From: Eledone cirrhosa
Taxonomy: Eukaryota
Length of the DNA stretch: 64,000 nt
Reading direction: 5' to 3'
Assembly (NCBI GenBank): GCA_964016885.1
Contig: OZ024743.1
Span: 72,726,001 to 72,790,000 of the forward strand
Shown: positions 1 through 64,000 of the stretch, piece by piece
Numbering within the stretch: position 1 is the stretch's first letter
Layout: each line of letters opens with the position of its first letter
Program-made: the position numbers and the translations under genes
Notes under the pieces: model-generated
Seen by the model: the letters and a program-made list of their open reading frames with translations, nothing else
What the model was told of the DNA's origin: nothing
The model's database searches: none

Positions 1-43
1 GACCACCAGGGCAAGTGCCCTCTCCCAGTTTTCCACCTTTAAT

Positions 44-3000
44 TTACAGACACATACTCAGATTAGGCCCATTCACTCGGGCCATTCTTGCTTCTCTCAC
101 CCATCTTTCAACAAAATGCTGGGAAGAGAGCACTTCCCTCTCTACTCTTATTTTCCTTTTCAAATGAAATTTGAAAAAGTCAATCAGGGCATCACCGAAG
201 AGGTAAGGTGCTCGTCTTCAGCCCTTTCAAACGTGTCCACATTACTATCTCTTTCGCCATGGCCACCAGACAGATTAAAACTGCGTGCCCTTCCCGGCTA
301 AAGGAAGACGGCGGGGCAATCCTCACGATTGACTCAGCTGATAGATGGATCCGTCCTACACGTGACAGCAGGTGTTCGATATAAACCCACAAGTCAGCAA
401 TGCTCGGACACTGTACGAGTGCGTGCAGGACGGTTTCGTCGCCCTGCGCGCATCTCGAACATGCCCGGCTGACGGCACCTCCATGCCTGTAGAGTTTATC
501 CCGAACTGGCAAAGCTCCTCGGTAGCACTGCCAGGCCACGGATTTCTGGAAGTTGTCCATAGGCCCCGGCCCAAAAGTTCTTCCGAAGAGATTGGCTAGT
601 TGATTTTCGTCGACGCCTAGAGTTTCTCCAAGTACGTAGTCACTCTTCCCCTCCACTAATCCCCTATAGAACGCAAAGGTGGAGTTTCCACCGATCACAT
701 TGCCCGATTGGTCGAGGGCTGTGAGCGCCTGAAGACATTCCAGTCTCCAAGCGCACCCTCTCGGTCTTCGCTTGACCCAGGACTGCAGCTCCGTCAAGGA
801 GACGAGCTGGGGAAAGACGTGTCTAGCAAACGGAGACCACACCTGATCATCGTGGAGAAAAAGGTGGAGATGTCGTAGCCTGAGCGCGTGTCTGCGCATC
901 ATCACCCACGGCATGCCCAGCCCTCCACGTAGCGGGTGTTGACAGCAGATGGACCGCCTGACCATCGGGCGCGTCCCTTCCACAAAAAGCGAAAGAGCAA
1001 ACGCTGCAGCGCAGTCAGGCGTGGCTTAGGACAAGGTACGACGGTCAGGCGGTAGTAGATGATGGACGCGATATACGCGCTAGCCACCTCCGCTCGACCT
1101 TTCAGGGATAGCTGCCTCTCCACCCATTTCTGGGTGAGAGAAGCCACCCTGCTCGTCACCTCGTCCCAGTTGTTGTCCGATTGGAGGTCCGGACCGAACC
1201 AGACCTCTAGCAATTCAACCGATCCGTCCGTCCAGCGCCCGACGACGCTGTTGGACGGCATGGACCTGCCTCTCCATTTGCCGAGCTGCAGGCCCACTGA
1301 CTTTTCCTGGTTGATCATTGCTCCTGTCACCGCTTCGTATTCTCTTAGTGTAGTGCCGATCGCCTCGATGTGTTTGGCGTTCGACACCACTACGGTGACA
1401 TCGTCCACATATGCTGACACAGACCTTCGACATCCTAGTTCGCACGGGACCCTCCTCAACTACTCCAGTTTGTGCAGTAATGGCTCGAGAGTCAATACGT
1501 ACAAGAGGGACGAGATGGGACATCCTTGGCGGACCGAGCGCATGATGTTGAACGGTTCCGAAAGGTGACCGTTCACTCTCACCACAGAGCAGATGTCACT
1601 GTGCATGGAAGCGATCCAGCCTCTGAAGACGGGCCCAATCCAGCCGCCCTCAGGGCTGCCGCTAGGTAACGATTGTCGACCCTATCGAAAGCTTTCGACT
1701 GATCTAAATTGATCAAGTACCCACCCGTGCCAGGTTCCCTAGCTACCCTCTCTACGATGTATCCCATGAGGTGGAGGTTGTCGTGGATGGATCTGTCGGG
1801 AATGGCGCATGTCTGCGCCTCTCCCACCAGACCACCAACGACAAGCGCCAACCTCTTTGCTAGCACCTTGGCCAAAATCTTGAACTCTGTGTTTAGCAGT
1901 GTTATGGGCCTAAAATTATCTATGTTATACCCCTTGTTCGGATCCTTTCTCAGCAGCGCCACAGCTCCTCGGCTCACAGAGCTGGGAATTCTCCCGTGCT
2001 GTTGCCAGTTGCAGTAGACGTCCGCCAAGAGGCCTTCCAACAAGTCTGGCATCTGTACGTAAAGTTCATAAGGCAGACCATCCAAACCAGGCGATCGACC
2101 CCTTGTGCTGCCAGTCATTGCCTCCCGTACTTCAGCGGCTGTTATCGGCTTTTCGCAACACTCCGCCTCATTGGCCGAGAGCCACGGCAGTCCGTCGAGG
2201 TAGACACTAAAGTCCATCCCTTGATCCATCCCGCCGCTGCCCCCGAACAGCTGAGCAAAGTGTCGCTGAAAAGCTTTACACATTTGCCCGGGATCGAGTA
2301 GTATGCGCCCGTCGTGGTCCACCAAAGACCGGATCGTGGCTTTGTTGCCACGATGCGCCTCAGCCACTCGGGCCCATTGAACGGCTTTCGTCCCCTCGTG
2401 TCTGAGAGCACGCACCCTAGCTCTGACAACTCAGCATTCGTGCTTTGCATTGAAGAATTGGTCAAGGGCCAATTTCGCCGCAAGTGCGTCGGTCGCGATG
2501 CCTTTGCTAAGTGCCTCGTCTAATTTTCTAACTAATTCTCCCTCTGCTCTATTTTACTCTATTGCTAAAGCCTTACTAAACCTAATGGACTCTATTTTAA
2601 TTGCTCTTTTCAGAGAAAACCACCACTTGTTGTTGACAATTGCCCCAGTCAACGCCCGCTTAACTAGTTCGCTAATCCGGTCTCTGTAGGCCTTGCGCGC
2701 TGGTAAGGACGCCTTTAGCTTCCAGTAGCCGGGTCCTCGTTTATGAGGCCTATCTAAGTCAAGCACACAGATCAAGAATGTGTGGTCCGTGTAGCTGACT
2801 ATCTTGAATTGTGGACAGCCTATGCTAGACCTATCTATTTCCCTATAAAATACTCTATCTAGATATGATCTGGATGACCCTATGCGATTTGTCCAAGTCC
2901 ACATTGGCACATTCGGGAAATCCTATCGGTACCTGTCAGACAGTTCAAAACGCCTGAGCAGGTTGGTGAGGCTCTTGCACCCTCCTCCCCAATCCGCTAA

Positions 3001-3462
3001 TCCCACACAGTCCCAGCGTGCATCTAAGATCCCGTTCCAGTCGCCCACTAACACTAAAGAGCGGGACGTTCCAAGAAAGGTCTCCAGACGCCGGAAGAAG
3101 TCAGGCCGCCCTACTCCTGTCGGGGCATAGACGGCCACTAGCCTGAAAGCTTGCCCGTCTCCACTGGTCACGTCTAGCACCACCAACTTACCTTTTGGGT
3201 ACAGGAAGATGGCCCGTATAGCGAGATCCAAACCTCTCCGAAAAAGCCCAGCAAATCCACCCCCCGATCCCGGACGGCTGGGAGATCTGTATACATCGTA
3301 GCCGCCGACGAACGGTGCGAAGGCCCGTGCTTCGGAGATTCTGGTCTCGCTGATGGCCAGCACATCTATGTTTAGTGACCTGGGGTCGTTGAGCAGGTGG
3401 CCCTGCTTCCATGACGACCCCAAGCCACGCGCATTTATGCTGCCTAATCTGAGTGAGGTCAT
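44..3462 (-). pseudogene. Tx1-type ORF2 (APE endonuclease + reverse transcriptase + C-terminal Cys/His motif), frameshifted
   Basis: GSINARGL/LAISET and VGDWN (APE); SPGLDGLPYE, NFRPITLLN, LDQSKAFDRV, YVDDVTV (RT); CSRC..ETVLHALVQC; spread over ORFs 2923-3462, 2554-2910, 1579-2415, 902-1459 and 192-983. Confidence 0.92.
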
Positions 3463-3496
3463 GTTGAAATGGAGTGGAAAAGATGGAAAAGACCAC

Positions 3497-4827
3497 TTAG
3501 TTTATTTCTCGTAGAAGAAGTGGTTTGTCCATCCTTTTCACTGCTTGTGGCCTCCTCCGGAAGGATGTCCTTATAAATCCTCCTGGAGTGTGTTTGTCGG
3601 AAGTCTCCGATGTCTTTGGGGAATTTTTGTTTTAGTGTTGTGTACGTTTTCTGTGTGATTCAAGTGATATGTATGTGTGGAGGTGGTGTGAATGTTTGGG
3701 TTGTTGTGTAGTCTTTTTCTTTTATTCTGGTGTTGTATTGCATGTAGTGTAATAATTGGTTGTTGTTCAAATGTAATGCTGTGTAGTGTGTATAGTTTTG
3801 GTTGTTTTGTTTTGTTTGCCTTTGTTGTGGGTTTGTTTCTGTTTCCCTTTTTGGTGACTTTTGTGGTGTTGGTGATGGTGGTGTTGGGGTTAATGATGGT
3901 GATGGTGTTGGTATTTGTGGTGATGGCGTTGGTGATGCTGGTGTGGATGGTGGCATATCTGTCCTAAATTTTTTGTTTGATAATTTATTTGTTTCCCTCT
4001 GTATTTTGTTTTTGGAGTGGGAAGGAAGATAATTTTTTCTTTTTTGGATTCTTTTTTTCTTTTTTCCTGATACCGTTTCCCACTCCTCGTCGTCACAATC
4101 TGTCTCCAGTTGCGATAAGCCGGGGAGTGGAAAATCCTCCACGGGCGTTGGTTTTGGTTGTGGCGTGGTGGATGGTGTAGGCGCTTGTGCCAGTTCTGGC
4201 GCGTAGGGTGGTGGTGGTGGTTTTGCTACTGTTTCTGGGGTTGTTGCTGTTACAGTTGCTTCTATTGTTGCTTCTATTTCGATGGCCGGTGGAACGTGGG
4301 TCACCCTGATCTTCACAAGTCTCTGGCCACAATAGCTTGGGACGAGTGTGAAGTCGTCACTTCTTAATGGGGCCATGGCTCTGGCCTCCTGTGGTGTTTC
4401 AAAGAACACGTCCACGGTTCCATATTTCTGCCCACGTCTGATGTGTGTTTTTTTTTTCACACATGTCCCAAAGCTTTGTGGATTTGGGACACGGATGCTC
4501 GCTCCACTCGGCGCGATTTTATGTTAATTGTCCGATAAGACACGGTGCATAGGCGACGATGCTCCATTTGAGTAGGGGGGGGGGGTTGAGGCTGAACTGG
4601 TACCCATATTTCTTTACCATTTTTTTGGCTTCTTCTAATCCCTCCTGAGGTACCTGGATCGCTTCGCACGTTTTTGCTACTCTGGCAAAACTCAGGGTAG
4701 TTTTCTTAATTTCATTGTTGCTGTTGTTGTTATCGTTATTTTTGTTATTGTTAATTTTAGTTTCAGTTGTGGTGGTGGTGGCGTCAGTGGTGTTCGGTGT
4801 GGAAGAATTCATTTTGGTTGAATTCAT
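3497..4827 (-). pseudogene. LINE ORF1 remnant (RRM-like segment, Pro/Thr-rich linker)
   Basis: Directly upstream of ORF2; SFARVAK, YGTVDVFFETPQEA, WETVSGKKKKR; broken by frameshifts; no zinc knuckle seen in this copy. Confidence 0.7.
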
Positions 4828-5291
4828 TTCGATATCATGAGTTAATTTTTTTTTTTTTCTTTTGTTTCTGTTGTCGCTGTGGTGGTGGTGGTGGCGGCGG
4901 CTTTAACACCTGCAGTCTTTGGTAATGGCGGGAAATGAATGACTGGCTGAGACAAATTAAAAATATTGCTACTACTTATATTTTTAGTTTTGGCAAACGT
5001 AGTAATATTTACAATGGTGGTGTCGGTGTGAGGTGTTAGTTTGTGAGGAAGGCTCTCAGCTACTGAGTCGGCCTTGATTTTTCAAAGAAAATTTTTTTGT
5101 TTGATAATTATAAAAAGTTTAAATTTTGGGCTCAAGGCCCCTATCTTTTTGAGTGTCTTTTTCAGAAATCAATGTATGTGCACTTATATACAGTTAACAA
5201 TAAAAACTTTCCATAAATAGCAATTTTAAACAACTGAAAATAACAAACATTTGCGGAGCTCACGATGATACGATTTACTACGTAGGTCGCC

Positions 5292-5349
<58 letters not shown>

Positions 5350-5356
5350 GTAATAA
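5292..5356. repeat. (AAT)n microsatellite at the Tx1 5' junction
   Basis: About 20 AAT units. Confidence 0.98.
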
Positions 5357-5359
5357 AAA

Positions 5360-5527
5360 TTGTTTCTACTTTTGACACAAGGCCAGCAATTAACCCAGTG
5401 TATTACTGGTACCTTATGTTATCGACCCCGTAAGAGTGAAAGGCAAAGTTACCTTCGGCTTGATTTGAACTCAGACCATAAAGGGCCGTAACACTTCCAA
5501 CCCTCTACCGATGCTGCCAATCCACCT
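5360..5527 (-). mobile_element. tRNA-derived SINE family 1 (Deu/Nin-like central domain)
   Basis: Reverse complement has a B-box-like gagttcaaatc and ctttgcctttca..cggggtcgataa..gtaccag, shared with copies at 32.9, 33.6, 42.4, 43.1 and 48.5 kb. Confidence 0.8.
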
Positions 5528-6752
5528 AATAAACTATAAGGTTTGAAAGCGACTAAAATGCGATTGCGGGGAAATTATCCAGGTAATAATCTCTTAATAA
5601 TAATAATAATAATTCTTCAATAACCTCAATGTTTTACCTATTGAGTTTTACATTTAGCTGAATGATTTAACACATTATTCTATCTTTATATCAAACTATG
5701 ATGTTAACAAATCTAAACATTAATCCCGAGCTGCTGAACCTCAAATGAATTGACAATATCACAGGCTTAACAACAATTTGATGTCGTACAATTGTTTTAA
5801 TATCATTTTAAATATCTTAATAGAACATGGCTATTATGCGGTTATTCGTACCTGTTATATCTAAATCATCAATAATAATATCAGATGTCAATAGAGAGAG
5901 TTGCAATAGTTGCAATGTCTGTAGCATTGACATAATATTAGAAGTAGAGGTAAACATAGAAGTGTATTTACAGCTGACATAGATTTACAACAATATAACA
6001 TATATATAGCCTCATGGAATTATCTCTATTTCTGGACACTTATTTTCAGGCAGACGAGTCAAAATTATCTTGCAGAATAGTTTTCTCTTGAAAATGTGAA
6101 GATATTATTTATAACAAATTTCAGAAACTGGTCGGACATGCATTTAAAGAGTCTGTAAATGAAGACGAGGTTTGGGTATGCAAAACGCATGTTCCATCCA
6201 CTGAAGCAGAACTTTACGAAACGTTCGGAATCTATTTTCAAATGTAACATTTATAGAACGTAATGACAATAATAAAGAGATCATTTATATGTGTGCTGAA
6301 GAAGCATGCATAGAAAAATGGTTGATGGTCATCAAATGTATACAAACGATCAAATTCTATTGTGACCGTATTTACATTGTTCAAAGGTTAAATGTTTTTA
6401 GATCAGAAACCTTAACGGAATAGGAAGACTTACAAAAGACATTAGAACTCACACTGCACATGTATGAATTTCAGTTCATTTTGAAAGAAAATAAAATCTG
6501 TATTTTACACAAAGATTTCCTACGTGGGCAAATGAAACAACTAATCTAAATAATACACAACACACATTGTGATTCCTCTTAAATCGAGGCGTACGTATAT
6601 GAAGCCTTCTCTATTCATATTTTCCATACCATTAAGCTTTTGACTAAACTGAGAAAATCAAGAATTATTGGGATTGTAAAAAGGCACCACGAATAAGCAC
6701 TACCATTCTTAAAATTCACGACACTTCTATTTTACTTTTATAGACTATAGAT

Positions 6753-6898
6753 CAGTCATGGGAAAACTGTAGCCGGTTAGACTTCTGAAAGTCATGCCTA
6801 ACTTCAACATTGCCTTGAATCTTTTTAGTAGTGCGGCCCGCCTTATATTGAATCACATCCTATGTGGCCCACTGCTTGAAACATATTGCCCATACATG
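6753..6898. mobile_element. hAT (Charlie-like) MITE
   Basis: Imperfect TIRs cagtcatgggaaa / ttgcccatacatg; internal gcggcccg; exact 8-bp TSD ctatagat at 6745-6752 and 6899-6906. Confidence 0.85.
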
Positions 6899-8924
6899 CT
6901 ATAGATGGTGTTGGTCGTGTAACACTTTAGAAGAAGCTACGAGGCAGAAAAGAAAGATATGATTGCACACGATATAGCTGAAACAAATGAAATAGAATCT
7001 GAAGATGATAAAATAATATTTGCATGTATATAACTGCAGAGAAAAACAGAAATTCTTCTTCATAGATGAAGAAGGATTATCGGACAAATCGTAGGTATAC
7101 AGGTCAACAAGAAGCTGCTGGAGACATGTACAAAAAAGAAACCATGTTAAGTGCAAAATCTACACAACAGATTTAAACGTACTGTTCCTATACTGGATAC
7201 ATTAACATCCTGTATGAGACTTGTTTTCCCTGGACTCCAATTGTATCCTTCAGGTTTTCCATTTTATAATCATGGAAGAAGCCATGCTAGCCTCTATTTT
7301 GATCAAAACAACTATAACGTTCCAAAGAGATATAATGGAGAACGAAAGATCATTTGATGGGGAAATTGATGATTTGTAAAAGACTTCTGTCAAATAATGA
7401 TTCTGATTCTAAGAAACCGAAATAACGATAACATCCAGCCTTGCAAAAAACGCTTAGAAAAATAGTTTGACTAACAACAGGAAAAAGATGACAAAACGAA
7501 TTTTCGGTGAAGCTACTTATCTCAGTGAGTAAGTGATCGTGGTTTGACTTAGAATCGAAGTTTCTTGAAGGAAAGATGAGAAAAATATATTGTGAAACCC
7601 TCTATTAAATGAATAATAGAGATAATACTCACCACAATAATCAGATATTCAATCATTCTCAACACTTATATTTTGGATTGTATTCTCGATGATGTCACAA
7701 CACATCATGGTGTTCAGAAATTTGCATTACATTCTTCTATTGAGAGTTTATATGAACAAATTTCCTCGGGTGTATTGGCCTATGAACAGAAGATAAATAC
7801 TAGCTCTGCAATAATGCCTCTTGGAAATTTCAATCCAACCATTGGATTTTTCGCTGCACTTCTCTTGAATATCTATCACGGGAAGAGCTTCATATTCACA
7901 CAAACAGACACACAGATGCGAAACCAATAACAGATTCCTTATCGTATGAATTATTTTAACTCCAAGTAAAAATTAATTTAACATCCTTACTAAACTAGAC
8001 AGGCATTTCAGCTTTCTTCCGTTTGCAGTAATGACAAAATATTATTTTAATGAATTAGAATTGCTTTTGCCACAGCTTGTATTCAACTAGGGCCAGCTGT
8101 GTTTAATGTCAGTGAGAAAAGCTTACCAGATAACATCAAGAAGAAATCATGGTTTCAATCATCCTTATAAACAATGTTACAATCACAACATTATTTAATC
8201 AAATATTTATATACTGAAATTCATGTTTGCATAATCTAATCATTAACAAAAACCAATATTTACCATTTTTACGCTATGTTGATATGAACATACGAATGAG
8301 ACATTATTATTTTTACAGAGTGAAACAATTATTTCAATCGTCAGTATATCATCCCATCATTAACACATTTTGAATGTCAGCGATAACATGCACTTTTGTG
8401 ATATTGGACCGCAGCATGATATACGGTGAAATTATAGAAAGGAACAAGAACAGACTTAGCTATACGTAGCTATACATACATATATTTAACAATACATAGA
8501 TACTTGACCCATGGGGGGGGGGGGGTCCCGGGACCCCCGCAGTGTGGGGCCCCACCATTAATGGCAGTGGTAATTTATTTGTGCCCTCTGCTTGTCTTTT
8601 TAGTTTTATCCCTTTGACGAGAACTATAATTTTAACAAAATGTATTTTATGACTTCATGGAGCAAAATTTCTCAAATATCTGGTCTAGGACTGCACCAAT
8701 CTGTCCAACACAAACCAGTGTGAAAAATGGACGTAAAATGATGATGGTTAGATTTTCTTTAATTTCAATACCTGTATGTATAACTTTTCAATTCCAATTA
8801 TTTACGCCAATCCTACTCTGATATGTAAAATTCGGGATTTGCTGTGTATTCTAACTTTTTTTGTGTACGAGGGACACTCCAAACCTGAAATGCCCCGAGC
8901 ACTACCACCCCCAACTCTAAACCC

Positions 8925-9190
8925 GGCCGTGCGTAGATACTATAGAAATGAACACGAATAGACTAAGCTATACGTAGCTATACATAGATATACTTAGCTA
9001 TACTTAGATAACATAGACGATAACACTGACAGATTTAGATCGGCCGTGCGTAGATACTATATAAATGAACACGAATAGACTAAGCTATACGTGGCTATAC
9101 ATAGCTATACTTAGCTATACTTAGATGATATAGACAATAAGACTGACAGATTTAGCAATACGTAGCTACATTTAGTTATACGTAGACCAT
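8925..9190. repeat. Tandem repeat, about 116-bp unit (2 copies plus a partial; related sequence at 8430-8505)
   Basis: cggccgtgcgtagatactata recurs at 8925 and 9041. Confidence 0.85.
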
Positions 9191-10265
9191 ATAGAAAAAA
9201 ACACGAAGCATATGCTAACGGACCAGAAACAGATGAACAGACTTATCTATTCGAAAGAATGTCAAATATGAGACATTTATTTTGGGTAATTTCTTTTGAA
9301 ACCGGGAAATCGCATCTTAGATTTCTTGCTTAGTATAACGTATTAATTTGCTAGATATGATAATATGCTTTATTTCTCATATGTTTGTTTAGTAGATAAT
9401 TACAACGAAGCATAGAACTCTCTATGGAGCATTTTCAGTCCATCCGAATATATTTATTGGATATGAAATGTTAGAATTCAGTTAAATATACCAAGATGAA
9501 CTTCCATTTTATTCAAATCCTCTAAAGGATTCAGTAAATGCTCTATTGCGATGGATGCTCCACTATATAACATCGAATTATCTTTTATTAGATAATCTTC
9601 GATTTTTATTAAAATATTATCTTTGCTGACTAAATATATATATTTAAAAAAATCTGATACAAATTACTCATATGTGGTATATTCATGAAAATTAATAGTT
9701 AGGTTTCAATATTTAAATGATTTTAGAATGATATTTAAATCTTGGTCAATGTTTATTATCATATTAATCATGGCGGGCAAACGTGAGAGATATCTTCGGA
9801 CATGTCTCAGTTTAATTATCTCTTTTCAGGAAAGACAAGCAGTAACGAGGAATTATATGTAGATACGTACAAATTTCATACACCATTTGGCATTGGCAAT
9901 TTTCATATTGTATTAAAGGATTTACACAGAGAAATGAAAACAATAGTTAAATTAATATAATTAATGCAGTGGTTGTTAAAAGACTAAGTAGATACTGTCA
10001 CATTATATAATATCTTGTTTTCTCTTAGTTAACCATTATATTAAAAAACGGTCTATTATTGTCCAGTAAATATTTTTAGAGAGTTAGATTGCTTTTCGTG
10101 TCACTTGTTAGCGTGTCTGAAATTTATATTGAATGTAACCTACTTAAAACTAATTTAAGGTTTCATCATCATAAAGACTTCCCTTCGAATTATACCAGAA
10201 CTACTTTAGGTATAATATTAAACAAAAGAATGTTACCAAAACTTAAATAACGTTTCCTCCCGATA

Positions 10266-10329
<64 letters not shown>

Positions 10330-10330
<1 letters not shown>

Positions 10331-10800
10331 AAAATGTAATCAGAAATTCCAAAACAAAGGACACAGTACAATGAAGAAATATATTAACATGAGACTGTTT
10401 GAAATAGCAGGATGAGAGTCTTCGCGTTTCGGATACTATTCCTTCATTCGGAGATAGAGTAATAAATAGAAGATAAATAGAAAGTAAAGAGCGATGAGTG
10501 TTTGGAAATGGGGGGGGGGGCGTACGTATTCAGTCAGCTATAATGGAGAGTGGTATGATTAAAGACTGGGTGTTGGGAGAAGGTGTAGAAGCGACAGGAG
10601 AAGACAGGTGGTGTGGAGTAGAAAAGGATGTGAGGTGGTGTAAGGAAATGGCGAAAACACAGGGGTAGAGGGTAGAGTAAGAGCGGGAGGAAACTAGAGA
10701 GGGTACCAGGGTGAGAGAGAAATAGACTGATGAGATGGAGAAGGTGAGAAGGGAGAAATTAGAAGTGGATAGTGTCGGAAATGTGATGGTGAGTGGTGGG
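10330..10800 (-). mobile_element. Penelope-like 3' end/pLTR remnant with decayed minimal hammerhead
   Basis: Pyrimidine-rich minus strand between microsatellites; rc gaatgaa-gga..tcc-gaaacgcg at 10418-10452. Confidence 0.45.
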
Positions 10801-10801
10801 G

Positions 10802-10832
<31 letters not shown>

Positions 10833-10905
10833 ACATTATGAAGAGAGAAGAAACATTTAGATATAATTAGTAATAAAATGTATTATACCTAAACTGCTTC
10901 TAGAT

Positions 10906-10956
10906 TCCTCGACTACGTAGTTTCGTGGCATAAACAAAAACAATACATCATAAAGA
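10906..10956 (-). ncRNA. Decayed hammerhead ribozyme motif
   Basis: rc tcttt-ATGATGT..GAAA-CTACGTAG-TC-gagga; palindromic stem III and GUC retained, core mutated. Confidence 0.45.
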
Positions 10957-11383
10957 TATAGAGTGCTTGCGAGGTCTGCCGACTTATCAAGAGGATACCT
11001 CATTTTACTAGCTTCAAGAACGCGTCTACACGACGTGAGAAAGAATCCTAAAAGGCGGAGGGGGAGATAGTCACGCGATATAACGGTCGAGAAACAGAGC
11101 TAAGCCTCTTATAACCCCGAAGAAAATACCACGGAGGCGGAGGGGGTATTTATATCGAAGCCGTAGAAGAGGTGGTGAAGGGGTCGAGAAGTATGAGTAA
11201 TGGCAGCTTTCCAGCAGTCACCACACTTCAAAGATTACTCGACCAGAGGGAGTTATGAACAATATATTTAGAAACACACAGATACATGCGGACACACACA
11301 TATACATGTATATGTGTGTTTTTAAATATATTATATATATATATATATTTATTGGATTTTAGTCTTCAAATTTATTATTATTA

Positions 11384-11428
<45 letters not shown>

Positions 11429-12525
11429 TTTTCGATGTTTATTAGGAGGGGTCCACAGTTAAGCACGTTGCTCAATACGTTAATAGAGTAAAGGCATATT
11501 TATTTTATTATAGAGCTGGCTTCTACAGGAACAGAAGTGTTTCATTCATGTTTACAAAAATGCGTGCATGTAAGAGATTGCTTATGTGTGTGATTTTACG
11601 AGAGTGCCCCTGTGTGTGGTTATGAATGTGTGCATGTGTGTTTGTATTCGGGGCTAGGGGAGACTATATTTGTGACCACGGAGTGAGATCGAAGCCGAAA
11701 TAAACCATAAACATTTGAACCCTTGATATATTCATTCGCCTCTATATTTCTGATATTTAGTGGATCAAACGATATGTACTTTACTATACATATTGCCCTA
11801 TAGATCACCATGGAATATTTTCTTCGTTACTGTTTCACTATTTATTATCTGCAGCACCTTCAAAATAGTCTTTGCTAATGAATACTTTATTGTGTATTGC
11901 ACCTCTACCGTAGCTAACAAGTAATTGACGCTAATGATATTTCACTGAATATATGACCAATTATTGCATACATTGTAGACGTTATTGAAGGTAATCGTCA
12001 CTCTCTTACTATAGTCATGCTGCTTCATATTCAAACTTGCAGTTACATTAACAATATTGATGTCTATTACTTGAGGTTTGATGGCTTCACTTGATGTTGA
12101 AACCTAAGGTTTGTGAAGGGACAAGAATACTAAATTGTATCAACACAATAGCAGTAAAATATTACTAATTCACTATTATATTGCTATTCCCCTTAATTGC
12201 TAGAATTTGTTGGATGCTCAACAAAGAGTCGAGAGTGACATCGTGCTTTCATAACATATTAATTTAACATGGTGAGAAAGGACGTTAATATGAAAGACAT
12301 GAAAATAATGATAAAATAATGTTGCATGACACATGAAATCTGCAAGACTATGTTCTACACAATACATGCAAAAGGTGAGAACAATGCAAAGAATTTTACA
12401 ATGTAATGTGGATGTGGAAACGATGTAATCGTCCCACTTAAAATACGATAGCTTCAATATAGTTAATAAAAGTGGCAATAATAATAATAATAATAACAAT
12501 AATAATAATAATAATAATAATAATA

Positions 12526-14857
12526 AAGAAAGGAGCGAAAAAGTGGAGGGAGTGCATGCTCAGGATGAAACTCCAAATGAAAATAATGAGATCGTAAATG
12601 ATAAAGAAATGAATGAGAATGAACTTGCCAACTTGAAGGATGAAATTATGATCGAATGGATGAAAATGAAAGAATCTGACATGGGGGAACGAGACACCCT
12701 CCCTAAGATCCAGAACTCCAAACAGAACCAAAAGATAATACACAAGACTAACATAATTCTCAAAAACATTATCATCACAAACAAAATAAACATTACTGAC
12801 TTAAATCATCTCTATTATGCATCGGCTAAAGTCACCACTCACTTATGTGGAGTGAAGATGAAAAAACAAAGGAATTCCCACAAGAAATCTACTTGGCAAG
12901 ATAACATCAATCGCCAAATAAACCTTCTCCGATCTGACATAGAAATTTTAACAAACTATAAAGTAGGTGAACATGTTAAACAAACTAAACTTAGAAAATT
13001 GAAAAAAAAGTACAGTATAAGATCAACATGTGACATAGACATGCTGATAGAAACAATCAAGCAAAAAGTGTCGGCCAAAGCTGCTCGTATAAGGCGCTTT
13101 GAAAAACGATCTAGATTCTATAAGGACAATAATATGTTCAAAAACAACCAAAGAAACTTCTACAGAAAAATTGGTAAGTCAACAATAACTGCTAAATCAA
13201 TACCACCCAAGGAGGAAGTGCAAGAATTCTGGGAAAAGATCTGGGCCGAAGAAAAAGTTCATAACATACATGCCCCATGGATAGACAGACAAATGAAAGA
13301 AACAGCTCACCTTGAAGAACAAACATGGGAAAATATAACAGTTGAACAGCTGCGCTTGGCTCTAAGAAAAACCAGCAAATGGAAATCCCCAGGAAAAGAC
13401 AAAATACAAAACTTTTGGATAAATGCCTTCACAGAGTCTCATGAGCTGTTAGCCCAACTTTACAATGAAATAGTTAAGGAGCCAGAAAAGATACCATCAT
13501 GGCTAGTTAACGGCATTACATTCCTGCTACCGAAGAATGATGAGACAAACAATCCCAAAAATTACAGACCGATAACCTGCTTGACCACAATGTATAAAAT
13601 TTTAACATCAGTCCTAACTGAATACACATATGACCACCTGATAACAAATGACCTATTTCCCATTGAGCAGAAAGGGTGTAAACGAGGCTCATATGGCTGT
13701 AAGGATCAGCTTCTGGTTAACAAAATGATACTGGAAGATTGTCATAATAGACACAAAAATCTATCGATTGCTTGGATAGATTATAAAAAAGCATTTGATA
13801 GTTTGCCACACAGTTGGATTGAAAAATGTTTAGAGATTTTCAAAATATCCCCCGTTGTCAGGAGGTTTTTGTCATTCAGTATGAGGACATGGAGAACGAC
13901 ACTCCTTTTGAATAGTGAAACAAAATCACTGGAAGCTGGAGAAGTTAACATTAATTGTGGAATTTTTCAGGGTGACTCTTTATCACCGCTTTTATTCTGC
14001 ATCGCACTTATACCATTAAGTAAAATGCTCAATGAAACAAAACATGGATATAGAGTCTATGACAAAACCATTAATCACCTGTTCTACATGGATGACCTGA
14101 AACTATTTGCAAAAAATGATGAACAATTGCAAGGGCTATTATCCACTGTGAAGCAGTTCAGTGATGACATTAAAATGGAGTTTGGACTGGATAAATGCGC
14201 CAAAGCAACGTTCACCAGAGGAAAGCTGCTGAAGAGTTCAGACATTAATCTTGATCGGGGGAACGTGATAAGAGAGCTTGATCAAGAACAAACTTACAAA
14301 TATCTAGGTGTTTGTGAAGGAGACGGAATCAAGCACTCGACAATGAGGGAAAAGATAAGGAAGGAATGTTACCGCAGAGTCAGAGCAATCTTAAGAACGG
14401 AATTGAATGCAAGGAATAGGATCGATGCCATAAACACGCTTGCCATACCAGTAGTAACCTACAGTTACAATGTCATCAACTGGTCAAGCACAGAGATCCG
14501 TAGGCTCGATACAAAAATCCGAAAATTCTTAACCATGCACAGAATGCATCACCCTAAGGCAGACATATATAGAATATATCTCCCTAGGAAAGAAGGAGGA
14601 CGTGGGTTAATCCAGTTAGACATTGCGTTGAAAACTGCAACAATTGGATTATCCACATATCTAAGGGAATCACATGATTGGATGATCAAACTCGTTTTGA
14701 AACACGAAAGCACCAAAAGATCATATTCCATTACAAAAGATGCACAAAGATACAGTAATGGACTACAAATTTCAGAAGTCCCATTTACTGCTGAAATGGA
14801 AAACACAGAAAAAGCAAAGCAGGTAAAAGTAACTGCAAAGAAAGAACTGCTACAGAA
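12526..14857 (+). mobile_element. R4/Dong-like non-LTR retrotransposon, family A copy 1 (5'-truncated)
   Basis: Follows (AAT)n at about 12478-12525; uninterrupted RT frame; homologous to 25637-27787. Confidence 0.9.
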
Positions 14858-15068
14858 ATTGGCCGGGCAGGCTCGGGTAATAAGAGCTAATGGGTGGATA
14901 AGCGAGCTGGAACTGGAGGAACTCAGCAGAGTGATTAGATTGGAAATGGACAGTAGAGTATGCCACGCAAACGAGCCAGTGGGAGATGAAGATGGAGAAG
15001 AGGTTGAAAGAACGGAGGAAGCCTCCGAAGCAGACAATGATCTGAATGCTGAAATAAATAATACCTGA
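12543..15068 (+). CDS. 841-aa ORF: R4/Dong-type reverse transcriptase fused in frame to an N-terminal piece of family B
   Basis: WKSPGKDKIQNFW, NYRPITCL, EQKGCKRG..GCKDQLL, WIDYKKAFDS, GIFQGDSLSPLLF, YMDDLKLF, YKYLG; the last ~70 aa match ORF 18534-19136. Confidence 0.85.
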   Translation: MEGVHAQDETPNENNEIVNDKEMNENELANLKDEIMIEWMKMKESDMGERDTLPKIQNSKQNQKIIHKTNIILKNIIITNKINITDLNHLYYASAKVTTHLCGVKMKKQRNSHKKSTWQDNINRQINLLRSDIEILTNYKVGEHVKQTKLRKLKKKYSIRSTCDIDMLIETIKQKVSAKAARIRRFEKRSRFYKDNNMFKNNQRNFYRKIGKSTITAKSIPPKEEVQEFWEKIWAEEKVHNIHAPWIDRQMKETAHLEEQTWENITVEQLRLALRKTSKWKSPGKDKIQNFWINAFTESHELLAQLYNEIVKEPEKIPSWLVNGITFLLPKNDETNNPKNYRPITCLTTMYKILTSVLTEYTYDHLITNDLFPIEQKGCKRGSYGCKDQLLVNKMILEDCHNRHKNLSIAWIDYKKAFDSLPHSWIEKCLEIFKISPVVRRFLSFSMRTWRTTLLLNSETKSLEAGEVNINCGIFQGDSLSPLLFCIALIPLSKMLNETKHGYRVYDKTINHLFYMDDLKLFAKNDEQLQGLLSTVKQFSDDIKMEFGLDKCAKATFTRGKLLKSSDINLDRGNVIRELDQEQTYKYLGVCEGDGIKHSTMREKIRKECYRRVRAILRTELNARNRIDAINTLAIPVVTYSYNVINWSSTEIRRLDTKIRKFLTMHRMHHPKADIYRIYLPRKEGGRGLIQLDIALKTATIGLSTYLRESHDWMIKLVLKHESTKRSYSITKDAQRYSNGLQISEVPFTAEMENTEKAKQVKVTAKKELLQKLAGQARVIRANGWISELELEELSRVIRLEMDSRVCHANEPVGDEDGEEVERTEEASEADNDLNAEINNT

Positions 15069-17967
15069 GGAAATGAATGCTCACGGGCTAGGACAAGATT
15101 TGGTTGATATCCTAAACTTAGTGGTAGATGAAATGAACAATGATAGTGGGAAACCTATGGACCTAAGATTGCACCAGTGCAACAATATCCTCAAAGCAAC
15201 AGCAAATGCGGTGAGGCAATTACTTGGCATAAAAGCGAGAGGAAACAACAAACAAGAAAGATCAGAAATTTGGTGGAAGAAACGACTGAATGGTCAAATC
15301 AGGGAAATGAGAAATGACATTAGAAAGCTTGAGTCCCTACTGAATGGGACACTACAAACCTAGACACTAAAAATAGACTGGAAATAAAGTACAAAACTAG
15401 GAGGAAAGAGCTAAATGTTATCATAGAGGAACTGAAGCAACGCATTGTAGCAAAGAGCGCAACAATTTGGCGATACGAGAGCAGAGTCAGTCAGTATAGA
15501 CAGAACCGCATGTTTGACACAACCAGAAGATGTTTTTTGGATAGCTTGAAGGGAAAGAAAGAGGCAACGACTTGATCCCTGAGGCGGAACAAGCTAAGAC
15601 ATTCTGGAGAGGAATGTGGGAGCAGGATGTTAAACATAATGACCAGGCAGTGTGGATTGAGACAGTACAAAAGGAGATTAGTGAACAGGCACACCAACAA
15701 ACTGATTTGAGTATCACAGTTCAAACTCTTAAGGGGCAGGCCAGAAAAATGACCAACTGGAAATCATCAGGCCCAGATGTTGCGAGGGGCTATTGGATTA
15801 AAAATATAACATCCCTCCACCCGAAACTGACAACCATGTTCAATGACGGCTTGATGTAAGGTGAGGTGCCAGAGTGGTTGACAAAAGGTACTACAGTTCT
15901 GGTAATGAAAGACCGAACTAAGGGTAATGATGTTACGAAATATAGACCTATCACATGTCTGTCCGTAATGTGGAAACTGTTAACAAGGATTGTGTCTGAG
16001 GAAATCCACCATCACCTCCACATAAACAACTTGTTACCGGACGAACAGAAAGGATGCCGAAAGAAGTCCCGTGGTACAAAGGACCAGTTCTTATTGATAA
16101 GATGGTAATGAGGAATTGCAGGAGGAGACACACTGGTCTTGCCATGGGATGGATAGACTAAAAAAAGGTATTCGACATGGTACCTCATTCTTGGATAACG
16201 AAAATCCTAGAGATATTCAAGGTGGCAGATAACATCAGACAGTTGTTGGGCAAAAGTATGAAGTCCTGGAAAACAGAGTTAACATCGGGCGCAGAATCCT
16301 GGTGAGGCGTTAAGATCAAGAGAGGTATCTTCTAGGGAGATAGTTTGTCCCCTCTATTGTTTGTCCGTACCCTGATCCCCCTGACCATTATACTGCGAAA
16401 GGTGAGAGCAGGATACACGTTGGGAAAGGGAGAGCTTACCATCAATCACCTCCTCTTCATGGACGAATTAAGCTCTTCGGGAAGAGTGAGAAGGAGTTGG
16501 ATGTGCTTGTTGACACTGTCCGTATTTTCAGCAATGATATATGTATGCAATTTGTTATTAGTATGTGTGGAGTACTTGTAATGAAGAGGGGTTAATTGAG
16601 CAGAATCAACAGAATCCAGGTACCAACAGGTGAGATGATAAAGGAAATTGATGCTGAAGAAGGATACAAATACTTAGGTGTTCTGGAGGCTAAAGACATC
16701 AAGAACAAAGAAATGAAGGAATTGTTAAAATCTGAATATATTCGGAGAGTAAGGAGCGTATTAAAGTCACATCTGAAATGTAGGAATGCCATAAGTGCAG
16801 TAAATTCCCGATCTGTGTCTATTATTAGGTAAAGTGCGAGAATTCTGAGATGAAATGTTGCTGGACAAAAAGAAATAGATAGGAAGACTAGGAAGCTATT
16901 GACTATCTACAACATGTTCCACAAAAGGAGTGATGTCGATAGACTCTACTTAAAGAGATCTGAAGTTGGAAGGGGTCTTATCAGCATAGAGGACTGTGTT
17001 CAGATGGAGAAAATCAACCTACACAAATATGTGACTGATGGTAGGGAGCCAATGCTCAGAATTGTACTGAAGGAGAGGACAATAGACCAGGGGATGTCCA
17101 AGGAGGAAATAACAACAAGGAGAAAGAGAAACCTTCATGAAAAATCCCTTCATAGTGCCTTCTTTTAGAAAACTGAAATTAGAGATCCACAGACATGGAA
17201 CTGGTTGAAAAGAGGAGACCTTAAAAACGCTACAGGAGGAATGCTAATGGCTGCGCAAGAACAGGCTCTCAGAAGGAAGTGGCTGAAACACCATATTTAC
17301 AAGGAGGAGGCTAGCCCACTGTGTAGGATCTGTGGAGAGAGAGAGGAGCTGTGGCTCACATTGTATCCGAGTGTAAACACCTAGCCCAGACTCACTATAA
17401 AGGCTGCAGGCATGATGTGATGCGCAGGATGATCCACTAGCATCTATGCAAAGTAAACAATTTACCACATTCTGAGAAGTGGTATGAACATAAGCCAGAG
17501 TCGGTGATGGAAAACGATCAGGTGAAGGTGCTGTGTGATTTTAGGATACAGACGGACAAGAAAGTGGAACACAATAGACCTGACCTGGTGGTTTGGGACA
17601 AGGGAAAAACATCGTGCCTGATTGTGAATGTAGTCTGCCCATTTGACACGCGAGTGCAAGAAAAGGAGAGGGAGAAAATTAACCGATACCACTTCTATTG
17701 GGAGGTAAAAAGGATTTGGAACTGCCATGAGGTCAAAGTGGTCCCGATTGCCATAGGCGCACTAGGTACTATCTGAAAGAGTTTCCAGGGATGGTTAAAG
17801 AAAATTGGTCCCGCCCCGCTTTTTGGAACACTTCAAAAGGCATGCTTGCTGGGAACAGCAAGAACCCTCTGATACGTTCTGAATATCTGAGGCTGCAGGT
17901 AGTGGCTTGATATTCATTTCAACACACTTTCCAGTTAACCAACATCAATGACTGAGACTCAAAGAAC
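14858..17967 (+). mobile_element. R4/Dong-like element, family B copy 1 (decayed)
   Basis: RT fragments; CRICGE..HIVSEC zinc knuckle at about 17320-17375; RPDLVVWD..VVCPFD..EREK restriction-like endonuclease; (AAT)n tail at 17968-17996. Confidence 0.9.
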
Positions 17968-17996
17968 AATAATATTAATAATAATAATAATAATAA

Positions 17997-18348
17997 AAGG
18001 AAAATGTGGAAATTGAGAACTAAAACAATACCAGTGGTTGTAGGCGCTCTGGGAATGATACCTAAGGGGTCTAGTGATTACTTATCGCAAATCCCAGGAA
18101 ATCCGCGTATCAGAGAAATACAAAAGATAGTACTAATGGGAACTGCCCATATACTAAGGAAGATTATGTCAATACAAGTACATAACATGTCTAAACACCT
18201 AAAGATGCATGTGTGTGTATGTATGTTCTTTCTTTAACATGGCGGGCCTTGTTGACTCTTAAGGTCACTGGTTGTGACTTGGTGATAACTCGTATGAACA
18301 TAAAGCAAGATAAATGCAACTGTAATAATAATAATAATAATATTAATA
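17997..18348 (+). mobile_element. 3' terminal fragment of an R4/Dong-like element with (TAA)n tail
   Basis: MWKLRTKTIPVVVGALGMIP..EIQKIVLMGTAHILRK C-terminus, short UTR, TAA tail. Confidence 0.85.
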
Positions 18349-18519
18349 AATTTTGTATACGGACCGTCCTTATATCATAATTTTCTCCATTAAAATAACG
18401 GACCACATGTGTAAATAAAGAAACTGAATATCAGCCGAAACGCTACTCAGAATTTTAAATCAAATTGAAAAAAAAAACGATATATGTAAGTAACAAACTC
18501 TAAGTCCTCCTCTGAATAG

Positions 18520-21511
18520 AACTGTCATGGAGAGTGACCATGGGAAAAGGCTATAGGAAGCGGATTCATAACATCTGGAACGAGATTGATCTATTTAAGT
18601 TAGATGAAAAAAAATTGGCCGGACAGGCTCAGGTAATAAGAACTAAAGGATGGATAAGCGAGTTGAAACTGGAGGAACTGAGCAGAGAAATTAAGTTGGA
18701 CATGGAGAGTGGAGTATGTCAGGCAAACGAGCCAGTGGGAAATGAAGGTGAAGAGGTTGAGAGAGATGAGGAAGCATCCGAAGCAGACAATGATCTGAAT
18801 TCTGAAATAAATAACATCTTGGACAAAGATACGGCCATTGAGGAAATGAATGCTGACGGGCGAGGACAAGATTTGGTTTATATCCTGAACTTAGTGGTAG
18901 ATGAAATGAACAATGATAGTGGGAAACCTATGAACCTAAGATTTGTAGACAGGAAAAAGTTAAAAGAAACAACAGCTAAGGTAAACAAAGTCATCCCATA
19001 CCTTGAGGCGAGGAACCTTCACCAATGCAACAATATCCTCAAAACAAAAGCAAATGCGGTGAGAAAATTACTAGGCATAAAAACGAGAGGAAACAACAAA
19101 CAAGAAAGATCAGAACTTTGCTGGAAGAAAGACTGAATGGTCAAATCAAAGAAATGAGAAAAGACATTGGAAAGCTTGAGTCCCTACTGAATGGGACACT
19201 AAAAATAGACTGGAAATAAAGTACAAAACTATGCGGAAAAAGCTAAATATTATCATAGACGAACTGAAGCAACGCATTGTAGCAAAAAGTACAAAGATTT
19301 GGTGGTATGAACACAGAGTCAGTCAGTATAGACAGAGCCGCATATTTGACAACAACGAGAAGATGTTTGGACAGCTTGAAGGGAAAGAAAGAGACAACTA
19401 CATGATCTTTGAGGCGGAACAGATTAAGAAATTCTGGAGAGGAATATAGGAGCAGGATGTTGAACATAATAGTCAGGCAGTGTGAATTGAGAAAAGGGTA
19501 GGCCAAAAAACAAACAAACTGGAAATCACCAGGCCAAGATGGTGTGCCAGGGTATTGCATTAAACATATAACATCCCTCCACCCGAAACTGACAACCATG
19601 TTCAATGACAGCTTGATGTCCGGTGAGGTACCAGAGTGGTTGACAAAAGGTAGCACAGTTCTGGTAATGAAAGACCGAATCAAGGGTAATACTATAGACC
19701 TATCACATGTCCTTAATGTGGGAAGTGTTAACAAGCATTGTGTCTGAGGAAATCTACCATCACCGCCACATAAACAGCTTGCTACCGGACGAACAGAAAG
19801 GATGCCGAAAGAAGTCCCGTGGTACAAAGGACCAGTTACTTATTGATAAGATGGTAATGAAGAATTGCAAGAGGAGACACACTGGTCTAGCCATCGGATG
19901 GATAGATTACAAAAAGGCATTCGACATGGTACCTCATTCTTGGATAACCAAAAGCCTAGATTTCTTCAAGGTGGCAGATAAAATCAGACAGTTGTTGAGC
20001 AAAAGTATGAAGTCCTGGGAAACAGAGTTAACATCGGGTCGTGAATCATTGGGAGGCGTGAAGATCAAGAGTGGTATCTTCCAGGGAGATAGTTTGTCCC
20101 CTCTGCTGTTTGTCCTTTCCCTGATACCCCCTGACCGTTATATTGCGAAAAGTGAGAGCAGGATACAAGTTGGGAAAGGGAGAGCTTACCATCAACCACC
20201 TCTTTTCATGGACGATCTTAAACTCTTTGGGCAGAGTGAAAAAGAGTTGGATGTACTTGTTGACTGTCCGTATTTTCAGCAATGAGATACGTATGAAAGT
20301 TGATATTAATACGTGTGGAGTCCTAGAGATGAAGAGTGATAAATTGAGAAGAAGCAACGGACTCCAGGTAGCAACAGGTGAGATGATAAAGGAAATTGAC
20401 ACTGAAGAAGGATACAAATATTTAGGTGTTCTGGAGGCTAATGACATCAAGAACAAAAAGATGAAGGAATTGATAAGATCTGAGTCCATAAGGAGAGTAA
20501 GGAGCGTATTAAAATCACATCTAAATAGTAGGAATGTCATAAGTACAGTGAATTCATGAGTTGTGTCTATTATTAGGTACAGTGCATGCATACTGAAAAG
20601 GAATGTTGCTGAATAAAAAGAAATTAATGGGAAGACTAGGGAGCTATTGACTATCTACAACATGTTCCACGAGAGGAATGATGTCAATAGACTCTACTTA
20701 AAGAGATCTGAAGGTGGAAGAGGTCTTATAACCATAGAGGATTGTGTTCAGATGGAGAAAAACAACCGGCACAAATACGTGACTGAGAGTAGGGAGCCAA
20801 TGCTCAAAATTCTACTGAAGGAGAAGACAATAGACAGGGGATATTTTCAAGAAGGAGGCTAGCTCACTGTGTAGGATCTGTGGAGAGAGAGAGAGGAGAC
20901 AGTGGCTCACGTTGTATTCGAGTGTAAACACCTAGCCCAGGCTCACTATAAATCCTGGAGACATGATGTGATAGGCAGGGTGTTCCACTGGCATCTATGC
21001 AAAGTAAACAATTTACCACATTCTGAGAGGTGGTACGAGCATAAGCCAGAGTCGGTGATAGAAAACGATTAGGTTAAGGTGCTATGGGATTTTATGATAC
21101 AAACGGACAAGAAGTTAGAACACAATAGGCCTAACCTGGTGGTTTTGGACAGGGAAATCGTGCGTGACTGTAGATGTAGTCTGCCCATTTAACACGAGAG
21201 TGCAAGAAAAGGAGAGTAAGAAAATTAACCGATACCAGGACTTAAAGTTGGCGTTAAAAAGCATTTGGAACTGCCATGAAATCAAGGTCGTCCCGATTGT
21301 CATAGGCGAACTAGGTACTATCTGAAAGTGTTTCCAAGGATGGTTAGATTAGTCCAGCCCCGCTTTATGGAACACTTCAAAAGGCATGCTTGCTGGGAAC
21401 AGCAAGAAACCTCCGATACGTCCTGAATATATGAGGCTGCTCTTAGCGGCTTGATATTCATTTCAACAAACTTTCCAGTTAAATAACATCAATGACTGAA
21501 ACTCAAAGAAC
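18520..21511 (+). mobile_element. R4/Dong-like element, family B copy 2 (decayed)
   Basis: Colinear with 14858-17967; WIDYKKAFDMVPH, GIFQGDSLSP, FMDDLKLF; same 3' end gactgaaactcaaagaac+(AAT)n. Confidence 0.9.
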
Positions 21512-21532
21512 AATAATAATAATAATAATAAT

Positions 21533-24500
21533 GGTTTCTTTATTGGCTACAAGGGCTGACACAAAGAAAAACATTACAGATGGCACAAACGGTACAGGAC
21601 GATACAAATGGGTTTTGGCCGTGTAAAAAAGGTTATAACAAGATAGAGATATCAACAGTAGTTGATATCTCTATCTTGTAGTTCAAACAAAACAAGTAGT
21701 TCAAACAAAACAAGTTACCCAATAGGGGGGAAACTTCCGAAAGGCGAAAGCCACACAAAGACCAGGGCTACCCAGACCAGCAGGGCAAGCGCCCTCTATC
21801 AGTTTCCCACTCCTCAGTCTACAGGCGCATACTCAGTGCGGGACCGTTCACTCGGACCAGACTCGCCAATTTCACCCACCTTTCAACAAACTTACTAGAA
21901 GACAACACTTGCTTCTCCACTCAGGTTTTCTTCTTCAAATGAAACTTGAAAAAGTTAATCAGGGATTGGCCGAAGAGGAAAGTGTCCGTCTTCAACCCTT
22001 TCAACCTTGTCCACCACACAATCTCTTTCGCCATGGTCACCTGGCGGATGAAAACTGCCTGCCCTTCCTCCTCTTTAAAGGAGGGTGGCGGGGCTATCTG
22101 CACGATGGACTCAGTCCATAAACCGGATCCGTCCTACACGCAACAGCAGCTGTTCGACATAGCTCCACAAATCAGCAATCCTCGGTTTCGTCGCTCTGCG
22201 CGCATCTCGGACAGGCACGGCTAACGGCACCTCCGTGCCCTAGAGCTAATCCCGAACCGGCAACGCTACCCGGTAGCACTGCCAGGCCAGGTATTTTTGG
22301 AAGTTGTCCATAGGCTCCGGTCTGAAAGTTCTCTTGAAGAGAGCGAACAGCTGATCGTCTTCAGCGCCCAGGGTCTCCCCGAGAAAGTCGTCGCTCTTTC
22401 CCTCCACTAGCCCTCTATAGAGCGCCGAGGTGGATGTTCCACAGATACTAGTGCCCAGCTGGTAGAGGCTGATGAGCGCTTGAAGACATTCCAGATTCCA
22501 AGCTCTATCCCTCGGTCTTTTCCTGATCCAGGACTGCAGCTCCGTCAAGGAGACGAGGTGGGGAAAAGCGCGTCTGGCAAACGGCGACCACAACTGTTCA
22601 CCGTCAAGGAAGCACCAGAGATGTCGAATCCTCAGCGCATATTTGCGCATCATCAGCCACGGCATGCCTATTCCCCCACGCAACGGGCGTTGACAGCAAA
22701 TGGATCGTCTGACCATGAAAGCACGTCCCTTCCACAAAAAGCGGAAGTGAAGGCGCTCCATTTTGGTCAGAGTTGGGCGAGTTCAAGGTACGACGGTCAG
22801 GCGGTAGCAGATGACGGACGCTATGTACGCATTCGCCACCTCCGCACTACCATTGAGAGACAGCCTCCTCTCGGCCCATTTCTGGGTGAGAGAGGCTACC
22901 ATGCTCGTCACCTCGCTCCAGTTTTTCTCTATCTGGAAGACCGGACCGAACCAGACAACGAGCAATTTAATCGGTCCTTCCGTCCAGCGCCCCACGATGC
23001 TGTCGGACGGCATGTACTTGCCACTCCAGGTCCCGATTTGCAAGGCCACCGACTTTTCCTGGTTTATCTTTGATCCTGTTATCGCTTCGTATTCCTTGAG
23101 AGCGGTGTGTCGAGCATCTGGAAGAGTTTCGTGCTCGACACCAGCACGGTGACGTCGTCGGCGTAAGCTGACAGGATATCCCGCATCCTAGTTCGAGTGG
23201 GATCCCCCTCATCGTCTCCAATTTGTGAAATAACGGCTCGAGGGCTAGTAAGTACAAGAGGGACCTGAGCGGGAAACCCTGGCGGACCGAGTGCATGATG
23301 CTGAAAGGCTGCGACAGGTGACCATTCACCCTCGAGGACCGCAGCCAGGTACCGATGGTCGACCCTATCAAATGCTTTAGATTGATCCAAGTTAATCAGT
23401 GCCCCACCCGTGCCAGGTTCCTTAACCACCCTCTCTATGATGTATCGCATTAGATGGAGGTTGTCGTGGATTAATCTGTCCGGAATGGCGCATGTCTGCG
23501 CCTCTCCCACCAGATTTCCGACGACAAGCGCCAATCTCTTTGCTAACACCGTGGCCAAAATCTTAAACTCTGCGTGCAGCAGAGTTATGGGCCTGAAATT
23601 TTCTATAACGTCCCCCTTGTTCGGGTCTTTTCTCAGCAGCACCACCGCTCCCTGCTCACAAATCTGGGAATGCTCCCGTTTTGCAGCCAGTTGCAGTAGA
23701 CATCTGCCAAGAGGTCGCCGAACAAGTCTGACATATACGCATAAAGCTCGTAGGGTAGACCATCCATTTACCCATCGCTTCCCGTATTTCATTGGCTGTT
23801 ATCGACTTTTCGCAGCACTGCGATGCAGTCGTCGAGAGCCGCGGCAGTTCATCGAGGTATGAATCGAAGTCCATACTCCGATCCAGAGTTCAAGACGTCT
23901 GATAAGGTTGTTGAGGCTTTTACACCCTCCTGTCTTGTCTACTAGCCCCACATAATCCCAGCATGCATCTAAGATACCGTTCCACTCGCCCACTAACACT
24001 AAGGAGCGGGACGTTCCAAGAAAGGTCCCTAGACGTCAGAAGAAATCTGGCCGTCCTACTCCAGTTGGGGCGTAGACGGCTACTAGCCTGAAAGCATTGC
24101 CTTCGCTGCCGGTAACGTCCAGCACCACCGACTTACCTTATCGGTCCAGGAAGATGGCCCGTATGCGATTTCCAAGCCTCTCTGAAAAGCACTGCCACCC
24201 CTCCCCACGATCCTGGACAGCTGGGAGATGCCTATACATCGTAGCCGCCGAAGATCTGTGCGAAGCCTCGTGCTTCGGAGATTCTGTTCTCGCAGATGGT
24301 CACAACATCTATATTTAGTGTCCTGAGGTCGTTAAGCAGGTGACTCTTCTTCCAATATGACCCTAGGCCACGTACATTTATACTGCCTATTCTAAGTACG
24401 ACCATTTTGGATGAGAAACGGGGCAAGTGAGAAAGGGTCACTTACCTTGATCGTATGGTGAAGGGACAGTAGAACCGTCTCTTTGGGTGGTCATGGGTGT

Positions 24501-25489
24501 TTCCAAGAGGATATCAGTGTATATCCTCTTGGTAAACGACCCTCTGATGTTTCCAAATGCGTGGTGGAATTATTGTTTTAAAAGTTTGTACTATTCTCTT
24601 TTGACTTCAATGTTTGTCGGGAGAATTCTTGGTGTTGGTGGGGTGTAGTAGTTTTGTTTTGTGATGTCTGTGTGCTCCTTTATATGTTGTATGAGTTCTT
24701 TATTTGCCATGTTTATGGTTGTGTACTTTTTGGTGGGAGTGGTGATTTAGTTGCTGTTTTCTTGTTGTTGCTGTTGGATGTGTGTGTTTTGTTGTATTTG
24801 CGATGTTGGTGCTTTTGGTAATGCTGGTGGTGGTGTGGTTGTTGTTGTTGGTGGGGATGCTTGTGGTGGTGATGGCGGTGATGCTTGTGGTGGTGATGGT
24901 GGTGATGTTGCTGCAATTCTCGTTGCAACATTTACCCCTTTTTAAGTGCCTTCAATTTTGGAGGGTGAAGTTAAGGTTTTTTTTCTCTTTTGCTCTTTTG
25001 TGGCAGACCGTTTGACACTTGCCTCCCGACTCATATTCCATGTCAGATTCCGTGGCATCTGGGAGGGGAACGAGCTATACTGCTGTTGGTGGTGTTAGTG
25101 GAGCCCGCTCCGGCGATTTTGCCGCAGGTGTGGCTACTGCGACTGTTGGTGCCACTGCTGCCGCTGCTTTAGTTGTCCATGGCCTTGGTATGGGTGCCAC
25201 GTACGTTGCCCTCCTACTCACCATGGAAAGGTCTTCTGCCTCTGTTCCCTGCCTTGCTCTGGGTAGCAGTGGATCAGGTGTTGGAATGAGAGGGGCCCTC
25301 TTCTTGGCTGTTCTCTGCGGGTAGAAGGCCCTGAGGTAACCTTTCTGCCCACATAGATAGCACTTTGGGATGCTTCCATCCACGATTGTAGGGAGTTGGA
25401 GCCCTTCTTCAAGGTATTTGATGTCTGGGATGGCCTCGATGCACTCCTGGTCAGTCTGTATTAGAATTTGCATGCCTATTCCTGACCAG
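21533..25489 (-). mobile_element. Tx1/L1-clade LINE, copy 2 (5'-truncated, internally deleted)
   Basis: ORF2 remnant 21819-24405 homologous to copy 1; ORF1 zinc-knuckle remnant CYLCGQKG; AATAAA just before the (ATT)n junction; about 0.7 kb between endonuclease and RT is missing near 23880. Confidence 0.9.
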
Positions 25490-25637
25490 TTCAAATGGCA
25501 TGATTGCTGGGAACAGCAAATACCCTCAAATACGTCCTGAATGTTTGAGGCTGCAGGTAGCGGCTTGATATTCATTTCAACAAACTTTCCAGTTACATAA
25601 CATCAATGACTAAGACTCAAAGAACAATAATAATAAT
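25490..25637 (+). mobile_element. Family B 3'-end fragment with (AAT)n
   Basis: Matches about 21376-21532 and 17832-17975. Confidence 0.9.
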
Positions 25638-27787
25638 AAGATCCAGAACTCCAAACAAAACCAAAGGATAATTCACAAGAATAACATAACTCTCAAAGAC
25701 ATTATCATCACAAATAATCTAAACATTACTGATTTAAATCATCTCTAATATGCATCGGCTAAAGTCACCACTCATTTATTTGGAGTGAAAATGAAAAACA
25801 ACAAAGGAATTCCCACAAAAACCTACTTGGCAAGAGAACAGCAATCGCTAAATAAACCTTCTCCAATCTGACATAGACATTTTAGCAAACTACAAAGTAG
25901 GTTAACATGTTAGACAAACTAAACTTAGAAAATTAAAAGGAAAATACAGTATAAAATCAACAAGTGATATAGACATGCTGATAGAAACAATCAAGCAAAA
26001 AGTGTCGGCCAAAGCTGCTCGTATAAGGCGCTTTCAAAAACGATCTTGATTCTATAAGAGCAATAATATCTTCAAAAACAACCAAAGAAACTTCTACATT
26101 AAAATTGGCAAGTCAACAATAACTGCTAAATCTATACCACCCAAGAAGGAAGTGCAAGAATTCTGAGAAAAGATCTGGGCCGAAGATAAAGTTCATAATA
26201 TACAAACCCCATGGATAGACAGACAAATGAAAGATACAGCTCACCTTGAGGAACAAATATGGGAAAATATAACAGTTGAACAGTTGCGCTTGGCTCTAAG
26301 AAAAACCAGCAAATGGAAATACCCAGGAAAAGACAAAATACAAAACTTTTGGATAAATGCCTTCACAGAGTCTCATGAACTGTTAGCCCAACTTTACAAT
26401 GAAATAGTTAAGGAGCCAGAAAAGATACCATCATGGCTAGTTAATGGCATTACATTCCTGCTTCCGAAGAATGATGAGACAAACAATCCCAAAAATTACA
26501 GACCGATAACTTGCATGACCACAATGTATAACATTTTAACATCAGTCCTAACTGAATACACATATGACCACCTGATAACAAATGACCTATTTCCCATTGA
26601 GCAGAAAGGGTGTAAACGAGGCTCATATGGCTGTAAGGATCAGCTTCTGGTTAACAAAATGATACTGGAAGATTGTCATAATAGACACAAAAATCTATCG
26701 ATTGCTTGGATAGATTATAAAAAAGCATTCGATAGTTTGCCACACAGTTGGATTGAAAAATGTTTAGAGATTTTCAAAATATCCCCCGTTGTCAGGAGGT
26801 TTTTATCATTCAGTATGAAGACATGGAAAACGACACTCCTTTTGAATAGTGAAAGAAAAATCACTGGTAGCTGTAGAAGTAAATATTAATTGTGGAATTT
26901 TTCAGGGTGACTCATGATCACCGCTTTTATTCTGCATCGCACTTATACCATTAAATAAAATGCTAAATGAAACAAAACATGGATATAAAGTCTATGGCAA
27001 AACCAATAAGCACTTGTTCTATATGGATGACCTGAAACAATTTACAAAAAATGATGAACAATTGCAAGGACTATTATCCACTGTGAAGCAGTTCAGTGAA
27101 GATATTAAAATGGAGTTTAGACTAGATAAATGGGCCAGAGGTAAGCTACAGAAAAGGTCAGGAATTAATTTTGATCGGGGGAATGTGATAAGAGAACTTG
27201 ATCAAGAGGAAACTTACAAATATCTAGGTGTTTGTGAAGGAGACGGAATCAAGCACTCGACAATGAAGGAAGGATAAGGAAGGAATGTTACCGCAGAGTA
27301 GGAGCATTCTTAAGAACGGAATTGAATGCAAAGAATAAATCGATGCCATAAACATGCTTGCCATACCCGTAGTAACCTACAATTACAACGTCATCAACTG
27401 GTCAAGCACAGAGATCCGTAGGCTCGATACATAAATTCGAAAATTCTTAACCATGCACAGAAGTCAACACCCTAAGGCAGATACAGATAGAATATATCTC
27501 CCTAGAACGAGGACGTGGGTTAATCCACTTAGATAATTCTTTGAAAGCTGCAACAATTGGATTATCTACATATCTAAGAGAATCACATGATTGGATGATC
27601 AAACTCGTTTTGAAACACGAAAGCATCAAAAGATCATACTCCATTACAAAAGATGCACAAAGATACAGTAATGAACTACAAATTTCAGATGTTCCACTTA
27701 CTGCTGAAATGAAAAACAGAAATAGCAAAGCAGGTAAAAGTAACTGCAAAGAAAGAACTGCTACAGAAACTGACTAAGAAATGGCAA
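25637..27787 (+). mobile_element. R4/Dong-like family A copy 2 (stops/frameshifts, truncated at both ends)
   Basis: Colinear with about 12704-14857; ORFs 26227-26889 and 26960-27277. Confidence 0.92.
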
Positions 27788-27868
27788 TTGGTATGAACTT
27801 CCATATGTTTCTAACGATAAGTGTTCATAAACAAACAGACACAGACGCACGCACATATAAACATGCAT

Positions 27869-27901
<33 letters not shown>

Positions 27902-27970
27902 CACATGTATATATATATACATAATAAATAAATTATACAATTATCAAAGTTGTGTTCAAATCATTTAATA

Positions 27971-28015
27971 GCTGACAATCGGTTCTTCCAAACTCTCGTT
28001 TGGAGTCATCGGAGC
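27971..28015 (-). ncRNA. Decayed type-I hammerhead with GAGA-capped stem II
   Basis: rc gct-CCGATGA-ctccaaac-gaga-gtttggaa-GAAC-cgattg-TC-agc; two core substitutions. Confidence 0.55.
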
Positions 28016-28175
28016 ATTATCAATGTTTGCACATATAACTACCCTACTATTCAACTGAACAATAATATAGATACATATAAATTGATGTGAGCAACAGTTT
28101 CTTATTTACAGGGTGGAATGGATGTGACATATATTTTACGATAATTGTACAATAATTGTAGAATCATTCAAGTTC

Positions 28176-28262
28176 AAATTCAAATCAAAATTAAAATTCA
28201 AATCAAAATTAAAATTCACATCAAAATTAAAATTCAAATCAAAATTCAAATTCAAATCAAAA
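28176..28262. repeat. 18-bp minisatellite (aaattcaaatcaaaatta) x about 5
   Basis: Direct reading. Confidence 0.9.
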
Positions 28263-28719
28263 GCACGGAGTGGAATACATGCAACAGTTAAAACAAGGGA
28301 ATAGTCCAAATATTAAAGAGGCATTGAAGAAGCAGTTTTGAGAAAGGAAGAGTGCGATAAAAAATCATATGCAGGCATATGTGACTGCGTAAGTCATATA
28401 CATGAGAAGGTGACAAGCAAAGCTATTATGCATATATAGATGAATAAATACTGCAGTTGAAGCAAATATGTTAATGTATTAGAGTCTATGGTGGATGTTG
28501 AATGTTGATGGTGTTCGAATCAATGTGTGTTGATAATGTTCGAATTAATTTATTTATTTAACTTATCTGTAAAACAACTGATGTTCATACATTGAGCTAT
28601 TTCTCTTACTGGTAATAAGGTAATTAAGAAAGTACTGACCTTCCTATTTATAGTTGTTTATACTATATACATAACTATAAATGGTATTATTACTATTATA
28701 TATATACACACACACACAC

Positions 28720-28846
28720 TGAAATATCTATGATCGTCGGCAAATCACTGATGAGGGACTTATTTTATTACATGTTATCCATGTGCAACCTGCAGTATTC
28801 TTCTCCCCATTTTTTCACATATATTTACCTAAACTGCGATTCTGTT

Positions 28847-28930
<84 letters not shown>

Positions 28931-29910
28931 TGCTCCCTCGTTCTCTGTTTCTCCTACTTTCTTTCGCCCCCTCTGTCATGTCAGTTAATTCTTCCTCACA
29001 CTTCCACTCACTCACTCACTGTTTCTCCTCTTCTCACTTCACCCCGTTCGTGACGAAAACATTTTCTCTCTTTCTCACATTTGGATTCGTTCCCCAAAGG
29101 TCTTTTTTCTAAGCGCTCATGTATTCACCTAGCTTATGCTAACAGAATAACTATGAAGCTTGTTCCCTTCCTTCTACGGTTAGCTCTCCTCTTTGTTGTT
29201 ATCTTGTCTCACTCGCTTTACGCGTTTTAATTGTCCTAATAACTTAATTTAGTTATTATTGCACCGACGTGAGGTATGTGATTTTTAATGCAATGAAATA
29301 TCTATTATCGTCGGCAAATCACTGATGAGAGACTTATTTTATTACATGTTATCCATGTGCAACCTGCAATATTCTTCTCCCCATTTTTTCACATATATTT
29401 ACCTAAACTGCGATTCTGTTTTTTTTTCTCTCTCTCTCTCTTACTGCTCCCTCGTTCTCTCTGTTTCTCCTACTTTCTTTCGCCCCCTCTGTCATGTCAG
29501 TTAACTCTTCCTCACACTTCCACTCACTCACTCACTGTTTCTCCTCTTCTCACTTCACCCCGTTCGTGACGAAAACATTTTCTCTCTTTCTCACACTTGG
29601 ATTCGTTCCCGAAAGGTCTTTTTTCTAAGCGCTCATATATTCACCTAGCTTATGCTAACAGAATAACTATGAAGCTTGTTCCCTTCCTTCTACGGTTAGC
29701 TCTCCTCTTTGTTGTTATCTTGTCTCACTCGCTTTACGCGTTTTATTTGTCCTAATAACTTAATTTAGTTATTATTGCACCGACGTGAGGTATATGATTT
29801 TTAATGCAATGAAATATCTATGATCGTCGGTAAATCACTGATGAGGGACTTATTTTATTACATGTTATCCATGTGCAACCTGCAGTATTCTTCTCCCCAT
29901 TTTTTCACAT

Positions 29911-29912
<2 letters not shown>
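28720..29912 (+). repeat. Partial tandem repeat, 2.2 copies of a ~516-bp unit (pLTR-like)
   Basis: Unit starts at 28720, 29294 and 29810; copies differ mainly in (CT)n length; contains CTGATGAG. Confidence 0.9.
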
Positions 29913-29957
<45 letters not shown>

Positions 29958-30012
29958 AGTATGCATGTATACGTACATACATATATGTATACAGACGTAC
30001 AGTAGCATGCAC

Positions 30013-30045
<33 letters not shown>

Positions 30046-30203
30046 CATATGCATACAGGTACACATACATATATGCACGTATCAGTTTAGCGGCGCTTAT
30101 TATAACGTCGCTTTGTTCGTTTGTAAACAAACTGAACAGCCTGAATTTATGCCATACGGTGTTAAGGCAACCACGTCACCTTTTTGTTCAACACTGACAC
30201 AGG

Positions 30204-30248
30204 AACGATGTACTAGTTTCAAGCTTGTTAGCTATCATCAGCACCGTT
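30204..30248 (-). ncRNA. Type-I hammerhead ribozyme (H1), inverted-arm copy
   Basis: Exact reverse complement of 30420-30464. Confidence 0.85.
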
Positions 30249-30419
30249 TACCCATCTGCCAGTGAGAAATGAAATTTCGTTTTCATTTTGTTTCAATTTA
30301 TCGTTTTCGGTATGCCTGACCGATTTAACTCACTCAATATGCAAATTAGGCTGCTCAGCCGTTAATTTTCATAACGAAAGTATATACTTTCGAACGTTCA
30401 ACTATCTGGCAGATGGGTA

Positions 30420-30464
30420 AACGGTGCTGATGATAGCTAACAAGCTTGAAACTAGTACATCGTT
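30420..30464 (+). ncRNA. Type-I hammerhead ribozyme (H1)
   Basis: aacggtg-CTGATGA-tagct-aaca-agctt-GAAA-ctag-TA-catcgtt; 7-bp stem I, intact core, palindromic ACTAGT stem III; predicted cut after 30457. Confidence 0.88.
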
Positions 30465-30767
30465 CCTGTGTCAGTGTTGAACAAAAAGGTGACGTGGTTG
30501 CCTTAACACCGTATGGCATAAATTCAGGCTGTTCAGTTTGTTTACAAACGAACAAAGCGACGTTATAATAAGCGCCGCTAAACTGATACGTGCATATATG
30601 TATGTGTACCTGTATGCATATGTATATATATATGTATATATATATATATATGTGCATGCTACTGTACGTCTGTATACATATATGTATGTACGTATACATG
30701 CATACTTACATTTAAGTAAGTGCCATACTAAGAGTGAGAAATGAAATTTCGTTTTCATTTTGTTTCA

Positions 30768-30847
<80 letters not shown>

Positions 30848-30914
30848 GTATTCTTCCACCGGTTGCAACGTTTTTTGAAATATTCACTTCTGCGTTTACA
30901 GATTGACTTTGTTA

Positions 30915-30985
30915 GTTTCAGAAGTTCCCGTTAAGGGTGAAAGCAGCGATTCTTTTCTTAAACTTTAATCTGTTATGTTAATAAA
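30915..30985 (+). ncRNA. Hammerhead-like motif, family H7 (decayed)
   Basis: gttt-CAGAAGT-tccc..gggt-GAAA..TT-aaac; homologous to 37390-37462 and 63853-63910. Confidence 0.4.
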
Positions 30986-31702
30986 TATATATATAGATTA
31001 CAAGTTGGCATAAACATCTTTTATGCAATTTGTAATCTATGAAATGTATGTGTTTTAACTATGCCAACATGTATTTATCTGAGTTTGAATATTTATACGT
31101 ACACATAATTGATATTATTTTAGAGCGTATCTTATGGTGTATTTTACTAAGTGCAATTTACCATACCGTACCATATTGTGTTGGCTATGTTGTATATTAT
31201 CGCATTACTGTATTTCATTATCTTATTATAAATTTCATCTTTTAATATACATCTTTCCTAGCCGAAACCTTAATTTATATTCACCTAAAAACTCAATACA
31301 ACACTAAACACCATTTATTTTGACATTCCTTTTAAACCTCACTATACCAGATATATTCAACTATCAGTTTGACAATCCCTTTCCTCCTAGTAGATTGTTA
31401 TGCCAATTCTACTATTAAGACCATTCAACCATTCATTTCAAAGGGTCATGACCTCAACTAAAGTGTATTACTTTTCATCTTAACACCATATGAAAAAAAC
31501 AATTTGATTGGTTAGTTCTTCAACTACCTCCAAATAATACGAACATACCACTAATATAATACGAACATAATACGAATATAATACGAACATAATACGAACA
31601 TACCACTAATTCTGAATAAAATTATTATTGCTTTTGAAAACAGCTGGTGATATTTTTTTTTCTCGTGCAATGTCCATACTCGATAACGAGGGGGCAGCCA
31701 TC

Positions 31703-31733
<31 letters not shown>

Positions 31734-31741
31734 TATGTGCA

Positions 31742-31860
31742 GTGAAGGCGCGTGGTTGACTGTTTAGTGAATTGGATTCGCAATTGTGAGGTTGTGAGTT
31801 TGATTCCCGGACCGAGCGATGCATTATATCCTTGAGGTATACACGTCATTTCACGTTCCA
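31742..31860 (+). mobile_element. tRNA-derived SINE family 2 (CORE-like), 5' part
   Basis: A/B-box-like ggcgcgtgg..gagtttgattccc followed by tccttgag..catttcacgtt; related minus copy at about 32745-32835. Confidence 0.65.
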
Positions 31861-32227
31861 TGGATTTGCGATCGGTAGATAGTATTAGTAATTGGAAAGA
31901 CTAATGGAAGCGTTATTTCCTCTGTCCGATTTGGTGAGCTCCGCTCCATTTGTTAAACGAATAAGGTCTGGGATCTTCTCGGTCGACTGTTATACACACA
32001 TATGTCGATGCGCTTGTAAATCACCATCTCCCGATCAATCGAAGGAACAGCTTGCTACTGACATTGTAACCACCGATAAGCCGACGAAATTTCAAGATTA
32101 TTAGACCCACATTCACGTAGAATGCTTTCTTTTCACTGTTCTTTTATTTCAAACCTCGCCACTCTGAATGATGCTTCTCATGATGCCTGTCTACATTCCA
32201 TAAAATAATTACTACAACCAGTAGTCT

Positions 32228-32229
<2 letters not shown>

Positions 32230-32276
<47 letters not shown>

Positions 32277-32300
32277 TCACTCACTCTCTCTCTCTCTCTC

Positions 32301-32373
<73 letters not shown>
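32230..32373. repeat. (CT)n microsatellite
   Basis: Direct reading. Confidence 0.98.
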
Positions 32374-32376
<3 letters not shown>

Positions 32377-32924
32377 ACACGCTTCTACTGCAGCCCCCTC
32401 TCTCTCAAGTAAATTGGTTGTGTTTAGAACAGCCATGTGTCACGCCAATACACACCATTCTCTAACATGATATATTGTCCTCGACAATCGCCGATTAAAT
32501 GGACACAATTGATTGGTTAGTTCATATTTTACCAATCCATGTAAGGTGAACCATAAACCCCAAGGGACATGTAAGGGAAGGGTACATGACAGAATACTGA
32601 ATGGAATTGTATACAATTCTTTGCTGGTTATGTTGTTGTTATAGTTCACACCTATACCGGATTAGCTGGCCTCCTCGAAGGTATATCTCGTTGGAGGTGT
32701 CTTGGGTGATTTAATGATAAGGACCCCAGTACTATCATTTTATTTCTACAGCTGTGTAGACTGGAGCAACGTGAAATAAAGTGTCTTGCTCAAGGAAACA
32801 ACACATCACCCTGTCCGAGAATTGAATTCACAGCCTTTGGTTAAGTTGGGAATTAGCAAAACCACTGTGTGGCTTAAAAATTGAGTTTATATATTATAGA
32901 TCAATTCGTATTAATTTCTAAAGT

Positions 32925-33092
32925 ATCGGTAGAGGGTCGGAAGCCATGCTTTCCAGCATAGTTACATCCCTTTACGATTTGAGTTCAAATCCCACCGAGG
33001 ATGACTTTGCGTTTCATCCTTAGGGGGTCGATAAAATAAAGTACCACTAATGCACTGTGTAATTGCTGGCCTTCGGCCTAAAGTAGAAACAA
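32925..33092 (+). mobile_element. SINE family 1
   Basis: gagttcaaatcccaccgagg..tttcatcctta..ggggtcgataaaataaagtacc..aagtagaaacaatt. Confidence 0.8.
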
Positions 33093-33644
33093 TTAATTTC
33101 TAAAATCCTTTTAAGACATTTCAACGCTCATGTCTTCTGGTGAGATTTATTGTATCAGCGCAAACGAATATTTTTATTCCTTATAAACGATGAAGTGCAA
33201 TAGTTGTAAATTACACCATAGGGTATCTGAATAGAGAGGAAAATAGTCAACGATTGAATTTGACTGATCGTCGAAAATTTCGAGAGCTTTTATGAAGATG
33301 TCCAAAATCGGAGGTTTCATGACTGATATGTTAGTTATTAACCCGAAATTATGCATTTCTCATCCCAACTTACACACATATGAAAACCCAGGAAAATCGC
33401 TATATAATTTTTTATCGATATAAACAAGCACTGATTTCGTCGGATCTTATTTTTTATGTGTTATTATCTTGACTGATATTTTATTTACTAATGAATATAT
33501 TATTAAGGACATGCATATTTCTAAGTCCATTGCCGTGTGCGGGGAAAGTTCTTAATATATAATTTATTAGATGTGCTATCAATAAAGAAGATTTCGTCGT
33601 TTTCTATATATGAAGAACATGTTTTATTATATGAAGCACATTTG

Positions 33645-33822
33645 GGCAGTGGATTGGCAGTACCGGTAGCGGGTCGGACGCATAGAGTTACGGCTCTTGC
33701 TATTCTGAGTTCAAATCCCGCCGAGGTTAACTTTGCCTTTCATCCTTACGGGGTCGATAAAATAAAGTACCAGTAATGCACTAGGTAATTTTCTGGCCTT
33801 GTGCTAAAAGTAGAAACAATTA
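33645..33822 (+). mobile_element. SINE family 1 (near full length)
   Basis: ggcagtggattggcag head, B-box, conserved core, agtagaaacaatt end. Confidence 0.85.
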
Positions 33823-36800
33823 TATAAAGCAGATATATAATTAATGTAGACACATATATTATCCCCCCCCCCCCCACACACACACACAAACACGCACTAA
33901 TGAATTAAGATACGAATTGCATGTTGATGGGACGATCAAATATTCTAAAATGTCTTACAACCGTCTTCATGACACACAGAAAATATTATATTAACAGCTT
34001 TGTTATCTAGACAGCAACCTTATGCCGAAATTGTAAACCTATATAAAAGAGGCACATTCATTTACGATGGGAAATATTTCGTTATGGAATTTTAAGTTTT
34101 CTACGGATTCTTAAATATTTATGTAGACGCTGGCATGGGCGTGTCGGTAAGAATTTGCTCGCTACAATATGACACATACTTCTATCCCATTCTACTATAC
34201 ATAGGATACATTTATTCTACTCTAGTCATGCGTTGGCCAATAACATGAGTGTGATATTTAACAGAGGCAATTAGTTCGGAAGATCGTTGTATATATTTTC
34301 ACAATCTATCTATCTCTAATAGAAATCTGTTCTCCTCAGGCCTAAAGAGGGATGGGTCTGCCAGGTTTACAATGACCAAGGAATGGCGTATGTCAATTTT
34401 GCTCCCCTACGTCTCCACCTGGTTTTACAGGATCATATCATAATAGTAAAATAGTTGCAAGGTTATGGACGTTAGTCGTCTAGCAGGTGTTAGAATGGGT
34501 GATATAAGAAGAAATATAGGGATAGATAAGAAACAGCGTAAATAAACTTCACATGTAGAATGTAGGTGTGTAATTGGTCAGCCTTTTGGGATATATGGGT
34601 ATGTGTGTTTGTATATTTAAGGTGAGAATATTGTTTTATCTTTATTTAGATGTTTGAATTTTGACGGATGATAAAATAATTGCTATACTCAATATCGAAT
34701 ACTTAAGGCCGAGTGTCGATGACCGAAACCAGTAAAGGGATGGATAAGCAGAAAGTTTTATAGAGTTTATTGGCTAAAACATCAACTATTTACGTTTTAA
34801 ATCAAATTAGATCTACACGGCTTACATGAAGATGTATCATCCGGAGGGAATATTTATTTGTATATACAAGAAACAAAGAATTAACTATATAAATCTTTGA
34901 GTGCAACGAAGAATGGATATCAACAATTAGTTTCGGTTGGTGGTTGAATTTTATAGAAATCTATTCATTGAAAATTTAGAAGAATATAGAGCAAAATTGT
35001 AATTACGAATGCTATACAAAATGTTTTAAATTATTACCAATCATTAGAACACAAAGTTGAATAATTATTCAATCCGAGATGATATTATTTGTTGTTAATT
35101 GTCTTACGATATTTCTCCAAATAAGCTTTTCGATAATGAGTGCTCCAGTTGTTCTATCAACTCAACAACTTGCTCTAGAAAGTAACGTGTAAGTGGCTGA
35201 GTATCCCATTACACTTGTACTGTTCATGTAATACTTAGTGAGATTCCGTGTGACAGAGAGTGTAGCTGGTCGGAAATGCTTCCAGACATTTTCCGTCTAT
35301 GCAATTTCGCTCATCAAGGCATGGGTTGGACGGAGGTTCTTGTAAATAATACTTTGTAAATTACCGCGTTGTAAATTACCGCGTTGAACCTGGATTCAAA
35401 ATTTAAGAAGCGAAATCATCTCTTTGTGGCCTTACTCCTTCAAAAAGGTTTGCCGTTAATTATTAACCTCCCTACGTTATTTTAAGAATATTTTATTACA
35501 AGGGAGCTTTTTTAATGTAGAATTGTGAAAATTACTCTTTAACTTAATTCCACAATCCAGTATGCATCATTTTATTGAACCAAATAAATTATATGCGTTT
35601 CAGAAATTTCATATGAGTCTCTTATTGTAAACAGTCGTTATAATTAGACGATTTGATCTGAAATTTCGACTTTCTATAGAGAACTAATATCTCAGTAATT
35701 ACATGACAAGAAAGTTATTTGTAATGGAAGAAATAAAACGACTGAAGAATACTAACATAATGTGATGTTACACCGGCTTGTTTTATGTCAAAGTTAATAT
35801 ATTATGTCTGATCATACATTACTAGCGGGACAACAATCTTGAAAAACTGACAGAATCATTGACAGAGGATAAATAGTTAACGTGATGAAATCTTCCGATA
35901 ACAAGTTGTTGATAACCTCGAAACATGCGCATTATTTCACACCAATAAACACATATTTACATAAACTATCACCCTAAAACCACATTCTAGAAACTGGTTT
36001 TTCACTTCGAATATCACTATTGTAGATTTTCTCCCCATGGCCGCAGATACTGCTTTTCTCTTCTATCCTTCTTTTCACGATTTCCATGCAACATCCGGGA
36101 AGATTTTAAAATGTGTTCTATTACATAATTAAGCATAGTTGAATGCACCAAATAATCTTTCAATAACGACAAACTGGCTGTTTGCTAAATTATCAGTACA
36201 TTTCTTCACCTATGGTTTCCTTCGTCGTAACTAATATGTTTATGCAATGCTTAATGCTCATGTTTATTTTACAACCGCTGAATTATGTAATACGCATGAT
36301 GAAATTTGGTCGCATAATTATATAAAATACTATGTATATGTTAATTTCTCAATACCTGTCTTTCTCCATCTCTTTCATTTCCGTATACATATGTGAGGTG
36401 TTTGAACGATGCATTTATTTAGAGTTGCAAATGGGTGGGTGGTGAATAGCCCGAGTGTGGGAAATTCTGGATTGATGTTGATTCTCGCTGTCAACACGAA
36501 GAAGCAGTTGTGTATCGTTTCAAAGACCAATATAACACTACCATAAAATAGTTCTGCATTGACGAAGGGAAATAAAAGGAATCTACACAGTAACATGGCA
36601 CTTGGAGATAAGCTGTTCATAGAGGAACCGAAGTATTTGAAATTGTATACATTAAGTATGCTGTCGATACAAGAAAAAAGCGGACGTTCAACACATTGGT
36701 AGAAGTTGGCTGTGAAATTAAAAAAATTACCGTCTTTGCAACACCGTGGATTATCAACAGATAGGGGCAAAGATTTGGCGTTAGAACAATACGCTGTCCA

Positions 36801-37269
36801 CAAAAACATCTGACCTATGAGTTATATTTCCGTATTTTCTTTGCATAATTTTCGTCCATCAACGGAGAATGTCTTCCCGAACCAACGTTATGTCTTCCTG
36901 ATTTCCTGGTTGTAACGACTTCGTAATATTTACTTTTGCGTCTATATATGTATAAACGGGCACACACACACGCGCGCAGACATACACACATATATACACA
37001 CATACGCATACATACACGCTTACACATACACACAGTTCGGATCTAGCTGTCGAAGCGGCCGGCGTTCAACCGTCAGGGTCCTGAATCTATTCATATTACC
37101 CACTCTACTTGCCAAGTATCGAGTACTCTGGTGCGTTATGGTACACCTGGTATCTTACCACACCCTCTTTGTTAAATATATATGTATGTAAAAGGTAAAC
37201 AGAAATAACAACACAATCAGTATATGGAAGGGATATATTAGGTTAACGCTTGATATAGGAGGAAGAGGG

Positions 37270-37305
37270 TCTTAACGTTTCGGACGTTAGTCCTCCATCA
37301 GAAAA
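37270..37305 (-). ncRNA. Minimal Penelope-type hammerhead
   Basis: rc tttt-CTGATGG-a-ggac-taac-gtcc-GAAA-cg-TT-aaga; stem III reduced to the palindrome AACGTT. Confidence 0.65.
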
Positions 37306-37389
37306 AGGAATGAGAAATAAGATAGATTGAGGGGACGGGCGGGTTGGAATTGGAAAACATGTCTTTAAATAAATATATCTATATATATA

Positions 37390-37438
37390 ATTCAGAAGAT
37401 CCCGTAATAGGGTGAAAGCAGAAATAATTTGCTTAAAC
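37390..37438 (+). ncRNA. Hammerhead-like motif, family H7 (A at core position 4)
   Basis: tt-CAGAAGA-tccc-gtaata-gggt-GAAA-gcaga-aataa-tttgc-TT-aa. Confidence 0.5.
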
Positions 37439-38213
37439 GTTAATATGTAATTATAATAAATAATTGGTCTACGGGTTTATATATATATATATATACGCCC
37501 CACCTTTGCAAGCAGAGAAAAGCGGACGTAAATTGATGATGATGATGATATAAACCTTATCGATCCTAGTCCTGAATTTGATCTTCACAATTGTTATTAC
37601 TACACACACGCACACACACACACACACACACACATATGTTGAAAAGGTAATACACTAGAGATAGATACAGTGCGCTATCAATAAAATAGGGAAGAACCAC
37701 CAGTGTATGGAATCTATAACCTATGAAAGGCAGACTATAGACACGATAATTAAAAATATGAATTAAAGTGTAAATAAATACCTCTTCGCAATTTAAGGGC
37801 TTTATTTCGTTTAGAAGAAAATACTGGTCGTTTTCGGTTAGGCATATCGTATAACGATACTATAGAAGCAGTGTAAAAGTATTTTAGGTTAAATACTGAA
37901 CCACTGAGAGCATGTAGTCGTTTCAATAAAAAGTTGCATTAAAAAAGGAAGGCATTGAATGTAAAATGCTAAGCTAAAAGCGAAAAATGAATGTCATTGT
38001 TTATGTATAATAAATTGGAAATGCTTTAGTAAGAGATGGATATAAAAGTAATTTAGGTTAAATAGTATAGGAAGGTGTGTAGGATACATACATACATACA
38101 TACACACGACGCTTAGCTTTATATAAGTATCGTGTGTATGTGTGTGTGTGTGCTATGCGAGCGACGACAGATCAAAGATATATAACAGGTGACTGAATCT
38201 TAACTAAAGTGTG

Positions 38214-38272
<59 letters not shown>

Positions 38273-38707
38273 TCTCTCTCTCTCTCTCTCTATGAATATC
38301 TAACACTTTAATTGTATCTCTCTCTGTCTTAACGGCCTATCTCTCTCTGCAGTGTTGTCATATAGGGAGTGGAGAGCGAAAGAGAGAGTAAAGCAGTTAA
38401 ATTATAGAGAGGGGGAATAATATATAATAGAGAGAAGGAAGAGTGACGGAGAGAGTAAAGCTAAGAAATTATAGGGAGGTAAACATCGATAGAAAAAGAC
38501 AGTTTGTTTGCCCTAGAGACCACATTTTTCAATTTAGAGAACCCCAAGTAGACCTGTCGCTTTATCGGTGCCTTTTACATTAATGTGTAAATTTCCATGA
38601 CAATCCGAGCATTGGTACTACACTTTTGCCTGTATCCAGACACGACTCAGAAAATTTTCGCCCATTTCACATTTATATAATATATATATATATACACACA
38701 CACGCAC

Positions 38708-38761
<54 letters not shown>

Positions 38762-38780
38762 TTACGTATATATATATATA

Positions 38781-39175
38781 TATATATGGATGTATATATA
38801 ATGTATTTTGCAATACACTTTATGCTTAGTTAAAAGCATTTTGAAGACCGTAAGCTATTGTTTTTTAGAGTAGTGACAAATTCACTTACTTTGAGCTCAG
38901 CAAACTATTTACTAGAATTCTATAAGAATATAACATCAGTGATCTCGGTAGACAGGTGGGAGTAGTTAGCCTTGATAAGCTTCAACAAAAGCGAAACAAG
39001 GCCTTGTCGGCTTATCTCCCCTGTTTGCTGAGATCAAAGTAAGTGAATTTGTCACTACTCTAAAAAAACAATAGCTTACGGTCTTCAAAATGCTTTTAAC
39101 TAAGCATAAAGTGTATTGCAAAATACATTATATATACATCCATATATATATTGCTATTTCAGAGCTCCAATTCTA

Positions 39176-39178
<3 letters not shown>
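38781..39178 (+). mobile_element. Fold-back element H2: ~125-bp inverted arms around a hammerhead, in (TA)n
   Basis: 38781-38905 vs 39023-39150 nearly identical in inverted orientation; ~28-nt unique 3' tail, then (TA)n. Confidence 0.85.
38958..39020 (+). ncRNA. Type-I hammerhead ribozyme, U3-A8 core variant
   Basis: gggag..agcc-TTGATAA-gctt-caacaa-aagc-GAAA-caaggccttg-TC-ggct..ctccc; GUC site at 39006-39008. Confidence 0.82.
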
Positions 39179-39234
<56 letters not shown>

Positions 39235-39238
<4 letters not shown>

Positions 39239-40287
39239 TATGTATGTATGTATACGTACATACATATATGTATACAGACGTACAGTATTATGTATATATA
39301 TATACACATACATGCACACATATATGTATGCACGTATCGGTTTACCGAACATTTATTCTAATGCTCGGTTTGTTTGTTTGTAAAGAAACCAACAGCCCGA
39401 ATTACGCCGTTCAGTGTTTAGGCAACCACGTCACCTTTTTGTTCAACACGGACACATGAACGATGTACTAGTTTCAAGCTTATTAGCTATCGTCAGCACC
39501 GTATACCCTCCTGCCAGATGGTTGAACGTCTGAACGTATATACTTTCCTTATGCATATTAACGGCTAAGCAGCCTAATTTGCATATCGAGTGAGTTTAGT
39601 CGGCCGGGCGCACCGAACACGATAAATGGAATAGAATGAAACGAAATTTCATTTCTCACTCATAGTACGGCACTTACTTAAATGTAAGTATGTAAGTATG
39701 TATACGTACATACATATATGTATACATACGTACAGTATTATGTATATACATACATACATGCACACATATATATATATGCACGTATCGGTTTACCGAACAT
39801 TTATTATAATGTTCGGTTTGTTTGTTTGTAAACAAACAAACAGCCCGAATTATGCCGTACAGTGTTTAGGCAACCACGTAACCTTTTTGTTCAACACTGA
39901 CACAGGAACGTGTACTAGTTAATATGCATAAGCAAAGTATATACTTTCAGACGTTCAACCATCTTGCATGTGGGTATACGATGCTGACGATAGCTAATAA
40001 GCTTGAAACTAGTACAGCGTTCCTGTGTCAGTGTTGAACAAAAAGGTGACATTGTTGCCTAAACACTGTACGGCGTAATTCGGGCTGTTTGTTTGTTTAC
40101 AAACAAACAAACCGAGCATTATAATAAATGTTCGGTAAACTGATACGTGCATATATATATATGTGCATGCATGTATATATATACATACTACTGTACGTCT
40201 GTATACATATATGTATGTACGTATACATACATACATACTTACATTTAAGTAAGTGCCGTACTAAGAATGAGAATTTCGTTTTATTCT

Positions 40288-40291
<4 letters not shown>
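39235..40291. mobile_element. Family H1: ~1.5 tandem monomers (minus) joined to a plus-strand monomer
   Basis: 450-bp period (39235/39685); inversion at about 39920; CTGACGA-core hammerheads at 39460-39502 (-) and 39978-40020 (+); (TA)n flanks. Confidence 0.85.
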
Positions 40292-40351
<60 letters not shown>

Positions 40352-41105
40352 CATACAAACGAGCGTGTGCTGAAAAGTTCCTGTCTTTGGGTGAAAGAAA
40401 ATACAGGAGAAACAGTTTATTATGATTTTATTCAACATATTTCCTGCTCAGATTTACACACCTATTGCAGCCGTCCTTAGGTTTTTCTAAGCCCTGCAAA
40501 AACAACTCGGAAGGATAGGCCTCCAAACGGGCCTCAGTAGTAGCGATGGAGTCAGGAACGTTTCAGCACGACCTCATATATATGCGTATACATGTATGCG
40601 TGAGGGTGTGTGTGTGTGTATGTGTTTGTATGTGTGTGTGTCTGTTAGTGTGCACGCCCTCCATATATCTCACGTGCCAACAAACGTATACTTACTTGAT
40701 ATGTGCTTTTAACTAATCCTAATAACATCATAGAAACGATTCTCTTTATTTTATCCATCTGGTGTATTGTGAAACAATCTACATTTTACCCGAGATGTTT
40801 CGAAGAATATTTCGCTACAAATTGGTAGATATATTTATGATAATACACTGTCGATAGTGTATAATATAAGTAATATAGAATAACGTATTTTATATCATAA
40901 TGAAATATATGCGGTTTAATGTTCTATTTTGCCTTTTAAATATATTTCCAGAAGCGAACGTTAAGATGGATCTTTTTATCTTAATAACGTTATTAAAAGA
41001 AATATTAAGTTTTTGAGATTCAAATCCATTCAATTAAATTTTGCATACACATAAATTCCCGAATCCATTATCTCCCCCCCCCCTCCTTTCGTGTATGTAT
41101 ATATA

Positions 41106-41700
41106 TTTACAAACAAACCGAGCATTATAATAAATGTTCGGTAAACCCATACGTACATATGTGTATATGTGTGCATGTATGCATATACATACTACTGTAC
41201 GTCTGTATACATATATTATATTTAAGTATCAGCCGTACTAAGAGTGAGAAATGAAATTTAATTTGTTCCATTTATCGTTTTCAGTACGCCCGGCCGACTA
41301 ACTGACTCGATATGTAAATTAGGCTGCTCACCCGTTAATATGCATAAGGAAAGTATATACTTTCAAACGTTCAATCAACTGACAGGAAGGTATACGGTGC
41401 TGATGACAGCTAATAAGCTAGAAACTATTTCATCCTTCCTTTGTTAGTGTTGAACAAAATAGCAACGATGGTTGCCCAACATTGTACTGCTAATAATTCG
41501 GGATGTTTGTTTAAAAACAAACTGAGCATTAAAATAAATGTTCGGTCAACCCATACGTGCATATATGTATATGTGTGCATGTATATATGTATATACATAC
41601 TACTGTACGTCTGTATACATATATGTATGTAGCTATACATACTTATATTTAAATATCAGCCGTACTAAGAGTGAGAAATGAAATTTTATTTTTCCCATTT
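41106..41700 (+). mobile_element. Family H1: ~1.4 tandem monomers, hammerhead with mutated stem III
   Basis: 427-bp period (41241/41668); CTGATGA..GAAA at 41394-41436; ends at the same point before (TA)n. Confidence 0.82.
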
Positions 41701-41764
41701 ATATATATATATATATTTATTAAAATAACAGTTTAAAGTTTAAGGAAAGAATCGCTGGACTCCA

Positions 41765-41895
41765 GAAATAGCCGTCGAAACGGCTTGACCTCTGCCGTCG
41801 GGGTCTTACTTTTTTCTATTTCCCACTCTACTACCCTAAGTATTGAGTACTCTGGTGCGTTATGGTTCATCTGGTTCCTTACCACAAATCTTTGT

Positions 41896-41897
<2 letters not shown>
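41765..41897 (+). mobile_element. Family H6 short element (3' half of a hammerhead plus tail)
   Basis: agaaatagccgtc-GAAA-cggc-ttgacctct-gccg-TC-ggggtc; homologues at about 37055-37172, 50098-50240, 53438-53587 and 55279-55472. Confidence 0.7.
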
Positions 41898-41926
<29 letters not shown>

Positions 41927-41932
41927 ATATAC

Positions 41933-42000
<68 letters not shown>

Positions 42001-42056
42001 ATATATGTGTGTGTGTGTGTGTATATATATGTGTGTGTGTGTGTGTGTGTATATAC

Positions 42057-42133
<77 letters not shown>

Positions 42134-42407
42134 TGTGTGGGTGTGTATATATGTGTGTGTGTGTATATATATATATATGTATGTATATGGCCACGAAGAT
42201 TTGTATATTTAAAAGTGTTGCCATATTATCTGTGGGGCAAGTGGCTCCTCCTCTTATTTCCTTCTGTAGCACTATTGTGCCGTCAATATATCTTCTGTCC
42301 TATACATCATTATTGTCTCGTCCTTTAACCTCCATCATGTTTCACATCATCTATGTGTGGTGAGTCCTACCAATCAAAACCTTCCTCTCTCAGCATTATT
42401 TTCTTTT

Positions 42408-42517
42408 CAAATCCCGCCGAGCTTAACTTTGCCTTTCATCCTTACGGGGCCGATAAAATAAAGTACCAGTAATGCACTGGGTGATTGCTGGCCTTGTGCC
42501 AAAAGTAGAAACAATTA
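42408..42517 (+). mobile_element. SINE family 1 (5'-truncated)
   Basis: Conserved core and 3' end. Confidence 0.8.
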
Positions 42518-42786
42518 TTTTCTTTGTCTTTGTGTTCGTGTCAATAGGGCTAACTGACAGTTTTGGCCACATATTGTTCAAAATAAATGTCGTATACTTA
42601 ATTCCATATAGGATTTGTTCGTGTCCTGAAATTTCACTTAACCTTTGTTTTTTAAGATTTGTAATTGTTTACCTTACCAGATACTGTGAGCGGGATGGAT
42701 CAGATTTAACCTCGATCAATTCAGAAGAAAAATATGTTCATTTCGACGGCTGATGAACGCAGAGATTTTGTATTCCCGTTGCCTTG

Positions 42787-42880
<94 letters not shown>

Positions 42881-42885
42881 GAATA

Positions 42886-42923
<38 letters not shown>

Positions 42924-42963
42924 AGTGTATACGTGTGTATATGTGTGTATACGTGTGTGTGCT

Positions 42964-42995
<32 letters not shown>

Positions 42996-43056
42996 TGTGT
43001 GTGTTTTCTCCGTTTCAACAGCTAGTGCATATATATATCGGTGTATTATTGACTAG

Positions 43057-43245
43057 CGGTAGATTGGCAGTATCGGAAGAGGGTCGACACCATGCTTTGA
43101 CGCATAGAGTTGCGGCCCTTGCCATTCTGAGTTCAAATCCTACCGAGCTTATATTTGCCTTTCATTCATACGGGGTCGATTAAATAAAGTACCAATAATG
43201 CACTTGGATAATTGCTGGTCTCGTGCCAAAAGTAGAAACAATTAT
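43057..43245 (+). mobile_element. SINE family 1
   Basis: Head, B-box, core and 3' end as at 33645. Confidence 0.82.
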
Positions 43246-43958
43246 TGACTGACCTGAGAATGAGTACTGAATATCGATGGATAGTTTAAATGTTAATTTA
43301 TTATGGCTAGTGGTGAACTTTGTTACTGATGTGTTTCACGATCGTACTCACAGGTGAAACATATATGTAGATTCAAAGCTTCTCTGGGTTGATTTATTGA
43401 GAATCCTGTCAAGTTAAATGGTAACACCAGGTTACATATTTTTCACCAAATACGTTGTTCATTCAACAACACTTCATGATATAATAAAACCAGTTGAGGT
43501 CCTCAATATCATGCTTCATTCAACAATACCTCGTAATTTTATCAACCAGTGGAAGCCCTCAATATCATGCTTTTTAAGTCTATTTACCATCTTGTTCTCT
43601 TTTATGTAAAAACATAAACAAATATATATCAATGAAACCACGTGTAATGCACAAATAAATATTCCCATCTTGCCCACTGTGTGTTGATTGATTTAACTTT
43701 CTTTTGAATATAAACATCTATATATACATGTATATATAGATCTATATAAATAAGTATATATACATGTATATATACTATATATTAGTGATTCGGCAAAAAT
43801 GATCGATAACATCAATTTCATACTTGAATTAATTTAAATGAAACAGGTGGACCATTTAAAAATGAAAAGACATTGTGCGTGGTCCTGTATACACACTCAC
43901 ACCTATATACACACACAGACAGACACACAGACATATATATATATGTATGTGTCTTGTC

Positions 43959-44001
<43 letters not shown>

Positions 44002-44019
44002 TTATTTATATATATATCA

Positions 44020-45071
44020 AAATAAAGATCCGAAGGCATGGTATAAATTTCAAATCATTTTAATCACGACACATGTTTCAATAAGAAATAGATCGATCGT
44101 GCGGCCATGATCAATTATCACTGATTTCGTCAGGTAAAAATGAATTGTCTTCAACTCCTTGATATGAGGGAGAACATTTAACGATATTCACTCACTAGAG
44201 TTTTGTCCCCCATATGAAGATTAAGCAGCCAAAACACGCTGACTGCTATCGTCCTCAGTTAGGGTCATAAAACTATCAAGTCTTTATCTCTCAATAGCTG
44301 TAACCGACGCTGGACGGCAACATCGAATCTTTAGAATTACAGTCAGTCACAGTTAGTGTGAGTGAGTACACACACACTCACATACACCGACGAGAGGTCG
44401 AAGAAAATATATATACAAACCAACATAGTATTCACCGAATGTTAGTTTACAAAACAACGAATGTTATATTGGTCAAATCTCCATTTGACGATGTAAATTG
44501 GAGAAATTGGGTCAACCGCAACCCTATACACACGCAAGAAAATTCAGTTCAATGTTCTGCTGTACGTGTATCGATTGAAGTGTAAATAGTGTATGTTTTG
44601 GTATATACAGATCCGTACCGTCTAAAAAAGTGTATATTTTGGTATATACACATCCATGTGAAGAGCAAGTATTCAGTTCATATCGAACTCTGTTTATGCC
44701 GTTGTCCCATTGAGAATTTCAAACTAACTCTGACCGACTGTAATTCTAAAGATTTGATGTTGAGATTAGACCCGTCCACCGTCTTTTACAGCTATTGAGA
44801 GATAGAGACTTGATAGTTTTATTAGCCTAACTGAGGACGATAGCAGTCAGCGTGTTTTGGATGCTTAATCTTCATATGGGGGAGAAAACTCTAGTGAGTG
44901 AATATCGTTAAATGTTCTCCCTCATATCAGGGAGTTGAAGACAATTCATTTTCAACTGACGAGATCAGTGATAATCGATCATGGCCGCAAGATCGTTCTA
45001 TCTGTTATTGAAACATGTGTCGTGATTAAAATGATTGGACATTTTTTACCATGCCGTCGGATTTTTATTTT
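44020..45071. mobile_element. Fold-back element H3: ~340-bp diverged inverted arms, each with a long-stem-II hammerhead
   Basis: 44020-44360 vs 44720-45071; CTGACGA..GAAAcatgtgTC at 44055-44143 (-) and 44946-45034 (+); (TA)n nearby on both sides. Confidence 0.75.
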
Positions 45072-45201
45072 CATACAAATACTCCGTTTTACATCTTCTA
45101 GCTGTTCCCTTAAATGGAATTGGAGATATACAAAAGCGTGGAGAACTTAATATTGCTAACAAAAGTTTATTGGACCGTATGACACAACCAATAATACACC
45201 T

Positions 45202-45283
<82 letters not shown>

Positions 45284-45547
45284 GTTATATATATATGACA
45301 AGTAAGTATGTTTTGAAACAGTGAGTGAGCAGGTTTGTAATTAGAAATAGAATAGCTTTCACCGTATTTTTGTTTACTAAAGGAATTTTAGTCTGATAAT
45401 GGGGTTTAGAACCCTCAGATAAATGGAAAAAGATGAGTATTGATGTATATGGGATGTACATATATATATACTCCCATAAACTATCAACTTAATTAAGTTT
45501 ATTTATTTAAAAGTGTGCGTCGAAGCGGTTAAGTTAATTTAATAGTC

Positions 45548-45611
<64 letters not shown>

Positions 45612-47320
45612 AGCTTATAGTTGATTCAAATGTTACCCAGAATTACCCAACTGAACAATCGCTTGTGAGGCGACTATGTGTAACAAATGAATAATCAGTT
45701 TAGAAATATTCTACGCTATCCATCTCTAAATATCTTAAAGCTTAACGATTTGGGTTTAAAGAGATAAACATAGTTTGATGTTATTATATAACAGATATTC
45801 TACTGTAAGGAGTTTTCCGATGAAAAACAAACATTTTAGCTTTTTGTATATTCTATATCTTTGATATATAATGTATACCTTTTAACAGATGAATATTATG
45901 AAGTTTTTATTCAGATGAATAAGTGCGATTATTTCACATTATATGGTTTCTGATTTCAACAACAAAGATGATATATTCTCAAACATATTACGAAATATCA
46001 GGGAAGGTATTGTCGCCAGTTTCTATAATGCAGAGTTCTGTAGACAATTGACTTCATATTATTTGTTATTTTAGTAATTAATTGACATCAATATCAACGT
46101 TTCTCTATACACTACAATTCCAACACATTTCAGTAATGTTGCAGAATCTTATTCATTGGAAATATTGTTTTCCTTTTGTAGTTCGAAAACCACAGATCGT
46201 TTCCCTAAATCAATTACCGAATCGATCGGAATCTGTATCGTATTCTTATTTTATTGCCCCGAATTTGTAAGAAAGTCGACTTCACTGCATTGTAAATGAA
46301 ATTGACAATCTACCGTTCTTCTTTCAACTCTTTCTTTCACCAAAAATAATATAAAGAACGGTGACACCAGATGGTGACGGTATCAAGAATCTTCAACAGA
46401 AGCTAGCAGTTCAAGGTTACCAGAACTTATACTTATCCTATAGTCGATCAATACACCTACTTGTATATTTCATGTAGAGAATCACCCATTTATTTGGCTA
46501 AGAGGAAATACTACATTTCCATAATAGAAAAACACTATAGGAACACAATATTATTAGACATTCACACAAATTCATACATAATCTCAGTTTCTATTCTTGT
46601 GTAATAATATTTAATATATTGGTATACCTAAGTTAATTACGCAAGGAATATACACTCTCTATACTAAGACCAAATCGATTGGTTTATAAATAGTAATTTA
46701 CTCAATTTACTTAATGTGCTAGAATCAATCGTTTAAATAATCATGAATACGATTATTACGCATTCAAAGATATTTATTCATATATATCTAACTAAAATGT
46801 CGAGAGGTGTGATATTTATATATTTCCGTAAATAATAGCTAGTAAATTAAGTGAAACGAAATAGTATAACTGTGAATCGAAAGCTGTGCTCTTACTCAGC
46901 TGGGTGATAGCACAACACTTTGTTCTACTACGCTAGGCAGACATATACAAATTAATCAGATAAAATTCAAATAAGTTTGTATTCGGGTTAACTATCTGAG
47001 CCAGTGGGAGTGATAATAAATAAATATGATTAACGATCAACTGAAGTATACTACAGCTGGGTAGGACTGACACTTCCAATCGGCCGTTTGGATATCTGCC
47101 AGCAAATCTAAATGGAAAGTGTGTAAAGTCGGAAACAGAATATATTCAAAATAACAAAACGATGTAAAGATAATTGATTATGGATGACAAGCGAGTAGAA
47201 TCTCCAACTGCAAAAGATGCTCACAATATCTATCCATGTCTATCTATCTGTATATTTATCGCAAAATCTCTTTATCTATACAGCCCCCCCCCCCCTCTCT
47301 CTCTTTATATATATACACAT

Positions 47321-47357
<37 letters not shown>

Positions 47358-47383
47358 CATATTTATATATATACATCTATGTA

Positions 47384-47428
<45 letters not shown>

Positions 47429-47563
47429 GTATGTGTATATATATACACACACACACATATATATATATATATACATGTATATATATATTTAATACATGTA
47501 TATATACATGTGTATATATATAGATGTATATATAAATATACAGTATATATACACATAAATATA

Positions 47564-47602
<39 letters not shown>

Positions 47603-47677
47603 TATATATATACACTATTTATATATGTGTGTTTGTGTATTTGTGTGTGTGTCCGTGCGTGTGTATGCATGTGTGCA

Positions 47678-47802
<125 letters not shown>

Positions 47803-48198
47803 AAAACATATGTGAGAGATAGAATAACATAAAAAACGACGGCAACACTTCTAATAATGGAAACAAAGCAGAGAACTTCACAAGACTTAATCAATATCTC
47901 TTTGGCTAAATGGTGGAAATGCTAAACATTTAGGAAATCATTTTTTTGTGTATCGTTTAGTAACTTATTGAAACTAATGTTTCCATTAAAAGTTACATAT
48001 TTGTCCGCTTTATTTTGAATATATTCATATAAATAGTTTCTATATCTTCATCCGATATCAAGATGAGACAGTTACTCACCTAGAAAGATTTAATATTTCT
48101 AGTCAAGGATTGAAGTAATACTGGTTTGTGTTATTTAAATTTTCTTACAGCCATTTTAACGGCCGTAATGAGCAATAAAATTAGAGTTTCCATTTGGC

Positions 48199-48390
48199 CT
48201 TTCTTCTTCTTCTTCTTCTTCTTCTTCTTCTTCTTCTTCTTCTCCTTCTCCTCCTCCTCCTCCTCCTCCTCCTCCTCCTCTCCTCCTTCTTCTTCTTCTT
48301 CTTCTTCTTCTTCATCTTTGCTCATTTATTCCTGAGAGGGTCGTGAGGGCAGGGTCTTCTAACTCTTCTTCCAACGGGCCCTGACATTTT
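48199..48390 (-). mobile_element. Probable RTE-type LINE 3' tip with (GAA)/(GGA)n tail
   Basis: rc ..cgttggaagaag..agaccctgccctcacg.. then gaagaa repeats; resembles 59690-59838. Confidence 0.45.
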
Positions 48391-48459
48391 CTTAATATGA
48401 CGTAAAGGGAAAATAAATATTTAACACAAAATTGTGAGGCCTTATAATTATAATGATTA

Positions 48460-48598
48460 TAGAGTTACGGCCCTTGCCATTCTGAGTTCAAATCCCGCCG
48501 AGGTTAACTTTGCCTTTCATCCTTACGGGTTCGATAGAATAAAGTACCAGTAATGCACTGGGTAATTGCTGGCCTTGTGCCAAAAGTAGAAATAATTA
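48460..48598 (+). mobile_element. SINE family 1
   Basis: Conserved core. Confidence 0.82.
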
Positions 48599-48620
48599 TT
48601 GGATTGCGACATATTATTTG

Positions 48621-48881
48621 AGGGAGCCAGTGATTTAGCGGTAATGGTTTTGGACTTACGATCATACTGTTGTGTGTTCAATTCCTGGGCTAGTTGTGTT
48701 TTGTATTCTTGAGCACAACAGTTCATTTCATTTTGGTCCAGTATACTTAGCTGAAAATAAATAGCAACAATAGCTGGGGGGTTTAATCCTGCGATGAACT
48801 GGTGTCTTGTCCTTCACGCCACGAAACCGTGATAAGCTCCGGTCTGACGATCCTCCTGATTGGAGACAGACCTTTTACTTT
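48621..48881 (+). mobile_element. tRNA-derived SINE family 2 (CORE-like)
   Basis: tRNA-like head (gttcaattcc), ttcttgagcacaac..catttc core, 3' cctgcgatg..gaaacc..gataagctccgg..ccttttacttt. Confidence 0.7.
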
Positions 48882-49506
48882 AGGTATATTAGATAAACGA
48901 TTTTGATGTATGAATTATGTAATATATCTCACAAGTCTAATTGATAATTATGCATTCAGCTTTGTTAAACTAGTCGTGGACAATTCAATGTAAGGAAATC
49001 AAGCATCTATAGCTTCCTTTCCTGGAGAAAAAATGTAACTATCACAAAAACAAAGCCATTCTCTATTGCAGGTGATTTAAATGAAAATAGGATTGAAAAT
49101 TAAGACTGAATTGTAGGAAGCCGAGATGTAATCCGTTCCTGAACTAAGAAATAAATATATTTCAAGTATCAATATGTTATTAGAAATAAGTGTGTGGCCT
49201 ATTCACAATTTATAAAAATATGCAATATTACACCATCGACCAGTGATTGAGTAGGATATTAAACTTAAAATAAACCATGGAAACCATGAAAACCATGTTT
49301 TATAGGCAAAATTTGATGTTTTGTTGCATTTAGTTGCCAGTTATTATACAGAATAATACCCACCTTACAATAAAAATGATTACATGTCTGTGTGAAACTC
49401 TGCTAACTCTACCACTCAACATCTATCAGATTCTCATTAAATATATTTAATTCACACCACTTCATTTGACAACGACGCTGTTAAAGAATGTAATAGCATG
49501 TGTAAG

Positions 49507-49618
<112 letters not shown>

Positions 49619-49685
49619 GTTGTGTATAATGGTAGCTATGGTGCTTCCATAGGCGGTATGCCAACATTAGCAGAGTAGAGTGTAG

Positions 49686-50020
49686 ATAGTATAAAGAAAA
49701 CGAAAAATCAGTGATGCATCTCGACTTAATTTATTGCGTGTTACAATTGTTTCGCCGACAGGTAGCTCGAGACATGGTCCTTGTATGGATCTGGCTGATT
49801 CTACTGCTGCGGGTTCTTTCAGACACGGTTGTTTCCTCTGGAGCAAATTTTATCAGTGATAAAATTGGCTCCAAACGAAACACCCGTGTCTGAAAGAACC
49901 CGCAGATGTAGAATCAGCCAGATCCATACAAGGACCATGTCTCGAGCTACCTGCCGGCGAAACAATTGTAACACGAAATAAATTAAATCCAGATGCATCA
50001 CTGATATTTCGTTTTCTTTA

Positions 50021-50026
<6 letters not shown>
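49686..50026. mobile_element. Fold-back element H4: 341-bp palindrome with a hammerhead in each arm
   Basis: Centre at 49856 (ttttatca-g-tgataaaa); about 11 mismatches in 170 bp by eye; cgtgt-CTGAAAGA..GAAA-caattg-TA-acacg at 49885-49975 (+) and 49737-49827 (-); terminal fragment also at 54162-54210. Confidence 0.82.
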
Positions 50027-50099
<73 letters not shown>

Positions 50100-50123
50100 A
50101 ACGAGTAGGCCCCCGACGGCTGA

Positions 50124-50157
<34 letters not shown>

Positions 50158-53100
50158 AAGGAGTTGTGGCAAGGAACCAGATGGACCATAACGCACCAGA
50201 GTACTCAATACTTAGGGTAGTAGAGTGGGTAATAGGAAAATGCATGTATATATATATATTTATATATATATATATTGACCTGTAATAGACAAATATTGTG
50301 ATATACGTGCAGCGATAGAAAAAAAGGAAGATTTAAAAACAAGAAAGTGTAAGAGAAACTTAGAAAGTAATAAAGAAAGATAGATAGATAGAAAGAGACA
50401 GAGGAACTATTTTTTCTAGAAAAGGAGGTTATTGTCCAGCTACTGTATTGGTGTCACTACTTGATTCGAGTTAAGTATGGTGGATTGGCAGACTTGATAC
50501 AACGTGAGATAAAATATCATTGTGGTATTTGTTCTAACTCTTTACATTCTGAATTCAAATCCAGTTGAGGACAAATTTGTCTGTCTTTGTACCGAGACCA
50601 ATACCACAAAATATCAGTGTGGTGTTGTCGTTAATGTTATCAAGTTTGCCTTTCTTCAAATGTTCATAGCCTAAACCAGGTTCATTTTCAGACATCTAGG
50701 TATGTCCTGTGCGTCCTACTTCAACATGCGATATGAAATAGCATTGCAAATAACTTGAAATTACTCTGTCCCGCCTTATATAGGAAATAAGACATTAGGT
50801 TGTCTAGATTTAGATCTATTAGACAATGCAGCGATACACACGCATACGCACACACAAAGTTACGCGCGCTCACTCAAGTAAAAAGCAAATAAAGAAAACT
50901 GTTCAAGGAGAGTTATTTTCCTAGGAAACTAAACACTGACAATAATGTAAGTTCCCGGGTGAGATTGGGTAGTTATAAAACTAATAATATCGGCACAGAT
51001 TTTTTTTATTCTGAGAAGAAGTTTTTCGAACTATTTATTTTATGAAAAAAAAAAATATCAATCGCTATTAATTATTAAATTCCTATCCCATTTAGGATAT
51101 AAAATTAGGGTCTTAATCATCATATGAGATACTAAACTACATTCTTTCTTTCATATCGTTGTTAAATCAATTGAACAATACCAACACATTAATACAGTAT
51201 TTCTGTGTCATTCTGCTCTCCATGTTTTCCTATTAATAACATTCCTCCTTTGTTATATTCATATTCAATTTAATATAAAAATTCTGACATTTATTCAACC
51301 TCTGAAAAAGCAAATCCCTTGATAATATCGGATGAAGCTATCAGAGAAAGGAACAATAATTAAAAAATAAACATTATATGTTAAATGAGGTAATAAATAT
51401 TTCAGTTGGATAGTCAGAAAGTCACCTAGGTCTTATAGGTTATATGTCAAATCTATTATTGCTCTCTGTAAGCCATATTTGTGGAAGTGATAAAATATTG
51501 AAAGACATAAAATTAATATTTTGTCACATGGTTAATATTTGCAGTATTGTATGTTAATTCTTTGGGGTAAAATAAAAGATAAACATAATTTATTTAAGAG
51601 TGTAACAATGTTAATGGTATTATGAATAAAGAAAATAATATAATATTCAGCAAAATAAAGGAATTTAAACAAAATACTTCTCCGATTAGAAGTTGAATTT
51701 TATGAAACAAATATCTTTTATCTGCATGTTTCTTCTGCGTATTTGAAAAATTGTCAAGTTGACATTTGGGACTTGACAAATGCAACAGTTAATTTAATTT
51801 TAATCTTCTGGGAACAAAGATTGGTCTTTGGACAGGTATAAGAATATACCCATATACACGTGCATGCATCTGCATAGATATTTGTTTCACACAGTGAAGC
51901 ACTAAGGCAAATATTTAAATATTCTGATATGACTGTGCTTAACAAAATTTATTTTGAAACAACGTGGTTTGAGTTTGGTCCAAAGGTCTACCTACACTAT
52001 CCACCTTTTCATATAAATCAGATAGACGGACACTCTGTTTATGAGTCAGGCTATGTATGAATATATATATATATATATATAATTGGGTTTATTTAGAGCT
52101 CACTTGTACATTATGATAGCCTGAGGACTTCGGGCGGCATTTAACCTAAAAAACATTGAAAAATTCCTAAAACAAATTAAAAACTTCCTAAAATATAATT
52201 TTAAAACTTCTTCGAGAAACACCTTTCTTGGCGTGATACAGAGGATGGCCGAATGTGTTGATGCTGTCTCTTCAACAGCCGGCCTCTATATGTATATCGT
52301 AATCACTAATTATTGACAACAACTCAACAAGGATCTTATGCTGGTTAAAGGTAAAACAATAATTGTGTTACGATGAATCTTCTCAAGAACTATGTTAATG
52401 GTACTCGTGCCTGTAGAATGCTCAGTCACTTGCAGTCACTATTCTGTTTATCAAACAACTTGAATGTGGGTACAGATAGAGTCCCAATACAAACATACAC
52501 ATACACATACACGTGTACATACGGGAGTGTGTGCATATGAATATCATTGTCTGTATCAATACGCTGTGCTTTTGTCTTTAAATATGATATATATTCTCAA
52601 AGTCGTAATTTGGAGATCGACCAGTCACGGAAAATATTATTGGTGACGATGATGATGACGTTAATCTTTTATTGCTCTCCTCTAGATTTAGACGCATGAA
52701 ACACTTTGTCAACGTTGTTATCTTTGTATTTATCATCATCATAATTATTTTCATCATCATCATTTAAAATAACTTTATTGAAACTATTCAGACGTATCAT
52801 TTACTTTCTAAAGAAATTATGTCATGCTCAACAAGTACATGATTCAGAATAAATTTCCTACACAAAATATATGAATAGATACTCGACAATTTTCTGTTTA
52901 GGCCACTATTAATCTATTCATTTAACACATCCTTTCACGCCAGTTACACCCAACATGGTGTTTTCAGAATATAAAAGTTATATTTCATGACATATATACA
53001 ATAGATGAATTATTTATAATTCTCAATTAGCCGAACCTATAGCGCAACGTAGGATGTCTTTGCGTTAGTTAGGTATATTACCTTCTGAGTTCACACCGAG

Positions 53101-53390
53101 CCAAGGTTAACATTGCCTTTCATTTTAAAATTTAGCTTCAGAATGGTGTAAAATAAAATGTGCTGACAGTTAATAAACATAGCTATAACCATTGATATAC
53201 ATCAATTTCATATTTCAGGAGTTGATATATTGTAGCTCATAAAACTATAGTACCGCTAGCTTATGGCACTATACATCTAGAGGGTTATGTATATTATATG
53301 TGTATATCTTGTCTGTAAAATATAGTTGATACAATAAGTTTATGTATAAAAAATAATAACATCGAATAAGAGATTCAATACAATTATAAT

Positions 53391-53437
<47 letters not shown>

Positions 53438-53442
<5 letters not shown>

Positions 53443-53587
53443 AAAATGTATGACCCAGACGGCAGAGCTCATGCCGTTTCGACGGCTATTTCTGTACCTG
53501 AAATAGCCGTCGAAAAGGCTTGAGCTCTGCCGTGGTGGTCATATATTTTCCTATTACCCACTCTACTACCCTAAGTATTGAGTACTC
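53438..53587 (+). mobile_element. Family H6 with 5' hairpin
   Basis: 53438-53554 is a hairpin centred on gacggctatttc-tgtacct-gaaatagccgtc; preceded by (TA)n. Confidence 0.75.
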
Positions 53588-53597
53588 TTTATACTAT

Positions 53598-53628
<31 letters not shown>

Positions 53629-54150
53629 ACGTTTAACGTCCGTGTTCCACGCTTGCATGGGTTTGGACGGGGGTAGTCCCACTTGAGGCAAGAGTGATTG
53701 TCTTGCTCGCATAGGACTGTCTGGCAGGTTTTCTACAGTTGGATGCCCTTCCTAACACCAACCACATTTACAGTGTGGGTCTGGGAGGTTTTTACCGTGT
53801 TGCCTACACGGCCACATTACAGCGTGGACTGTGTGTTTTTTGTCGTGACACCTACACGATCTCATTTGTTTCGGCCTCGATGGCGCGGCACCAACATAAC
53901 TTTACATAGAACGGGGTGGTGTGGATCGGGTGGGGGTGGGGGTGGTGGGACGGGGTGTATTTTGTTAGAGATGCCTACTGGCTGGAGTAGGTTTTACTAT
54001 ATATTTAGGTAAGGCGGGTCTTCTCTGTTACTGAGTACCGCCAAAGGTCTCGGTCCAGTGACATTGTCTTGGAGAGGTGTAAGTGTGTGATGTCGGAGTT
54101 TATCAGCTCGTCCCAGGTTTTTCTAGGTCTGCCTATTCCGTGACTACCGT
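53598..54150 (-). mobile_element. RTE-clade LINE 3' end with (GAT)n tail
   Basis: GRPRKTWDELINSD..DRDLWR; 3' ggacgttaaacg+(tga)n. Confidence 0.82.
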
Positions 54151-54280
54151 CTATATATATATATAGTATAAAGAAAACGAAGAATCGGTGATGCATCTGG
54201 ACTTAATTTATATATGTATTAGAAAGTGAGGTTTTTTTACAAAATGAAAAATAACCGAGGTGTCCTACACGAGTGAAAGT

Positions 54281-54570
54281 ATAAAGAAAAAAAGATGAAA
54301 TCGAAAATGCAACTGGAGTCTTATTTAAAATAAAATATATATATACATTTATTTGGTTCCTTTACCGATTTCGCATTTCTTCTGCTTTTCAAAAGTAGAG
54401 TTGAGATGGAGGGTCTGTAGTATTTCTCACAGATGTGAGAGAAACCACAGACCAACTCTACTTTTGAAAAGTAAAAGAACTGCGAAACCGGTAAAGGAAC
54501 CAAATAAATATATATATATTTTTTTAAATAAGACTCCAGTTGCATTTTTAATTTCATCTTTTTATCTTTA
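54281..54570. mobile_element. Fold-back element H5 with U3-A8 hammerhead in each arm
   Basis: Arms about 54281-54403 and 54453-54570; ctt-TTGAAAA-gta..tgc-GAAA-ccgg-TA-aag at 54461-54496 (+), mirror at 54360-54395 (-); the spacer is itself hairpin-like. Confidence 0.72.
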
Positions 54571-55278
54571 TATATATATATATATATATTAAAAACTGCA
54601 TTAACCGAAATGTACATATCTTTTTTATAAAGCAGTAAAATGGGAGATTTTAAAGAACCTTTTTTGAAACTTTTAGTAAGCTAATGTACGAAGGAAAGGC
54701 AACATTCTTGGATTCATGCTAAATTTGCGGAAAGTTTACGTGATGACAAAGGTTGCTTCGGCTTTCTGCTAGCTAAATACTTTAGAAACCAACTCACTCA
54801 ATCACAGTATGGAAGATTTTCAATAAACATGAATGACATACATCACTGAATTATTGCAAATGAATATTCTGCTGATTTTGAGATCATTCCTTTGCTTTAC
54901 CATTGTTAAGAAGATGAAATGGTGTTCATACTGCCATTCTAATTTGAAATATAAGACATCACTTTAATTTAAGCAAACTATATTTATTTCATTGAAAATC
55001 AAAGTAACACGCACGTCTTTGATAACATTTCGCCAGCTGCGTTAACGCAATAAAAAAAATGTAACCAGTATAATAAACATTGAAGATTCCATCAACACGT
55101 AGAGCGTTGTGACTATTCAACTTAAAAGCTCTCCTGTGCGAGAGTATTCTCATTCAATGATTTAGGAACATACAGATGGTGGATTGTGTCATTATATCAC
55201 ATCATTTGTGAATCTTCCAGTGTCTTACAAAGATGGCATTCATTCAACCTGAGTTGATATACTCATATATATATATAT

Positions 55279-55532
55279 ATAGGAACAAGTAAGACCCCGA
55301 CGGCAGAACTCAAGCCGTTTCGACGGCTATTTCTGTCAAGAAATATCCCTCGAAACGGCTTGATCTCTACCGTCGGGATCTTACTTGTTCCTATTACCCA
55401 CTCTACTACCCTAAGTATTGAGTAATTTGGTGCGTTATGGTCCATCTGGTTCCTTACCACAATTCCTTCGTTATATATATATATATATATATATAACGAA
55501 GGAATTGTGGTAAGGAACCAGATGGAGCATAA
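55279..55532 (+). mobile_element. Family H6 with 5' hairpin and a mirrored 3' end across (TA)n
   Basis: Hairpin 55279-55394; second palindrome 55435-55532 centred on (TA)n. Confidence 0.78.
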
Positions 55533-55721
55533 TATCCGTAGTGGTATGGTCAACTAACTGTTTTGTAACCACTTCTACCTAACTCGTCCCAAGGACTGAG
55601 TGCTCTACCACTACGGATATTACCTTCCAGTGTTCTACAACTATATATATATACGAGTTAAAGATCCGCAAAGGTGAAACAATTGTTCTCGATATGGTGA
55701 AGTAACTGTTGGGTAACCACT

Positions 55722-55722
<1 letters not shown>
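55530..55722 (+). mobile_element. Two fragments of the pLTR of the Penelope-like element at 62325-62905
   Basis: Match 62768-62905; decayed hammerhead at 55654-55691; short 5' inversion taatatccgtagtggta. Confidence 0.75.
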
Positions 55723-55760
<38 letters not shown>

Positions 55761-55866
55761 GAAAAGTGTAGAAATTATCGTAGCAAGAAGCCAACAGTAT
55801 TCCATTATATATATATATATATATATAAGGTGGTTCTATGGTAATAATTTGATATACCAGAACTTA

Positions 55867-56384
55867 ATATCAAGATAAGCAGAACAACTAAAATTCAACC
55901 AATTCTAGGGGTACATTGAACCAATTCTAGGGCTACATTGAACCCTCAGATATATAACTTTATTCATTATACTCCGTTATGTAGAGAACAAATTCTGTCG
56001 TTCTATCTAGCTGCTAATTTTTGCGGGGTGGCGAATATAGACAACAAGTCCACGATTTCCCGCCTTCACTTTACACCAACGTATTTATGGGTCACTTTCA
56101 CAACCTTTCAGACCTGTATTAGTAGGAGTGAGGTCATATATTTTATCGTTCCTGAGGTTTTTAACCCTAGGAAAGGAAAATGCTTCTCTGATGATTTTTG
56201 TTTTTCCATTAATATCCATGTGATATCTAATATTTTGCAAAGTGAAACTGTACAGTAAGGGGCCACTTGAATAGGTAAATATTTATATTATATTTTTTTA
56301 ATTCTGATTAATTTTAATTGTAAATTAATTTTGATTTATTTTGAAAAATTGGTTGAATTTTACTTGTTCTGCTTATCTTGATAT
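55867..56384. mobile_element. Element bounded by 38-bp inverted repeats (MITE or 5'-inverted PLE derivative)
   Basis: atatcaagataagcagaacaactaaaattcaaccaatt at 55867-55904, complement at 56347-56384, then (TA)n. Confidence 0.6.
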
Positions 56385-56440
56385 ATATATATATATATAT
56401 ATAGAAGGATTTAAATGGATACAGTTCAGTTAAAAGGAAT

Positions 56441-56561
56441 TTATTGACACGTGTTTCAATAACAGTTACATAACATGAAAACACCTGCTATCTACAAAGT
56501 ATTAATTATGCAGACATTCAATATTTCAATGTTATTATCAACTAGCATTTCATCAGAATAA
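56441..56561 (-). ncRNA. Type-I hammerhead with intact core and 92-nt stem II
   Basis: rc ttatt-CTGATGA-[92-nt imperfect hairpin]-GAAA-cacgtg-TC-aataa. Confidence 0.78.
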
Positions 56562-57124
56562 TTTTATTGAGAACCTGTTTGGTTTTTATAGAGAATATTA
56601 AGAGGGAGGTGCTAATATGCTATAATTTATGTGTCTAAAAGCGACCATATGTATGTATATATATGTGAAAATGTATATAAATAAGTAAATATATATATAT
56701 ATGTTTGATGTGGATAGATAGATGTATGTGTATTCATGTATTAAAGTGTTTATATATATATATATATATATACACACAGACAGGAGTATGTATGTATATA
56801 TGTGTGTGTCTATACGTGTGTATATGAAGATAAGTTGAGTATGAAAATGTATATACATGAATGCGTATGTGTGTACATATATATTTGTATATATATATAT
56901 ATATATATAGATATTTATGTGCTGGTATATATGTATATAAGTATGAGCATGTAAGTATGCGTATGTGAGTGTATGTATTTTGTAGAGGTGTGCATATATG
57001 TTTGTGTGTGAATGTGTGGGCGAACGGATACGTACACTTGAAAGAAAAATTTCAGTCTGTATGTTAATATATATATATATTTATATATATATTTATAAAT
57101 ATATATATATATATATTTATATAC

Positions 57125-57216
<92 letters not shown>

Positions 57217-57408
57217 AATATATATATATATAATAAGTCATGGAATATAACAATTTCACAGTTAAATGTCACTTGCACGTTGAGAGCGTTCGCCAATTGA
57301 CTGGCGAGCAATATCTAGAATTGTTAATCTGGTAGGATCTATCGCTGTATTCAATTTCTAATAACTTTGCGTATGCATCGTCGTAAATCGGCCACACAAT
57401 GTTTAACA

Positions 57409-57499
<91 letters not shown>

Positions 57500-57500
<1 letters not shown>

Positions 57501-57810
57501 TTAGAAATTATAAGCTTTCACCGTATTTTAGACTAAAGAAATTTCTAGCCTGATAATGGGGTTTATAACCCTCGGAGAAATGGAAAAAGATGGGTGTTGC
57601 CGTACATGAGTGTCGTTGTAATTGGCGGTTGAGATGTCTCAGGATCTGATTAATACACGTGCGATGTATGCGGTTAGTGTTGTTTTGGAAAGCTGGTGTA
57701 CGTAGGCTTACGGGTAAATGGATGTTCCTGATGGCGTTGGGGATGACATCGTTTTTTAGGCAGCGTTTCAGGAAAATAATTTGACAGCCAGCATTGGCCC
57801 ATTTCTCGCA
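57500..57810 (-). pseudogene. Penelope-like element N-terminal ORF fragment
   Basis: QIIFLKRCLKNDVIP resembles PLE N-termini; related fragment at 45340-45450. Confidence 0.55.
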
Positions 57811-57924
57811 CACACACACACACACAGTAATATTTACCAAACAGGCAGAGAATGGACGACAGCTAGCGCCACCCCACTCCCTCATTCGGCCGCTGACCTC
57901 TGCCCGACCGACCCCATTTCACGC

Positions 57925-58124
57925 NNNNNNNNNNNNNNNNNNNNNNNNNNNNNNNNNNNNNNNNNNNNNNNNNNNNNNNNNNNNNNNNNNNNNNNNNNNN
58001 NNNNNNNNNNNNNNNNNNNNNNNNNNNNNNNNNNNNNNNNNNNNNNNNNNNNNNNNNNNNNNNNNNNNNNNNNNNNNNNNNNNNNNNNNNNNNNNNNNNN
58101 NNNNNNNNNNNNNNNNNNNNNNNN
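57925..58124. other. Assembly gap (200 N)
   Basis: Run of N. Confidence 1.
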
Positions 58125-59559
58125 CATACATACATACATACATACATATGTATTTATGTATACAAAAATTAAAAATATAAGGTTGAGAATGAAGTTTATG
58201 ATATATTAACCTTCGCCCACAAGACATCCTTCTTTATGTTTGCAATTATTGTATTCTTACTGAATCCCGAAAACTGGATTTTGGCAGTAAATCTAAAAGA
58301 AAGAATTTAATTGCAAAACAATTAGATGGAACACTTTACAAATAACATCACATACTCAGTGTCTCCTCTGCCTAACAGTTGAATAGAAAGTATTTCACTG
58401 TTTAAATTTCTAAATCATATCCCATTTATCATTTCAATGTAGACCAATAGTTATTTACTCTATGACAGCCATTGGAATTGTACATTTATTGCTGCAGCAT
58501 AACCTTCTACAGCTAGTTTGGATGTTTTCCAACTTATTTCAGTTTTTCTTTAAAAAGTTTCAGGTTTTATTTATTTGTGTTGTTAAAATGTTGCGCAGGA
58601 CAGGAGCCACTTAAAATACATAATATTTTCTATTTTATTTTGTTATATTTTCAGTATTTCTAAATATTGTTTTTACTAGTCTGGTTATTATTGCAGCTGC
58701 GCAGCAAAGATATGACTATAATTTTTTTACTTTCGTCTAAGAGAAGTAATATCGCTTAAAGAACAAAGCGTAATACAGCCACATCCTACATTCAAAACAA
58801 CAAGAATACCTCGTCGTCTGCGTTGGCATATATGACAACGAAATGGCTTATAATAAAAATTCATTTTTTTTGTGATAGACAAAAGATTTTGTAGTATACC
58901 ACTGAGGATTACATACTGAGTTAAAATAAATAAAATACGAGTGTCCAACAGCCTCTAATTTGTGAATGAAAAATTTATAAAATAATTGCTCAGAAATGTT
59001 ATCCGAGACAATTTATATTTCGGTTGAAATATTTTAACATTTGAGCGTCCCATTCTGTTTTACTTCATATATCTTCATAAATGTCTTATATACATCTATA
59101 TATTCGTAGATTATCAATGGCGCGAGATAAAATATGCATGATAGTAAATTACACTTCATTATATACAGTATGGAGAATTGGAAATATGACAAAAGACATT
59201 ATCTTAAGATATCAGGCACTAAATATTCTATATCAGTAACTTAACAAAAATATACTGGTGATTTATTTTTGTTTACCCAAGTCTTCTGCAGTAAAATAGG
59301 TCTATTATAAAACATATTCTTGCCGTAAGATTATAAATAATATTCTAGCTATTACATTATAAAACGTAGTCAAGCTGTGGCGAACGCGTGTTGTTAGTAG
59401 CAGCATGAATTATACAATGTTTTCATTTTATATTTAAGATGGTGATGTATCATTCTAAGGCGATCTAAATACGGTATAGTCAAAATTTAAAAGTTACCTC
59501 TTCAATATTATAGTCATTAGGTCATATATAAACCATGTCACAAGAACAAATCGCTGGAC

Positions 59560-59809
59560 AGAATTTACGGGGAAAACCAACAGGAAGAAGACCCAGGGGT
59601 AGACCTCAAACATGATGGTTGGATAACAACCATGAGCTTGACTGTTCTCGCTTGGGGATCCAGCCGGATCAGTTGGGGGTGGCTGCTTCTGACAGGAACC
59701 GCTGGAAAACGTATTTGAGGACTTTGCCCACAAGAAGAAGAAGAAAAAGAAGAAGAAGAAGAAGAAGAAGAAGAAGAAGAAGAAGAAGAAGAAGAAGAAG
59801 AAGAAGAAG

Positions 59810-59838
<29 letters not shown>
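59560..59838 (+). mobile_element. RTE-clade LINE 3' end with (GAA)n tail
   Basis: RPRGRPQT*WLDN..ASDRNRWK then (AAG)n. Confidence 0.75.
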
Positions 59839-59840
<2 letters not shown>

Positions 59841-60124
59841 TACATATAATTACAAGGAGATAATAAAATAATAGTTCTACATGTTGAAAGTGATTAAGCA
59901 TATTTGTTCAAAATAAAGAATGTCATATAAACAACATCAACTTTGAGGTAGTTATATTTAGACAATGTGTGACAAATACAATGAGACGCTTGTGACATCG
60001 TCTGGACCATTTATATGTAAAACACAAGTCATATGAATAAATAGATGAATGAATGAATGAATGAATGAATGAATCGTTATAAAACCAGACAAATAAATCA
60101 GTAACACACATGTACACGCGGTCC

Positions 60125-60410
60125 GAACACAGAGGAGCCAACTCTGTGCCGAAGGTGGTGTGTAGGGATGTGGCCCTAGGGCCAAGGACATCAGTGGTCT
60201 CCATTGCTACGGGCTTGACTGCAAACCTGTCGGAGAGTGACCGATATTTGGGGAGTTTACCTTTCGCAGTCCGATGTGCAACAGAACCTAGGTTAGTCGC
60301 AGACTGCACCAGGTTGCCGCTGGAGAATGTGGCGCTGCATATGGCATCCAAGATGAGTGGTTTACCACGGCGGAACGGGAAGATGGTCATGATGTGTGTC
60401 CTTTTGTCGT
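60125..60410 (-). pseudogene. Restriction-like endonuclease fragment of a CRE-like non-LTR element
   Basis: FPFRRGKPLILDAIC..TF..KLPKYRSL..PVAMETTDVLG. Confidence 0.7.
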
Positions 60411-61119
60411 CCCTCGCTTCAGCCTCAACGTCTCGAGCTGGGAGGGGAAGCTTGTAGCTTCACGACAAATAGACAAAATACAATGTCGAAGTTACAGTAG
60501 ATATTCAGGTGAGATATAACATGAAATCAACAACCATGGTCCAAGAACAAGGACAAGCATTTGACAGGTTATGGACATGAAGCATGTGTTGCATTTGGAA
60601 GTTCAGTGAATTTAAATCTCTTATTCATTCTTCCGCTCTTTCCTCTTTCTGTCTTCATCCAACTCGTAAACCTGCGTCATTTACCATAATCTCTGGTTTC
60701 GTCTTGCTTTGTCAATGAAATTGGGTAGAAGGAAATTGATGGGAAACACGTCAGATGGACTCTACATGTAATCCAAAAGTCCAGCTATGTTACACATTAT
60801 GTCGCCTTAATCGCATTGCCAGCTTCGTTATAGGTACACGGGTCTGTAGAATCCTTATACATATACACGTTACGTTCATGAGAAAGCTGTTCAATCGAGC
60901 GAACAATTTGAACACACGTCGAAGAAATACACGAAATTTCATTCCAATCCTGTCCCCTAAATTTCTTTTAATCTTTGCCTTTAGCCTTCCCCTCTCTCTT
61001 TCTCTTGCTCAAGATCTCTCTCTCTCTCTCCCTCTCTCTCTCTCTATCTATCTAATTATCTCTCTCTATATATATCTCTATCCATATATATATATATATA
61101 TAATTTACAAAATTAAATA

Positions 61120-61595
61120 AGCCATCTACCTCCGAACACATTCTCCGGACTGAAGCCTTGTGCAACTGTCTAAACAAGGAAGCATGCCCACTTGAAAACA
61201 GATGCCTGAAAAATGACATCGTATACAAATGTGATGTCATCTCAGGCACCGATGATAGCAACAACAAAAAGACTTACATCGGCATGATTTCCAATAATTT
61301 AAAAAACACGGTGGTATGACCATACCCACTCTTTCAGAAGAGCGGACAAATCAAATCAGACAACACTCGCCTCCTATATCTGGGACTTCAAAAGGAACTC
61401 TACAAGCTTCACGCTTAAATAGAAAATACTCCAGAAAGCGCACTCATACAAGGGAGGACACAAGTGCAGCGAACTTTGTATCTCAGAGAGCTACGAAATA
61501 TTATTTGCCAGGGGCCCGCTACTGAACAAACACTTTGAACACTGCCCGAATTGCATGCACAAAAACTTTGCAAATTTCAAATACCAGATGGCTAA
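61120..61595 (+). pseudogene. Penelope-like (Naiad-type) GIY-YIG endonuclease remnant
   Basis: Manual translation from 61161: CNCLNKEACPLENRCLKNDIVYKCDV..KTYIGM, then after a frameshift RWYDHTHSFRR..TTLASYIWDFK. Confidence 0.85.
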
Positions 61596-61860
61596 AAAAG
61601 ATTTCACTTTTTTTTTAAAACTTCTATCGACCCGAAACACGGCACTTTGGTCATGTAAGTACTTCTTATCTATCTGCTCTTTCCGCATCTAGAGAGTACT
61701 TCATATTTATACTGTATAGGTGTGTGTGTGTATATGTGTATATTTATGAGTCTATGAACGTACGTATTTGTATGAGTGGCCGCACGTATGAATGTGTATG
61801 TTTGTGTGTACGTGCGTTTATATGTATATGCGTATGTTTGTATGTATGTGTATGTGTATG

Positions 61861-61955
<95 letters not shown>

Positions 61956-62030
61956 ATAAGTATATATATATATGTATATATATGTGTGTGTATGTGTGAG
62001 TGTATGTATGTGTTTATATGTTTATATATT

Positions 62031-62095
<65 letters not shown>

Positions 62096-62124
62096 TTGTG
62101 TGTAGGTGTGTGTGTGTGTATGTA

Positions 62125-62190
<66 letters not shown>

Positions 62191-62253
62191 TATATTTTGA
62201 TATGTGTGTGTATGTGTGTATATGTACTCTATGTATGTGTGTATGTATGTGTT

Positions 62254-62290
<37 letters not shown>

Positions 62291-62324
62291 GTATATGTTT
62301 GTATATATATATATATATATATAT

Positions 62325-62902
62325 TTCGGTACCCGGACAGACGTTCATCCACGAAACTCGCGAGTCACGTATGGTCCCTCAAGGACTCAAATATAGACTA
62401 CTCCATTCAATGGAAAGCCGTCACTAAGTCCAAGCCATACGCAAGGAGAAGTCCGCCGTGTGGACTATGTATTGATGAACGAATAAATATTCTAAAGAGA
62501 TTATGCAATAGTGATTGCCTAAACACGTGAAATGAATTCTTCACAAGTTGTCCACACATCTCAAAACACCTCTTGAATAACTACAAAGCTCCGGATTGAA
62601 TTACAACAACATCATAATTTTCTTATCAACTAGAAACTTTTAGGGCTTTCGCAGTTGTCTCCCCTACACCTCCTGCGCGCCTTTTAGTATTTACTGTGGG
62701 AAGTGACCGGTTTCTGCGCATGCGCGTTAGTACGGTTGTCCATCCTTTTCCCTATAACCATGTTTATTACGAGCTAAGGATCCGCTAAGGTGAAACAATT
62801 GTTCTCGGTATGGTGAACTAAATGTTGTGTAACCACTTCTACCTAACTCGTCGCATGGACTGAGTGCTCTACCAATACGGATATTACCTTCCAGTTTTCT
62901 AC

Positions 62903-62905
<3 letters not shown>
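62325..62905 (+). mobile_element. Penelope-like (Naiad-type) 3' end: GIY-YIG C-terminus, UTR and hammerhead, between (TA)n tracts
   Basis: [37 protein letters not shown]; cgag-CTAAGGA-tcc..ggt-GAAA-caattg-TT-ctcg at 62770-62807. Confidence 0.85.
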
Positions 62906-62942
<37 letters not shown>

Positions 62943-62945
<3 letters not shown>

Positions 62946-63305
62946 AAAAAGGGATATTCAATATGTTGGTAATTCAGCAAATATAAATGTTTATAACTGA
63001 TTCAGACCATTGGACAAAGAACGCTGGTATAACCAAACATTTAAGAGAGAGATCCGATAAAAAATCTTCCACTTCACTTTCAGATTTAATTTGGAACTTA
63101 AAAGACAACAATATAGTCTATTCAATATCTTGGGGAACGATTTCGAAAGCACCTGCATACCGAAATATTGCTTTCTCAAGATACTGTAACTTATGTATCG
63201 AGGAAATTGTTTTTTATAATTAACTCTCTAAAGTCTATTAATCTTAAAACAGAATTATTTTCTTTTTGCAGACATGGCCAAAATTCCACTTTCAGAAGTA
63301 TTTTT
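62943..63305 (+). pseudogene. Third Penelope-like GIY-YIG remnant
   Basis: QYVG..TSLSDLIWNLKDNNIVYSISW..AY..CNLCIEE, later ELFSFCRH. Confidence 0.8.
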
Positions 63306-63381
63306 AATTTTTAATTTATGATATTCATTGCACTTAACTGTATCTTATACAACATCAAAATGATCCTATTTTCTTTAAAAC

Positions 63382-63754
63382 ATTTCATTTCTCACTCTTA
63401 ATATGCATAAGGAAAGTATATACATTCAAACGTTCAATCGACCGACAGTAAGGTATACGGTGCTGATGATAGTTAATAAGCTAGAAACTACTTCATCGTT
63501 CCTTTGTCATTGTTGAACAAAAGGGCAACGATAGTTGCCGAACACTATACGACTTAATTCGGGCTGTTTGTTTAAAACAAATCTAGCATTATAATAAATG
63601 TTCGATAAACCCATACGTACATATATATATGTGCATGTATGTATGTATATACATACTACTGTACGTCTGTATACATATATGTATGTACGTATACATACTT
63701 ATATTTAAGTATCAGCCGTACTAAGACTGAGAAATGAAATTTCATTTTTTCCAT
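63382..63754 (+). mobile_element. Family H1 copy with short 5' inversion
   Basis: atttcatttctcactctta is inverted relative to the 3' end; hammerhead at 63457-63499 with mutated stem III. Confidence 0.8.
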
Positions 63755-63783
63755 GTACATATGTATGTATATATAGGTGTATG

Positions 63784-63816
<33 letters not shown>

Positions 63817-64000
63817 GTGTATATAGTAATAATAATAAATGTGAAGACTAAACTTCAAAGAGGGCTCGAGCAATACTTTGCTTAAACTTTAATCTGTTAT
63901 TTTAATAAATAGATAAACATATATATATATATATATATACATGTATCTGCATGTATTTGTGTGTGTGTGTGTGTTGTGTGTGTGTGTGTCTCTGTGTGTG

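What the first reader, a model, noticed from the sequence alone, without database searches (positions are those of the whole stretch)
29954..30770. Family H1: 430-470-nt tandem monomer with a perfect hammerhead; four loci in 34 kb
Seen: loci at 29954, 39235, 41106 and 63382; periods of 471, 450 and 427 bp; one hammerhead per monomer; stem II variants keep pairing (AGCT/AGCT, AGTT/AGCT); core CTGATGA or CTGACGA; all end at the same position, three of them directly at (TA)n. Inference: multimeric transcripts self-cleave to monomers that may circularise and be reverse-transcribed as greater-than-unit-length copies.
Basis: partly seen in the sequence, partly recalled or inferred. Interest (0 to 1): 0.85.

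Follow-up and report, generated by a model that had tools for sequence, protein, structure and literature searches.

The report
Penelope-borne retrozyme with U6-like promoter
This is an abundant 430-470-base non-coding repeat with a minimal hammerhead ribozyme motif, found in tandem and head-to-head copies inside (TA)n runs, likely copied by Penelope-type retrotransposons and predicted to be transcribed from a built-in promoter like that of the host's U6 RNA genes.

Summary
The family is real. There are four independent copies in the window and roughly 20,000 loci in this 3-Gb animal genome, with arrays of up to about 35 monomers. The class is known: it fits the animal non-LTR retrozymes, i.e. 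non-autonomous Penelope-like elements (PLEs).

- The hammerhead is minimal (2-bp stem III, palindrome ACUAGU, predicted to work as a dimer) and is intact in 3 of 6 window cores.
- Loci A and B are head-to-head inversions, not plain tandems.
- The shared end is one of two fixed ends 59 nt apart, the PLE 'tail'.

Not found in my literature searches:
- 41 of 51 inverted insertions carry one tailed and one untailed end (25 expected).
- Two insertions pair an H1 arm with the end of a coding PLE.
- H1 and two other hammerhead families carry TATGCAAAT(T/G)AG plus a TATA-like box upstream of the ribozyme. The same motif lies at -78 in this genome's U6, U6atac and MRP genes, and not in U1 or U2.

Against: the spacing is 4-6 bp short and both motifs sit in hairpins. 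Circles are neither shown nor required. No RNA data and no homologous coding parent were found.

The parts
29909..29949 (.). (TA)n target run, left of locus A
29950..30262 (-). Locus A inverted arm, monomer positions q147 to q455 (untailed end); its first 180 nt are identical to the forward arm
30204..30248 (-). Intact minimal type I hammerhead motif of the inverted arm; predicted cut after 30211
30261..30773 (+). Locus A forward arm: one 472-bp monomer plus 41 bp, ending at q42 (tailed end)
30304..30307 (+). TTTT run just past the tailed end, the only T4+ run in the family majority sequence; possible weak Pol III terminator (weak evidence)
30338..30349 (+). TATGCAAATTAG, identical to the -78 element of a U6 gene of this genome; also the 5' arm of a predicted RNA hairpin
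30381..30387 (+). TATA-like box, 43 bp after the start of the dodecamer (47-49 in the host Pol III genes), inside a palindrome
30420..30464 (+). Intact minimal type I hammerhead motif: 7-bp stem I, CUGAUGA, 4-bp stem II, GAAA, palindromic ACUAGU stem III; predicted cut 30457/30458 after GUA
30715..30773 (+). 59-nt tail between the two fixed ends (q455 and q42)
30774..30851 (.). (TA)n target run, right of locus A
39229..39920 (-). Locus B inverted arm, 1.5 monomers (period 450), q191 to q455; intact hammerhead core 39496-39472; dodecamer 39585-39574
39918..40298 (+). Locus B forward arm, q102 to q42; hammerhead core 39984-40008 with a stem I mismatch
41106..41701 (+). Locus C, 1.4 monomers (period 427); hammerhead 41400-41424 with damaged stem III and stem I; dodecamer variant 41311-41322
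63382..63757 (+). Locus D: 16-nt inverted stub, then q103 to q42 (0.8 monomer); hammerhead 63463-63487 with damaged stem III; no dodecamer

Best explanation
H1 is a non-coding tandem repeat with a minimal hammerhead motif and two fixed ends in (TA)n, likely a non-LTR retrozyme copied in trans by the reverse transcriptase and endonuclease of a Penelope-like element, and predicted to be transcribed from a U6-like promoter carried in each monomer.

Proposed cycle:
1. (Inferred, about 55%) The dodecamer plus TATA recruits Pol III near q150; read-through of a weak T4 gives RNA longer than one unit.
2. (Inferred) Two hammerhead halves pair through ACUAGU and cut some transcripts to unit length, which may circularise. 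The template is a circle or an uncut multimer, not a cut linear monomer.
3. (Inferred from the anatomy) The PLE endonuclease cuts both strands of a (TA)n run. Each end primes reverse transcription at one of two internal start sites 59 nt apart, usually one site per end and usually on the same RNA variant, occasionally on a coding PLE RNA.
4. (Inferred) The two cDNAs stop at random points and join head to head through 1-8-nt overlaps.
Because the promoter lies upstream of its own start site, only greater-than-unit copies would rebuild a transcribable unit.
For: Anatomy:
- Dispersed copies on many chromosomes; arrays of 474-bp units up to about 35 monomers; GC 36% and no sense ORF over 48 aa from ATG.
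- 65 of 113 loci are head-to-head pairs. 190 of 220 arms end at one of two positions, 143 of them at TA. 41 of 51 classed pairs have one end of each kind (25.3 expected, P 6e-6). 40 of 70 junctions overlap by 1-8 nt.
- Coding PLE-A in the same genome also ends at (TA)n, with a 60-nt tail (18 of the 27 copies scored) or without (4 of 27).
- L157 and L018 join an H1 arm head to head to the terminal 120-150 nt of PLE-A or PLE-B, TA at both outer ends.
- Both arms share one variant in L031, L036, L129 and L137, and in 7 of 7 young H1b insertions.

Hammerhead: intact in 47 of 72 loci; compensatory stems I and II between H1 and H1b; the double-hammerhead fold scores -21.0 against 2 x -7.5 kcal/mol.

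Promoter motif: at -77 to -79 in three U6 lineages, the best U6atac hit and RNase MRP; absent at that position in 11 U1 and 3 U2 upstream regions; exact in 62 of 72 H1 loci, always 43 bp before TATATA; also in H1b and the unrelated H3; absent from three coding PLE pLTRs.

Literature: PMC8557442, PMC11167929, PMC7229834, bioRxiv 10.64898/2026.07.22.740005.
Against: - No RNA evidence of any kind.
- No PLE with a homologous pLTR among four coding types tested (longest match 27 nt, on the opposite strand), so the helper is unnamed.
- Motif-to-TATA spacing is 42-44 bp against 47-49 in host genes, and insect Pol III promoters keep this spacing within 1-2 bp (PMC1761439).
- No upstream enhancer-like element like that of the host snRNA genes was seen in H1 (by eye).
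- Both motifs lie in predicted hairpins in all three families.
- The T4-free stretch is not significant (P 0.15-0.39).
- One 310-bp hammerhead tandem family lacks the motif.
- The motif count in 400 kb (4) is near the shuffled range (0-3); its three hammerhead-linked hits come from two loci.
- 4 of 7 U6 and 5 of 6 U6atac upstream regions displayed lack the motif; I read them as retrocopies, which is an inference.
- Only 15 of 26 multi-monomer loci are monophyletic.
- The chimeras could be deletions between neighbouring insertions.
- Loci were picked as best matches to core segments, which biases junction positions.
Confidence: 0.72

Rival explanations
1. H1 copies are solo or 5'-truncated pseudo-LTRs of a coding PLE family that my searches did not reach; the tandems arose afterwards.
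For: Minimal hammerhead, tail, inversions and TA target are all PLE pLTR features (PMC8557442, PMC6155905). 24 of 57 Xenopus retrozyme families match known TEs, nearly all PLE pLTRs (bioRxiv 2026.07.22.740005). Only four coding PLE types were tested, and each search scores only its best candidates.
Against: Monomers join exactly head to tail, up to about 35 units. None of 67 single arms continues into a shared upstream sequence at a fixed position. No similarity to the pLTRs of PLE-A, PLE-B, PLE-C or the Hydra-like element.
Confidence: 0.1
2. Classic rolling-circle retrozyme without its own Pol III promoter: arrays are read through by Pol II, cut to monomers, circularised, and the circle is the obligatory template. 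The dodecamer and TATA-like box are kept only as RNA hairpins.
For: 5' junctions are spread evenly round the unit, and arms reach 5-13 units. Young arrays are uniform with private single changes. Both motifs sit in stable hairpins (z to -5.6). Circles are shown for coral, mussel and axolotl retrozymes (PMC7229834).
Against: The 12-mer matches host Pol III promoters exactly in three diverged families. Its C stays unpaired in the A-type H1 and H1b hairpins, which fits sequence-specific selection. An uncut multimer explains the junction data equally well (PMC11167929).
Confidence: 0.13
3. A satellite or MITE-like DNA repeat spread by DNA-level events (recombination, break repair at (TA)n); the hammerhead is a relic.
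For: Foldback shape; long diverged arrays such as L037 and locally re-duplicated L034 show DNA-level growth.
Against: The arms have variable inner ends and two different fixed outer ends, unlike terminal inverted repeats. Chimeras with coding PLE ends exist. Ribozyme stems covary between families.
Confidence: 0.05

Closest known systems
Animal non-LTR retrozymes (Cervera and de la Pena 2020, PMC7229834; Li, Clavereau and Pollet 2026, bioRxiv 10.64898/2026.07.22.740005)
   Same: Non-coding, low-GC tandem units of a few hundred bases with one type I hammerhead each; monomer to multimer copies; dimer-type ribozyme as in amphibians; co-occur with PLEs.
   Different: The hammerhead is the minimal PLE type. 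Most insertions are head-to-head pairs in (TA)n with two fixed ends. A U6-like motif lies upstream of the ribozyme. No homologous pLTR was found. In the passages I read, neither paper describes a promoter or these end structures ('inverted' has 0 hits in the 2020 text).
Endonuclease-positive Penelope-like elements and non-autonomous Chlamys/MRC1 (Craig et al. 2021, PMC8557442; Frangieh et al. 2024, PMC11167929)
   Same: Partial tandems, an inverted 5'-truncated copy, an optional tail at one end, AT-rich or microsatellite targets, minimal hammerhead; in vitro, two internal start sites flank the tail and both target strands are cut and extended.
   Different: H1 encodes no protein. Its tail is 59 nt (30-40 in the papers, 60 in PLE-A here). 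The ends are systematically one tailed and one untailed, whereas the in vitro work saw no strand difference in start site. No 3' homology to an autonomous family was found.
Newt satellite 2 and schistosome Sm-alpha (promoters as cited in PMC2220036; the newt original was not held)
   Same: Hammerhead tandem repeat with a promoter inside the repeat unit; the newt one is of snRNA type.
   Different: The newt promoter is reported as Pol II snRNA-type and the schistosome one as Pol III (internal and tRNA-like, recalled). H1's motif matches this genome's Pol III external (U6, U6atac, MRP) promoters and not its U1 or U2 promoters.

Membership tests
Non-LTR retrozyme | Tandem units of a few hundred bp with a type I hammerhead in each; at least two consecutive complete units | tested here: met
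   L036 has 4.8 + 3.9 units of 474 bp; 47 of 72 loci have an intact motif. None of the four window loci has two consecutive complete units.
Non-LTR retrozyme | Non-coding, low GC, no LTR-type structure | tested here: met
   GC 35.6%; longest sense ORF from ATG is 48 aa, and the antisense 114-aa frame starts in the microsatellite. PBS and PPT were not searched separately.
Non-LTR retrozyme | RNA self-cleaves | not testable with these tools
   Supported only by motif conservation, covariation with H1b and a dimer energy.
Non-LTR retrozyme | Expressed as linear and circular unit-length RNA | not testable with these tools
   No RNA holder listed.
Non-LTR retrozyme | Target-site duplications when present | tested here: inconclusive
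   The flanks are (TA)n, so a duplication cannot be read.
Canonical type I hammerhead (Rfam) | Stable stem III and a match to a family model | tested here: not met
   0 Rfam hits; stem III is 2 bp round a 2-nt loop. It is the minimal variant.
PLE-mobilised element | Optional tail: two fixed 3' ends a short distance apart | tested here: met
   190 of 220 arms end at q455 or q42, 59 nt apart.
PLE-mobilised element | Inverted 5'-truncated copy and partial tandems | tested here: met
   65 of 113 loci are head-to-head pairs.
PLE-mobilised element | Microsatellite or AT-rich target, coding PLEs present | tested here: met
   143 of 190 fixed ends lie at TA; coding PLEs with long ORFs are present.
pLTR of a coding PLE | Lies directly 3' of an RT plus GIY-YIG ORF, or is homologous to such a pLTR | tested here: inconclusive
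   Not met in 67 single arms and four PLE types; the genome could not be scanned exhaustively.
Pol III type 3 (U6-like) promoter | Host proximal element | tested here: met
   Exact 12-bp match to the -78 element of a U6 gene; 62 of 72 loci.
Pol III type 3 (U6-like) promoter | TATA box at the host spacing | tested here: not met
   TATATA is present, but at +43 against +47 to +49 in the host genes.
Pol III type 3 (U6-like) promoter | T-run terminator, none inside the transcript | tested here: inconclusive
   T4+ at q45-48 in 67 of 72 loci; the T4-free stretch has P 0.15-0.39.
Pol III type 3 (U6-like) promoter | SNAPc and Pol III binding, transcription | not testable with these tools
   Needs ChIP or a reporter assay.

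The most novel reading that the evidence does not exclude
Several retrozyme families in this genome captured or re-evolved the host's external U6-type Pol III promoter. The tandem-plus-hammerhead design is what lets a retroelement carry a promoter that lies outside its own transcript. The insertions record a dimeric PLE enzyme that primes the two ends of a cut (TA)n run from the two start sites flanking the tail, one per end, which would explain PLE inverted repeats and one-sided tails.
Probability: 0.35. Interest if true: 0.78.

Novelty: new variant of a known kind. Interest (0 to 1): 0.52.

Why it matters
Two points would interest specialists.

1. How animal retrozymes are transcribed is largely open. 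Here three families carry the host's U6/U6atac/MRP promoter element upstream of the ribozyme, which gives a direct mutational test.

2. How PLEs make inverted repeats and one-sided tails is an open question named by Craig et al. 2021. These short, young, high-copy elements give a clean rule (one tailed and one untailed end, usually the same RNA variant in both arms, rare chimeras with coding PLEs) that an in vitro PLE system can test. H1b, with copies about 99% identical, is a ready candidate substrate.

Tried and rejected
- Rfam scan: no hit.
- Expression: no RNA holder listed. The runs laid are contigs of unknown kind. One sample also covers the untranscribed MRP promoter at depth 3-5, as DNA would. 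Summed depth on H1 is not a copy number and was not used.
- Cut linear monomer as the template: rejected (3 of 140 junctions at the cut site; 91 of 140 arms cross it).
- L1-type twin priming on one colinear RNA: fits locus A alone, rejected in general. The outer ends are fixed while the inner ends vary independently.
- Pol III terminator as the cause of the shared 3' end: downgraded. The T4 test is not significant, and PLE internal initiation explains it (PMC11167929).
- Pol II snRNA-type promoter: U1 and U2 upstream regions share a different element near -60 and lack the dodecamer.
- Helper search: PLE-A, PLE-B, PLE-C and a Hydra-like PLE have unrelated pLTRs. The PLE next to H1 in L040 is only a neighbour. 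L227 (Hydra-like) and L161/L334 (PLE-C) are ambiguous chimeras. In L152 and L194 the 5' flank reads like LINE coding sequence (by eye); unexplained.
- Circle fold z of -8.8: discounted, because TA-rich palindromes drive it and the fold lacked one base.
- TA-richness as the cause of local clustering: rejected (35 runs in 64 kb against 297 in 400 kb).
- One search returned nothing because of unsupported BLAST settings and was rerun.
- Earlier scan findings: none.
- Literature: searches found no paper on a U6-type promoter in a retrozyme or on this family. The library is partial, the newt promoter paper was not held, and the supplements of the 2020 and 2026 papers were not seen.

Full report
OBSERVATION. 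The window lies in a 3.0-Gb animal assembly (G000); the species was not determined. The four loci exist and are 74-82% identical to locus A. The periods are 472, 450 and 427 bp, and the predicted cut is 30457/30458. Positions below are monomer positions, q1 = 30260. Locus A is an inverted arm (29950-30262, q147 to q455) joined head to head to a forward arm (30261-30773, q2 round to q42), with (TA)n on both sides. Locus B has the same build. Locus C is a plain 1.4-mer. Locus D is 0.8 monomer with a 16-nt inverted stub.

RIBOZYME. The motif is a minimal type I hammerhead: stem I 6-7 bp, CUGAYGA, stem II 4 bp, GAAA, then AC-UA-GU and GUA or GUU. Rfam finds nothing, and single strands do not fold into it. 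Two copies can pair through the palindrome ACUAGU: -21.0 kcal/mol against 2 x -7.5, though the dimer's minimum is another fold at -25.5. Three of six window cores and 47 of 72 genomic loci are intact. Stem II hardly varies within H1. The sister family H1b (466 bp, copies about 99% identical) has compensatory stems I and II round the same core and palindrome. Reviews describe minimal hammerheads lacking helix III in PLEs and dimeric cleavage in newts (PMC6155905, passages). Cleavage is inferred, not shown.

ABUNDANCE. Three of 40 evenly spaced 10-kb stretches hold H1 (one long copy, two fragments), about 22,000 loci (95% range 4,600-66,000). Four in this window is more than expected (P 0.0015 to 0.054). 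They belong to three subfamilies, and the flanking 40 kb holds one more. Arrays reach about 35 units.

INSERTION ANATOMY. I examined 113 loci: the best hits of four DNA searches plus the window, after dropping duplicates and two arrays that ran off the fetched DNA. 65 contain a head-to-head pair (70 pairs; L034 gives four). Of 220 arms, 103 end near q455 and 87 near q42, 59 nt apart; 143 of these 190 abut TA, against 8 of the other 30. Of 51 pairs with both ends classed, 41 have one end of each kind (25.3 expected, P 6e-6). The q455 class is a wide, TA-rich window, so some assignments are soft. Inner junctions are spread round the unit: 3 of 140 at the cut site (3.3 expected), 2 at the predicted start (4.7 expected). 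91 of 140 arms cross the cut site, and 40 of 70 junctions overlap by 1-8 nt. Selection of loci biases these positions. Both arms share a locus-private variant in L031, L036, L129 and L137, but only 15 of 26 multi-monomer loci are monophyletic. In H1b both arms carry the same haplotype in 7 of 7 loci.

PLE LINK. Craig et al. (PMC8557442, passages) describe partial tandems, inverted 5' copies, a one-sided tail and microsatellite targets for PLEs. Frangieh et al. (PMC11167929, parts 1-2 of the text) show that a PLE protein cuts and extends both strands of AT-rich DNA, starts at two internal RNA sites that bracket the tail, is predicted to be a dimer, and does not need hammerhead cleavage. This genome holds abundant coding PLEs (RVT_1 and GIY-YIG hits for PLE-C; clade labels are from recalled motifs). 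PLE-A ends at (TA)n with a 60-nt tail (18 of the 27 copies scored) or without (4 of 27). In L157 and L018 an H1 arm is joined head to head to the end of PLE-A or PLE-B with TA at both outer ends. Two more cases are ambiguous, and two pair H1 with an unnamed repeat. None of 67 single arms runs into a common upstream sequence, and no tested pLTR resembles H1. H1 therefore behaves as PLE cargo, with its helper unnamed.

PROMOTER MOTIF. Three U6 lineages, the best U6atac hit and RNase MRP carry TATG(C/G)(A/T)AAT(T/G)AG at -77 to -79 and TATA near -30. Four other U6 and five other U6atac regions displayed lack it and look like retrocopies; ten more U6 loci fetched were not displayed. None of 11 U1 or 3 U2 upstream regions has it at that position. 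H1 has TATGCAAATTAG at 30338, exact in 62 of 72 loci and always 43 bp before TATATA; it is among the best-conserved 12-mers (98.8% against 91.8%). H1b and an unrelated family H3 (L104) have it too, 89-102 nt before the hammerhead core. Three of the four matches in the 400-kb sample lie upstream of a hammerhead, from two loci. The chance of the motif per monomer is about 7e-4. The three coding pLTRs displayed and a 310-bp hammerhead family lack it.

Against the promoter reading: the spacing is 4-6 bp shorter than in host genes, and insects keep it within 1-2 bp (PMC1761439, abstract and passages); both motifs lie in hairpins; the terminator test is not significant; nothing shows transcription. 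I put promoter function at about 55%.

MECHANISM. Shown: the repeat, the motifs, the two ends, the inversions, the chimeras. Inferred: transcription from the U6-like element with read-through; partial dimeric self-cleavage; a circular or uncut multimeric template; two-ended priming by a PLE enzyme at the two start sites; joining by microhomology. Circles are possible but not required.

COMPARISON. The class is the animal non-LTR retrozyme (PMC7229834: passages and Discussion; bioRxiv 2026.07.22.740005: parts 1-3 of 5), already proposed to be non-autonomous PLE derivatives. Internal promoters are known for newt and schistosome hammerhead satellites (as cited in PMC2220036, passages; the newt original was not held). 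Searches found no report of a U6-type promoter in a retrozyme or of this family; the library is partial and supplements were not seen.

VERDICT. A new variant of a known kind, interest 0.52. The circle model is published. The U6-like element and the one-tailed-one-untailed rule are the parts worth testing.

Noticed in passing
L040:1800-2345; L256; L261-L290; L336-L338: Sister family H1b: 466-bp units, about 99% identical copies, the same inverted build, two ends about 70 nt apart, GUC cut site, same dodecamer; probably the youngest member.
   Followed up: yes
L104:9330-10000: Unrelated hammerhead family H3 (palindrome AUGCAU in stem III), head to head at a TA run, with the dodecamer and TATA at +44.
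   Followed up: partly
L255:660-3470: 310-bp hammerhead tandem (stem III ACGCGU), about 9 units plus an inverted arm in (TA)n, just beyond the window; no dodecamer.
   Followed up: partly
window 38778-39160: Foldback element (98% identical arms, 38778-38905 and 39023-39151) directly left of locus B, ending at the same TA run, with a hammerhead-like stretch between the arms.
   Followed up: no
window 28717-29917: Another tandem family of period about 514 that ends at the TA run left of locus A.
   Followed up: no
window 57495-57918 (-): 5' fragment of a coding Penelope/Poseidon-like element (PLE-C), ending at (TA)n beside an assembly gap; many long-ORF relatives in the genome.
   Followed up: partly
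window 49683-50029, 53438-53554, 54280-54572, 55279-55532: Further short foldback repeats in TA runs, likely ends of other PLE-type families.
   Followed up: no
L087, L088, L089, L214, L291, L292-L305, L075-L086: snRNA promoter layout of this animal: Pol III genes have an octamer-containing element at -78; U1 and U2 share a TCAGT-type element near -60; most share a TTACCTCCCTT-like element near -250 to -285.
   Followed up: partly
L183, L184, L216: U6 and U6atac copies preceded directly by (TA)n without promoter, possibly retrocopies placed by the same TA-targeting machinery.
   Followed up: no
L259, L037, L260: H1 array of about 35 diverged units over about 21 kb, interrupted once; a satellite grown from the retroelement.
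   Followed up: partly
L152, L194: H1 5' ends fused without TA to sequence that reads like LINE coding DNA on the same strand; unexplained.
   Followed up: partly
window 192-5500, 12429-27800: Broken and near-intact LINE copies, including an 879-aa RVT_1 frame at 12429-15068.
   Followed up: no
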